NCBI RefSeq assembly: GCF_000143415.4
Contig: NW_003314386.1
Location: forward strand, 351,895-415,894
DNA from: Selaginella moellendorffii
Taxonomy: Eukaryota > Plantae > Lycopodiophyta
Reading direction: 5' to 3'
DNA length: 64,000 nucleotides
Position 1 is the stretch's first letter, and each line of letters begins with the position of its first letter. Positions 1 to 64,000 of this stretch are shown one piece after another. A model generated the notes under the pieces. The model did no database searches. It saw only the letters and a program-made list of their open reading frames with translations, and was not told the DNA's origin. A program made the translations under genes and the position numbers.

Positions 1-171
1 AAGGTACCTAGCGAAAGATTCTTACTGAACTGGGGAGCTGGGCAATATGATGTTGGCTTAACCCAGATTTAAGTATTCCCCCACAACCACCCCCCCGCTC
101 TCTCTCCCCTTTCCGAGAAGAAGCCCATGCTAAGTTTAAGGCTCTAAGTCGATAGAGGTGATAAAGGATGG

Positions 172-2526
172 ATGTATATTCCAAAGTCGATAGAGGGATT
201 GGCACGGCTTGTGAGGTCGTGTTCTTCCACGAGAGATTGGCACCTGGGCCGCCAGATCGAGGCATGTATTCGCAGCAGCAGTGAGCACCACGGCTCGCTT
301 CTTCTCGCCAACCTCCTCGTGGAGATGCATGGCAAGTGCGGCCGACTGCAGGACGCCAAGGAGGCGTTTGATCGTATCCTCGCGCCCAATGCCTTCTCCT
401 GGAACATCCTGGCCGCGGCATTCACGCAGAACGATCGCCTCCGCGAGGCCATCGAGATCTTCCATGCGATGGCACAGCGCGACTGTGTTTCCTGGACTGT
501 GATCATCACTGGCTTAGCCCAGAAGAGTATGATCGCTCAGGCCGAGCAGTACATGCTCAAGATCCCCCATTTTGATTCTCGGGTCTGTACCGCTGTGCTG
601 CAAATGTTTGTCGAGAATGGGCATCTTGATGAATGTTGGATCTTGTTTGATCAAATGCCTAAAAAAGATGTTTTTGCGTGGACAGTTCTTGTAACTGGAT
701 TTTTGTTTAGAGATCTCGTAGAAGAATCGTTTGAGTGTTTCGTGAAGATGGCACACCACAACCTGGTTTCGTGTACAGCCGTGATGTCTGCAAAAGCCGA
801 GCATGGGCAGTTTAAAGAGTGTAAGGAACTCTTTGATGCGATGCCGCAGCGAAGCTCCATCACTTGGAATGTGATGTTGAGAGCGGTGGCGAGCACTGGA
901 AGTTGTTTTTTGGAAATGGATGTTCTCGAAAGAATGGCCAAACATAGCGTGGAGTCGTGGAACTGTTTGCTCAAGGCAAGCGGGGGAGAGAGTGTTTTCT
1001 ATCAAATGCCCGAGCGCAACATTGTTTCATGGACGACGATGCTTGGATTGTTTGAGGAACGAGGAGAGATTGCGCAAGCTAAAGAGGTTCTGGAAAGAAT
1101 GCCGCAGTGGGACGTCGTTTTGATGAATGCCATGATTTCGGCTTACGCCCAAGTGGGAAACACTAACGATGCGAAGCGGATCTTTGATTCAATGTCCTTC
1201 CGGGACGTCTTTACTTACAATTCGATGCTCCAGGCTTCGGTGGAGAATGGCCAGTTTGCCTCTGCTATGATCTGGTTTGAAAGAATGCCACAGCACGATG
1301 TAGTTTCCCGTACCTCAGCGATCATCTGTCTTGGCAAACAAGGTTCTCACACGGAAGCCTTGGCTCTTTTCGTGAAACTGCCTCAAAGAAACCCTGTTGC
1401 TTGGAACGCCATGGTTTCTACAAATGCCTGTGCTGGTCATTTGGATCTCGCTTTAAAAACCTTCTATCTCATGCCGCAGTGGAACGTCACTGCGTGGAAC
1501 TCTCTTCTCGTCTCTTACAGTCAACGTGGCTTCTTAGTAAACGCTTCTAAGGTCTTTGGAGAAATGCCGACAAGGGACGAGTCAACGTGGAATACCATGG
1601 CCTCAGCTCTCGCTACGAACGGGCAGCTGGACCAGGTGTTGACATTGACCGGCAGGATGCCCGAGTTGACCGTCGAGTCGTCAACAGTGGTGCTGACTGC
1701 GATCGCCGGCAGCGGTCGCGTTGACCGGGCCAAGGCCTTCTTTGACTCCATGCCGCAGAAGGACGTGGTCTCATGGACGGCTCTGATGGAAGCGCACGTC
1801 CAGAATGGAGATGGCGATCAAGCCAGAGCTTTGTTTCGAAGAATTCCCAGCCGGAATGTCCTGGCATGGACGCTGATCTTGGCCTTGGCTGCGAGGAATG
1901 GTGATCTGCGTGAAGCCATGGAAACTTTCATCTCGGCCCCGGAGAAGGATGCCACTTTGCAGGCCGTGATGCTCTCCGCGTATGCCCAGAATGGGCATCT
2001 CGACCAAGTGAAGCTCGTCTTCGAGGCCATGGATCAAAGCGATGTCACCTCCTGGAATGCGCTGGTGGGGGCCTTCGCTTGCAACGGGCTCCGGGGGGAC
2101 GTGACCAAGCTCCAGCGTCTCATGGCTGTGACTGGCGTTGCCGCGAACGAGGTGACGTTTGTGGCAGCCTTAGTTTCGTGCAGCCATGCCGGGTTTGTCG
2201 AAGATGGACGAGCGTTCTTCGTTGCGATGAGAGCGGAGCACGGGATGGTCCCGACTTTCCAGCACTTTTGTTGCATGGTCGACATTCTGGGACGAGCGGG
2301 GAGGCTGGAGGAGGCCCGGGAGCTGGTCAATAGCATGCCTTACAATCCCGACAGCGTTGCCTGGAATACAATACTCGGCGCCTCGAAAGCTGTGGGAGAT
2401 GAAAGCTTACCGGGTGGAGATGTTGCTGATGGTATTGTAAGCATGGATCCAAGAAAAGCAGCGGCAGCTTATGTGATGCTTTCCAGCATCGCTGCCACAA
2501 GCGCGAGCCTGCAACATCTTCGTTAA
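172..2526 (+). CDS. PLS-class pentatricopeptide repeat protein, E-type without DYW (putative organellar C-to-U editing factor)
   Basis: Intronless 784-aa ORF of tandem ~31-aa repeats (F..MP.R.VVSW..ML). C-terminus has L2/S2/E signatures (EVTFVAALVSCSHAG, HFCCMVDILGRAGRLEEA, AWNTILGAS, YVMLS). No HSE/CxxC/DYW motifs. Confidence 0.95.
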   Translation: MYIPKSIEGLARLVRSCSSTRDWHLGRQIEACIRSSSEHHGSLLLANLLVEMHGKCGRLQDAKEAFDRILAPNAFSWNILAAAFTQNDRLREAIEIFHAMAQRDCVSWTVIITGLAQKSMIAQAEQYMLKIPHFDSRVCTAVLQMFVENGHLDECWILFDQMPKKDVFAWTVLVTGFLFRDLVEESFECFVKMAHHNLVSCTAVMSAKAEHGQFKECKELFDAMPQRSSITWNVMLRAVASTGSCFLEMDVLERMAKHSVESWNCLLKASGGESVFYQMPERNIVSWTTMLGLFEERGEIAQAKEVLERMPQWDVVLMNAMISAYAQVGNTNDAKRIFDSMSFRDVFTYNSMLQASVENGQFASAMIWFERMPQHDVVSRTSAIICLGKQGSHTEALALFVKLPQRNPVAWNAMVSTNACAGHLDLALKTFYLMPQWNVTAWNSLLVSYSQRGFLVNASKVFGEMPTRDESTWNTMASALATNGQLDQVLTLTGRMPELTVESSTVVLTAIAGSGRVDRAKAFFDSMPQKDVVSWTALMEAHVQNGDGDQARALFRRIPSRNVLAWTLILALAARNGDLREAMETFISAPEKDATLQAVMLSAYAQNGHLDQVKLVFEAMDQSDVTSWNALVGAFACNGLRGDVTKLQRLMAVTGVAANEVTFVAALVSCSHAGFVEDGRAFFVAMRAEHGMVPTFQHFCCMVDILGRAGRLEEARELVNSMPYNPDSVAWNTILGASKAVGDESLPGGDVADGIVSMDPRKAAAAYVMLSSIAATSASLQHLR

Positions 2527-3286
2527 GTAACAGCGAGAGAGAATGAAAAGACTATAAAAAGCTCACGAGAAGCACCGCTGGCAGCGTAATGATAAGGCAC
2601 GAAAGTGAAAGACGCTCGCTCCTGTTTCCTCGTAACATGGAACGTTTGAGCGTTGAGCCAAGAGAAAAATTACAAAAGACCCATGCGTGCCTGCTGAATG
2701 CATCCATAACTTTCACAGGGAAGATACGATCACGGACGAAGAAAACTCGTAAAACAACCAAGTTGTACCTTTATTCGACTTTTCTGAGCATTTGCTAGGC
2801 CTGACTCTATCACGTGGTCAAGCATTGTCTCATTAGCTAGTAGCCCATGCTGAAAATGAGTTAGAAGACAAGATCAGCAAGAATACCAAGAAAAAAAAAA
2901 AGAAAAACAAAGTTGAGCTAAGAAACTGACCTGAACCAGTTTGGAATCTTCTACAACACATTAACGTTGCTTCCGATGGTAAGAAAACATCTTGCTTCTG
3001 GACCAACAGGACTTCCATATTTTACGTTGTCCGTAGTGAGTCCCGTCAGGAGCATATATGCTTGTATACGCGATATATCCATGTGCAGGTTGAAAAGGAT
3101 GGGCCAGTATCACTTGGCAGGAGCACCGCCAGAAGATTATTTTGAGATGTAGCCCCTGAAGTGACAGAAGATAGGAACCGGCGCTTGTTGCTGTGAGATA
3201 AACACCAGCTGCCTTAAAGCGGTATCTCAGCTGTCCACATGAGCGAAACGCTTGCAATGCCGCTGCTTACGAATCGATCGCCATAG

Positions 3287-6200
3287 ATGATATACTCCCC
3301 AAACACCAGAAAGCTCGTCATAGTTCGTCACAGCTGCTCTTTTCTCTTGCTGCTCTTAATGGCTAGTGCCATTCTTGAATACTGCTTCTCGTCTCATAAA
3401 TCAGAGGTAACGTACAGTGCGGACACTCCAAGCTTCATTTCTCTGCTTGCGCATAAGACGATCTCATGGGAAAACGGTGGACAGCTTGCTGTTATCAGCA
3501 AAAAGAGAGGCATTTCTGCCCGTGTTATCCTGCAGTCACCCAACGCGAGGTAAGTCTTTTATGATCCCGACGTGCCTCACAAAAAGGATCACAATGCAGA
3601 TACCTCTTCGGTTTCTTCAGCGAATCGTCTGGCATCTTCACTCTCTCGATTTATGACTTGTCTTATCCTATTGAAAATGAGAGCGTCATTCAAAGAGTGT
3701 GGTCCGCGAAGACCGAAGCAGGGACTCCTTGTATGCTCAAGGAAAATACGGTGCTGCAGTTTGAAGAGAATGGGAACCTGGTTTTATCCCACAGTGATGC
3801 CAGCAATGTATGGGAAACACTCACCTCGAGCATGGAGATCTTGAGCATGAATCTCCTGGACACCGGTAACTTAGTTCTGTATAACTCAGCACAGCAGCCA
3901 GTGTGGGAAAGTTTCAAGTTTCCCGTTGATACGATGCTCCCTGGACAGATTCTTAGTCCCGGCATGAAATTGGTACGTTGATCTTCGCCTTCACAAAAAC
4001 TGATGTTCAAAAGCAGATAAACGGGATATATACGTTGAAAATGGAAGTTGGCGGTCTGGTTCTGTATTCTGGAAGTTCCGTCAAGTGGTTTTGGAGCTTC
4101 TACAACGTTGGTGATCTCACGTAAGGAGCTTGCTTCCCAGCTCTTCCAAATTCTAATTCTTGTGCTGGTTGTTTGTGAAGGGACGTCTTATACACCTGTA
4201 AGCGACCAACGTACGCAGAATTTACCGAAAAAGGCCTTCATCTCTCCCAAGATGCTAACATCGTTACCAGAACCATTTCTGAGGATCTTCTGAACTACTC
4301 TGTCAAAAGCATAGATCCCATTGTCCTCTCAGATGGCTATAAAGCTGCCGGTCTGCGACTCAGTTGCTACGGGGCTGTGCACATAGATGTCCAGTGCCCG
4401 AAACCCGAGTAAGTTGTTGGCATTCTTTTATCTTCCATTCAGCTGAAAAGGTAAATTTCTTTGTATAGCAAGTGGAAATCTCGGAAGCTACTTGGGATGA
4501 AGTACCTTATGTTTCTTGCCCAAAAGACCCGCGGTAAAAGGCCTATTTCAACTTCTTCGTCGGAGGCTGGACGAACGTTGCTTTCCATATCTGAGCAGCC
4601 CGAGCAAGAACGCCTGGCTGAAAAGAAGGTAATTTTCCAAAGTTTGAACTTAGTGATGTGTTCTCAACCTTCCTCTGGCGTGAAGGAGACAGCATTACCA
4701 CCAACACAGGCTGTTTCAACACAAAAACAAGAGCCAAATCAGCGCAAGGTATACTATCAAAGACAAAAGCTCAATACTTACTTGTTTGTGTTGCAGCGGA
4801 AAGCCGTGATATCAATAACGGTGCTTCTTAGTGCTACAGCATTGGCATTGTGCGGTGGAATCTGCATTCAAAAAAAGCTGCGTAAGAAACCAACACCGGT
4901 CAAGACGGAATCTTCAGCATCAATCAAAGACATTGTACCACAAGCCGGTCCCGCGAAGTTCTCGTTCAAGCAAGTCCGCAAGATCACAAACAACTTCAGT
5001 GTCAAGCTAGGAGACGGTGGCTTTGGGCTGGTGTACGAAGGAACACTCAAGGACGGGAGCAAAGTAGCCGTCAAGATGCTGGAAAGAACGTCAACACAAG
5101 GTGAGAAAGAATTCAAGGCAGAGGTGAGTGTGATGGCAACGGTTCGTCACCTGAATCTCATCCGACTGAGAGGATACTGCGCGCAAGGGCCGCGGAGAAT
5201 ACTCATCTATGACTTCATGCCAAACAGCTCCCTTGACAAGTGGCTGTTCATAACACCTGGTAAGTTTTCCTGGTCATTACAAGAGAGAAAGAGAGCGAGC
5301 TTACCATAAAAAACCATTGAGCAGGAAAGGATTGCATGCTTGACTGGTCACGGAGATACAGCATTGCGCTTGGCACGGCCCGAGGACTTGCTTACCTCCA
5401 TGAAGAATGCAGCCAAAAAATCATCCACTTGGACGTGAAGCCCGAGAACATTCTTCTCGACCAGAACTTCCTGCCAAAGGTAACAAAAGCACTCGTTAGA
5501 AAGTATAGAAAGATAGAAGGAACTAAGATGGAAATGGTGGCAGGTCTCGGACTTTGGGCTAGCGAAGCTCATGGATCGAGATAAGAGCCGGGTGGTCACA
5601 AACATGAGAGGAACACCAGGGTATCTAGCTCCAGAATGGCTGCACGGAACAGCAGTCACGGCCAAGGCCGACGTCTACAGCTTTGGAATGGTCCTCCTGG
5701 AGCTAATCTGTGGCCGCGAAACGATCGACCTCTCTAAGGGATCAGAGCAGTGGTACTTACCGGCGTGGGCCGTGAGAATGGTCGAGGAGGGGCGGCCGAT
5801 GGAGCTCATCGACGAGCAGCTCCACGAGGAGGTGGAATATTTCTACGAGGATCAAGCCAAGCGCTCGATCCGTGTGGCGCTGTGCTGCATCCAGGAAGAT
5901 CCGACGCAGCGGCCTACCATGGGGCGCGTCGTCCAGATGCTCGACGGCCTGGTGGAGCCGCGAGTGCCGCAGCTGAGCAAATTGAACGTCCAGCCATCCT
6001 GCGCCACGACGCGCGTCAAGGACAAGCTCGTCGCCTTCGCTGAAGCCCTAGCGGACGAGCGCGGCGCCTCCGAGCTCATGGGCGGCCCTAGAATCTCCGG
6101 TAAGAACACGATTTTGAAAAATCCCGCCAGACGTCTGGCATATTCTCGTCAGGTAACCGTATATGCTACTGACTGAATGTGCTGTTTGCAGACAAGGATA

Positions 6201-6604
6201 TTCCGTCGTGGGGCGTGAAAGGCGGGCTTGGCTCCATCGTCGGCTCCGCGAGGACGGTGCTCAAGGCGCGCAATGTGCCGTGCATCCCACCATGGCCGCT
6301 CAAGGGCGACATCGTTATCGTGCGCGGCAGCGGCACCGGCGAATTCACCCACGCGGTCGTGCGTGATGTGAAGATCCGGACGCAGCAAGTGAAGCTGGCG
6401 GTGCTCCAGCGGGTGTCCAGCGGCGATGTGGCGGCGGAGGAGGCGCTCGACTCCTCCAACAAGTGGGTTGTTCTTGACGAGGAGACGGTGTGGCGGCAGT
6501 GGAATGTGCTCGTGAGGACGCTCGAGTTTTGGGTGCCCGTGAATTGGTCCACGCTCCCTGGTTCCGGCCCACAAAAGTACCCGATCGAATGGATCGCCAA
6601 CTAG
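3287..6604 (+). CDS. G-type (bulb) lectin S-domain receptor-like kinase, non-RD, multi-exon; probable extra C-terminal exon 6192-6604
   Basis: Hydrophobic leader at 3287-3549. B-lectin motifs ([36 protein letters not shown]). TM segment [21 protein letters not shown]. Kinase motifs [47 protein letters not shown] introns such as 3973-4016. If the 6100-6191 intron is not spliced, the stop is at 6176. Confidence 0.9.
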
Positions 6605-6673
6605 ATCGCAAGCTGCGATCTCAGCTCCCAGAATGTTGGAAAGAGAAGATCGTCCGATATAAAGTATCCTCTT

Positions 6674-8470
6674 CTAAGTTGCTAGTCTTCGCAGCGATCG
6701 ATCTTCCTTGTACATATCCGACAGGAGCACAAACGTGGACGAGGTTTTGGTGCCGAGATGGATCGCCGACTTGGCCGCCTCCATCCCCAGTTTCTTGTTG
6801 CGATGGACTCTGGAAGCTCCAAGCAAAGTCGCCCACTCTTGGAGATCTGGCACGAAAGGCATGCTCTTGACGAGCTCCTCCGCCTCGCCCAGCTTTCCCA
6901 GCCGGGCCAAGATATCGATCATGCTCGCGTAGTGCTCCTGCCGCGGCGGGACGCCGTGATCCACCGCCAAGACCACGAACATCCGCCACCCGGAGTTTAA
7001 GAGTCCGAGATGGCTACACGCGGTGAGGACGCTGGAGAACGTTACGTGATCGGGTTTCGTGCCATCCAGATCCATCAAATGGAAAACCTCGAGCGATTCC
7101 TCTCCACGGCCCGACCCCGCGTACGACGAGATCATCGAGTTCCAGCAAACGACGTCCCGGAAGGGCATTTCATCGAAGATTCTCCGCGATTCTCCCAAAT
7201 GCCCGTTCTGAGCATTCACTCCTACCATTGCAGACCACGAGAGAACGTCTCTCTCGGGCATTAGTCGAAAGACTCTTTGGGCTTCGTGGTGCTGCATAAG
7301 CTGCGCATGCCCGGTAATCATAGCCGTCCATGTCACTGCGTCTTTGGACGGCATCCGGTTGAAGAGAGATACCGCCTCTTGCATATACCCTGCTTGAGCA
7401 TAACCCGTTATCATGGTGTTCCATGAAACCAGATCATGCTCCACCATTTTGAGATCGAAAAATTGCTGTGCCTCGACGAGAAAGCCGTGGAGCGCGAATG
7501 CGGCTAGCAGTGAATTCCAGGTGAAGATGTTTTGCTCGGGACTCCTGTCAAAGAGGCACTTCGTTTCTTCAATCATTCCACTCTGCGCATAGCCGCTCAA
7601 GATCGCGGTCCAGGAAACGAGATTTCGCTCTTTCATACGATCAAACACCTGCCTAGCCTGCTTGAGGTAGCCATCGCGAGCAAACGCCTCAACCATGGCC
7701 GTCCAGGAAATCACATTCCACTCGGGCATTAGATCAAAAAGCTTCTTTGCTTCCTCAATATGCCCAAGCCTGGCATTTGCCGTAAGGAGAGCGTTCCATG
7801 CAACCACACCGCGCGTAGGCATTCGGTCAAATAGAGTCTTAGCCTCGTTAACTAGCCCATTCTGACCGTAGGCGCTGACCATAATCGTCCAGGAGACTAC
7901 GTTTCGATCCCCCATACCGTCAAAGAGTAGTCTCGCCTTTTCCAGATGCCCATTCTGGGCATATGCTGCAAGCATCGTGTTCTTGGACACATCGTTTTGC
8001 TCGGGCATGGCGTCGAATATTCTTTTAGCCTCCTCGAGATTGGCCGCCTGGGCATGCATTGCCAGCATCGCCGTCCACGCCACGACATTTCTCTCGGGCA
8101 TGGCAGCGAATATTTTCTCCGCATCTTCCAGATACCCATTCTGGGCATATCCCACAAGGAGAATGCTCCACGAGAACAAATTGGGGTCTTCAATCCCATG
8201 GAAGACCATCTTCGCGTCCTCCATGCTGCCGCATTTCCCATACATCTCGACCAGCGTGTTGGCGAGAAATCTGTTGCTGCCGTGCTGGGTGCCGAGAATT
8301 CGAGCGTGGATCTGCTTGCCGCGGTCGAGATCGTCGATTCCAGTGCAGGACCGGAGGAGATCCGCAAAGAAATCCTGCTCCTGGCGCTGTTTCCTCCTGG
8401 CGATGGCGCCAGAGCTGGGGACTGAAATTTGGGTGCTCACGAAGATGAGAAACAGAGCACGTTGGGTCAT
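6674..8470 (-). CDS. PLS-class PPR protein, E-type without DYW
   Basis: Intronless ORF, first ATG at 8470. Very regular S/SS-like repeats (MPERNVVAWTAML). C-terminus VTFSSVLTACSHLG...HYASMIDILARLG...WATLLGAS...FVLLSDMY. Confidence 0.95.
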   Translation of the reverse strand: MTQRALFLIFVSTQISVPSSGAIARRKQRQEQDFFADLLRSCTGIDDLDRGKQIHARILGTQHGSNRFLANTLVEMYGKCGSMEDAKMVFHGIEDPNLFSWSILLVGYAQNGYLEDAEKIFAAMPERNVVAWTAMLAMHAQAANLEEAKRIFDAMPEQNDVSKNTMLAAYAQNGHLEKARLLFDGMGDRNVVSWTIMVSAYGQNGLVNEAKTLFDRMPTRGVVAWNALLTANARLGHIEEAKKLFDLMPEWNVISWTAMVEAFARDGYLKQARQVFDRMKERNLVSWTAILSGYAQSGMIEETKCLFDRSPEQNIFTWNSLLAAFALHGFLVEAQQFFDLKMVEHDLVSWNTMITGYAQAGYMQEAVSLFNRMPSKDAVTWTAMITGHAQLMQHHEAQRVFRLMPERDVLSWSAMVGVNAQNGHLGESRRIFDEMPFRDVVCWNSMISSYAGSGRGEESLEVFHLMDLDGTKPDHVTFSSVLTACSHLGLLNSGWRMFVVLAVDHGVPPRQEHYASMIDILARLGKLGEAEELVKSMPFVPDLQEWATLLGASRVHRNKKLGMEAAKSAIHLGTKTSSTFVLLSDMYKEDRSLRRLAT

Positions 8471-8677
8471 TCCCCTGTTTCTAGGGCTCTTGGAGAGGCT
8501 CAATTGATCGATCGAGAGTCTTGGAAGAAGAAGAGAGATTGATTGATTGATTCAGAGGACGCAGAAGGCGTTATAGAACCAGCCCACCACATTGGGTGCG
8601 GCAGCTACATAGATCACAACTAAGCACAAGCTAAGACAAGCGCTGCGCATCACTGGGCGCATCGATTTGATCCATTT

Positions 8678-9092
8678 TCAGTGCTGTGGAACAGCCATTC
8701 CTGCAAGAAACCCACAAGATCGATCAAACAAACACCCAGCTCGAGAAGAATCGCATGGATTTACCGTTGCAATTGAGATTGGCCTGGACGGGGATGCCAC
8801 ACTTGGCTGGAATCGCGATCGCCGAGTGAAGATCCACAGTCTTGTCCACCTTCTGCGCGGCGAGGAGGCTCTGGCACAGGCAATCCGCGGCGTCCTTGCT
8901 GCCGCTGAAGGGCTTCACGGCATCGCAGCACCCCGCGAGCTGCTTGGGATCCTTCCCGTTCTTGACAGCAGCTTGGCGGCAGGGAAGAAGCTTGCCCATG
9001 TTGTTGGTGGCATCGCAGGCGCCACTGGCGCGATCGGCGAGCACGATCACGGCGACGAGGAAGAAGGACACGAGCGCGAACTTGATCGCCAT
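8678..9092 (-). CDS. Non-specific lipid transfer protein (8-Cys motif), secreted
   Basis: Signal peptide MAIKFALVSFFLVAVIVLADRASG, then C..C..CC..CLC..C..C. Intron 8764-8701 after CNG gives the last exon GMAVPQH*. TATAAAA about 75 bp upstream. Confidence 0.92.
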
Positions 9093-9419
9093 GGACGAGG
9101 AAGAGGAGGAAGAAAGGGGCGAACGCGAATCCCAGTGGGCGATGGAAAGAAGGAAGCAAACGCTGGGTTTTATAGCGCTCGTGGCTCGATCGCTCCTAAT
9201 TTCTGACACAGATCGGATCGACCAGCCAGCGTAATTGTATGAGTGCGCGCCGATCGAGCGAGCGAGCAATGCGAGAGAGAGAGAGAGTGAGCAAATTGCG
9301 CGAATATCGGTAGTACCATTTGGCCGACTGTACCGCGAATGGGGACTCGCCACAAGCGCGCGTTCGATTCTCGTGAGCTCCAGAGAGGGATTTTTCCGGC
9401 AGGGGAAGATGCCTGACGC

Positions 9420-11015
9420 ATGAGGAGGGTTTGCGCAGAGTGGATCAAATCAAAGCTAGCTTCTTCTTCTTCTTCTTCTTCTTCTTCGCGGGGTTTTAAT
9501 TTCGAATCCTGCGTTGAGCGACTGCGCCAGTGCCGGGATTTGTCGCAAGTGCGAGGGATTCACCGCGAGATCGTCGCGGCGGGGCACAGGGGGAACCGAT
9601 TTCTCGCGAATTTGCTGGTGCAAATGTATGGGAGAGTCGGGAGCTTGCGTGAGGCAGAGATTGTTTATGAAGGAATTGACGAGCCGCGGGATGATTCTTC
9701 GCGGCTGGCGCTGCTCAGTGCGTATGCCCACAACGGGAATGTCAACTTGGCGAGGGAGGTGTTTGATTCTCTGACGCAAAAACCATCTTTTTCCTGGAGT
9801 GTAATGCTCAATGCATATGCCCAAACAGGGCATTTGCAGGAAGCCAAGGAACTCTACGACAAGATGTTTGTTCCAGACGATTTTTCAGGAACAATTCTTA
9901 TCAAAGCGTTTTCCGATAGACAAGATTTGGAATCCGCAATAAATGTCTTTGATGGTATGCAAACGAAGGACTCCGTGGCTTGGAATGCTCTGGTTTCTGC
10001 CAATGCCGTAAATGGGCATTTAGAAACAGCTTCAGAAATTCTAGACAAAATGCCAATGCTAGGCTCTTCAGCGATGAATCCACTGCTCCACGCCTACAGC
10101 CAAGCATCCATGGTCACACAGGCAAAGTTCGTGTTTGAAAAGATGAGAGAGCGATCCATAATCTCCATGACGGCGTTGCTAACTGCGTATGACAAGGGAG
10201 GGGATTATAAAAACGCACGCATTGTCTTCGACAAAATGCCGCAGCACGATCTCGTCTCATGCAACGCCATCGTCACAGCTTGCTCAAAATCAGAGACCCA
10301 AAATCTTCAAGAGCTAAAACACATCTTCGATCGAATGCACGCCAGAGACATTGTCTCGTGGACAATCCTCCTCCAGGCATATGCCCAAAGCGGGCATCCG
10401 TCAGTTGCCCAGGCAATGCTGGCAAAACTGCCACGCTACGATTCACTCTCGGCAACGGCCGTGATCGAAGGCTATGGCAAGGCAGGGAATCTTTCCAGAG
10501 CAAGAGCCGTGCTAGAGAATCTCCCTGAGAGACACTTAGAGCCATGCACGGTTCTCATGGAGGCATACTCGAGGAATGGATATCCACTTGAGGCAGTCCA
10601 CCTGTTCCGGACCTTGGAACTGGAAGGAAGCATAGAACCGGATGGGGCGATGTTCACGACGCTACTGAGCGCGTGTAGCCATGGTGGGCTGGTCCGGTTG
10701 GGCCTGGACTACTTCGCGGCTATGGCGGTGGATCACTCTCTCACTCCATCGCCCATGCACTATAGTTGCGTTGCGGACATGCTCGGCCGCGCGGGATTAC
10801 TCCAGGAAGTCGAAGATTTGGCTGAGAAGATGCCGTGCTTGCCCATCGATTCTATGTGGATTGCACTGCTGAATGCGTGCAAGATTCACAACGATCCCGG
10901 CCTAGGTGCTTTGGCGGCGGACAAAGCATCACAGCTACGGCCTGGGGAATGTGTTCCATACGTCATGATCGCTGGATTTCCAGACTCTTTGGATCGCCCT
11001 CTACACCATAGATGA
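9420..11015 (+). CDS. PLS-class PPR protein, E-type without DYW
   Basis: 531-aa intronless ORF. NRFLANLLVQMYGRVG start motif, PPR repeats, then FTTLLSACSHGG, HYSCVADMLGRAG, WIALLNACKIH. Confidence 0.93.
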   Translation: MRRVCAEWIKSKLASSSSSSSSSRGFNFESCVERLRQCRDLSQVRGIHREIVAAGHRGNRFLANLLVQMYGRVGSLREAEIVYEGIDEPRDDSSRLALLSAYAHNGNVNLAREVFDSLTQKPSFSWSVMLNAYAQTGHLQEAKELYDKMFVPDDFSGTILIKAFSDRQDLESAINVFDGMQTKDSVAWNALVSANAVNGHLETASEILDKMPMLGSSAMNPLLHAYSQASMVTQAKFVFEKMRERSIISMTALLTAYDKGGDYKNARIVFDKMPQHDLVSCNAIVTACSKSETQNLQELKHIFDRMHARDIVSWTILLQAYAQSGHPSVAQAMLAKLPRYDSLSATAVIEGYGKAGNLSRARAVLENLPERHLEPCTVLMEAYSRNGYPLEAVHLFRTLELEGSIEPDGAMFTTLLSACSHGGLVRLGLDYFAAMAVDHSLTPSPMHYSCVADMLGRAGLLQEVEDLAEKMPCLPIDSMWIALLNACKIHNDPGLGALAADKASQLRPGECVPYVMIAGFPDSLDRPLHHR

Positions 11016-11038
11016 CACACTGTCAACTTTCATAAACT

Positions 11039-14000
11039 TCAAGCAAAGTCATCGATATTATCTGGTAACTTCTGTCCATTTCGTACAACTTTTAGAAGGC
11101 GTTGCGAGAGGTGCTCCTGAGAGACAGACGTGCCAGTCAAGGTTAAGTACTCCAAGGATGGATAAAGGGAGCTAATCTGCAGAGGGTAACATGCTGATCT
11201 TCCTGCAACCCATCAGATCAAGCTCTCTTAGCAAAGGAAGCCTTGCAACACCATCAGGTATCACATCCAAATTTTCCAGATGCCTTAAATTCAGAGCTCT
11301 CAACTTTGTGAATGAAGCGTACCATTCTGGTAGCTGGTGAATACCACAGCTCTCTATTTCCAACCGCGTCAGCTGTGGGAACGCATCCATGGCACCTAGA
11401 GAGACATCTGGGAGATTTTCAAATCCTTCAAGGAATATTTCTTGAAGTCGTGGGAACTTGCCACCGAATGCAACACAGGCAAGCATGCCGAAGCTATCGA
11501 TTTTAACACGTCTCAGTGATGGGCACTCGGATATGTTGAGTGTGGTCACTTTGTCGCAAGAACTTAGATAAAGTATACCTAGATTTGGAAGGAACGAGAT
11601 AGGCAAGTCCTTCAAGGATGGACACATCCAGATGCTGAGGTCCTTTAGTGATGCCAGTTGAGAAATGGTAAGCACCTCAGTCAAATTTTCACAATTCGAA
11701 AGGGAGAGGCTTGTCAGCATGGGAAGCATTTCCTGTGTTAAGAAAGGAAGGCACTCAAGGTGGTGATTCCAACCTATAACCAAGGTTTGCAAGTTCTCCA
11801 TGCTGGAGGTTACTTTAAACTCACATTCCCCATTTAAGCCTCCCACTTCCAAAGTTCTCAACCTTGGAAATCTGCTCCAATCCCAGTCTGACAATGGAAG
11901 ATCCAATTCCTGCAGTTTCACACTTTCAAGGTTGGTCAAGCATCGAAAGCTGTCATATGTTACCCTCGTCTGACCCCTTATTTCCAGCTCTTTTAAATTG
12001 GACAGTTCGCCTATGCTTGCAGGTAGCTCCACAGCTAACATTGTATGAATAATCAACACTTCCAACTTTGTCAATGCCTGAAACATTCCATCTAGATGGA
12101 GACCAAACCTCCTGTTTAAGCATTTCTTATGTTTGAAAAGTCGATGATGCAACCTGTGGCAAGTCCACATTGCAAAGTTGTTCTCTCCATTTATATAGAC
12201 CAGGTTGGTGAGTTTGAGCAAAGCATCCACGGGGAAAGTCTCGAGTGTCCGACAATTCCCCAAGTCCAGATATGACAAGTTGGTCAACTTTCCCAGCGAA
12301 TCTGGAATGCTTTGGAGTGATGTATTCCAAGACAAGTCTAGAGTCTGTAAATTCTTGAGCTTTCCAATGCTATGTGGTAGGGTTACCACTCCACTGCGAC
12401 TCAAGCACAAAACCTTCAAGCTTTTGAAAAGAGAGAGGCTTGGCAATGAAGTAAGATGGAAATAATTTTGATCCAGGAGCATGCAAGTGGTGCTTGAAAC
12501 TGTGACCCTGTTCTTCCCTATAGGTAGACGACACCCCACCAGTGAAATCTTGCTGTAGTTACTTGTGAAGGCATCCCAAGCATTCGAGCAGCCAACCTTG
12601 AAGTAACACTTGGGGCCTTCTTGTTCCAAGATGTGCAAAGCAAGAGCCAATAACGCATCGTGAATCCTGTACCTCTTATCCCCCAGCCACCGTCCACCTG
12701 GAGAGTTTTCTTCGTCAGTAATAAGTGCGTGATTCTTGAGCCTTTCTAAAACATTCACGGCCTCTGCTGTGTTGGCAACCAGCCCTTCCCCTTTCCAACA
12801 CTTGAATAGATCCCAGAATCCAATTTGCCTGTCTTCTGGAAACGCAGCAAAGAAGAGAAAGTGCTGCTGGATGCCCAGAGGTAACAATGCATCATACCCC
12901 AGCTTAAGTCGCTGCAATACCTGTTGTTCCTCATCAAGAGTAGCAAGTTGTTGATCATTGAGTTTTCCCAAAACAAAGTCCCAATCTTGTTTGCCTGCCA
13001 TTCTTCTGCCAATTACCTTCAACACCAGTGGAAGCCCCCCACACTTCTCCACAACTTGCTCCATTACTATCTTCTTGACTTGATTCTGAGCATATTTTTG
13101 GTTTGGGTACGCATGGACTGTGAACAATTTCAAACTGTCTTCCTTTCCCAAAAGCCCCATTTTGGTTTTAATTGCACCTCTGCTGTCAAGCACATCAAGT
13201 TTCCGAGTGGTAATGAAGATCTTGCTTCCATTCTCTTGCACCACATCAAACAGATCCAAAAGATCGCCAGATGTCCAGACATCATCCAACACCATCAAGC
13301 ACCTCTTTCCTGCAAGCCCCCTCCTCAGTGTTTCATTGCTAATCCGACTTTCTAGTCTGATTTGATTGGCAAGTTCGGCTTGTTTTGCTTCCACCTGAGG
13401 AGATGCAACCATAGCAATATATGTATTGCTTGAAGCTATGATAAGCTTAAGGACTTACCTGACATGTCTGACCGAATGTTAGCCACAAAACTGGATCGAA
13501 ATGCTCCTTGACTTGGTGGTTTTCACATACTCGTTTGGCCAAGAGTGTTTTTCCAGCACCTCCTACTCCATGAACTCCAACCCACTTGCTGCTTACAGGG
13601 GACCCCAGCAAGTCTGATACAACCCGCTCCAGCATCTCTTCCATACCAAAAATGTGCTCATCCAGAGGAACAACATGCTGTTCTTCCTTTGGAACCACAT
13701 TAGAGGGCACCTCCTTTTGCTTCTTCAATGCAACTCTCTGCAGAAGCTCAACGCCAAGATGCCGAGGAGCTGCAGCCAAGTGCCCGTGAATCGCTTTGGA
13801 GCACTGGTCAATCTTGGTAGCAAGTGTTATCCTGCAACAAGTCACAACTCAGACAAGAGTATTTCGAGAGAAGCACAACCGACCTCTTTGGGAAATCTAG
13901 AATGGGATTTTGTAGGGACTGGCACTCAAGAACAAGAGGTTTAGCCTCTTCAACCTTGGTTTTGAGGACTTTTAGCCAGGTATCCAAATGTGAGGAGCTC

Positions 14001-14176
14001 AGACAGCCCGAATACCTGTTCAGTTCACCCAGCAGAGCTGATGCTTCGGTCAAAGAATCCTCCAAATCGCTGCACTTCTCCTTGCAATGAATGCCAGACT
14101 TGGAGAGCCCAATCACTTCGTTGACAGCTGCAGAAACAAGCGCACTCAACACACCCGTGGGATCAACATTGGCCAT
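11039..14176 (-). CDS. RPW8-type CC-NB-ARC-LRR (RNL-like) immune receptor; 1-bp frameshift near the 3' end (annotated-frame stop 11172, restored-frame stop 11039)
   Basis: N-terminal RPW8-like helical domain (GVLSALVSAAVNEV...CSDLEDSLTEASALLGEL...LKTKVEEAKPLVLEC). P-loop GVGGAGKT, kinase-2 LMVLDDVW, RNBS-B KIFITTR, GGLPL, IHD. Many LxxLxL repeats. Two short introns at about 13883-13832 and 13459-13396. Confidence 0.92.
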
Positions 14177-14639
14177 GACTGCAAGTCCTGTGTTTCATCA
14201 ACACGAGCATATTGTATAACAAGCATATCAGATAGAGATCACTACGCCATGCAACATGTTTGCTAACGCCAGACTTACATGCGAATTCGAATGAGGCAAC
14301 ACGTTTGCGCGTTCGTGGGTTATCAAATTTGGCCTCAAGTTGATTGAGAATATGGAATGTCAAATGTAAACAATCCAGTAGACCAGGTCATGATGTGTCC
14401 AGCGCATGCATGGCATAAAATCTAATATACGCCTTGGCTCATGGTTTTTATTTCTAATTGCCCCTCCCTCGCAAGTCGGAGTCGGCTGTGTGGTCGGGAT
14501 CCATCTTTTTCCCATGAACATGGGAAGCCTCCACAATGCGCTTCAAGTGCAAGTGTAGGTCATGGAGAAAAACAGGTGCGTATTTTCTTCTCTTCCAAAA
14601 AAGTGCTTGTTGTGATTAATCCATGTTTTGTTGGCTTGC

Positions 14640-14850
14640 AAAAAGGAGGGAGCGGGAACTGGACGTGAGCTATCAAGCTGTAAAATTACCTTGCAAGAGA
14701 AACAAGCGACCTCGAAACACATGTTTCCATGGTCGCGATCAAGAGGCTCGAGCTCTTGGCTACGCTGATAAGCTCATGATGGAGATTCTCACACACCACA
14801 ACTTGGTGCGTTTGCTCTGCTAGGCCGAGAGGCTGCTGGTTTACAAGTAA
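14640..14850 (+). pseudogene. Degenerate receptor-kinase fragment (subdomains II-V)
   Basis: Across frames reads MVAIKRL...MEIL..HHNLVRLLC*AERLLVYK, with deletions and a stop codon. Confidence 0.6.
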
Positions 14851-16680
14851 GCTGCCAGAGCGACCAGGCAAGTAACGTGCCTCCACCATAGCTGCAAGCC
14901 GAGGATCATGCACTGGACTGGAATGTATCGTTATGAATGAGTGGGTGCTCGTTCTGGAATCTGAAACCGCTCCAGAAAAAACTAGATTGGTAAGAATGAT
15001 GTTATTTTCCAATGCTTTCATGCCAAAGACAACCAGCATCTAGATGGAATATTTGAATTTTAATAAATTAATATCTTAAATATTAACACTTTATATTGTT
15101 TGAAAAACAAAATAATTCAATCAATTGTTTCTAGTAATGTTGTAGTAATGGATGCTTTATATTACTTTTTTGTAGTTTAATATAGTATTAGTGGTTTATT
15201 GATCTTTAATCTTGGTAAATGCTTTTAAATACAAGCATTACCATCCTTGTTAGACGTCTATGTTAGTATTAAACATCCAACTACTCTGCAATATTCCAAA
15301 TACTTTGAAGTCCTTTCCAAATTAAGTTATGTATGGGCCAAACTATAAATAACACTACTTTCTCTCACAATTTACTGAATTTAAAGCCATGAAGTAGTAA
15401 TTTGATCTCTTGTTGATACTGGAATATTATTAAAGCACTAACTTGCATAATTTTGAAGAGACAAAAAAGATGGTATTAAACATCCATATGTGTCACTATT
15501 CCAAATGCTTTGAAAATCATTATATATAACTAAATTTCTATCACTTTGTAAAATGAGTTGCCAAATGCTCCATTAGCATTGGTTTTAGTAAACCATTTAG
15601 GTTCATTTTTAAAATAGATGACTAAATTGCAATCACGTGGCATAATTAAAATTAAATTTTTGTTTGATGAGTAAATTGAGTTTTTTTTAACGTTTTTTTG
15701 ATAAAAGAACATTGTGAACTAAATAATGTAGTTTTTGTACTGATTCATAATATAAATCTCTAATGTGAATATTAATGTTTGCAAATCTAAAATTATAATT
15801 CTAAACCAAGTCTTTCTTTTAACTTTATATTCAATTGAATAACCAGTCTTACTTTAAAGTCATCTGAACAAAATTCTTCTGTATCACTATTGGCATTTCC
15901 AAGAATTCTTTGTGATGCTCTTAAAATGGTATTACCAAAGACAGTATCAATCATGTTTAAATATGTAGAAAATATTTCTTCTACTTTATTAGGGTGAATA
16001 TAAAAAGTAAATAAAACTCTTTTGTTATCTCCTAATGGAAATATTGCACTATAAGGTAAACCTACCTTGCAGTACTTATAAAAATTTCTCTAACAAGCTC
16101 TGTAATCCTTACAATAATATACCTGATTGACATTAATGAAACTGCAAATCGATTCCCATATAGAAAAAAAGAGGAAAATTAGTTTCTCATAAAAACATTT
16201 TTGTAATAAATAATTCCTACGATTTTCTTATATTAACATTTTTTAACATTATTTAAGTCAAAATTATGATTTAAAATATAATTTTTTTTAAGAGAATACT
16301 ATTAAGTTTTACTTTTTTATAGTGTTTTTAATTGTTTTTTATAAAACTATTATATTTATATGAATTTATATATATAAATGTAGAATGAATGTTTGAAATA
16401 AATATGCTTTCTAAAGTTTAAATATCCTTTCTGTTTCAAGATTACCTAGTGGAACACGTGCATCATTATGAAAGTTTTTGGTTTGCTCAAGTAAACATCT
16501 ATTGGATGGTAATGCTATGGACATATCTAGAATATTCTTGGATACTTAGCATATTTTATATATATAACTTCTCTACAGCAATCTACAGAAGTTAAAATGG
16601 TTGTTCCCATTGAGGACAGATATGGGGAGGTAATTATTTATTCTTCCTCTTTTCTTGCCTTAACGTTGTTATTTATTTCA

Positions 16681-16825
16681 AACATACATACATACATATA
16701 TATATATAGATATATATAGATATATATACTATATACATACTATACCTATATACATTTACATATATATACATTTACCCTATACATATTTACTTATACATAT
16801 ATATACATATACATATTTTTATATA
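16681..16825. repeat. (TA)/(TACA)-rich degenerate microsatellite running into the gap
   Basis: catacatacatatatatatagatatata... seen directly. Confidence 0.9.
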
Positions 16826-16925
16826 NNNNNNNNNNNNNNNNNNNNNNNNNNNNNNNNNNNNNNNNNNNNNNNNNNNNNNNNNNNNNNNNNNNNNNNNNNN
16901 NNNNNNNNNNNNNNNNNNNNNNNNN
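16826..16925. other. Assembly gap (100 N)
   Basis: Run of N; a poly-A stretch follows it. Confidence 1.
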
Positions 16926-16930
16926 AAAGG

Positions 16931-16961
<31 letters not shown>

Positions 16962-16989
16962 AAAAAAAGCAGGAGCGCCGGGTTTTTTT

Positions 16990-17450
16990 TGATAACTAGC
17001 TGGAACCAGCAGATACTAAAGTTGTGCTTGATCGAAGATAGTACTTGAAATATTGACTTAATATTGGGCCTGAGAAGTATATGTAAGCTTTGATAGATCC
17101 CAGTGAATCATCCTTCTCAGCAGACCTTGCCAAGGACAATCTAGAGAAGTCAACTGATTGTTCCCATTGAGGACAGATCTGGGGAGGTAATTATTTATTC
17201 TTCCTCTTTACTTGCCTGAACACGGTTAACTTTATATGACTGAACAGATAACCGTGAAACTAGTTCTAAAAGGATGGTGTTTCCAGACAATCCTCTTACA
17301 ATTAGACGCAACCGGTACCTCACGGACAGAAAGATCAAAGTCACAGTAGTTGAAGGAAGGAATCTAGCACCAAAAGATAGGAGTGGAAAAAGTGACCCTC
17401 ACTTGAAACTGCAATCGAGACTGGAAACGGAAAGCTTCACATAGAAACAG
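16990..17450 (+). pseudogene. Fragment of an SMP-C2 synaptotagmin-like (NTMC2/SYTF-like) gene
   Basis: Reads VPIEDRSGE|intron|ITVKLVLKGW.. and TDRKIKVTVVEGRNLAPKDRSGKSDPHLKLQ (start of a C2 domain), with stops and frameshifts. The exon-intron piece near 17160-17217 is also present at about 16603-16660. Confidence 0.7.
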
Positions 17451-17924
17451 GTAAGAGGTTTTGTATTTGGATGGTGTAGCCACCCTTCTTAATGATATTA
17501 TTTTAAGTGAGGAAACTTTAGGTGGGCCTTTCACAGATGGTGCAAATGGAATGCAAGCTGATGGATATCTTGATGACGGAGCAAAGTTACCTTTTTAAAC
17601 ATGTTTTGTATTAGTGATAAGCAAACATTAAATAAACAAATTAGAGAACAGTTTAAGAGTAGTAAATCACAGCCGTTGGATTGAAGATTAAAGTATTACG
17701 ATATTCTAGGCATATTCTTCCACATGAATCATTAGAATATTCTCACTGTCCAACAGTTAACATTGACTAGTTTCGACTAATTTTTGACCCTTGGACGAAC
17801 ACTAGTTTTTTGATTACTTTCCCAAAAACTCGCCAATGCCTGCCTTGCTCTTGACCTTAGTAACTGGAAAAATACTGGAAGAATGACACAGACCTGCATA
17901 CCTCTCCACCTCCATTGAATCAAC

Positions 17925-19364
17925 TCACTCCTTCATCACGTTCAGGATCACTCCAGCACCCACGGTCTTGCCACCCTCGCGAATCGCAAATCTCATCTTC
18001 TTCTCGCACGCGATCGGGGTGATGAGATCCACCTTCATGTTGACGCGATCGCCCGGCATCACCATCTTGGATTCCTCCCCTTTCTCGCCGGTCACCTCGA
18101 TCACCTTGCCCGTCACGTCCGTCGTTCTCATGTAGAACTGGGGCCTGTAGCCGCAGAAGAATGGCGAGTGGCGTCCACCTTCTTCCTTCTTGAGCACGTA
18201 GACTTGCGCCTCGAACTTGCTAAACGGCTGGATCGATCCGGGCTTGGCGAGCACCATTCCCCTCTGGATGTCCGTCTTTTGGATGCCTCTCAAGAGCAAT
18301 CCACAGTTATCGCCAGCCAGTGCCTCGTCCAGCTCCTTCTTGAACATCTCGCACCCGGTCACCGTCGTGTTCCTTGTATCGCCCAGGCCAACGATCTCGA
18401 CCACCTCGCCAACCTTGACGGTGCCCCTCTCGACCCGTCCCGTGGCCACAGTTCCACGCCCGGTGATCGAAAACACGTCCTCGATCGCCATGAGGAACGG
18501 GAGGTCCGTCTGCCGTGGAGGAATCGGGATGTACTTGTCCACCGCGTCCCGGAGCTCGTAGATCTTGTCCACCCACTTATCGTCCCCTCGCTTGATCTCC
18601 TTGTTGCTCGTCAGCGCCGTGAGAGCGTTGAGAGCTGATCCAGATACCACGGGGACGTCGTCTCCCGGGAACTCGTACGAGTTGAGAAGCTCGCGGACCT
18701 CGAGCTCCACGAGCTGGAGGAGCTCCTCGTCGTCCACCATGTCCTGCTTGTTGAGGAACACGACCATGCTCGGCACCCCGACTTGCTTGGCCAGGAGGAC
18801 GTGTTCTTTCGTCTGTGGCATCGGCCCATCGGCTCCAGACACGACCAGGATGGCCCCGTCCATCTGCGCTGCTCCAGTGATCATGTTCTTGACGTAGTCG
18901 GCATGGCCGGGGCAATCGACGTGAGCGTAGTGCCGCTCCTCGCTCTCATACTCCACGCACGCCGTGTTGATGGTGATCCCGCGAGCTTTCTCCTCCGGAG
19001 CAGCGTCGATCTCGTCATACTTCTTGGGCTTTCCACCACCGATTCCAATGAAAGTTAGCGCCGCTGTCAAGGTGGTCTTGCCGTGATCCACATGCCCGAT
19101 TGTGCCGATGTTGACGTGCGGCTTCTTCCTCTCGAATTTCCCCTTTGCCGCGCGGACCACCAGCGAGGAAGAGGACCTCCGCCCGGGGACACGCTCTCTG
19201 AAAATCTCGGCTTGCAATGCCTGGTGGAAGCTCTGTTGCGAGTGTGAGAAGCCGAATCCTAGAGCCACTGGCGACCGGGAGGGGGTAATCGAAGGCTTGG
19301 CGGCCTGGAAAGTGGTGCCGCTCGCTGCCGCTGCCGAGGACGTGACTGCCGTGCAGCACGCCAT
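17925..19364 (-). CDS. tufA: Nuclear-encoded plastid elongation factor Tu
   Basis: 479-aa intronless ORF. Ser/Ala-rich transit peptide ending VVRA, then [40 protein letters not shown], and the plastid/cyanobacterial-type insert ([15 protein letters not shown]). C-terminus [14 protein letters not shown]. Confidence 0.97.
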
Positions 19365-19370
19365 GCCCGA

Positions 19371-19387
19371 TAAACCCTAAAACCCTG
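19371..19387. promoter_or_regulatory. Telo-box (AAACCCTA) elements just upstream of the tufA ATG
   Basis: taaaccctaaaaccct. Telo-boxes are typical of plant translation-machinery genes. Confidence 0.6.
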
Positions 19388-19712
19388 GCGGGATGGAATC
19401 ACTGCTCTCGATCTCTTGCCGCGCCTGCAAAGAGCCTCGCATCAAACATCCATCGATCCAATGCCGGCGCTAGAATGCGAGAAATCTGAGCTAGAATGTA
19501 CCTGGGCGCTGGTCGAAGATCGCGCGCCTCGCCTCTCCTCCTCCACGCCCGCCACAATAATCCCTCAAATGGATAGAGCGTAGCAACGGCCACGATGGAT
19601 CCAAGCCTAGCACCATTCGGATGCCGCCACGTAGCGCTAACGACAGCCTTCCATTTGAGCTTATATTGACCGTCAGATATTTACGCGATTATAATACAAA
19701 AATTTCTGTTTA

Positions 19713-20406
19713 CTAGTAATCATCTCCTTCGTCCTCGTCTCTCCTGTTGCGAAGAACCCTAGAGATCCATCCCACGGCCAGTAATCCCAGCAGCAATGGA
19801 ACGAAATCGAATCCACCGACGCCTACAGCCACTGCCGGAGCGGGCGGAGCGAAGAACGAGAATGGGGACAATCCCCATCCGCCACCGAAGAATGGATTCC
19901 CATAGCCGCCATAGCCATAGCCAGGATTCACGTAGATGTTTGTCCTGCGCACCATCACTGGCTTTTGAAAGTCAAGATCGAAAGTGGGTCTACCTGGAAT
20001 TGTTGATTCTGGGGCCGGATCGAGGAGGAGGAGCTGATCTTGGCGGTGGAGCCACTCTTGGCGCCATTCTTGGAGCGGAACGGAAGGACTGACCTCCAAT
20101 TCTACCGCCAGAGGGAGCTGCGATGGCGACGGTGTCGGCAGGATCAGATGGAGATGGAGCTGCGAGAAGAATTCCAGCTGCGATTGCTGAGAAGATCACT
20201 CTCCCCAATTTGCTCCTCCCACTGGTAAACTGATCGATCACAAACAGATCACACAGACAATGAAATCGATACCTTGTGCTGGGCGACGACGATTCTTCGT
20301 CACTGCTCGAGCTGGAGCATCGAATCCGAAGGCGCTGCTCAGAATGAAGCCCATGAGCGAGCAAACTCTTCCCGGAAGCTGTTGCCATCACCATCACTTG
20401 CGCCAT
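19713..20406 (-). CDS. Plastid-targeted Gly/Pro-rich transmembrane protein, At5g57345 (OxR)-like
   Basis: Transit-like N-terminus; SGGRIGGQSFRS..PRINNSR|TNIYVNP..GYG..WGLSPFSFFAP..AVAVGVGGFD, then a TM helix and an acidic DEDEGDDY tail. Short introns. Family recognised from memory. Confidence 0.75.
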
Positions 20407-20793
20407 TCTCTTCCAAAACTCTCTTTCTCCTTTGTCGTGGATGATCAAGCATGAAAAGAAATACCCTCCCTCTACCGACATAAACTTAATCCTTTTTCTC
20501 ATGTGAGTAATCAATCATATCCTTAGGATGTGGTTCTCCTAACTCTAGATCCAAAACCCAGTGATCGAAGGTAGTAAAACTTTCTAGTCCTACCATCTCG
20601 CATGGTAGTCCATTCTAACACATAGGCATTTATGCTAAACATGGTTCACATACTTACTATAATTAATCTTTTCAGGTTAAGTAGGGTTTATATTGTTATT
20701 TAAATGTATATTAGATGATGGAATAGGCCAGGATATTAGAACATCCTAGGTATCCACTACTATATATCAAAAACTATGCAAAACATTTTGTTG

Positions 20794-20797
<4 letters not shown>

Positions 20798-20826
<29 letters not shown>
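20798..20826. repeat. (TA)n microsatellite
   Basis: tatatata... seen directly. Confidence 0.95.
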
Positions 20827-20828
<2 letters not shown>

Positions 20829-21103
20829 GCAAATAAGTGTTTTTTACTTTTAAATTATAATTTTGACTTTAACTAAAGGATTCTTTAAAAGATATTAATA
20901 TTTTTTAATTGCCTGAGCTGATTTACAATTTCATTATCTACTAGGTGTGTTAATAAGGATCATTTGAAAAATATTTGTAAATTACTGCAAGGCATTTAAT
21001 GTTGATGATAATCCTTCTGGGCCAGGTCAGCTAACTTTCTCTATCAAGTTATTTTCCATATTCAATATACAATGTTGTCAAAATCTAAGTATTTCTTTTT
21101 TCT

Positions 21104-24100
21104 CTAAGCCGATGAATCTGAAGGTTCGTAACGATCTAGACTCCTTTGTGAGGATCCCAAATCGTCTGCTGTTAGCCTTCGCTTGCTCAAGCTCGCTCGT
21201 TGCATCAAACGCACCAAAGCTTGGACAACTTCCGACATTGGAGGCCGGAACTCCGGCTCGGGCTGCGCGAGAGAATCAAACCCAACGAGCTTGGATCATT
21301 GGTACAAAACGCAAACTTTTACCTGGACACACGATGAGATGATATCGGCAAAGCGGGAGAGAGACTTGGCCGGATAGATTCCTTTGAGTGCTGGATCAAC
21401 CATCCTCGACAAGGCATCGATGTCGTGGAGCTGCGGCACTGCCCATCGCACCAGCGATTGTTCGGCTCGGCTCCTCGAGCTGGAAGTTTCAAGTTTGGAG
21501 CTTACTTACATAAAACTCTTGGATGGAAGAACTTCAAGATTTTACCTGTCTAGCGATTTTCTTCCGGTTAGAAGCTCCAGCATCACCACTCCAAAGCTGT
21601 AAACATCGCTCTTGACAGTGTACACGCCAGACATGGCAAACTCCGGCGCGCTGTAGCCAAAAGAGACCAGCATTTGCGAAGAAACCTGCAATAAGGACGA
21701 TCGAGAAAGAAGAAAAGAGATTAAAGACGAGACTGAAAAGAAAAGTGAGATGGATACCTGACGCTCGGCACCGTAGGGAGCGAGTGCTGCTAGTCCACAG
21801 TCCGAGACTCGAGGATTAAGTTCCTCGTCCAAAAGAATGTTGACCGACTTGAAGTTCCTGTGAACTATAGCTGGGTGATAAACTTCGTGCAAATACCTGT
21901 GGAAAGCATCTAATGATCAAAAGAAGGATAGTGACGAAATAGTTCTTACTCGAGTGCTCGAGCAGCTCCCAGGGCGATCTTCACTCTTTGGTTCCATGAA
22001 AGTCTCCTGCTCGACTCATCCGAGCAATGGAGGACTTCAAACAGCGTTCCATACTCGACAAAGTCGTAAACTAGCAGCCTTTGCGAGTGCTCTGTGCAAT
22101 ATCCAACCAGCTCGGTGATGTTACTGTGCCGCAAGCGCGCTAGATTCGAGACCACTTTGATGAACTCGTCCTCGTTTTGTACCATAGGTGCTGAAGTGTC
22201 GAGCTTCTTCACAGCTACAATCTGGAAGAACACAACCGATGCTTATAACGAACGAGGAATAAAAAATGCCAAGAACTTTTACCTTGTCATCTATCTCGGC
22301 TCTATAGACTCTCCCGAGAGCTCCCTCTCCGACCAGATTTTCCTGAGAAAAGCTGTTCGTCGCAGCTTGGAGCTCGGCGATGGAGATGGCAGGGACGGCA
22401 ATCTGGAGCTTGGAAGCTTTGCCTGGCGTGGGTGTAATACTTTTCATGGCTGGGCTCTTTTCGATCGAAAGCTTGCTCTTTTCTGCGGGTGGTGGAGTCA
22501 AAGGCCTGTCAGCTTTTGGCTGCGCAAACATCTCTCGAGACACTGATCCACCGAACAAAGAAAGAATCGATGAGAAGTTTCATACTCAAAACATTCTTAC
22601 CTCTGTCCAGGGCAACGAGAGGATGACTCTTGGAGCTTCGCTTCTCTTCGTCTTTGGTCGAGTTGGTTCCTTCTTCGTCCTTGTTTGTTCTTCCGCAAAA
22701 GAAGAGAATTACCAGCAAGCCTGCGAGTAAAGCCAGTGCCGAGGCCACCACCACGCCTGCTATCTTTCCAGCGCTCCAGTACCGGCGACTCCCTCTGCTC
22801 ATCACACCTGATATAACCGGGCCTTTGAGCGGAGACTTCTGGTCGGGATTCTGTTTCACCGTGCTTGGCTGCTGCAAGACTTGCATTGATGGAGCGGAGG
22901 CTGGAGCGAAAAGGAATGGAGCTGGCGCAGGAGCCATGACAATCGCTGATCCAAACTGATTGCCAGTTATCCTGACGGAAAGTAAAACATGATTTTTTTC
23001 GAAACAGAACAAGAAAAGCTATGGCTTACTTGAGAGATGGAATCGTGAGAAGTGATGGTGGAATTTGTCCCGAGAAACCATTGTTTGTGATATCGCTGCA
23101 ACAAGGAGCAACATTTCGTGTTTGAGATTTTCGAGAGCAAGAACGTAACTTACAGGTCTTGGAGCTGCTGGAGTTGGCCTAGAACGCCGATATCTCCACT
23201 GAGCGAGTTGTTCTCCATATGCCTGACACGATCAAACAGTGTAAGAAACTGTGATCCAAGATCCAAGCGATCATGATTGAACTTACAAAGTTATCAAGCT
23301 CGTCAAAGCTCCCATGGAGGGTGGAAGGGGACCACTAAACTGGTTGCCAGACAGATCCCTGGATCAAAGAAATAAAAAACGTGGAGAATAGAACCAAGAA
23401 CTACTTACAGGCTCGTAAGACTTGTCAGGGATTGGAACATGTCCGGAACGGGACCGACAATCTGATTGTTGCTCATGTTGCTACAACAAAAAAAAAAAAA
23501 AAACCGAAACTTAAGCTCTCGATGGATCAAAACTCCTGAAAACTTACAAGCTTATCAGCGAGATAAGATCCTTCATTGAGTAGGGAAGTGTCTCGGTGAA
23601 CTCGTTGTTCGCAAAGTTTCTAGATACGAAAGAGATATCAAGAGCAACACGGAAGAATGAATGAAAACTACGTACATTTCTTGAATGCGAGGTGGAAGTT
23701 GATATGGAACCATCTGTCCGATGCTGTTATTGTTGAGATCCCTGGAGAAGAACGAGAAAAAGAGATAGGAGAGTTTAGCATGGATCGANNNNNNNNNNNN
23801 NNNNNNNNNNNNNNNNNNNNNNNNNNNNNNNNNNNNNNNNNNNNNNNNNNNNNNNNNNNNNNNNNNNNNNNNNNNNNNNNNNNNNNNNAGGAGACCTGTG
23901 AAGTTATAGAGCGCGTAGCCGAGCCATCCTGTTATTCCCAGTCCAGAGAGACGACTTTTGGATGGAAACGATTCAATGAATGATTGTTTCGAAGAGAAAA
24001 GAAAGTTCCAAAAGCAAAAGCTTGAGTGGAAGAACTTTCAAAGAGAAAAGCGACTTACATTCCAGTTATGTTCGGGCCAGCACACTGAATTCCTTGCCAC

Positions 24101-24372
24101 AATTCTCCACACGGGTCTACGGGATTCATGCTCCACCCAGTCAGTGGTGGCGAATTCAGGCTAGCGTAGAGAACCGAGAGAGCAAATACTGGAAGAGAAA
24201 GCAACAACGATCATCAACCTTGTCAAAATGCTTGAAACAAAGAGTGGAAGATCATACCATCTTGGGGATCTGTCCAGCTTTGAGCTTGCAAGAAGAGCCC
24301 CGCGAGAATGAAAACCACAGCCACCATCCTCCAATTCCACCTCGTCGCTCTTCTCGCTGGAGAAACTTCCAT
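21104..24372 (-). CDS. STRUBBELIG-receptor family (LRR-V) receptor-like kinase, many exons, spans a gap
   Basis: Signal peptide MEVSP...WTDPQD; [26 protein letters not shown] cap; ~72-bp LRR exons; Pro-rich linker and TM. Kinase reads [81 protein letters not shown]. Confidence 0.93.
23789..23888. other. Assembly gap (100 N) inside the SRF gene
   Basis: Run of N. Confidence 1.
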
Positions 24373-24800
24373 GACGAATGGATCACTCTTTAGATTAGAC
24401 TCGCATTCTTTTCCTAAAGAACCAAGCGACTGTCCAAAGATACTCTACTCTTTCTTCGCACCAGGAAAAAGAAGAGAGGAAAGCTTTTGCTCAATGAATG
24501 AACGCTGGAAGCGAGCGAGGTAAAAGCTGCGAGGAACAAGAACACAACAACGCTCCAACTACCAAAGGCCGCGGGGATTTTTTGGCAGGAGCAGCGACCC
24601 ACTAGCGCAAAAACACGAATTCATGACGCAGATCCACAACCCATCATCGCCCTCGTCTCACATTTTTCTCTTTTCTCCCTCGAGACAACATAAGAACAAA
24701 CAAACAAACAAACAATGCCACGAAATGATGAAAAGGGCGAAGCTAAAACAAAGCAAGGACTTGGCTATGGCTGCTTCTTCCTCGCTCGCTCGCTCAGACC

Positions 24801-24838
24801 CTCTCTCTCTCTCTCTCTTTCTCTCTCTCACTCTCTCT
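24801..24838. repeat. (CT)n/(GA)n tract upstream of the SRF gene
   Basis: ctctctctct... seen directly. Confidence 0.85.
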
Positions 24839-25344
24839 TTCTTTTCACAAGAAAACAAATCAAGCAGACAAAAACAAAGGATCAAGAGCACAAAATCCTG
24901 GGCAGTCGACACGAATTTAATCTCGTGACTGTGACGATTTTAACACGGAGTCGCAAATTCAGGCTGATCGTCGCCAGATTACTGCCAGTTTGTGTGAACT
25001 TTACTCTCTTTTCTTCGATCTTTTCTTTTCTAGTCTTCTTTTGTCTGCGCAGGTGGAAAGCTGCTGTTTTTCTATAGCGACCATGTTCTTCATTGCTGGC
25101 TGGCATGAATATAGGGAATATGCTGCCACCATAGCCAGAAAGTTTCCCAAAGCTCTCTCTTTTTTCTTCTTTTCTCTGGTGAAGGAAGGACACGATCAAA
25201 CGAAACCAAAGTTCTTTCTTTTGCTCCAAGTTTTCTTTCCAATCTTAAAGTTTGTTGCAGCACAAGGATCGCACCATCTTAACACCATCTTAGCGGAGAA
25301 CTTACGATCTCGCAAAAAGGTTGCCGAGAGTTCTCGGCTCAAGA

Positions 25345-26895
25345 TCAAGCTGAGATCACTTCCATTTTCTCACACTCGTCTCTAATCTCTGCAAACAAAG
25401 GTGTGGAAAGATAGCGCTCACCGGCACTGGGAAGTATCACAACGATCATCTTTCCAGCGTTCTCAGGACTTTTCGCGATCTAAACAACAAGAAACAATCA
25501 ACCAGGATTGAAAACATGCTGCACCAAAGCATTGCTTACCTTGATAGCTCCAGCAAACGCAGCTCCGGACGAGATTCCAACCAAAAGGCCCTCCTCGCTC
25601 GCCAATCTTCTCGTCCAATCAAGAGCTTCCTCCGTAGTGACGGTCACCACTCTATCGATGATGCTCGTGTCTGTGACGTCTGGAATAAATCCTGGTCCTA
25701 TTCCTTGGATCCCGTGCGGCCCCTTGACACCACCCGATAGAACTGGACTCTCAGCCGGCTCCACTGCCATGACTTGGATTTCCGGGTTTCGAGACTTGAG
25801 ATACTTCCCAGCTCCACTGAGTGTTCCTCCTGTTCCACAGCCCGACATGAAGATGTCCACCTTGCCTGCCGTGTCTTTCCAGATCTCAGGACCTTGGAAG
25901 TTCATAAAAGACACACTTTGATGAAGTTAGGCAACGAAGAACGCTTTCAAATCTTACCCGTGCTATCGAAGTGAGCTTGAGGGTTGCATGGGTTCTGGGC
26001 TTGATCCAGCATGCACGCGTTTGGAAGTGTTTTTGCTAGCTCTCGAGCTTTGTCAAACAAGAAGGCAAATCCTAGAGCAGGATCTGGCATCACAAAACAA
26101 GTTAACGCTCAGACTAAGAAAACAATGTGTGGAAAGAACCTGTGAGGATGACTTGAGCCCCAAAGGCTTTGAGAATCATCCGGCGCTCGATCGAGTAGCT
26201 GGAAGGCATGACGGCCACGACTTTATATCCTCGGACTGCAGCTACAAGAGCTAGAGCGATTCCAGTGTTCCCGCTCGTTGGCTCCACAATGGTTGACACT
26301 CCAGGAATAAGGAGTCCTTTGTTCTCGGCATCAATGATCATCCTGGGAAAAACAACCGATAGAACTGGGTGAAAGAGCTAACTTTGATGAAAGAAATAAA
26401 GAACTTTTATGGATCTAAAGTTACTTGGGAGAGAGCAATGCGATCCTTGACTAAAGAACTTTGATGAAAGAACTGAAGAACTTTGATGGATCTAAAGTTC
26501 TTACGGACGCGACCCTTGACTAAAGAACTTTGGTGGATCAGCAATGCGATCCTTGATTAAAGAACTCTGATGAAAGATGGAATCACTTACGAGAGAGCCA
26601 TGCGATCCTTGACGGAGCATCCAGGCTGATATCCTTCCAACTTGACGACGATCCTCGCGAGAGCTCCTTCCTTGGCAGAGATTCTCTTGGTTTCCACCAG
26701 GGGCGTCCATCCGATAAGCTAAGCCATTCCAAGTAAACTCCCTTGAAACGAAGGATAAGATCACTTTCTCACCTCTGCGGCGCTTCCAAGGATCCTTTCT
26801 CCTCCATCGCATTTGCGATCGATCGAGAAGAATGGACTGGCAGCCTCGCCTCCAGATCCAATGCGAGCGATGGAGGGGATTTCCAGGAGATCCAT
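25345..26895 (-). CDS. Cysteine synthase / O-acetylserine(thiol)lyase family (beta-substituted alanine synthase)
   Basis: Spliced model MDLLEIP...ILGSAAE|LIGWTPLV...[12 protein letters not shown] (PLP Lys)|...EPTSGNTG...|GCGTGGT...HGIQGIG...GISSGAA|...[13 protein letters not shown]...VISA*. Confidence 0.93.
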
Positions 26896-26982
26896 CGAAA
26901 CAAAGCGCCCTAGTCAACCTCGTCTCTCTCATCTCTTTGTCGCTTATATAGCTAGGAGGAAGAACGCGGAGAGACGCCGGCC

Positions 26983-27564
26983 ATGGCGTCGTCATCGTGC
27001 CTCCTCCTCTCGATTCCGTCCTGTTCTTACACTGGCGCCACTGCTGCGAGCATCGATCGGCCGAAATCTCGAGGTAGGAGGAGCTATAGCTCGTCGATTC
27101 GCTGTGGCGCCCTCAAATCCGCGCCCAAGGGTTTTGGAGAGCTCCCCAGCTCCAGCAAGAAGAGGGACGAATCATCCTCTTCTCCTTCTTCCTCCATCGC
27201 CACGACCTCGAATTTGGGGCAAGTATCGTCCGCCAAGGGAGAGGAGGAGGACGATACCGTGCCAGAGGTTGTGACGAATCGGATGCTCAAGCGCATGATC
27301 GTGACGGTGGGAGCGCCGCTGGGGACCGGATTCCTCGCATTCCCGGCCTACTACTTCGCGAAATCGGCGCTCAAGATGGAATTCCCCCAAGTCTTGCCGA
27401 TGATCACCTCCTTCCTCTTGTTCGGGCTCTCCGGATTTGGGATCTTGTACGCGGTGGTGTCGACGAGCTGGGATCCGCTGCGCGAGGGATCGGTGCTGGG
27501 ATGGGACGAAGCGCGCGTGAATTGGAATCTCGTGTGGCAGAAGCGCGACGAGGACGACGACTAG
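26983..27564 (+). CDS. PAM68: PAM68-family thylakoid membrane protein (DUF3464)
   Basis: 193-aa intronless ORF with a transit peptide, PKGFG, VPEVVTNRMLKRM, two TM helices and SWDPLREGSVLGWDEARVNW. Confidence 0.88.
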   Translation: MASSSCLLLSIPSCSYTGATAASIDRPKSRGRRSYSSSIRCGALKSAPKGFGELPSSSKKRDESSSSPSSSIATTSNLGQVSSAKGEEEDDTVPEVVTNRMLKRMIVTVGAPLGTGFLAFPAYYFAKSALKMEFPQVLPMITSFLLFGLSGFGILYAVVSTSWDPLREGSVLGWDEARVNWNLVWQKRDEDDD

Positions 27565-27640
27565 CTCTAAAGGGAAATGTATATAGGAGCTCGAAAATTT
27601 AGGGTTCTTCGCAAATGTGAGAGCTAGGGTTTAACCAAGA

Positions 27641-29854
27641 ATGGCGAAAGTGACGCTAGATTCGCTGCCGCTGAAGCGAGTGCTCGCGCTCGAGGAGTCG
27701 GGAATCGAGCTCTATCCGCCGTAAGTCCGCTGTTGGAAGGGCTTTGCTTGATCGTTTGATTGTAGTGAATCTTCGCAAGACGAGAAGCCGTTGTCGCTAC
27801 TCCAGAGCTTGGATTTCGAGCGGCCCGACGAGAAGGAAGCGAAGAAGAGCAAGAGCGGCAAGGATGGAGCGTCGCAGTGGCCGTGGCAGGGTCTCATCGA
27901 GCATTTCCATCAAGCAAGGGAAGAGCTTATGACGCTACTGGATTTCATAGCTCATGTAAGTTCGCTCCCATGGAATTTTTTTCTTTCTAATCTCTTCGAT
28001 CCTCTAGGTGGAGAGCAATGAGGCGCTCACAGTGACCCATATGATGAAACCCAAGCCACTCCCAAACGAAGCTGGTGCTGATTTAGCGTTGCGAACGGCT
28101 TCAAAGTCTCGGAGTTACAAGGTGAGCTTTGTGAGTTTCTTTCGTTCTAGATCTTATGATAGTTTGTTCCAGGAAATTGCGAGTTATCTCAAGCGCAATG
28201 CCAAGTCTCTGGAGCGCCAAGTCGAAAGAGAATCGGTCTTTTATGGAGCTCTTATGCGGTACGCTGTGACTTGAAGATCATTCTCTCTGCGGTTTTGTTC
28301 TTTTAACATGCTTTTTTCTTTCTCAGTTTGCAAAGAAACTGGAAGATAAAACGCCAGCGTGGTGTCTCTGCGGGTCCTGGAGGAAAAGCTGGTTTTCTCA
28401 TCGACTTGTCGTTTCCTCTATCTGTGGACCCGAGCTTGATATCTTCTTCGCGTACTGCTGCGTGGACATTGATCAAAGTGAACCAGGATGCAAATGGGCT
28501 GCTCTCCGTGCAAATCCCCGCTGGAAAAACTATCACAACCTTACAGGTTTATCTCAGTCGCGAGTTAGAAGAATACACGAGCAAACAGCAGTTAGAGCAA
28601 CCACCTCGGAGACGAGACAATCGAGACCCTGACGAGGGAACAAGCTCAGCAAACCATCGACTCCGAAATATCCAGCTATCAATATTTGACGAGCTGGTAT
28701 GCCTCAAGTTCTTGTAACTTTCTTTTAAACTCACCAGCGATCTTCGCTTGCAGATATTTGAATGCCTGTGTCGGGATGTTCTCCAACCTTCGTCGGCCAC
28801 GAGCCTGCATGAGATTGGCGAATCGTCTCTAGATATTGGCGCGGGTCCTTCGATAGCGTCATTCTTCAGGCTTGTAGAGGACGACGCTGCAAAAGATGCC
28901 ACCTTGAAAGAAGTCGACGTCAAGAGGCTGCCTTTGGCAGGCAGCCTCAGAATTTATTTGCAGCAGGGATTCTACTCAATGTTGCTAGCAAGCATCGTAC
29001 AAAGAAGCGCACCTGGGCCTAGAGCTGGGACTGGAAAGGAGGAGCCAGCGAACCTGCTGAAGAACTTTTCCGTCCTTGCTCGTCACAGAAGCGCCGGCGA
29101 CAAGATTGTTTCGCTTCTGGACACGCTGGTAAGTCCTAGTACCGACATCTGTTTGAAGATGGATGCTAAAGTTTGGTGTTTCAGGTTCTGCAAGTTCCAC
29201 AGCTGTGGTTTCGATCTCATCCAACATGGCGGCCTTTCGTCTCGGCCTGGGATGTTTACTTCGACATCCCGGAAGCCATCATGAATGGAGGTCAAATGAA
29301 ACATCTGGAATGGAACGTGTTGGTTCGTGAAACCAGCGCTACATTCCAGTGCACGCTAGTTCTTCGCCAGGAGATTCTTTCGATAGAGGGGCTTGATGGC
29401 TGCATGCCGTTGGGCGCGTCCGGACAAGAGTCAACTGGGATGAAAAGCTGCGTGTGCAGCGTCTCAGAGCTTCCATTTTTCCTGCTCACACAGGTAAAGG
29501 AAACAGCTTCCTTCATCTTTCACTCCTTCCCAGCGTCATCGTCTCTGACTTTGTTACTATTAGATCGCGGGGAAAGTCATCGGGTGGCTTGAAGAGGAGG
29601 CCGTGCTGCTGGGGCCGAGAGTGAAAAGAGATTTCCTGAGCATCGTCTTCAACATACAAAACAACGGGCTGGTATCGCTTGTGGCCGCTCCATCTGGTTA
29701 CTGCATCAACTGGTGGTTGAGATTCTACTCTTTCGGGTCAGACGATACGGCTGCTGCTTCCGGGGCCAGTGCTCCAGCTAGTGAGAGGTTCCTGGGACCT
29801 CTGCCTCTGGAGACTCTGCGAGCAGTGGTGATGGATTTGGCCATAAATCTCTAG
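27641..29854 (+). CDS. MED17: Mediator of RNA polymerase II transcription subunit 17
   Basis: Spliced model MAKVTLDSLPLKRVLALEESGIELYPP|...QWPWQGLIEHFHQAREEL...VTHMMKPKPLPNE...FYGALMR|LQRNWKIKRQR matches plant MED17 as recalled. Ends RFLGPLPLETLRAVVMDLAINL*. Confidence 0.88.
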
Positions 29855-31711
29855 GCACTGGTCCTGGCCTTGTCTTCGGCGAGGGAGGATGCAAAACTTG
29901 TCAAGGGGAGAGGGAACTTAACTTCGACAGTGATCTCCTCCAGGTACTTACTCAGCGACTTTTTTTATTTTTCCTTTCCTTGTTAAGACGTGCAACAACA
30001 GGCACAGCTGTTGTTGTGTGGTGCAATTACCTACGCGTACTAATCTGGATTTGTGTTTTGACCGTGGCGTAGGTACACAGAGTTATTTTTGTTTCTCCTG
30101 CAAAGCTCAAGATCCATTGCTCCACGCAGCTCGCAGTGAGCAGGATCCCCTCCCAGTTCTTTTAAGACGAAGGAGAAAGGAGTTGAGGTATGGAACAAAG
30201 CTGGTTTTCTGAGAAACAGTGACTGTCATTGTTGTTTAGGGGACACCGACATGGCGATTCTCCCTTGGAGCGTACGTTTCAGTAACTTGGATAAATCGGA
30301 CAGATGCCCGTTGGACTCCTGCGTACGAGCAAAATGCCGTTGGTGGGTCAGGAAAGGAATGACATTACCCGACACGGAGTCCCAGAGGGGGAGGAAAGGA
30401 GAACAAAAGTTGTGGGAGGGGAAGCAAAAATGCAAATGCCGCGACTGGGCATTTTGGGCCGAGGAGGAGAAGGAACAGGAAACAGGGGGACATCAACATC
30501 AGCAGCAGTAGCAAGCACAACGCAACTGATTTCAATTGAAGCTCCCAAAACAAACGAGAGAGAGAGGATGGAGGAGGTTAGCTTTCTGTCCCAGTTGGAA
30601 CATTTAAAAGGTGGAGTCAGAAGTTTTGAGGTGACCGGTTTTGTTGGGTCCTCTCTCCCTCTCTTTCTCACTCTCTTTCTCTCTGTGGGGTGACCCCATC
30701 AATGAGGCAAGCAAGCACGCTCTGTCCACACACACACGCGAGAGAAAGATTAAAAAACAAAATATAATCTAATTATTGTAGTATTATACTATTCTATATA
30801 AAAAGTAGATTCCTTCATTCTTCTTCCACTTGGTGTTTTTTTCTTCTTTCCCCCACTGGAAATTGTGTTGCTATGTGAGCTTGCATTCAAGGAAGACACA
30901 AAGTGGGGGAGCGAGACCACAAGAAACCGAGTGGCAGTTTTAGCGGTGGCAGAAATTTTGATCCCTTGGAAACCGATACAAACTGTGAAAACATGGGCCT
31001 ATCAATTTGGTCCTCTTTTCATTGTTATCGACCCCAAAGCAGGACGAAAACAAACAAAAGAGAGCCTGTTTTTGTGGGTGGTATAGTATTATCTTGTGTG
31101 CTCCACGAATTATGTGTGTGTTGATGTTGTCATTTCATTCAGAAACGAGGCAAGGCAGGTCCATTGACGCCGAGAGCAAAACGACATGAGAAAAATCCGA
31201 AGGCAGTGATGGCGAGAGACATTTTGCCGAATTCTCTTAAAACAATGCTCTCTCGGGTACCCACCGGGACGTTGAAACCACCATATCTGCAGAGTTCCTG
31301 CTGTTTTTCATTCTTTTTATTTCCATAGCATCCACAAGCACAAAACCAAACCAAGAACATAAGGAACACAAGACATAACTCGTACTTGTTTTCAAGGAAA
31401 CCAAGAAGATGGTGAGGATAAGCAACAGAAATAACAAAAAGCTTAGGATCCCTGAGCACCCAAGCTTGATGATCCTTGTTCTTCTTCCAGTGGAAAGCCA
31501 TGCATTCACATCAATCTCTACAGCTCTCCCACTGGCAGCAAACTTGAGGAGATGCACAATCCTCATGTAGCATTGCTGCACTCCTCTAAGTCTTGTCTGG
31601 TTGACACAATTCTAAATCTAGACCCAGGATCTTATGCTTGATCATAAGCTTCCAGCAACTTCGATCTTGATTGGTGTGGAAGATCTTGGTTCCCTGCCCT
31701 GGCTGCATGAT

Positions 31712-31838
31712 CTAGCACATAACATCAGACAGTAGCTTGTATCGCCTGCCAATGCTCCTGTTACTGCTCAAGTGCTGCAGCTTATCTTTTCTCAGGCCGC
31801 CATGGTGACCTTTGATCAGATTCTTGAAGCCATGATGC

Positions 31839-31869
<31 letters not shown>

Positions 31870-32976
31870 TCTGCTGGTGGTGATGATGATCATTGTCATG
31901 ATAATGATGAGGGTGATGATGATCGCCTCTTATACCAGCTTGCCCAGGCGTAGTGGTGGCCATCTTTTGCCTCTTGGGCGAGGGAGAGCTCGAGCTCGTC
32001 GTTACTGCAACTTGGAGCCGCCCGGAGCTGGACGGGCGATCGATGGAGCACTGCCCCGCAAGTGGATTCTTGATGGCATCCCCACCCATGATCGTCTGAT
32101 CCATGGCTCCATTATCTGCCGCCACTGTCTGGGCCACCTCGAGCAGCAGCTCCAGCGCATCCTTGTGGCCATGCTTGATCGAGCTCCTGGGGCTGCCAGC
32201 GCCAGTGGAGTTTCTTATCATCGCATCCTCGTCGCGCTTCTTTCCAGTGTCATTGCTGCCTTGGAGCTTGGTTCTGGTATCACGATCGCTTTCATCCTTC
32301 CTGGGCCAATTCGTAGCTCCTGTTGCTGGACTCAACGATTCACCTATAAGCTGGCCGGCAACCTTCCTTTTGCTAGCGCCGCCACCACCACCGATAATGC
32401 TGCTGCCACCGAGTTTTAACACTCCTCTCAATTTGGTGCTCGAGGTACCAGCGCTGCTACTGCCAGTGGAGGGATTTGGATCCTGAGAGCACCAATCGCA
32501 GATATCTTGGCTGGGACTGCCTGGATAGAATCGGCTGCAGTACCTGGTAATCGGTAAAGAAGACCAACAAGAAGAACGCGTCAATACACTAGTCACAAGA
32601 GGAAAAATTCACGCACAAGGAATCTATCACTCAAGAATGGAAGAAGAACCAAAAAACAATTGGAGGAAGAACAATTCTCACGCAAGAAGAATGAGAATGA
32701 ATCAAACCCATACGTGTGCTGGAATCGGTAGACGCATTTCCTACAACGGAAGAGCTCGCTGGAGAAACCGACATCGCCACACATGCAGCATTCTTGTTCT
32801 TGCTCTTCTAGATCGCGAGAATGGCGATCGTCGCTGGCGCCAAAGCTATCCTTCCTGCCATGACCACGACAGGGATCGCGCCTCTTTGCTTCTCCCTCGC
32901 CCAGGCTGCTTATACTCGCCGATTGATTCAACCTGTTCTTGGCATTTGGGGCGAGGCTCATCGCCCCAGCCACCAT
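31712..32976 (-). CDS. Plant PHD-like zinc-binding protein (At1g02070/At3g60520-like) with a poly-His/Gln tract
   Basis: ECCMCGDVGFSSELFRCRKC..RFQHT|YCS.FYP....ICDWC, and the conserved C-terminal RRYKLLSDVMC. One intron at about 32711-32545. The start could be the upstream ORF start at 33051. Confidence 0.85.
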
Positions 32977-33416
32977 GGCGCGGAGCTCTTGCACGCTGCG
33001 ATCTAGCCCTCGCCGCGGTGAATCTGCGCGAAATATCGATCTATCGATCAATCGATATTACCCTCCCTGTGACTGCAGTGACCTCCTCTCACTCGCGATT
33101 CTTCGCTCCTCGCCGGGAGAGGAGGAGCTGCTCTCCCAGCTATGGCCGATGGTTCCCGCGGCGACCGCGAGCCCGCTGCCAAATTCCGCGGATCTGCAGA
33201 GAACCAAGCAGCCAATTCGAGGGATCGCTGGATGAATCGATGGAGTGGAGCGCGAGATCGTGGCAAGAAGGCGAGGATCTTGACGACGCGGCCGCTGGCG
33301 TGCGCGCCCCGGCAAAGAAAGAAAGAAGATGGCAAAGGGCGAGGGCAAAAACACACACACCCACACAGTGGGAGTTAAAACCAAAGTAGTAAAAAGAGGG
33401 GCAAAGAAATGTCATT

Positions 33417-33533
33417 GACACGTGGATCCACAACGACACGCGTCATGCACCCATTCGCCACCCGGTACACGCCACGTGGTGGTCCGGTCCATGTGATGGT
33501 CTTGCCATCAACGGTCGCAACCCCGCTACGTGT
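33417..33533. promoter_or_regulatory. Cluster of ABRE/G-box and CGCG (CE3-like) motifs upstream of the PHD-like gene
   Basis: GACACGTGG (33417), ACACGCGT (about 33436), GCCACGTGG (33471) and TACGTGT (about 33527), all within 120 bp. Confidence 0.55.
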
Positions 33534-35094
33534 ATGACCGGGCAGTATATTCGGGGCCAAAGGACGAATCCTATCTCCAAAGCGTCGTTTTCTTCCACGG
33601 ACGACCCCACTCGCGATTCGTCGATCAAACGCAGTGCAAAGATTAGACTGAGCTTAACATTGGTACACAAATCAAACCTCCGCGATCAAAATTGATTTTT
33701 TCCTTCTCTCTCTCTCTCTCTCTCACTTTCCCTGCCACAACTTTGTTAGCTACTCTACACAGGTAAGACGTTGACAAGAATACCTCCCAGTAGAATCCAG
33801 CTCTTGTTTGTTTTCCCGGCTGGCTTTGAAAGCAAACGCTCGGGGGCTGTCAATGCAAACCGCATGCATGACAGGGAAGATCACACCACAAGCGTGTTGG
33901 TGGAGGACCAAGTGTATCTTGCGTTCCACTCGACAGCACCTAGTTACAAATTCAAGCAAACGAGGCAACGATCAGTACTGGAGAGGAGGAACTTCCACAG
34001 TAAAATCGGTTGCTACATACCTGAAGCCCAAGCCGGGGAAAGAAAGTCGACGGAACAAACTTCTCCTGGAGCCAGATGTGGAGGAATATTAGCCGGAATG
34101 GAAATGAATAGACTATGCTTTCCTGTCTCGCGATGATAAAATAAGGAGTTGGAACAGCCCACTTCCTAGTTCTCGCAGTCTGTCCAAGGCCCAGCTACAT
34201 GCCCACAGGGAGAAAAAGATATTAAAACACACACAACAAGGATGATAAGAGAATAAAAAACTATAAAAACACGAACCAGGAGGACGTCTTTGTGTCATCT
34301 CCAGCTACAGTATCGCGTTGGTCTCAGCGGCCACCGGAAAGCAAATCAGCAAAACTATATTTTTTTGGATTAGCAACGGAGAGGAGAGGAGCTCCAGAGC
34401 CATCTCAATATCACGCTGGTACTTACTTGGCTTTATTTCGAAAACTTAGCAGCGGCAGCAGTAGCAGCAGCAGTGGCTCAGTCGCAGCAGCGAACCCCAG
34501 TCGAAAGCCTGTTGTAAATGCCATCCTCTTTCTTTCCCCTGACACACATACCAGCCACAAACAATGGCTGCTCAGCAGAAAGACATTGATCACAGCATTT
34601 TCCAGCAATTCTACTACTACCCGATGCCACTGTCCAAATCTCTTGAATGTGCGTGCTCCTCGTCGCTGCATAGAAGAAAAAAAAAACCGAAAAGAAAAAC
34701 ACACCACAATTTTTTTAAAAAAAAGAAATGGAAAACGACTGCAAACCTCGAGACAGCTTTGCGTTTTTGCTTCTCCCTTTTTTCTTTTACCGTTCAGTGG
34801 CATTCTATGAAAACTACAGCTTTTGGCAAGAACCTGTCCCCACTCGGTGCTCAGCATCATCACCTGCATGATGAAGACGTCTGGTTCCTTGGGCATCCAA
34901 CAACACAGCTTCTACTCCCTAGTGGAGTTTTCCACTGCTTTAGTGGTGCTGCTGTAAAGCTAGCATATTGCGTCAATCCTGCAGCGCCAGTTACGTACAA
35001 GCCTCAGTATGGATCATCTCACAAATCTAAGCAGATCGTACCTGTGACTGCTTACACTGCTTTAAACCCGGTCGTCTGCGTTTTGTTCCGCTTG

Positions 35095-36810
35095 TCACGG
35101 TCTCGAGGTGCCCTCCGGCAGCGGCGACTCCTTTTGCTCGTCAAGGTACTTCATCATGAACAGGTGGTCGCCGTCTGGTTTCCTCTGGAACATCCGATAG
35201 TGCTTCTTCGCCAAAGTCACGCAGGGCCGATATGGATTCACGTAGCGCGCCATAAACTCCTTGTTGTCCATGTACAGCATCTGCGAAAGCTGCGGCTCGC
35301 GCGAGAGCTCGCCTCTGTCGTGGAGCAGCTTGAGAACCTCGTAACGGAGTTTTATCCTCCGCTCAAAGTGGCTGTAGAGGAAAGTCGGGTTTCCCAGCAG
35401 CGCCTGCGGTGATAATCCCATTACCTCCGTAAGATACTTCACTTTGGTCTCCAGTCCATCCTTGCTTATCTTCAGGATCCGCGGGTCCCTGGATATCATC
35501 TTTACCAAATCCTCGCCACTAAATCCCAGGCTTTGCAGGTACTTGAGGCGCGATTTCATGTGCCTGATGCCTTCCGCGACACCCCAGCACAAAGCCAGCA
35601 CCATTCCATCCGGCCCCAGGTACGCTATATTTTTCAACAGCCTCGGAAGCTTCTCCTTGTTGTCAATCGCGAAGATGGCCGGCCTTTTGACAATCAGCTT
35701 CGAGAGTTTCTCTCCCGTGATCCCGGCACCTTCCAGAAACGCCACCGTAGGCTTCATCTTGTTCTCAACGCTGTGCGCCAGAATAGCCGGGAAAGCAACC
35801 AATATCTGCCTCACGTTCCACGGCCTCAGTCCCAGTCCTTGGAGATAGCCGATCTTCTCGGAGAGGCTGTCAACGCTGTAGCCGACTATGCTCGGACACC
35901 GTGCAAAGATACGAGCTATATCCGCCGGGTGGACCTTGTGGCTTCTCAAAAACTTGACTTTGGACTTCATCGTTTTGTTGAAGTCGAGAAGTAAAGCCTC
36001 CGGGTGGCTCTTGAGAATTCTCGAGATCTCAGGCTTCTCCAGATTCAGATCCAGCTGGAGATAATCCAGCGTCGTGATGTAGTCGATCTTCGGAAGCTCC
36101 AGTAGCAAAAAACCAAAATGCTTGATGAGTCGTCTCATCGCGGGCTCCTGGATCTCAAAGTCACGTAAAACTTGCAAGAATGGCTCCCAGTGGTCCTTGA
36201 TGGATGGAGTGAAAATCCCGGGATAGCGCGAGCACAGCACCTGGAGTCCCTCGGCCACCACACCGTTTGTATGCAAGTACTGGAAGAGATTGAAAACCTC
36301 GGACGTGTTTGCCTCGAACAAGAACTTGTTCTTCTCGAGAAGATTTCCCACGGTCTTCCTCTCCACCTTGAGCTCTTCCAAGAACGCCGTCACAGCGACG
36401 ACGTGCTGGTATCTAGTCCTCATCACGGCCATCTTCTCCGGATCACCATCTCCCGGCAACTCCATCCCAATGCTCTCGTAGAAGAGCAAGACTTTGTCGA
36501 CTCTCATCTTCGCGAGGTGGCCCTGGATCTTCTCCGCTATAATCTCAGCGCTGGAATTCTGCCCATGCGCGCTCTCGAAGGAATCCAACACCTGTCTCGC
36601 GAAAGTCGACGCATTGCCCGCGATCGCCTGCGCTACCTCCGCCGGCATTTTCCTCTCCGAGTGGAGAAAACTTCCGAGCCCGTCCACCACAGCTCGCAGC
36701 CGCTCCTCCATGCTGGCCAAGGAACACATCCCCGCCCTAGAGATCCACCCGGCATTGTGGATCCTCACCCTGGAGGCGCCGGACAGAGTAGAGAGCAATC
36801 GCAGCGCCAT
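35095..36810 (-). CDS. mTERF-family protein, probably mitochondrial
   Basis: 571-aa intronless ORF with presequence-like MALRLLSTLSGASRVR. mTERF repeats (FPAILAHSVENKMKPTVAFLEGAGI; PSIVGYSVDSLSEKIGYLQGLGL) and C-terminal YSHFERRIKLRY. Telo-boxes upstream (36841, about 36875). Confidence 0.92.
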   Translation of the reverse strand: MALRLLSTLSGASRVRIHNAGWISRAGMCSLASMEERLRAVVDGLGSFLHSERKMPAEVAQAIAGNASTFARQVLDSFESAHGQNSSAEIIAEKIQGHLAKMRVDKVLLFYESIGMELPGDGDPEKMAVMRTRYQHVVAVTAFLEELKVERKTVGNLLEKNKFLFEANTSEVFNLFQYLHTNGVVAEGLQVLCSRYPGIFTPSIKDHWEPFLQVLRDFEIQEPAMRRLIKHFGFLLLELPKIDYITTLDYLQLDLNLEKPEISRILKSHPEALLLDFNKTMKSKVKFLRSHKVHPADIARIFARCPSIVGYSVDSLSEKIGYLQGLGLRPWNVRQILVAFPAILAHSVENKMKPTVAFLEGAGITGEKLSKLIVKRPAIFAIDNKEKLPRLLKNIAYLGPDGMVLALCWGVAEGIRHMKSRLKYLQSLGFSGEDLVKMISRDPRILKISKDGLETKVKYLTEVMGLSPQALLGNPTFLYSHFERRIKLRYEVLKLLHDRGELSREPQLSQMLYMDNKEFMARYVNPYRPCVTLAKKHYRMFQRKPDGDHLFMMKYLDEQKESPLPEGTSRP

Positions 36811-38253
36811 CGCGGTCGCGCTTACCTCTCCATCTTGCTTAAACCCTAAAATTCGAGCTCCATGTGTGCCCTAACTAGGGTTTTAAAATCAACGGTCACG
36901 AGAGAGTCTTCTCTGGATTCGGCTACGTCGTCACCATCGATACCTTGACAATCGAGAGGAGAACGTACCTTCCATTTTTTTAACCTTGTCGTGGAGCTAC
37001 AGGCCAACCCTTCGTGCCTCCATGCCACCCAATGCCAATCTGTCATATACGTGATTGCATTGGCAGCTATGGTTGGTGATGTGGCTCCATGATTGAATTT
37101 TAAACCCCAAAACCACCGCGCCAACCAAAATGGCCCAAATCAAAAGGCATGGAATGATCTCAAATAATAGATTCCGCGAACTACTGTTTGGCTTGGCCCT
37201 CTTCTAGAAAGTTGGCGAGCATAGCAAAGGCAAGTGTGTTTCTAGGTGTCTAGGGCACACCATACCAGCTGCTGAGTGTGAGATCTCACCAAGAGCCCTA
37301 AACTTTTTTTTTGCCGGTGGTGGAGTTGGGAGAACTGGCCCATTTGGGGCGCACGTCACCAATGTGGACGTTCTGCCTGTCATGACGTCCTGGGTAGCGT
37401 CGTTTGCCCGGTGGTTTAAGTGTCAGGCCACGTTTGGCCGTTTGTGTTACCCGGCGGTAAAAGTGGTAAAGGTCCGGCGGCGGACATTCCGTCACACTGG
37501 GGTGTCAGCAGACGAACATTCCGTCCGGCGGGAAATGGGGGAAAACGAGAGGTTTTACGCGGAGACGCTGGACATTCCGGCGTGGAATGGCCAGCGAAAT
37601 GGACATGGGCATGAGCAGAGAGAGAAGGGGAGGGAGGAGCCTAGAAGGGAGGATTAGAAAAACGCGATGAATTGGGAGGAGAGATCCCTTCTGGAGGTTG
37701 GCCAATTGGGCCCAAGCGACGATCCACGCGATCGCGACGCCATCGCCCATCCACACCATCACAAGTTTGAAGATTTCTCGCTCGCGATTGCGCCTGTTGG
37801 TGGAGGCGGTAGTAGTAGTCGTCACTGGTACAGAGGAGTAGTAATTAGAAGGAAAGGAGGAAGAATTGCGATGGAAGGAAGGCGCTAGCTGACCTGAGAG
37901 GAATGATGGTGAGCGAGTAGAAGAGTGAGTGCCTTGGAAATCCAAGCTAGCTTCTCCTTCTCCTTCTCTTCTCCTTGTTCTTGGGGAATTCGCTGGAATT
38001 CGAGCTTCGATCCCGCATTCCAGATCGCCCACCAAAGGATCCAGCATTCAAAACTCGCCAGGGACGCGGAATTCGCGCCGTGTTTCCTCGAGCACTCTTT
38101 CGGCTGCTCTGCAAAGCTGTGGCTTTCCTTTTGACGCCCAAAAATCTGGAACAGGACGAAAAGAATGAGGAGCTTTTCAAAAGCTGGATGATCTGAAAAG
38201 GAGGAAAAGAGAGCAGGAAAATCGAAAGAAGAGAGGAATTTGTCTCGCTCACC

Positions 38254-40225
38254 ATGCCAAGTCTGATCTCAATCGCCGCTCCACAGGTGGATGAATTCAT
38301 CACCTCCCCGAAGAAGCTCAAAGCCGCGGCAATTCGGCACAGCAGGAACTCCCGGTTGTGGAGAAGGATTCAAAGCACCACGCTGTGGCTCTTCCTCATC
38401 GTCAGCTTCACGCTCTTGACCATGATCAAGTCGGTCGTCATCTGGCATCCGGGAAACCTCCTCAAAAATCCATGTCAAACGGTAAGAACCATCTATGGAA
38501 TTCACCGGCGATTGATCACGGAGAACCTCAACCTCGATCTCGCGAGCCACCGGCGGCCTCAGCAGCAATTGCCGCTGATGATCCTCCCTCTCAAGCCGCA
38601 CGAATTGCCCAAGAACTTGAGCGATTCGGAGAGGGAGTTTTGGAAGCAGCCCAACGATCTCGGGTACCGACCGTGCCTGGAGATCAGCAAGGAATATGCT
38701 CAGGCATCTAGCGCGATCATCCGGCAGAGGAGGAAGTATCTCATGGTGGTCGTGAACGGAGGATTGAATCAACAGAGGAACCAGATCGTCGACGCCGTGC
38801 TCATCGCCAGGATTCTCGAGGCCGCGCTTGTGATTCCAGTGCTGCAAGTCAACCAGATTTGGGGCGATGAGAGGTAGGCGCTAGCAAAAAATCTTTGACA
38901 AAATTTCCCACCAAAGAAGCTTTTCCATCGCAGCGAATTCTCGGAGATATTCGATGTGGAGCACTTCAAGAGGATCTTGAGAGACGACATCAGGATCGTC
39001 TCGTCGCTCCCATCTACGCACGTCGTGGCGAGGCCAGCGGTGGAGAGCAATATGCCGCTACACGCAAGCCCTGACTGGATTAAATCGCACTACACCCGAA
39101 AGGTAGGCCAAATTCAAGCCAAGAAATCGATGCTTGGATGTTTACCGATCGACATTTTCCAGCTCCGCCGCGACGGCGTGCTGCTGCTACGCGGAATGGA
39201 CTCGCGCCTTTCCCATGATCTCCCGTCCGACCTCCAGAAGCTCAAATGCAAGGTAAGAGCCCTAACCCTAGAAACGAGAATTCTGGCGGGAGCTTTAAAT
39301 TTGAAACCTTTTAGGCGGCATTCCATGCGCTGAGATTCGCGCCGTCGCTGCAAGCTCTCGGGGAGAAGCTCGCGAGGAGGATGTGGGAAGAAGGGCCTTT
39401 CGTGGCGCTCCATTTGAGGCTGGAGAAGGATGTGTGGGTGAGAACTGGATGCCTGCCGGGATTGAGCGCTGAATTGGACGAAGAAATCCGGATCGCCAGG
39501 ATCAAAAGCCCCCAATTGCTCACCTCGCGATCCAACATGACTTTCGAGGAGCGACGTAAGCAGGGACTCTGTCCCCTCACTGCGCATGAGATCGCAAGGT
39601 AATAGGAAAAGTACGATTTCAATTGATCGATCAATTGCGATGGCAGGACATTGAGAGCACTGGGGGCGAATTCAAGGACTCGGGTATTCTGGGCTGGAGG
39701 AGAGGCATTTGGAGGATCTAAATCGCTGGAGCCACTGAGGGCAGAGTTCCCGCTTCTCTACGACAAATTCTCCATTGCTGAGCCATGGGAGATGGAGCCA
39801 TTCAGGGAAAAAGCTTCGAGCTTGGCCGCGATTGATTATATCATCACCCTCAACAGTGATGTCTTCATCCCCTCCCATGGTGGAAACATGGGCCACGCTC
39901 TCCGGGTAAGCAAAAACAAGGTTTTAGTTCTCTCCAAAGTTCTTCAAAAACATGATCTCACAAAATTTCTCTTGACTGCCAGGGTCATCGAGCATACGTT
40001 GGTCATCGCAAGTACATCACGCCACAAAAGAGAGATTTGATCCAGCTGTTTCTCAATTCAAGCTCCATGCGCGAGGAAGAGATAAATGATGAGATCAAGA
40101 GGCTCCACTCTGAGGCCAATGGAAGACCCCAGCTTAGAATGGAGAAACCAACTAGGGATGTGCTCGGTTACCCTGTACCTGAGTGTATGTGCCGCTCATC
40201 AAGAACTTGGCATGCTGTTGTTTAG
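38254..40225 (+). CDS. GDP-fucose O-fucosyltransferase family (DUF246) type II membrane protein
   Basis: N-terminal TM; YLMVVVNGGLNQQRNQIVDAVLIARIL, EFSEIFDVEHF, ALHLRLEKD, GLCPLT, AAIDY, GGNMG, PECMC. Short GT-AG introns. Confidence 0.93.
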
Positions 40226-42539
40226 AAGTTTTTCTAAGAATTTCTTCCAAAAAAGTCATTTTTGTGAATTTAAGTTGGTCATCGGGTTGGGTGACTTCGT
40301 AGGAAGTACAGTTTTTTAAATGAATTTTATCAGAGAAAAGCAATATAACTTTTTGTGACATTGGTTTGGCATATATCCAGTTTGTTTTTATCCATGATTG
40401 TTCTCAACACCCACCCGAAGAGCCAGAGACATAAGAAATGTCGATGTCTGGAGATACAAAAAAAACCAAGCAAATAAAGTTAGTAACTATAAATAGGACA
40501 AATATGCCAAATTGATTGTTAGTATTTGCTTTGAACCTCTTCACGAAGTCATTCTCAAAGGTTGGGAGCACTTTTCTTCACACCACAAAGCCTCTTCCAC
40601 AGCGTATAAATTTTACTACTGCTGCTACAAAGCTTGATGTAAAACCTAATCAACCATCAGCCTTTCTTCAGATCATCTTGGAAAGGAGATTCTTTGCTAC
40701 AAAGAAGAAAAGACCAATCAAGGATGCCCCATATCACACAAGATTAACTAGCATCTTATAAAAAATCGCCTGGACTAGCACAGATTCTATACATTAGGGC
40801 ATGTTGCAATTGAAATATGCATTCAAGCCATAATAATTGAGAGATGCATGCAGAGGAGAGAGATTCTCACAATTAAAAAATAAAAAATTACACTTAGTAT
40901 GATGAAAAAAAAACTAGAGTTATACTCATGGATATATAGCATATCCCATAACAAAAATATTATGCACACAAACACGCATAATATTTTTGCATACAACTTT
41001 AAACAAATATATATATTCGTACATGTGTAAATATATAATACTCTCATACATAATCATTGCCATATTTATTTGATTTCAAAATATTTATAGTGGATATAAA
41101 TACTATTAAGTGATTGATAATTGTAACTCTGTTATTTCCAGCCCGTTCTGGCCAGATCCAGTTCCTAAACTAAAAAAGAATCCACCATCACCAACAGCAT
41201 GAAAACCATGCTCCATATGATTAGAAAAATGGGATTGATGGCGCTCTTTCAACACTAATTAGACCATACTTTTTCTAATCAGGCAGTTTTATTCACGCGC
41301 TTAAAGATCAATTTACTCCTGGAACATGAAGCGCAGCCCTTTGCGACGGCAAGTGCATCGCTCACGTCCTTGAAAGCCACTGCCGGGACGACAAACACAA
41401 GAACACAGACGAAAGCTAAAAGCCGATTATATAGAAACAAAAATTCCTTTCTCGGCGCTTACCTGGACAATCCGCAGACCTCTGGTGGTAGCGAAGCCCA
41501 TCTAAAGAACAGAGAAAGAATGAAGAAGGCACATTTTTTATCTGGCCAGATGCCAAAGTTGCCGTGAGCCTGACAAGAGAGAGAATGCGTCGCTTGAGGT
41601 AAGCTTGCCACCTCTGGGAGCCCCCTGACGCTCTTGATCGCTATAAGAGGAATTGGTGATTGGTTTCTTTATCTTTGCACGATGCACCTTCCAGTCCCCT
41701 TGCAAACTTCAGCATTGTCCCCTTGCATCCAGGCAGCAACACCATGTGGTGGTGAGGATGCGCATTTCCGATGGATTGATCGGCAGCGCGATTGAAGTAA
41801 ACGCATTTCTTTCCGCCCAGGATAGTAGCCTGGAGCGAGGATCACGCTCGAGAAGAACAGCGGGAACACGGGAAGATAAGTTATCGGGCCAGCAATCCTT
41901 ATGTTCGTACTTCTCATCGGTGCCACAGCACACACAGGACCGTGACGTGAGCTCAAAGCAGTGTGATATGATGAACATTCCAGACATGACAATCACAAGA
42001 GACAACTCGATTGTCTTTTTCTTTTTCCGAGTCCTCGAGTTCTTAACGTCTTTCCTTTTTTCGATCTAGTTTCCTTCAATCAATTGCGTCTGCTTTGACT
42101 GATTTGAGTCCTTTTTGTGTTTGATCCAGATTGGGAACCCAAGTTTTGGAATCGATGCTGACTGATGCAGCAACTAATGCCCAGTTTAGTAGAGAATAAA
42201 GGAGAGGCATATTTGCGCGGAATATTCGTGCAGCCACAGTGTTTTCTGTTGCCTTTGGAAACGTGGACTTGGGCTACGCTGCGGTATAATAAAGGAATGG
42301 TGTGCTTCTTTAAAATCTAGTCCTTGTGCATACAATGTCCATAGCACCATAATTCACTTAGCAATTGATCAAACAAATTCGTTTCTTAAACCATATCAGC
42401 TAAAGGTAACTTCAATTTCCGTTCCCTAAAAGATATGCGCAAAAGCACGGGCATTGGAAGAGGTCCTTCTTCTTAGATCCCTTCCCTCTTGTCGCAATTA
42501 GATGGAAAGAAGCAGTAGATAAGACTATATGGTATCTGT

Positions 42540-42800
42540 GTGATCCAGTTAGCATCTCTTTGATGCAAATCCCACAAAGAACATCTCCTGGCCCACGATG
42601 ATCACAGGCTATGCAATGCATGCTCGAGAGAAAAAACGAGATTGCATAACAACTCCTGCCTGAAATCTCCCATTTGACTTGTTTGACGTTATACAGACCT
42701 TGACGATGGGACCAACGTGTACGAAGCAATGACCACTGGCCCAATCGCTACCTCGCCAACCCGCTCGTCCAGATGTACGGAAGGTGTGGCCCGGGCCGGT
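42540..42800 (+). pseudogene. Degenerate PPR fragments
   Basis: ISWPTMITGYAMH and NRYLANPLVQMYGRCG occur in broken frames. Confidence 0.6.
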
Positions 42801-43028
42801 GAAGTGGCTCATCGATTGGATCTTAGTGTATGGGACCATCGCATGGAGTATGAGAGCGACGACTCTCACCGACTATGTCAAGAACATGCTCACACTGGAA
42901 TAGCCCTAAGAAAGAAAAAGAATAAACAAAAAATAACTGAAAAAAAACACTGATAAAGGTGTTTATTTCCTTAAATCGTCGTTCCCTTTTCTTATGTTGT
43001 ATATAATTCTAGGGAAGGGAAGAGAAGG

Positions 43029-43553
43029 ATGGCAATGGGTAAACGGGCGGCAGCGAGGGCGGCGATAGTATTCTTGGTGCTTGTCGTGACGCAGGCATGC
43101 GGACGTGATTACTGCTCTCTCCGCCAGGCGCGCGGCTGCGGGAACGGCACTGTTGAGGTCGAGCATGCTATGAGCGCGCACAAGTGCTTCATAGCCGATA
43201 CGGTTGTAGCTGCCACGCTCACAGATGTGCGCCGCCTCCCCAACTCGTATCTCATCCTTTTGGAGATGCCGGGCGTGACGAGCAGCAGCGATGTCAAGGT
43301 GGCGGTCTCGGGCTCTCAATTCCATCGAGTCGTGTCCATCGTTGGGATCTCTCACGAGGCGAAAGAGCGTCGCATCCTCAGGGATCGTGGCGCCTTCACC
43401 AAGATGTTTGCGCGAGAGTTTGTGCTCCCCGATGCAGTGGACGCGGAGAGGATAAGCTACCAGCTTCGCAGTGGTCTCTTGCGGGTGACGCTGCCGCTTG
43501 TCCCAGGGCTGGAGCAGCAAGAGCAGCGAGAACAAGTTGTGGAGGAGGAGTAA
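43029..43553 (+). CDS. Signal-peptide-bearing single alpha-crystallin-domain (HSP20-like) protein, family copy A
   Basis: 174-aa ORF with a signal peptide, a Cys motif and one ACD (YLILLEMPGV...FAREFVLPDAVDAERISYQLRSGLLRVTLP). TATATAA at about 43000. It is an inverted partial duplicate of 44866-45930. Confidence 0.75.
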   Translation: MAMGKRAAARAAIVFLVLVVTQACGRDYCSLRQARGCGNGTVEVEHAMSAHKCFIADTVVAATLTDVRRLPNSYLILLEMPGVTSSSDVKVAVSGSQFHRVVSIVGISHEAKERRILRDRGAFTKMFAREFVLPDAVDAERISYQLRSGLLRVTLPLVPGLEQQEQREQVVEEE

Positions 43554-43719
43554 CAGATGGGTGAGGTCGAGATATTATTTCACGGAAATTAAGTAGTTAA
43601 CTGGGATAGGAAATGTTCATAGACATAAATGTACATTTTGGGGAGTGAAGTTTGCTCCACCGGCATATGTAACCTCTTAACCAGGGTATTTAAATGCCTA
43701 ATGCCGCTGTTCTAAGCGC

Positions 43720-44095
43720 TGCCAAAGATCGAGGAGCGGGAAGCAACGTTCCCGTGCGCTCTCATGGCGCTGACGAGCAACAAGCGAGGGGACATGGACA
43801 AGATTTACGAGCTTCGGGACACGGGATATGTTTGATGAGATGCTCGTTTTGATGGAGTCTTACGCAGCTCCAATTCTCCAAGGTAAAATGATTCTTGAGC
43901 TTCAATCATTCGCAGGAGTTTTACGAGACTAAAGCAGCGGCGTGTTGTTCGTGTTGTCTTGGGAAAACATTGCTATGACAGTTTCGGAAGATCACGACCT
44001 TTGCTGGAGGAAATTGTAACAGCGCAGCTCTTGGTAAGCGTTGAGCTTTCCTTTTACGTAGCAGCTTTTCTATGATAATTGTCAACGAGGTCTGC
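43720..44095 (+). repeat. Left arm of an inverted repeat (partner about 48855-49260) containing an EF-Tu gene fragment
   Basis: Matches the reverse complement of 48855-49260, for example caggagttttacgagactaaagcagcggcg and ttgagctttccttttacgtag. Confidence 0.85.
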
Positions 44096-44319
44096 TTTAG
44101 TAGATTGGAGATGAGACTTTCATCTTATGGCGATGAGGCATTCAGAAGCTTCTGGAGCTCTGATCATGCAAGTGTTTTAAGCTTTCTTTGGTGTTTGCTC
44201 AGGTACTTAAAGTCTTTTTGCAAGTGTTTTCTCACCTTTCTTGGTTCCAAATTTTACCTCGCTTTGCCACTGGTATGTATGTCTCTTTGCGGCTACAAGC
44301 GCGTCCAGGAGAGATTTCT

Positions 44320-46260
44320 CGAGAAACACATGTCCGAGAGAATAGGAAGAGTCCTCAAGGAAGAGCTGCAGCAGCAGTGACAGCCTCTTCCTTTTCGATT
44401 CGTGCCACAGATATTGGACAGCAGCACATCTCCGGACTTATGACTGATGCCTGGTTTGCAGCGTGCTTGGCGAGCTGGATATCACTTTGCATGATCCGAG
44501 GAGTGTTTGCCACGCCAAGCTCAGCTGTCGGGCGTCTTGCTGCTGCCCGGCTCTTGCGAAGAATCGACCATGCAGTAGAAGAGGTTGGATCAGTCGGATC
44601 TCATCTGATAGACCTCTCTCCCTCGAGCTGCATCGACTGGAAGAGCGAGATAGCCGGGTTCCTGTTGGCCATGGCCTCGAAAGTTCTCTCATCATCGAGA
44701 AGAAATCCTGGAAGCATATTCGAAGAGCAAGCTGTAAACATTTATGAGGTCTGCAATAATAAACTTCAACAAATAACTTTTATAAAACTAAGAAGCAGCA
44801 ATTTAAATGTGATTTTGATTCTTGATTATGATGAAGGTTTTACAGCGTATACTGTGTCTACATATTTACCTGAAACAATACTTCGCCCTCATCCTCCCAA
44901 ACTGAACACCTTGGCATATGAAATGCTCTAACGCTTTATTCCATAGGCCCGCTATCCTTTGCCCGAGGCTTGGAACATGTTTGGGTAGCGTCACCTTGAG
45001 AAGCCCATCACTGAGATGATATGTTGCCACATCCTGCACGACACCGCGGGGGAAGTAAAGCCTGCGAGCAAACACTTTGGTGCTCGCTCCGCCCCGCTCC
45101 ACTCTCACCGCTTCTCCGCCATCATCTTCGTCTCGAGCAACGCCAGTGATCTCGAGCACAAAGCCCGACTTGTCCTCCACCCAAGCGATGTCCACGGTGG
45201 CCAACTGCGCGCCTGGCATCTCCGCGACGACCACATACGAGCCTGGACGATCCAAGATGTCCACCAATGGAGAGATGGTGACGACGCTTGAGTCGTCACC
45301 ACAATCATCTGCGTCGTTGGAGGCGAGAGCTTCAGGCCGAATGAGCCCGGCCGCGTCTGAAATGGTGCACGAGGCCGGAGGAACACGCGCGGCAGGCACC
45401 GCAAGGTACTCCTCCTCCTCCACAACTTGTTGTCGCTGCTCTCGCCCTGTTTGCTCCAGCCCTGGGACAAGCGGCAGCGTCACCCGCAAGAGACCACTGT
45501 GAAGCTGGTAGCTTATCCTTTCCGCGTCCACTGCATCGGGGAGCACAAACTCTCGCGCAAACATCTTGGTGAAGGCACCACGATCCCTGAGGATGCGACG
45601 CTCTTTCGCCTCGTGAGAGATCCCAACGATAGACACGACTCGATGGAATTGAGAGCCCGAGACCGCCACCTTGACATCGCTGCTGCTCGTCACGCCCGGC
45701 ATCTCCAAAAGGATGAGATACGAGTTGGGGAGGCGGCGCACATCTGTGAGCGTGGCAGCTACAACCGTGTCGGCTATGAAGCACTTGTGCGCGCTCATAG
45801 CGTGCTCTACCTCAACCGTGCTGTTGCCGCAGCCGCGCGCCTGGCGGAGAGAGCAGTAATCACGGCCGCACGCCTGCGCCGCGACAAGCACCAAGAATAC
45901 CATCGCCACCCTCGCTGCTGCCATCGCCATTCTTCACCCTTCTCTGCCCTAGCAACTGGACTAGGACTTATATACAAGAAAAGAAAAGGTATGAGCTCCC
46001 ACGTGGAAGGATTCGATAGCTCAAGAATTCTGAGAGTCGATCAAGGGTCAAAAACATCAAGTTAAACTAGAAACAGATCCTCACCATCTTCGTCTCCTGT
46101 TTTTGTCGACTCTTTCTTCGCTAGCGGAGAAAAAATAAATTGAAGAACGTGGTTTTCTTAATGCTCTAATCAGGAGGTGTTTAGGAAAATTTATAAATTA
46201 TTAAAAAAATTAATTTAAATGAATGCCACCCAAAAGATATACTAATGCTATTCCTTTTTG
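44320..46260. repeat. Segmental duplication unit 1 (partner about 56574-58262): GT4 3' fragment, PPR fragment, tandem-ACD gene and promoter
   Basis: Near-identical sequence to 56574-58262, differing by an internal ~270-bp inversion and indels. Confidence 0.9.
44866..45930 (-). CDS. Signal-peptide-bearing tandem (2x) alpha-crystallin-domain protein, family copy B
   Basis: 354-aa intronless ORF. Signal peptide, ACD1 as in copy A, ACD2 SPLVDILDRPGSYVVVAEMPG...ERG...FARRLYFP...LSDGLLKVTLPK. TATA at about 45970, G-box at 46000-46005. Confidence 0.85.
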   Translation of the reverse strand: MAMAAARVAMVFLVLVAAQACGRDYCSLRQARGCGNSTVEVEHAMSAHKCFIADTVVAATLTDVRRLPNSYLILLEMPGVTSSSDVKVAVSGSQFHRVVSIVGISHEAKERRILRDRGAFTKMFAREFVLPDAVDAERISYQLHSGLLRVTLPLVPGLEQTGREQRQQVVEEEEYLAVPAARVPPASCTISDAAGLIRPEALASNDADDCGDDSSVVTISPLVDILDRPGSYVVVAEMPGAQLATVDIAWVEDKSGFVLEITGVARDEDDGGEAVRVERGGASTKVFARRLYFPRGVVQDVATYHLSDGLLKVTLPKHVPSLGQRIAGLWNKALEHFICQGVQFGRMRAKYCFR

Positions 46261-46298
46261 GTTTGCTTAAGCAAACACTGAGTGGATATACCTACAAT

Positions 46299-46323
46299 AT
46301 TCTTGAATATTCTAGGATATTCT
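46299..46323. promoter_or_regulatory. Heat-shock-element-like array upstream of ACD copy B
   Basis: aTTCttGAAtaTTCtaGGAtaTTCt: three perfect alternating nGAAn units plus an extension, about 370 bp 5' of the ATG. Confidence 0.45.
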
Positions 46324-47736
46324 ACCAGCTAAAGGTTGTTATTCATTTCGATTAATTTTGTATTTATAATTTATAAGCATGTTTATAATTTATAAACTTT
46401 CTGAAACCTTTTCTTATATATTATTTTTATTTATTAATCTTGTTTACAAACATACTTATAATTATAATCTTTATTTGATCAATTGAATTAATAAGTAATA
46501 ATAACACTACTATTTAACAAACTAAATGTTGCTACATGCAACCTGTAGCAATTAAGCGCTGCCGGAATAAAGACTTGCCACCCTTTGTGAATTTGCCCCC
46601 AGCGCAATTGTCCGGATTTCTTCGTCCAAATGCACATCCTCATCAGCCAGGAGAGTGCCGCGATGCTGAAATTTGCAAGGGGAATGGAAGGTGCTCGTCC
46701 AAAGATAAAGAAGCCGATCACACCGATCCTCTACCCAGCGATCAAGGGCTGGAGTGCGCACGATTAACTTTGACCCGGTCCTCGGTCTCGGTTTTGCTCG
46801 AGAGCGTCTTTTGACTGACTGACTGCTTGTGGAGCCATCAAGAACTCATAAATCTCTCCCTCCATACTTAGGATCGAAAGAGAAGAGTTACCATTCCCGG
46901 TTCGAGTTGATCAATCTCGCTTGCGACCCTGGAAACGACGACGCACTCGATGGAAAAGAATATTGCTTCTTTCCAGGAAGAACTGGGTCTCATTGGATCA
47001 GAGCAGATGAGCTCCATTTATGGAGCTCGTCCTCTTCGGTCCCTTCTCTGTTTTACACGACCACAGCCAGGAATATCCAACTGCGCTCACTTTTGTTCGC
47101 TCTTCTTCTTCTCTTTGCGATGACAAAGCCAAAACTTGCTCCTAGGCGGTGGGGAGGGGGACTTGGACATTAGTTGCTTCACCGTGCTGGTAAGTCAGCG
47201 TCGATTCCAAACACAAAAAAGAGAGCTTTCTTTTTGGTGCAAACATCTCTCGTTGATCAGCTGCTTTGCACACCGCTGCTTCTCAATCACACTCGTCCTC
47301 CATAACCACGTCCTGTCACCCCGATACAAGAAAGGTGAAGTTAGACGAAGAGAAACTAAAGACATGTCTTCCTGTCCTCGGGCAAACTTTCCATGCCTAG
47401 AAAAATTGTTGTTGTCCAAGCAATATCTCTCAGTCACTGAAGTTCTCAAAAGGAAATCTCTTCTCTAAAAGAAAAAACCACAGACTTACCACTGGCAATG
47501 CGTCAATAGAGACTGTAGAGCGGCCGGGTGTTATAGTTTGCCGGCGTGCAAATTGCCGCTAGTCTGGCCATACACCGTGAAAAATCTCTAGCTACATTCC
47601 AATGCAAATCCCATCTATGGCGACTTACCAGGTCGGCGTCCTCGAGCCGCGAATCGTGATCCTTTGGACAGGCAATCGAATATTCTTGCTACTTGAAACC
47701 AGAGTTTTAGGGTTTTACGCCTGGGAACTTAGAAGC

Positions 47737-48159
47737 ATGGCGCTATGGAAGATCGCGGGAGGTAGTTGGAAGTCTTTTGCTTTGCGAGTTGCTGGTGTTG
47801 CTGGTGTTGCTGGCGCTGGAGTTGCCATGTACTACGGGGCTCCTAAGCTCGCATCATGTGTGGGAGAGAGCGTGATCTTGGGAAGCCAGGTGATCGGCCA
47901 GACAATGAACAAGGCTGGAGAGAGCATGGAGCGGATCTTTCAAGCTGGAGCAAGCTCTGTGGAGAAAGTGGTGCGCGTCGGGGCCGAAGCGGTCAGTGAT
48001 GGGGTCAAGGAAAGCTCCAAATCCGGCTCGGAAGCAGTGAAAGAGGCCGCGACCACTCTCGGATCGTCTTTGGAGAATGCTGCCTCCAACGTAGGCCTTG
48101 GACTCGCTGTGGCCGGACTCTTCATCGGAGCTGGGCTCGTCTTTGGGGGAAAGAAATGA
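47737..48159 (+). CDS. 140-aa Gly/Ala-rich protein with two terminal hydrophobic segments and a central amphipathic helix; function unknown
   Basis: Intact ORF with good start context (gcATGG) and a telo-box ttagggtttt about 25 bp upstream. Hydrophobic segments VAGVAGVAGAGVAMYYG and VGLGLAVAGLFIGAGLVFGGKK. Confidence 0.65.
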   Translation: MALWKIAGGSWKSFALRVAGVAGVAGAGVAMYYGAPKLASCVGESVILGSQVIGQTMNKAGESMERIFQAGASSVEKVVRVGAEAVSDGVKESSKSGSEAVKEAATTLGSSLENAASNVGLGLAVAGLFIGAGLVFGGKK

Positions 48160-48295
48160 TCGTGCCTTTCCCTTCCTCTTCTCTTTGTTTCTCTTCATCG
48201 GAGCTTTTGGGGAAAGGAATGATCGTGTCTTTCCCCTCCCTTTGTTTCCCTTCGTCGGATCTTTGGGGGATAGAAGTGCTCGTGCCTTTCCCCTC
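48119..48295 (+). repeat. Three degenerate tandem copies of a ~60-70 bp unit spanning the stop codon of the 140-aa ORF
   Basis: Unit cttc(a/g)tcgga...ttgggg(g)a..a..tg(a/c)tcgtg.ctttccc is repeated three times. Confidence 0.8.
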
Positions 48296-48854
48296 CTCCT
48301 CCTCTTTCTCTAAAGCTCAAAGCTTGGAGCTTTCCTGCCTTCTCCTCTCAATGCCCTGAGAACGAGATTCCTCGAGCTCTTGTTCGTTCTCATGTAATTT
48401 TGCTAGAGCATCAAACGAATCGAAGTTTTTGGTATGAAATTGGTCTTGTCTTGTAAAGTTGTATGGAGACGATTACTTGTGTCTTAAGATTACTGGATCA
48501 CACAGATAAACGACTGGCAGGTTTGAATTTGCTCAGCCAGAGAACGGAAGTCGTGAAAAGTTTTCGAATTCCCGATTTTCCATGCTAGTTTCTCTCAACC
48601 TGGGGGAACGAAGTTAGAAATGAACGACCAAAGCTTCGGTACCTCTCCGAGCTCGTTTTGTTTCTCTGTAACGCCCGACTTCCACGCTATAGACAATAGC
48701 CCCAACCCAAAGAAAATATACAAAGGAAAAATGAAACATACATACCAGTGGCAAACCTGTTAGCAAAAGAATGGAAGTACCTGAGCAAACACCAAAGAAA
48801 GCTTAGAACACTTACCAAAGACTCGTCTCCAATCTACCAAAGCAGCAACCATTA

Positions 48855-49260
48855 GACCTCGCTGACAATTATCATAGAAAAACTTCTACGTAAAAGGAAA
48901 GCTCAAAGCTTACCAAGAGCTCCGCAGCTACAATTTCCTCCAGTCATGATGAGCCGAAACTGTCGTAGCAATGTTTTCCCCCAGACAACACGAACAACGC
49001 TGGAAGAACCATCCGCCGCTGCTTTAGTCTCGTAAAACTCCTGCGAATGATTGAAGAATCATTTTACCTTGGAGAAGAGGCGGGTAAAACTCCATCAAAA
49101 CGAGCATCCCTCAAAGATATCACGAGATAGAAACTTTGCTGCTTAGAAGCCGCGTCCCAAAGCTCGTAAAGCTTGTTCATGTCCCCTCGCTTGATCTCCT
49201 TGCTGCTCGTCAGCGCCATGAGAGCGATCCAGACACGCTGCCAGCACTCCTCGATCTTTC
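48855..49260 (-). repeat. Right arm of the inverted repeat (partner 43720-44095) with an EF-Tu fragment
   Basis: Encodes ALMALTSSKEIKRGDMNKLYELWDA, similar to EF-Tu [28 protein letters not shown]. Confidence 0.85.
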
Positions 49261-49269
49261 TGGAAGAGC

Positions 49270-49850
49270 AACGAACACCCCGGCATTGGGCTTGCCCTCC
49301 ATCGCTGCTGCGCTTTGACCGTACTGAGCAATAGCCGCGATAATCGAACATGTCCCGCGCGGGCATTCGATCGAAGAGCTTAAGCGCCACAGCAACATCC
49401 GCGATCTGGGCATATGCAGGATGATCACGCTCCAGGCAACAAGATCGCGCTCCTGCATGGAATTCTTCCACAACTACGATGGTGGCTTACGCATGAAATC
49501 TCAAGCTGTGAGTAGCCCGAGAGGTCTTCAATTCCATCCTGTTCGGGCATTCGATCGAAGACTTTCACTGCGTCATGCAAATGCCCTGCTTGGGTAAATG
49601 CTGCTAGCATCGCATTCCCCACCACGCTGTTTCTCTCGGGCATTATGCCAAACAGATGCTTCGCCTCCTCAATCCTGTTTTGGTCAGCACACCATCACAG
49701 ACCATGCGACGATGTTCTTCGCGGGCCTTGAATCGAAGAGTTGCTTTGCCAGGAATAGATTCCCTGCTCGGGCATAGCACTGGTACAGTTGCCAAGCACA
49801 CGGCATTCCACTCTGGCATTCGATTTAATAGATTTCTCGCTTCGATCACT
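49270..49850 (-). pseudogene. Degenerate PLS-PPR fragments
   Basis: MPERNSVVGNAMLAAFTQAGHLHDAVKVFDRMP, LFDRMPARD and NRMPEWNAV occur in broken frames. Confidence 0.8.
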
Positions 49851-50026
49851 GCGACCACCTTTGTCTCTTTCAAGCCTCGAAAAGGACCGCACAACCTGAT
49901 GCTCATGAAGAATTCTAAAAAAGGAAGTTTCGAGAGATTGAATGATCACACTCGAAGGAAATGGCAATTTGAGAAAAAGAGCATATTCCTTTTTTTTTCT
50001 TTCCTTGGGCGGAGAAAGAGAAGGCG

Positions 50027-51452
50027 TCAGACGAGGCGAATGATCGAATCAGTTTCACACTGGCTGCATCATCATTAGGTTGCTTGGCTAGAGCTGCAAT
50101 CGATATGACAAACAATGGAGCAGTGAGTGATCATGACTAGGCTCCTCATGACAAGCTCTCTTGACGAGAATTCAGAAGGTGGCGAAAGTGGGAGCTCTAG
50201 GAGAAGGCACTCGATTGGTGCAATAGCTACTGAGTGAGAGTTCTCTTGGACGTTTTCAGGAGAGAACGCACTGGGAGATCTCGCTGAAGATTTTCTCTGC
50301 TCGAGAGAGATTTGTGAGAGCCCCACGATCATGGAGTTCCAGGAAATCGCAGTGTGGCACGGCATTGAATCTAACAGGTGCTGCGCTCGTTCCAGATCCC
50401 CCTGCTGCATGTAGATCACGAGGATCAATTTGCAGGACACCACGTCTCGCTCGGGCATTGAATCGAACAGCCGCTGGGCTTTGTTGTGATTGCCGCTCAG
50501 CAAGAACGCCGAGATCATCAAGTTCCGCAACACGAGATCCCGCTGCTTCATCTAGCGACTGAAGATGGTCTTGGCCTTGTCTGGATCATGTTTCAGAGTG
50601 CAGTGCTCACCAGAGGAGTGGAATCGATGATAGCTTGTGCTCGATCGACATTGCCAAGCTCGCTGTGAGCGGAAGATCAGAGAACTCACAGACACGATAT
50701 CGCCTCCTTGATCGATCCATTGTGAGAAAATCTCGCAATGAGAGTGTTCCACAACACTTAATTCTTCTCTATCATCGTGTCGAAGATCTGTCTTTCTGTT
50801 TCCAGATGCCTGGCTTAGGCATTCGCGTGAACCATAGCAGTCTAGGTAACTACATTCTATCTGAGAATGTTTCCGAAAACATTATCGGCATCTATCAAAC
50901 TATCGCTTTAAGAGTACGCCTATAACATTTTGGGCCAAGAGATCACATCTCTCTCGTCCATGGTATCAAAGAGAAGCTTCAATACTTAAACATACCCGTT
51001 CTGGGTATATGGTGTAAGCATCGCGTTCTAGGGATTAGGAGCGATCGAAAACCAATAGTGATTTAAACTTTTATGAATGAATGAGACGAGACTCTCCACG
51101 AATTTCTTAAGGTTCGTATGAGAAGAACCTCCGGGAGAAGCAGCCTTCAATCTCCTGCCTTGCTCTCCCTCCATGATCGCCCTCACTTCTCTTCCACCTC
51201 TTCTCTCGGCGCAAATCCATCCTTCCCTCCAGATCTCGAGAATTATATTCCCACGCCCTCGCCTTCCAGCACCAGCTTGGTTCGTGATTTGCTCGAACAT
51301 AGAAGGCCACCCCAGCATTGGCACTCCACACGGCAACGGCTCTCGAGCATGGAGTTCCATCCCCCTGTTGATGCGTGCTGCATGATCTCTAGCTGCGGCT
51401 CCAAGCTCACGAACAATCCTCTAGAAACCTTTGTAGAACTCCTAGAGCAGAG
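50027..51452 (-). repeat. Left arm of a ~1.4-kb inverted repeat (partner 54090-55369): chimeric UGT and PPR pseudogene fragments
   Basis: Reverse-complement match along its length. Carries a deleted UGT PSPG box (EPQLEIMQHASTGGWNSMLES..CGVPMLGWPSMFEQ; GGSSHTNLKKFV) joined to PPR repeats. Confidence 0.9.
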
Positions 51453-51459
51453 TTGTTGG

Positions 51460-53520
51460 TCATCCTGATACGATGCTACGCAGCTGATGGGAAGTTGGAT
51501 CAAGCCCAGAGAATGTTTCATCGAATGCCCGAGAAGACTGTAGTGGCATGGACTGTGATGGTTACCGCATTTACCCAGAAAGGAATTTGGATAGAAAAAA
51601 AGCGTTGTTTGGAGAGAAATCCTGTTTCTTGGGGTGCTCTAATGCAGCGCACGACCGGCTGGAAGAAGCGAAGCGTTTTTTTGATGCGATGGAGAACCCA
51701 AAAATTCACGTCTACACTGCGATGATCACTGCGTATGCCAAAGCTGGAGAAATTGAAAATGCCGAGAGGACTCTCATGCCTGAGAAGGACGTGGTCGCTC
51801 AAACTACAATGCTGCAAGCGTTTGCGCACAAGGTCTTGTCGAGAAGACAAGGAATATCTTTTATTTAATCCTTGATAAGGATGAAATGGCTTGGAACGCT
51901 ATGATCACTGCATATGCCCAAAACGGGCAAGCATTTCGTGCAAAGCAAGTGTTTGATTCCATGCCCACAAAGAGACGAAACATCGTCACTGGGAACTCGA
52001 TGCTCTCGGCGTTTAATCTCAATGGCCATCCTCACCAAGCTCTGGAGCTGCTAAAAACCATGCAGCTCGAGAGGATCAAACCAAACGAGATAGCTTTCAT
52101 GCAGCCCCATGGAGACGACGAAGAGATGCGCTGGTGGCAGATGATGGACAGTCCACAGCACCAAATCCATCATGAGAGTTCGATCGGAGGCCAAACTGGA
52201 AGAGAAACAAAAATCACAATGATTGATCCATGAAAATCTAGCAAAGAGAAAAAATCAAGAGAATTTACACGATGGCAAATGGTGGAGAGAAATCCCAATG
52301 CAATCTTGTATGCTCTGAAAGGTTTGAGGATTCAAGCCAGAAGTCTTGGTCTACACCATAGAGCTCTTTGCAAAATTGGAGCGGGGATCTCAAAATCCCA
52401 CCACACTGCCACTCTCACCCTGCATCCCACCCACTGCCATACAAGCTCCTGTGATCATCCTCCGCCCAGAGGAGTTCCACGTTCTTGCCCCAGACTCCTT
52501 TTCATGGAAAATCCTGCTCCAAGCTTACATTCACAATCGTCAGCTTCACACGTTTTTTATTCCGTGCCCGGGAAGAATGTAGTGACATGGAATGCGATTC
52601 TTTTGGCAAATGCCCAAAACTGGCAAATGTACGTCGCAAGGCTTGGGACGTAGTTTGCATGACGCTGCCTTGTTTGCTTCTGTCACTGGATTCGCGAAAG
52701 CTGGAATGATCAGCGAGGCTAGAAACCAATTTGACAACATGTCCAAGAGAGATTCTGTGTTGTGGAATGCGTTTGAGATTTTCTCGAAGCAAAGAAGCTG
52801 TTCGACAGGATGGAAAGAGATCATCAATCCAGTTTTATGGAACTCTATGATTGTTGCACGACCCCAGTTTGGAGATCTTAATGAAGCAAGAAAGTTCTTT
52901 GCGAGGATGACGCAGAGAGCTTCCGTGTCATGGGGAACACTTACCAACTCATTTGCGCAGCATGGCTGCAGTGATATAGCAAAAGAAACATTCGTGTTAT
53001 AGCGTGGACTGCAATGCTCTGACCAGACGCCCAGTGAGGTGAAACCAATCAATTACACAATCTCTTTGATTTAATGCCTCAAAGAAACCTTGTCTCGTGG
53101 ACAGTTTTCTTAGCATGGAATGCTATGATCACTGCATATGCCGAAACAGGTATGTACGCAAGGCAAAGTGCTTGTTTGGCACTATAGAAGTTCTAAAAGA
53201 ATTGCATGGTCGGAGCGTAGGGGCAAAATGGACACTTAGGACGACGCTTGGACATTGTTTAGATGCTGTTTACAGCAAACATCATGACCAGGAACGTTCT
53301 TGTCATGTAGTTTGCCCAGAATCTGTATCCATTCAGCTCTTTAAAGTCTTGAATCTGGAAGGATTCAAGAGTTTCATGGGCCTTTTGATCGCTTGCTGCC
53401 ACCTTGGGCTGGTAATCCCTGCTAGAGACTCCTTGGCTCCAATGGTTTCTGAATACAATCTAAGTCCCGAGCAAGATCACTTGCTTGATTGGTGTTGCAA
53501 GAGCTGGGCTCTTGGATGAT
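51460..53520 (+). pseudogene. Highly decayed PLS-PPR sequence forming the spacer of the inverted repeat
   Basis: Many PPR motifs (FHRMPEKTVVAWTVM, AWNAMITAYAQNG, SFMGLLIACCHLG) broken by stops and frameshifts. Confidence 0.8.
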
Positions 53521-54039
53521 GCGAAGGAGATTGGTCCATTCACACATCCTAACTTAAATTTATATATTGCCTTAAAGTTATGGTTATTTCGCATTTAATC
53601 CTTACTTTCGTACATATAACTTACCTTAAATCAAATTTATGTTAAAAACACGTCTATTTCACACATCTTAGACAAAACGTAGAAGAAAGAACAATGTCCA
53701 GTTCAGCCCATGAGTGCTGGTATCTCAAACGATCCATCAAAACCTCCTCTTTGAAAAGTTTCTTCTTTGTTTCTTGGTCTAATCATCATCCATTTATGGC
53801 GAGCGATGACAGTTCATACACCATGCTTTTGAGCCTTACATTTTTCAACACAGCCGATATTCACCAATGTTAGAGATGGATACACTTTAAGCTAAGAGTT
53901 TGATCTCCAGACAAGCAGCGAACTTAAAGAAGAACTGGATTGAAAAAAGGTTAGCCTGAGAACTCCCTTGTCTTCTCGAATTGCTGGCAGTCATGATGAA
54001 GATGCTTCCAAACGAGAGGGCCGAGCCACGATCACGCTC

Positions 54040-55369
54040 GCCTAGCCATGAGGCAGGCAAGGTTCCTTTCCTCTGGGTGATACGATCAAACTTTGCTCTA
54101 GGAGTTCTACAAAAGTTTCTAGAGGATTGTTCGTGAGGTGGGAGCCGCAGCTAGAGATCACGCAGTACGCATCAACAGGGGGATGGAACTCCATGCTCGA
54201 GAGCTTGGCGTGTGGAGTGCCAATGCTGGGGTGGCCATCTATGTTCGAGCAAAACCGAATGCCAAGCTGGTGCTGGAGGGAATAGCATTCTCGAGATCTG
54301 GAGGGAAGGATGGATTTGCGCCGAGAGAAGAGGTGGAAGAGAAAGTGAGGGCGATCATGGAGGGAGAGCAAGGCAGGAAATTGAAGGCTGCTTCTCCCCG
54401 CGATGCTTACAGCATATTCCCAGAACGGGTATGCTTAAGAATTGAAGCTTCTCTTTGATACCATGGACGAGAGAGATGTGATCTCTTCGCAATGTTAGAG
54501 GTGTATGCCAAAAACGATTGTTTGATAGACGCCGATAATGTTTTTGCAAGAATGCCCAGATAGATTGTAGTTACCTGGACTGCTATGATTAACGCAAATG
54601 CCCAAGCGGGGGATTTGCAAAAAGCGAGAGAGATCTTCGCAGAGAAGAATCTAGTGTCGTGGAACACTCTCATTGTGGGATTTGCTCACAATGGATCGAT
54701 CGAGGAGGAGATATTGTGTCTGTGAGTTCTCTGATCTTCCGCTCACAGCGAGCTTAGCAATGTCGATCGAGCGCAAGCTATCTTCAATTTCACTCCTCTG
54801 GTGAGCACCGCGCTCTGAAACACAATCCTGGTGGACAAGGCCAAGACCATCTTCGGTTGCTAGATGAAGCGGCGGGATCTCATGTCACGGAAGTCAGTGA
54901 TCTCATTGTTCTCGCCGACTGGCAATCACGATGAAGCCCAGCAGCTGTTCGATTCAATGCCCGAGCGAGATGTGGTGTCCTGCAAATTGATTCTCGTGAT
55001 CTACATGCAGCAGGGGGATCTTGAACAAGTGCAGCACCTGTTCAATTCAATACTGCACCACGATGTGATCTCCTGGAACGCCATGAGCACAGGGCTCTCG
55101 CAAATCTCTCCCGGGTGGAGAAACTCTTTGGCAAGATCCCCCAGCGTGTTCTCTCCTGAGAACGTCCAAGAGAGCTCTCACCCAGTAGTTGTTGCAATCA
55201 AGTGCCTTCTCCTCGAGCTCCCACTTTCGCCACCTTCTGAATTCTTGTCGGGAGAGTTTGTCACGAGGAGCCTGGTCACAATCACTCACTGCTCCATTGT
55301 CATAGCTCTAGCCAAACCTAATGATGATGTGGCCAGTGTGAGACTAATTTGATCATCTGCCTCATCTGA
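54040..55369 (+). repeat. Right arm of the ~1.4-kb inverted repeat: UGT and PPR pseudogene chimera
   Basis: KVPFLWVIR..RGLFVRWEPQLEI..GGWNSMLESLACGVPMLGWP..EEVEEKVRAIMEGEQG, followed by PPR repeats. Confidence 0.9.
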
Positions 55370-55939
55370 AACACTGAAGTATTGCAAGATCATGAGTGAA
55401 AAATACTTATGTGTTGTTGTGACTATGCTGCCATATCCATATGCCATAGCCAATATTGGATTAGTGATTGATAAGTTCTGCTATGGCTAAAACCCTAGAA
55501 CAATAACAGAACAAGATTGCATTGTGAAATGATCGAGATAGAGATCGAGACAGACCCTAAAACTAGGAACAAAACGATTGTTTCCATCTCCACCTTTGGC
55601 TTTAGATCGTCATGCTCCTGAGGAGGAGGAGGAGACGGAGATGGAGCCATAGGCAAAGGTGGAGGTAGAGTGGAAGTCTATTGCCACAATTTGTGTGTGG
55701 CTATGCATCATTCTTTAAAATGTCTGAATCTTAATTGTTCTAATTTAGGCAATTGTTATGTTCCTAATTTTCAATTGTTTCACGATGCAACTTGGTTTTG
55801 TTATTGTTCTAGGGTTTTGGCCATGGCAGAGCTTGATCAATCACTAATCTAACATCGGCCAAGGCTATCAATATAGCAGTGTAGTCACAACAACATGTAA
55901 GTCTTTCTCACTTGTGATCTCGCAATATTTCAGTGTTTC
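55368..55939. mobile_element. Foldback/MITE- or MULE-like element with ~200-bp terminal inverted repeats
   Basis: Ends read GAAACACTGAAGTATTGCAAGATCA... and ...TGATCTCGCAATATTTCAGTGTTTC. Arms pair over about 200 bp. No clear TSD and no transposase. Confidence 0.6.
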
Positions 55940-56094
55940 AAACGATGAATCAGTCTCACAGTAGCTGTATCAAGAATTCATAAGGTGGTGAAAGTGGGAG
56001 CTCAAGGAAAAGGCACTCAATCAGTGCAACAGCTACTGGGTGAGAGCTCTCTTGAACGTTCTCAGGAGAGAACATGCTAGGGGATCTTGCCAAA

Positions 56095-56625
56095 CCTCTC
56101 CTCATGCCTGGAAGAACCAGTTTTGGATGAGAACATCTGATGCAGCAAGATATGGAACCATATTCATCATCTTGTTGACAAAATCGAACTACGTGCTGCA
56201 TGCTGTTGTTCTCGACAAGCTCTCGCAACTCTGCTTCAAACTTTGGCTGCCCGACCCAGTCACTTCCCACGATAACAGCAAAAATTCCAGCACTAGTTTT
56301 TACGGCCTGAGCGAATGCCTTGAGGAAGAGGGCTTGGGAAGGATTTCAATCGAAGCAATGGCATTCAAGCTTCCCATTCTGGTAATCTATCGGACCACTG
56401 TGCAAATGAATTGTCTGATCAACTTTGCCTTGACAGGGTACTGCTGCCAGTGGAACGACAGAGATCGTCGTAGACGAATCCACTGGCTCGCTTCACCAAG
56501 TTGGCAAGGAAGGTGTTCTCGACTTAGCCTCCAACACTACCAAGCTCTTTCGAGATCCAAATTTGACAGAAGCGCGTCCAGGAGAGAGCAACACATGTCC
56601 GAGAGAATAGCTGCAGCAGCAGTGA
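56095..56625. pseudogene. GT4-family glycosyltransferase fragment split by an inversion
   Basis: Minus strand reads AVIVGSDWVGQPKFEAELRELV...VPYLAASDVLIQN. Plus strand reads GLGRISIEAMAFKLPIL|GTAASGTTEIVVD..GKEGV...HMSERI. Confidence 0.8.
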
Positions 56626-57000
56626 CAGACTCTTCCTTTCGATTCGTGCCACAGATATTGGACAGCAGCCCTCCGGACTTATGACTGATGCCTTGATCAT
56701 AATCAAGATCACATTTAAAGTGCTGCTACTTAATTCTATAAAAGGTTATGAGAGAAACTACAACATTTGTCTGCTAGACCTAAGAAACATTTAAAGCTTG
56801 CTCTTCGAATATGCTTCCAGGATTTCTTCTCGATGACGAGAGAACTTTCGAGGCCATGACCAACAGGAACCAAGCTCGGCTATCTCGCTCTTCCAGTCGA
56901 TGCAGCTCGAGGGAGAGAGGTCTATCAGATGAGAGCCGACTATCAGATCCAACCTCTTCTACTGCATGAAGGTTTTACAGCGTATACTCTGTCTACATAT

Positions 57001-58065
57001 TTACCTGAAACAATACTTCGCCCTCATCCTCCCAAACTGAACACCTTGGCATATGACATGCTTTAACGCTTTATTCCATAGGCCCGCTATCCTTTGCCCG
57101 AGGCTTGGAACATGTTTGGGTAGCGTCACCTTGAGAAGCCCATCACTGAGGTGATATGTTGCCACATCCTGCACGACACCGCGGGGGAAGTAAAGCCTGC
57201 GAGCAAACACTTTGGTGCTCGCTCCGCCCCGCTCTACTCTCACCGCTTCTCCGCCATCATCTTCGTCTCGAGCCACGCCAGTGAGCTCGAGCACAAAGCC
57301 CGACTTGTCCTCCACCCAAGCGATGTCCACGGTGGCCGACTGCGCGCCTGGCATCTCCGCGACGACCACGTACGAGCCTGGACGATCCAAGATGTCCACC
57401 AATGGGGAGATGGTGACGACGCTTGAGTCGTCACCACAATCATCTGCGTTGTTGGAGGCGAGAGCTTCAGGCCGAATGAGCCGGGCCGCGTCTGAAATGG
57501 TGCACGAGGCCGGAGGAACACGCGCGGCAGGCACCGCAAGGTACTCCTCCTCCACAACTCCCTGTTCTCGCTGCTCTCGCCCTGTTTGCTCCAGCCCTGG
57601 GACAAGCGGCAGCGTCACCCGCAAGAGACCACTGTGAAGCTGGTAGCTTATCCTTTCCGCGTCCACTGCATCGGGGAGCACAAACTCTCGCGCAAACATC
57701 TTGGTGAAGGCGCCCCGATCCTTGAGGATGCGACGCTCTTTTGCCTCGTGAGAGATCCCAACGATGGAGACGACTCGATGGAACTGAGAGCCCGAGACCT
57801 CCACCTTGACATCGCTGCTGCTCGTCACGCCCGGCATCTCCAAAAGGATGAGATACGAGTGCGGGAGGCGGCGCACATCTGTGAGCGTGGCAGCTACAAC
57901 CGTGTCGGCTATGAAGCACTTGTGCGCGCTCATAGCGTGCTCTACCTCAACCGTGCTGTTGCCGCAGCCGCGCGCCTGGCGGAGAGAGCAGTAATCACGG
58001 CCGCACGCCTGCGCCGCGACAAGCACCAAGAATACCATCGCCGCCCTCGCTGCCGCCAGCGCCAT
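57001..58065 (-). CDS. Signal-peptide-bearing tandem alpha-crystallin-domain protein, family copy C
   Basis: 354-aa intact ORF, about 96% identical to copy B by eye. Same TATA and G-box (58137-58142). Confidence 0.85.
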   Translation of the reverse strand: MALAAARAAMVFLVLVAAQACGRDYCSLRQARGCGNSTVEVEHAMSAHKCFIADTVVAATLTDVRRLPHSYLILLEMPGVTSSSDVKVEVSGSQFHRVVSIVGISHEAKERRILKDRGAFTKMFAREFVLPDAVDAERISYQLHSGLLRVTLPLVPGLEQTGREQREQGVVEEEYLAVPAARVPPASCTISDAARLIRPEALASNNADDCGDDSSVVTISPLVDILDRPGSYVVVAEMPGAQSATVDIAWVEDKSGFVLELTGVARDEDDGGEAVRVERGGASTKVFARRLYFPRGVVQDVATYHLSDGLLKVTLPKHVPSLGQRIAGLWNKALKHVICQGVQFGRMRAKYCFR

Positions 58066-58673
58066 TCTTCGCCCTTCTCTGCCCTAGCACCTGGACCAGG
58101 GGACTTATATACAAGAAAAGAAAAGGTATGAGCTCCCACGTGGAAGGATTCGATAGCTCAAGAATTCTGAGAAATGCTCTAATCAGGAGGTGTTTAGGAA
58201 ACTTTATTAAAAACATAATTTAAATGAATGCCACCCAAAAGATATACTTAGTGCTATTCCTTTTTTGTAATTTAATTACTCTGGAATAAACTTGATGTTG
58301 CCCTAGAGCCTAGAGATGATCTGCGTGTCTGGAGAGATCCAAACTCTTGAAATTGGAGGCTTCGTAAACTTCTATTGACGTATTGTTGTCCCAAAGATGA
58401 CGAGCTCTGAATCCTTGCAAGCTTGGAGCTGAAAATTGAAAATTCCTTGCCGATTTCCTGTGATTGAGCGTGAGAGAGGGAAAGATTACACGGAGGAACG
58501 CAACCTTTTGCCGGCGATGAGCAGGACGAAGCTTCCAGAGGAAGATCTTCCCAGCACGAATGGCGGGCGTCCATTAGAACAAATTGTTCTTCCAAGAAGG
58601 AATATGCAAAGATATTTGTCGGAATTTAGGGTTCTAGCGGGGGGTTTGGGCGGGAGGCTGTAGGCGCGAGACG

Positions 58674-59600
58674 ATGGCCGAGCTCAGCCCGACGGTCGCA
58701 GATCTAGATGGCCACAAGAATCTATTCCGGGCTCTCTCCTCAGTCGCCATGCTCGCTTCTCGCTTCGCTCTAGAAATTCTCACTGCCAAAATGCAGATCC
58801 AAGATGGACAAGATCAAGGAGCCTGGCCGGCAGAGCAAGGATCTGGAGGAGCTGCGCCAGTGCAAGAGGTCGGTCTCGCTGCCTCCTGGCTGTGCTAGCT
58901 AGAGACGCTAAAGGATGAATGCAGGCTCATGAAGGAGTTTGATAGACAGATCAAGGAGGAGTCGAAGAACCCAGCGAAGCAGCTGAATGAAAAGAAGCAG
59001 TCACTGGTAAGAGATTTTGCGAGCGATCGATCTCATCGCCTCTTGCAGATCAAGGATCTCGACTCGTATGTGGCCCTGCGCAAAACGTGAGCATTCTTTC
59101 GCCATGCCGGTGTCGCACAAGTTCTTCCCTTTTTTCCTTGGTTCCACCCAGGTACACGAGCTCGCTGGGGAACAAAAAGGCGGAGTTGACGGAAGGTGGC
59201 AGTGCCGAAGGTGCTCGCACTGACCTCACGGATCCAAATGTCAAACCAGCAACCCATGGACGCTGGGAAGAAAACTATGGACGAGACGGATCAGAAGATT
59301 GAGCGCGTAAAAAAGGTCCGATCGACGCTCAAATGACAAGTTGGCATTCTTTTCTTCCGGGATACACTGGTGGAGGATCCTGTTTTGCAGCTTGCTACCG
59401 GTAGATGCATATTGTTCTTCTTGTTCCTGGGCGCCATTGCCGTGATCGTCGTCAAGGTAAAAGCCATTCTCTTGTTCTATCCAGGAGCTCTAAATTTTCA
59501 ATGGCAGGTTGTTGATCCCAAGAAGAAGAACATCTGCGGCCTTCCCGGATTATCTCCCCTCGCGAACACCAGCCAGATTCTTTTCAACCGGCGGATATGG
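58674..59600 (+). pseudogene. NPSN (novel plant SNARE)-like gene, internally deleted and frameshifted
   Basis: MAELSPTVADLDG..LFRALS; MDKIKEPGRQSKDLEEL; ECRLMKEFDRQIKEE..KQLNEKKQSL|IKDLDSYVALRK; KTMDETDQKIERVKK; RCILFFLFLGAIAVIVVK|VVDPKKKNI.GLPGL. Most of the SNARE motif is missing. Confidence 0.75.
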
Positions 59601-59863
59601 GAGTTTCTCTTCCTACTGTCCGAGTCCTTATGGCAAAGCAAAGGTCTGTATTATGTCTTATGATGATTGAATCTTATCAAAAAATTTGCTGTTTACAGGT
59701 GCAGGAGTTATCGTGCTTCTTGTGCTTTTGTCACAAGCTGAAGGGCACTTTGTGTCGCTCGATAATTCCTTCAGTTGCAAGACATGTACGAGCTCCGTGG
59801 TAATATTCAAGAGTATGGTAATGTGATTATTTGAGATTTTGTTGTAAGTGTTTGTTTTTTCAG

Positions 59864-60544
59864 GCCCACAAGTGACCCAAGCTTTGGCCGCTATACGAGA
59901 TTTTGTTGCGGCTGCTAGCGCTGGCGAAAGATTGTTGTTTTACTTTTGTGGACACGGGACTCAATTCCCCGACAGAAACTTGGACGAGCTGGATGGAAAC
60001 GACGAGGCTTTATGCTTCAACGACGGGGTTTGTTGATTTCATCGCTGTTTACAATTTCATTTTCTGTCTTTGTTACAGTACTTGGTAGATGACATACTTC
60101 ATAACGTCATGGTCCAGTATCTCCATGAAGGCGTCCACCTGACTGCCATATTCGATTCCTGTCACAGCGGGACTGTGCTTGATCTTCCATATGGAAACAC
60201 TGGATCTGGATGGTTTAACGCATCGTCCCAGACGCCGCCAGAGATATTACAAGCCGGAGTGTTTTTCAGAACGAGCGTGGTCTCAATTTCTGCATGCTTA
60301 GACTCTGAGTTATCATATTTTGTAAGTGCAGAGAAAGTTCCACATTTACTAATCTTGTGAAGTTTTCTTTTAGGACGAAGTCAATCAGAGGGGCTGGTTC
60401 ACGAGCAATATGACGCACTACATACAAGAAGGTGCTACAACCTACGGGGCCATTCTAAGTGATATGCAGAATTATCATCCCAATTCTACCATGATGATCA
60501 GCTCTAGTTTCAAGTTTGACTTGACTAGAACACTTGATCTCTAG
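59864..60544 (+). CDS. Metacaspase (peptidase C14, type-I-like with short linker); 5' end unresolved, possibly truncated
   Basis: [20 protein letters not shown]|YLVDD...[18 protein letters not shown]...SISACLDSE|...[10 protein letters not shown]...SSSFKFDL*. The His-Cys dyad is intact and the two introns are in frame. Confidence 0.75.
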
Positions 60545-61264
60545 TTTCAGTGTAAGTATTTCCTTTGACGTGTTTCTCCATCTTGAGTTCTTTTGATTAG
60601 GAACAAGATCTTTTTGGGAATGCAAGCAATGCTGCTTGCAAAGAGCATGTGATTGACGGCGATAAAATACGAGACAAGAAAATTTTGACTTCAAGAAGGT
60701 TCTGGTTTTTCTCATTGATTTGCTTGCAGAAGAGCGAGGAAGCTGCTTGTCTCACCAGACAGTGCCCGGACTCAAGAAAGCACAGTAGCTACGATCGTTG
60801 CCGACTGATTTACCCGAGACGAAAGTATGAAGGGGCTGGACAATGTGCTGGACCAGTGCTTTTCTTCTGGCGAGGTCACTTATTCCACTCACCGATAAAT
60901 TGCGATAAGTTTTTTCGAGCAGTGCAAATATTACAACGTAACTTTGTTTTTCTCGCAGGAGGTTGATTTGCTACCTTCTTGATTAGCGAAGAAAGAATGG
61001 AGAGTGGAAAAAGCCGGAGACGAAGTCCACGCTTCCTTCTGAGGATCAGCTCTAAAAGGTGAGAATCTGTTTCTACTTTAACTACTAGTTTTTTATGCGT
61101 TCTTTTGCAGTTCGTACCAGTTGCCAGCCTGAGAGATCCGGAGGATTGTGGACGGTCCTCCCAATCCAGCGCTCTCCTCACCCAAGCGCGACAGGGTCCT
61201 CTTCATCGAAAATTCCTGGTACTAAAGTATTTCACACAACTTATATCTGGTACTTGGCTTCCAA

Positions 61265-61750
61265 AGATTGCTCACATGTCGCATGAAATTCGTACTCCAA
61301 TGAATGCCGTGATTGGCATGGACGCTGAAACGGACATAACGGATGAGCAACGCGAGTATGCTTCTACTACTCGCAGCAGTGGAGAGGTATTGCTGGGGAT
61401 TATCAATGTTATCCTTGATTACAGGTAAGAAGCGGATCTAAATTCACGTCATGCTGAGCTTGGTTGCTCTCGTTCTATTGCAGCAAAATTGAAGCGGGTA
61501 ACATGGAGCTTGACTTGCAACCTACAGAGATCCTGCAACGTGTTGAAGAATCATTTGATCTTGTCGCGAAGGGTCTTGAGTTGACTTAGGATTCTGTTCC
61601 TAGCCCTTTGCTCGGGGAGTCGGCTCGAATCCGCCAAATCCTGGTCAGTTACTTCTTGCAGCTTATTCGCATCTGACTCTAATTCTGCAGGTAAGTCTTC
61701 TTAGCAACGCTGTAAAATTCAACGAGAAAGGATACGTCACTGCAACCATG
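61265..61750 (+). pseudogene. Hybrid-type histidine kinase fragment (HisKA plus start of HATPase_c)
   Basis: [43 protein letters not shown]|SKIEAGNMELD..VEESFDLVAKGLELT*..LLGESARIRQIL|VSLLSNAVKF.EKG, with deletions and a stop. Confidence 0.8.
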
Positions 61751-62744
61751 ATTTTTACAGATCGAAGAACTGATGGAATATCTGCCTGCCCCAGATTTTC
61801 CGACCGGAGGACAAATTTTGGGGCCTCTTTCCTTCGGCCTTACAAGCTATAGTAACTCGCAGGATAGAGGACGCATTAGAACAGGCCGCGGAAAGATTAC
61901 AGGTAGAGGCAAAGCAGATCTCGCATCATAAAAAAAAAGTAGAAGTGAGTGAGACCCGTGTCCTCGTTCTCTCAAATAAGTGGGAACTTACCAACTATGA
62001 AATTACTGAGGTTCGACTTGTAATATATTATTAAGATGATGATTTTAGATTTGGCCTTGGTTTTGCAGATTCCAAATAAGTCTACTTTGGTTGCGAAGAT
62101 TGCCGAACTTGTAGCAGCAAGGTGCGCCTCAGGCGTTTCAGATAATATAATATATTATTTTTCTGTGCGTGATTGAGCAGGAATGAGGATTGTCATCGAG
62201 GTAATTGTGATCAAATGGCTCGGCGTCCTTTGAGTTGGCTGGTTTCTATATGTGCATGCAGCTCAAAAGAGGCCCTGTGGCAGTTATTGTTCTGAATTAT
62301 ATTGTGTTAGTATTCTTAACAAGGAGCCTGAATTGTTTAGTATCAAGAAATCAAGAACTCCCGGGGGCATCTCCCGGTGCCAAACCCCCTCCATGACGAG
62401 CACCGGGTACTCCAAGGGAAATCTTCCAGGAACCCCTGCAGCTCGGAAAACACCCGAGCACTCGAGAAGCTCAATCCCAGTGTTGATCCATCGCCGCCTC
62501 CCGTTGATCGATCCTGGCTAACCCGCTCCATATACTCCTCCAGCAAGCGGGGGGGATCGAAGCTGATCACATCTCCAAGGCCAGTTCGCCAGTGACGAGA
62601 ATCCCAGGGGGATCGTTGTAGATATATTCATGTACAAAACGTAGTAGCTAACCAGAAAATAAAGGAGGCGATGGTAGAAAGCCAGAAACTAAAAGGAAAA
62701 AAGCTGGCATCGATCGATTCGATCCATCGATGGGAAGAGGAAGC

Positions 62745-64000
62745 TTATCCCGGCACCCGACGACCGGTCTCGAGCTCGTCAATCCTTTTGCACAGGGCTC
62801 CAACGGTGATCTTGTGCTCCTTCTCCTGAGTGCTCATCATGTCCCGCAGCTCCTTCATCTCCTTGAGGAACAGGGTGCTCATCTCCTCGTTCTTCTGCAC
62901 GAGCGTGGAGTTCTGGAGCTCCAGGCTCGCCACCCTGCTGCTGAGCTTCCCATTCTCCTGCTCCAGGCTCGCCACCCTGCTGCTGAGCTTCCCATTCTCC
63001 TGCTCCAGGGTCGCCACCCTGCTCCTGAGCTTCCCATTCTCCTGGTCCAGGCTCACCACCCTGCTGCTAAGCTCCCCTATCTGCTTCTCCAGGCCCACGA
63101 TCGTCATCTCATCAGTCACTTTCTCCACCTTCTTTCTCTCCAGGTCCTTCTGGAGGGATTTCTTCTGCTTTGTGTCATTGTCCCGGTAGCGCCTCTCCGC
63201 ATTGTAGAGCTCTAGCTTCTCCATGACCTTCTCCTGGAGGAGAAGCTTTTCGGCTTCGTGCTCGGCTTGCTGGAGGAGAAGCTGCTTGTCAACCTCCTGC
63301 TGGACAAGCTCGCTCTGCTTGTCCAGCAGATCTCGCTGCTCCCGGAGGAGCTTCTTGTGCGTGTCCAGCTCCTCCCGCTTCTCTCGCAGCTGGCGCTGGA
63401 GGCTGTCGATGTGGCTCACCAGCTGGTCATGCCTCTTCTTCGCCACCTTCGCAGCCTCCTCCTCCTGCTTCCTCGCCTCCTTCTGAGCCGCCTCCCTGAT
63501 CTTCATCTGCTGCTGCTCGGCCTCCCTGATCATCACCTGCTGCTTCTCGGACTCCGCCTTCCCCTTTAGCTCCTCCTGCGCGGCAAGCAGCTGGTACTTC
63601 AGCTGATTCTTCTCGCTCTGCAGCCGCCCCAGCTGCTCCTGCTGCGGATTCAGCATCACAGCTCTGGCCATCGCCACACCCTTCTGCCTCGCCGTTTCCT
63701 CCTGGGACCAGAACCACATACCTTCCGGATGGCTCACAAAGTCCTCCTTGGACAGCCCCGTCGCTTCCAGGAACTGAGAGATCCCCTTCTCAACGCTCTC
63801 ATCGAAGGCTGCCTGCGCCAGCACTCCACCGCTGTAGTGGATAGTGTAGACCAGATCCGGCTCAGCGAAGTGGATCGTCACTGTGACCTAGCGGGAAACC
63901 CTTCTCCTCTAGCTGAGCCTGAGAGAGAGATCATTACCTGATCATCGCCGCCGCTTGAATCCTTGTTCGGATCCTCCATCTCCTTCTCGTTCTTCTGCTG
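62745..64000 (-). CDS. Long coiled-coil protein of unknown function; may extend beyond the window
   Basis: 378-aa E/K/Q/L-rich ORF with GC-rich third positions. An in-frame 50-bp intron at 63937-63888 joins upstream exon QQKNEKEMEDPNKDSSGGDDQ. Confidence 0.75.
62915..63075 (-). repeat. ~4 copies of a 42-bp (14-aa, double-heptad) coding tandem repeat
   Basis: LSSRVVSLDQENGK / LRSRVATLEQENGK / LSSRVASLEQENGK / LSSRVASLELQNST. Confidence 0.9.

What the first reader, a model, noticed from the sequence alone, without database searches (positions are those of the whole stretch)
43029..58065. Three-copy family of secretory-pathway, Cys-containing tandem alpha-crystallin-domain proteins
Seen: two intact intronless 354-aa ORFs (44866-45930, 57001-58065) and one of 174 aa (43029-43553). 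Each has an N-terminal signal peptide, a Cys-rich leader (ACGRDYCSLRQARGCG..HKC) and an N-glycosylation sequon kept despite substitution (NST in B/C, NGT in A). Copies B and C have two ACDs, each preceded by Cys residues, and no K/HDEL-type signal. The ORFs stay open while surrounding duplicated DNA is decayed. Known: land-plant ER sHSPs usually have one ACD, an ER-retention tetrapeptide and few Cys. The motifs here (P.VDI....YVVVAEMPG; L.DGLL.VTLPK) look closer to microbial Hsp20s than to plant class I/II sHSPs (DW.ETP.AH, MENGVL). Inference: a lineage-specific, possibly secreted or vacuolar, disulfide-bonded pseudo-dimeric ACD chaperone family, perhaps of microbial origin.
Basis: partly seen in the sequence, partly recalled or inferred. 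Interest (0 to 1): 0.8.

Follow-up and report, generated by a model that had tools for sequence, protein, structure and literature searches.

The report
Selaginella secretory double alpha-crystallin proteins

Summary
The window is Selaginella moellendorffii scaffold GL377690.1. It has two intact intronless 354-aa ORFs (B 44866-45930, C 57001-58065, both on the minus strand) and a truncated 174-aa copy (A 43029-43553).

B and C each encode, in order:
- a signal-peptide-like N-terminus with an AQA|C cleavage motif;
- a 4-Cys leader with an NST sequon;
- ACD1, a roughly 55-residue low-confidence linker with 2 Cys, and ACD2;
- a helical 2-Cys tail with no H/KDEL.

B and C are intact in both haplotypes. 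Transcript-like contigs from four studies cover the ORF but none of the silent flanks. dN/dS is 0.16-0.46. Two unlinked intronless paralogs, about 50% identical, share the whole architecture.

The two ACDs arose by an internal duplication: they are 35% identical (E 4e-15) and form one clade. No comparable protein from another organism appeared among 1.8 billion cluster representatives.

- ACD1's best named matches are plant class II sHSPs, so a microbial origin has no positive support.
- The clean ORFs in decayed flanks reflect recent copying or gene conversion as well as selection.
- A is a truncated copy, and a fourth copy just outside the window is frameshifted.
- AlphaFold gives no confident ACD1-ACD2 packing.

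The scan noted this family before on another piece of the same genome (s1-368830). This is a new variant of a known kind, of moderate interest.

The parts
44866..45930 (-). Copy B: intact intronless 354-aa ORF (identical to the first 354 aa of SELMODRAFT_430190). Encodes signal peptide, Cys leader, ACD1, linker, ACD2 and tail.
   Evidence: Its allele is intact on the other haplotype with the same stop (L005 8001-9059). Covered by transcript-like contigs.
45871..45930 (-). B residues 1-20: predicted cleavable signal peptide (n-region MAMAAAR, 11-residue h-region, AQA|C).
   Evidence: heuristics only. The same pattern occurs in the ~50%-identical paralogs P0006 and P0154.
45769..45870 (-). B residues 21-54: leader with 4 Cys (21, 26, 34, 50) and the NST sequon at 36.
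   Evidence: There is no amino-acid variation here among the four intact copies and alleles, against 2 synonymous changes.
45451..45768 (-). B residues 55-160: ACD1.
   Evidence: Pfam HSP20. pLDDT 83-97 outside the beta5-beta7 loop. Best solved relative is pea class II HSP17.7, 5DS1, E 1e-7.
45289..45450 (-). B residues 161-214: acidic linker with Cys188 and Cys210, modelled with low confidence.
   Evidence: pLDDT below 50 for residues 168-210. It is among the least conserved regions between paralogs, at 28-36% identity.
44965..45288 (-). B residues 215-322: ACD2.
   Evidence: Second HSP20 stretch. 35% identical to ACD1, E 4e-15, including the preceding Cys and the following LPxVPxL. pLDDT 78-91.
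44866..44964 (-). B residues 323-354 plus stop: C-terminal tail with a predicted helix (322-345), Cys339 and Cys352, ending KYCFR. No H/KDEL.
   Evidence: The start of the tail (VPSLW...) is conserved in the paralogs. Contigs run collinearly through the stop codon.
57001..58065 (-). Copy C: intact intronless 354-aa ORF, 96% identical to B. Its allele is P0002 / SELMODRAFT_419652.
43029..43553 (+). Copy A: inverted, truncated duplicate of 174 aa (signal peptide, leader and ACD1 only). The duplication breakpoint is at about 43552 and the G-box promoter element is missing.
   Evidence: No A-specific contigs were found.
44831..46035 (.). The 1.2-kb high-identity (97%) duplication unit of B (ORF plus 35 bp 3' and 105 bp 5'). 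Its partner is at 56966-58172.
56966..58172 (.). The matching duplication unit of C.
45968..46006 (-). Proximal promoter of B: TATATAA at -44 and a palindromic G-box (CCACGTGG) at about -75. The equivalent region in C is about 58105-58143.
   Evidence: The G-box is also present in the B allele and in copy D. Contig 5' ends at 45922-45954 fit this TATA.
46295..46322 (-). Heat-shock-element-like array (GAAnnTTCnnGAA, one perfect 3-unit match with extensions) about 380 bp upstream of B only.
   Evidence: It is conserved in the B allele, absent or weak in C, A, D, P0006 and P0154, and only weakly above chance.

Best explanation

Shown:
- The genes are intronless, intact in both haplotypes, covered by transcript-like contigs and under purifying selection.
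- The architecture (signal-peptide-like N-terminus, Cys leader, ACD1, low-confidence Cys-bearing linker, ACD2, Cys-bearing helical tail, no H/KDEL) is shared by three unlinked subfamilies that are about 50% identical.
- The two ACDs descend from one internal duplication of a unit made of a Cys, an ACD and an LPxVPxL motif. That duplication predates the split of the subfamilies.
- The local cluster grew by recent duplication or gene conversion of a 1.2-kb gene unit, which also left a truncated copy (A) and a frameshifted copy (D).

Inferred:
- The N-terminus is cleaved after AQA and the roughly 36-kDa protein enters the ER.
- There the sequon may be glycosylated, and the eight Cys, all outside the ACD cores, may form disulfides that staple the leader, linker and tail.
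- The two canonical non-metazoan-type ACDs keep the AExPG, FxRxFxLP and GxLxVTLPK motifs. They are inferred to act as an ATP-independent holdase in the ER lumen or, since there is no retention signal, further along the pathway in the vacuole or apoplast.
- The conserved proximal G-box and the lack of proximal heat-shock elements suggest bZIP-type (ABA, dehydration or light) control rather than classical HSF control.
For: - Identity and intactness. Alleles are intact with the same stop codon.
- Expression: contigs of four runs from four studies lie only on 44831-45954. The flanks within the laid stretch (42800-43041, 43526-44130 and 45946-46400) have essentially zero depth, which argues that these runs are RNA rather than DNA. 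The contigs are collinear, with no intron. A loose end at 45050 matches the paralog LOC112343048 with 1 mismatch in 30, so that subfamily is represented in three of these runs too.
- Selection: Nei-Gojobori dN/dS for B-C is 0.27 (14 synonymous against 12 non-synonymous changes; binomial p 0.0013). It is 0.16-0.46 among recent copies and 0.43-0.49 among deep paralogs, where dS is about 0.9-1.2. The leader has no amino-acid change among the four intact copies.
- Conserved architecture in P0006 and P0154, both intronless.
- Internal duplication.
- ACD fold: pLDDT is mostly above 85 in both cores, and Foldseek's best target-normalised score is 0.83, to the pea class II core.
- Lineage restriction.
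- Promoter.
Against: - The signal peptide was judged by rules of thumb only. No SignalP or DeepLoc was available, and there is no localisation, glycosylation or disulfide evidence.
- The runs are only guessed to be RNA. The contigs are 95-99% like B, so they may come from C, from alleles or from both.
- dN/dS of 0.2-0.45 is relaxed compared with classical sHSPs, and the counts are small.
- No canonical C-terminal IxI motif was recognised, and AlphaFold does not pack the two ACDs (pTM 0.45-0.47). Chaperone-type assembly is therefore unproven.
- Orthologs in other lycophytes that are 50% or more identical would be hidden inside the 50% clusters of the representative library, and other Selaginella genomes may not be in the protein databases at all.
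Confidence: 0.7

Rival explanations
1. The proteins are ACD-containing but not chaperones. They would be secreted, cell-wall or vacuolar binding or structural proteins that use the ACD beta-sandwich as a scaffold, as the plant ACD proteins RTM2 and IDM2/ROS5 do in the cytosol and nucleus.
For: The Cys-bearing leader, linker and tail are unlike sHSP N- and C-terminal regions. No IxI motif was recognised. dN/dS is relaxed (0.2-0.5). The family turns over quickly, with truncated and frameshifted copies, as is typical of defence or secreted families. There are no proximal heat-shock elements.
Against: Both ACDs keep the canonical sHSP signature motifs, and they are the most conserved parts of the protein (56-68% identity, against 24-36% for linker and tail). 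The best matches are genuine sHSPs.
Confidence: 0.2
2. The family was acquired from a microbe by horizontal transfer.
For: In the ACD tree the nearest outgroups are unnamed metagenomic proteins, one of them labelled IbpA. ACD2's best solved match is a Xylella sHSP. The genes are intronless.
Against: - ACD1's best named matches are plant class II sHSPs from wheat, a fern and Kingdonia, plus pea 5DS1.
- Both ACDs form one clade, and a tree joining them to plant class II sHSPs is not rejected (p-AU 0.22).
- From general knowledge, plant cytosolic sHSP genes are also usually intronless.
- Three unlinked subfamilies with dS of about 1 and uniform GC3 (0.66-0.70) show long residence in the genome.
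- The signal peptide, TATA box and G-box are eukaryotic features.
Confidence: 0.08
3. The hydrophobic N-terminus is an uncleaved signal anchor or an organellar targeting sequence, so the protein is membrane-tethered or organellar rather than soluble in the secretory pathway.
For: No dedicated predictor was run. AlphaFold models residues 4-19 as a helix.
Against: The h-region is only 11-13 residues, too short for a membrane span. It is followed by a small-x-small motif (AQA|C, VAA|C) in all three subfamilies. It has no Ser/Thr-rich or amphipathic transit-peptide character. Cys and N-x-S/T follow immediately.
Confidence: 0.07
4. The copies in this window are decaying duplicates, and their open frames are only a by-product of very recent copying or gene conversion.
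For: The B/C unit is only 1.2 kb at 97% identity, with dS 0.056. Copy A is truncated and copy D is frameshifted, and there is another decayed copy (L006). The allelic comparison C-Cal is not significant on its own (p 0.1).
Against: There is an excess of synonymous change in several comparisons (p 0.0013 down to 1e-5). B and C are intact in both haplotypes. Transcript-like contigs cover them. Deep paralogs with dS of about 1 still keep the full architecture at dN/dS of about 0.45.
Confidence: 0.05

Closest known systems
Plant ER-localised small heat shock proteins (class IV/ER sHSPs, for example Arabidopsis HSP22.0-ER, Phaseolus Nodulin 22 in PMC9783675, wheat TaHSP23.9 in PMC7069362)
   Same: An N-terminal signal peptide followed by a non-metazoan-type alpha-crystallin domain, with the presumed site of action in the secretory pathway. 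The Atlas feature search lists a '22.0 kDa class IV' cluster among its weak leads.
   Different: Those have one ACD, a C-terminal ER-retention tetrapeptide and no Cys-rich leader (general knowledge). Here there are two ACDs, eight Cys outside the cores and the ending ...KYCFR. No specific sequence affinity to the ER class was shown.
Plant cytosolic class II sHSPs (pea HSP17.7 core, PDB 5DS1; wheat HSP17)
   Same: They are the best named sequence matches to ACD1 (E 1e-7, 33-38% identity) and give the best fold superposition (target-normalised TM 0.83). Both are intronless.
   Different: They are single-ACD cytosolic proteins with no signal peptide and assemble through an IxI motif. The phylogenetic link is not rejected but also not supported (p-AU 0.22).
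Metazoan multi-ACD sHSPs (Taenia Tsp36, PDB 2BOL; annelid double-ACD sHSPs in PMC13226371 and PMC9075518; crustacean multi-ACD proteins)
   Same: Two or more ACDs in one polypeptide, arising by internal duplication.
   Different: They have an independent origin and metazoan-type ACDs, and PMC13226371 does not mention a signal peptide for the annelid proteins. Superposition on Tsp36 over both domains is poor (TM about 0.2, rmsd 18.5 A). The crustacean hits (Homarus, 2415 aa, 8 matched stretches) match only at the single-ACD level.
Plant proteins with two HSP20 domains noted in genome surveys (for example foxtail millet SisHSP-28, PMC5009299)
   Same: Two HSP20 domains in a plant protein.
   Different: It is only listed as an exception in a survey. 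No signal peptide or Cys pattern is described and no relationship was tested. Nothing similar from seed plants appeared as a two-stretch match near the top of the HMMER list.

Membership tests
Alpha-crystallin/HSP20 domain superfamily (Pfam PF00011) | Significant match to the HSP20 profile. | tested here: met
   68.7 bits (B) and 68.5 bits (C) against a cut-off of 20.8, with two stretches each; A scores 40.8 bits with one stretch.
Alpha-crystallin/HSP20 domain superfamily (Pfam PF00011) | ACD beta-sandwich fold. | tested here: met
   AlphaFold cores have pLDDT mostly above 85. Foldseek matches sHSP structures at E down to 1e-6, with target-normalised TM up to 0.83.
Canonical small heat shock protein | A single ACD flanked by a variable N-terminal region and a C-terminal extension. 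| tested here: not met
   Two ACDs per chain.
Canonical small heat shock protein | A C-terminal I/V-x-I/V motif that drives oligomer assembly. | tested here: inconclusive
   By eye there is no clear IxI after either ACD. Both are followed instead by a conserved LPxVPxL. Oligomerisation was not testable.
Canonical small heat shock protein | ATP-independent holdase activity and stress induction. | not testable with these tools
   Only the presence of contigs in four runs is known.
Plant ER (class IV) sHSP | N-terminal signal peptide. | tested here: inconclusive
   The n-h-c pattern and the -3/-1 rule are met in all three subfamilies, but no dedicated predictor was available.
Plant ER (class IV) sHSP | C-terminal ER-retention tetrapeptide (H/KDEL-like). 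| tested here: not met
   The C-termini are YCFR, CILY and TILR.
Plant ER (class IV) sHSP | Single ACD that groups with the ER class in phylogeny. | tested here: not met
   There are two ACDs.
Tsp36/p40-type tandem-ACD sHSP | Two ACDs in one chain. | tested here: met
Tsp36/p40-type tandem-ACD sHSP | Metazoan-type ACDs and a Tsp36-like domain arrangement, implying common descent. | tested here: not met
   TM is about 0.2 over 297 columns against 2BOL. The best matches to the individual ACDs are plant, bacterial and yeast sHSPs. The six Selaginella ACDs form a clade of their own.

The most novel reading that the evidence does not exclude
These proteins are genuinely exported, to the apoplast or the vacuole, as disulfide-stapled tandem-ACD holdases. 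That would make them an extracellular or post-ER small-heat-shock-type chaperone in a land plant, invented in the Selaginella lineage by internal ACD duplication. The G-box promoter would tie them to dehydration or ABA responses rather than to the HSF heat-shock circuit.
Probability: 0.25. Interest if true: 0.65.

Novelty: new variant of a known kind. Interest (0 to 1): 0.42.

Why it matters
Plants stand out for having sent small heat shock proteins into many compartments, but the known secretory-pathway form is a single-domain, ER-retained protein. A family that combines a signal peptide, two alpha-crystallin domains in one chain, conserved cysteines outside the domains and no retention signal would extend that repertoire. 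It would give a second, independent example of the multi-ACD design known from flatworms, annelids and crustaceans. It would also offer a tractable case for two questions: how ACD proteins work in an oxidising, ATP-poor compartment, and whether a covalently linked ACD pair replaces the usual dimer. The practical weight is limited. The family is known from one species, its function is untested, and the proteins are already in GenBank as hypothetical 'SHSP domain-containing' proteins with faulty gene models.

Tried and rejected
- Word-indexed homolog searches with ACD1 alone and ACD2 alone returned only the decayed paralog P0005. They added no named single-ACD relatives.
- Literature searches for the locus tags, for Selaginella sHSPs and for plant tandem-ACD proteins found nothing on this family.
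- The AU test on the full 132-row tree did not finish in two 300-s runs. It was replaced by a 46-row subset under LG+G4.
- The Foldseek/ESM-Atlas shape search gave only single-ACD matches and a weak PIH1/CS hit. There was no two-domain analogue.
- The Atlas feature search gave only sub-threshold leads (0.86) to plant 'Small_heat_shock_put' clusters. These were not pursued.
- A truncated-construct AlphaFold run (residues 45-330), meant to test intramolecular ACD pairing, gave pTM 0.47 and no beta6 strands, so it neither supports nor refutes pairing. Coordinates and PAE are not returned, so disulfide geometry could not be examined.
- Heat-shock-element scan: matches in the window are at chance level (33 against 29 expected). 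Only B and its allele have a perfect distal element, so classical HSF control was not adopted as the reading.
- The GenBank gene models (473, 362, 505 and 326 aa) were rejected as products. They add artificial introns or read into PPR debris, whereas the genomic ORFs of B, C and both alleles stop at the same CFR* and contigs run collinearly through that stop.
Full report
**What is there.** Pfam HSP20/alpha-crystallin (PF00011) matches B and C with two separate stretches each (68.7 and 68.5 bits against a cut-off of 20.8). It matches A with one stretch (40.8 bits). B and C are 96% identical, and A matches their first 171 residues at 93-95%.

A word-indexed protein search identified the source. 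B is 100% identical to the first 354 residues of SELMODRAFT_430190 of Selaginella moellendorffii, and the four other hits are also S. moellendorffii 'SHSP domain-containing' hypothetical proteins.

**Genomic setting and copy census.**
- The window lies on scaffold GL377690.1.
- Scaffold GL377608.1 is the other haplotype. It is collinear with the window at 96-99% identity over long stretches.
- That haplotype carries intact alleles of B (L005 8001-9059) and C (L001 10001-11065), which end at the same ...KYCFR stop. It also carries an allele of A that ends differently, at 183 aa.
- A fourth copy, D (SELMODRAFT_430197), lies about 3.2 kb beyond the right end of the window. It reads out of frame after about codon 128, and its GenBank model hides this with an artificial intron.
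- A further decayed copy lies on GL377646.1 (L006).
- The deposited models of 473, 362, 505 and 326 aa are artefacts. They splice away the stop codon or a frameshift, and one runs into PPR-like debris.

**The duplication.** Self-comparison of the window shows that B and C share a 1.2-kb unit at 97% identity (44831-46035 against 56966-58172). The unit is the ORF plus 35 bp on the 3' side and 105 bp on the 5' side. Outside it there are only short, partly inverted patches at 78-88% identity.

A matches B and C only from 44 bp upstream of the ATG to position 43552, so it is a truncated, inverted duplicate.

Synonymous divergence between B and C is only 0.056, about twice the allelic value of 0.027-0.040. 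The contrast between 'clean' ORFs and 'decayed' flanks is therefore best explained by recent copying or gene conversion of the gene unit, with selection acting on top of that.

**Selection.** Nei-Gojobori estimates are as follows.

| Comparison | dN/dS | Synonymous / non-synonymous changes | One-sided binomial p against neutrality |
|---|---|---|---|
| B-C | 0.27 | 14 / 12 | 0.0013 |
| B-Cal | 0.16 | 17 / 9 | 1e-5 |
| Bal-Cal | 0.20 | 17 / 11 | 5e-5 |
| B-Bal (alleles) | 0.38 | 10 / 12 | 0.026 |
| C-Cal (alleles) | 0.46 | 7 / 10 | 0.1 |

'Bal' and 'Cal' are the alleles of B and C on the other haplotype. Among the four intact copies and alleles, the 34-residue Cys leader has two synonymous changes and no amino-acid change. 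This is purifying selection, although it is relaxed compared with typical housekeeping chaperones.

**Expression.** The runs returned by the sequence-run index have contig totals of 20-35 Mb and are only guessed to be RNA. I laid four of them, from four studies, on window 42800-46400 (3601 letters, within the operators' limit).

- All four cover about 44831-45954, and the flanks within the laid stretch at 42800-43041, 43526-44130 and 45946-46400 have essentially zero depth. Genomic DNA would not give this pattern, so the family is very probably transcribed.
- The contigs are collinear with the genome from about 24 nt upstream of the ATG through the stop codon. No intron is seen, and the C-terminal tail is part of the mRNA.
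- The contigs are 95-99% like B. Some carry C-type or allele-type features: a CGC codon insertion, and a junction matching the inverted 3' flank of C. Individual copies therefore cannot be told apart.
- No A-specific contig was seen.
- A recurrent 'loose end' at 45050 in three runs matches the paralog LOC112343048 (L004, from 6972) with one mismatch in 30. That subfamily is therefore represented in the same runs.

**Wider family.** HMMER against 1.84 billion cluster representatives found only five proteins with E of 1e-10 or better. These were the query's own cluster, the decayed P0005, P0006 (SELMODRAFT_427722, 375 aa, 52% identical over the full length), P0007 and a lobster multi-ACD protein. 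P0007 is a fragment cluster that includes the RefSeq protein XP_024521633, 391 aa.

All other hits are generic sHSP matches (E of 2e-9 or weaker, about 25-45% identity over one ACD), apart from the lobster protein and a few other crustacean multi-ACD proteins that match through single ACDs.

P0006 and XP_024521633 are intronless genes on two further scaffolds. They share the entire layout:
- a hydrophobic N-terminus with a small-x-small site (AQA|C, VAA|C);
- an ARGCG motif;
- a Cys a few residues before ACD1, and a Cys before ACD2;
- an LPK-x-VPSLW motif after ACD2;
- a Cys-containing tail without H/KDEL.

Identity to B is highest in the ACDs (56-68%) and lowest in the linker and tail (24-36%). 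dS among the subfamilies is about 0.9-1.2 with dN/dS 0.43-0.49, so the architecture is old within this lineage.

One caveat applies. Orthologs in other species that are at least 50% identical would be hidden inside these clusters. The 90%-cluster word search found none, but its reach at about 50% identity is poor, since it missed P0006.

**Origin of the two domains.** ACD1 and ACD2 of B align at 35% identity (E 4e-15). The alignment extends over the preceding Cys (HKC against DDC), the shared GA(F/S)TK(M/V)FAR segment and the following LP-x-VP-x-L-x-Q.

In maximum-likelihood trees with 126 or 40 other ACDs, the six Selaginella ACDs form one clade (SH-aLRT 92 and 84). ACD1 and ACD2 are each monophyletic within it (96). 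This means one internal duplication before the subfamilies split.

The outgroup cannot be resolved.
- The nearest rows are unnamed metagenomic proteins, one of them labelled IbpA.
- The best named matches of ACD1 are plant sequences: wheat class II HSP17 (E 1e-7), a fern and Kingdonia, and the pea class II core 5DS1 (E 1e-7).
- ACD2's best solved matches are a Xylella sHSP (4e-6) and pea class I (4e-5).
- Forcing the clade together with the three named plant sequences is not rejected (p-AU 0.22).

There is thus no positive evidence for a microbial origin. The uniform GC3 (0.66-0.70), the three dispersed and diverged loci and the eukaryotic promoter features all fit a long plant residence.

**Structure.** AlphaFold2 on the full protein gives mean pLDDT 70.8 and pTM 0.45.
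- Both ACD cores are confident, with 10-residue blocks at 83-97 and 78-91.
- The beta5-beta7 loops, of 14 and 17 residues, are of low confidence and show no beta6 strand.
- The signal peptide, the leader and the linker (168-210) are mostly below 50.
- A C-terminal helix (322-345) scores about 80.

A construct trimmed to residues 45-330 gives the same picture, with pTM 0.47. Foldseek matches plant, bacterial, yeast and archaeal sHSP cores; the highest target-normalised TM, 0.83, is to the pea class II core. Superposition on the tandem-ACD Tsp36 is poor (TM about 0.2).

The domains are therefore genuine non-metazoan-type ACDs. Whether they pair within the chain is not shown, and coordinates and PAE were not available to inspect the cysteines.

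**Targeting features (sequence-based only).** The first in-frame start codon after an upstream stop is the ATG at 45930. Its sequence context is favourable (A at -3, G at +4). A TATATAA lies 44 nt upstream, and the contig 5' ends lie between it and the ATG.

The N-terminus has a basic n-region, an 11-13-residue h-region (mean Kyte-Doolittle 2.7-3.5) and an AxA-type site. That h-region is too short for a membrane anchor.

Mature B would be about 36 kDa with pI about 6. It has eight Cys, all outside the ACD cores, and one NST sequon. XP_024521633 keeps that sequon position as NAT, but SELMODRAFT_427722 does not. These features fit ER entry and oxidative folding. The final compartment is unknown.

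**Regulation hints.**
- A palindromic G-box (CCACGTGG) sits about 30 bp upstream of the TATA box in B, C, the B allele and D. ACGT-core elements occur in the proximal promoters of the two deep paralogs.
- Heat-shock-element matches in the window are at chance level. Only B and its allele have a perfect distal array, at about -380.

This suggests bZIP-type rather than classical HSF control, but it is only a lead.

**Comparison with what is known.** The closest functional analogue is the plant ER sHSP class. Two of its defining features (a single ACD and a retention tetrapeptide) are tested here and not met. The multi-ACD design is known in flatworms, annelids and crustaceans and arose independently here. 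One plant survey notes a two-HSP20-domain protein in foxtail millet without further study.

No paper in the searchable library mentions these Selaginella genes. The scan itself noted the same family on another piece of this genome (s1-368830), and I found the allelic cluster there.

**Verdict.** It is best described as a new, so far Selaginella-specific variant of the sHSP/ACD family: a secretory, Cys-bearing, internally duplicated ACD protein. The chaperone mechanism, the disulfides, the glycosylation and the destination are inferences. Interest is moderate.

Noticed in passing
window 58674-62295 (+), and L004 3256-5188: A Peptidase_C14 (metacaspase-like) gene lies about 600 bp from copy C, transcribed divergently. 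In the window's copy the product also has a HisKA hit on record. A paralogous Peptidase_C14 gene (38-66% identity in tblastx patches) lies about 800 bp upstream of the deep paralog LOC112343048. Two of the three tandem-ACD loci thus neighbour a metacaspase-like gene, in different orientations.
   Followed up: partly
window 45999-46006 and about 58136-58143; also L005 and L002: A palindromic G-box (CCACGTGG) lies about 30 bp upstream of the TATA box in B, C, the B allele and the frameshifted copy D. It is partly deleted in the C allele.
   Followed up: partly
window 50027-51025 against 54399-55369, and ORFs at 50075-53052 and 54864-55352: Between B and C lies an inverted repeat (83% identity) of PPR-like coding debris. 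Several broken PPR-type ORFs indicate decayed pentatricopeptide-repeat gene copies. GenBank model SELMODRAFT_444398 fuses such debris to the ACD gene.
   Followed up: no
L003 10736-11147: A second, partial tandem-ACD-like stretch (matching B residues 116-270 at 44-54% identity) lies about 3.6 kb downstream of SELMODRAFT_427722, inside the range annotated as an HMA P-type ATPase gene on the other strand.
   Followed up: no
P0008, P0009, P0010, P0044, P0076: Very long proteins with 4-9 ACD-like stretches turned up as hits. One from Homarus americanus is 2415 aa and one from Eriocheir sinensis is 1236 aa; both are annotated 'serine-rich adhesin for platelets-like'. They are giant multi-ACD proteins in crustaceans.
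   Followed up: no
window 14001-18000: A marked AT-rich block (GC 0.30-0.36, against about 0.48 for the window).
   Followed up: no
window 44131-44735: Two of the four runs also have contigs downstream of B (44131-44372 and 44494-44735). One contig shows a 54-bp replacement at 44208-44263. This is transcribed debris or the 3' UTR of the C-type copy, whose flank is inverted relative to B.
   Followed up: partly
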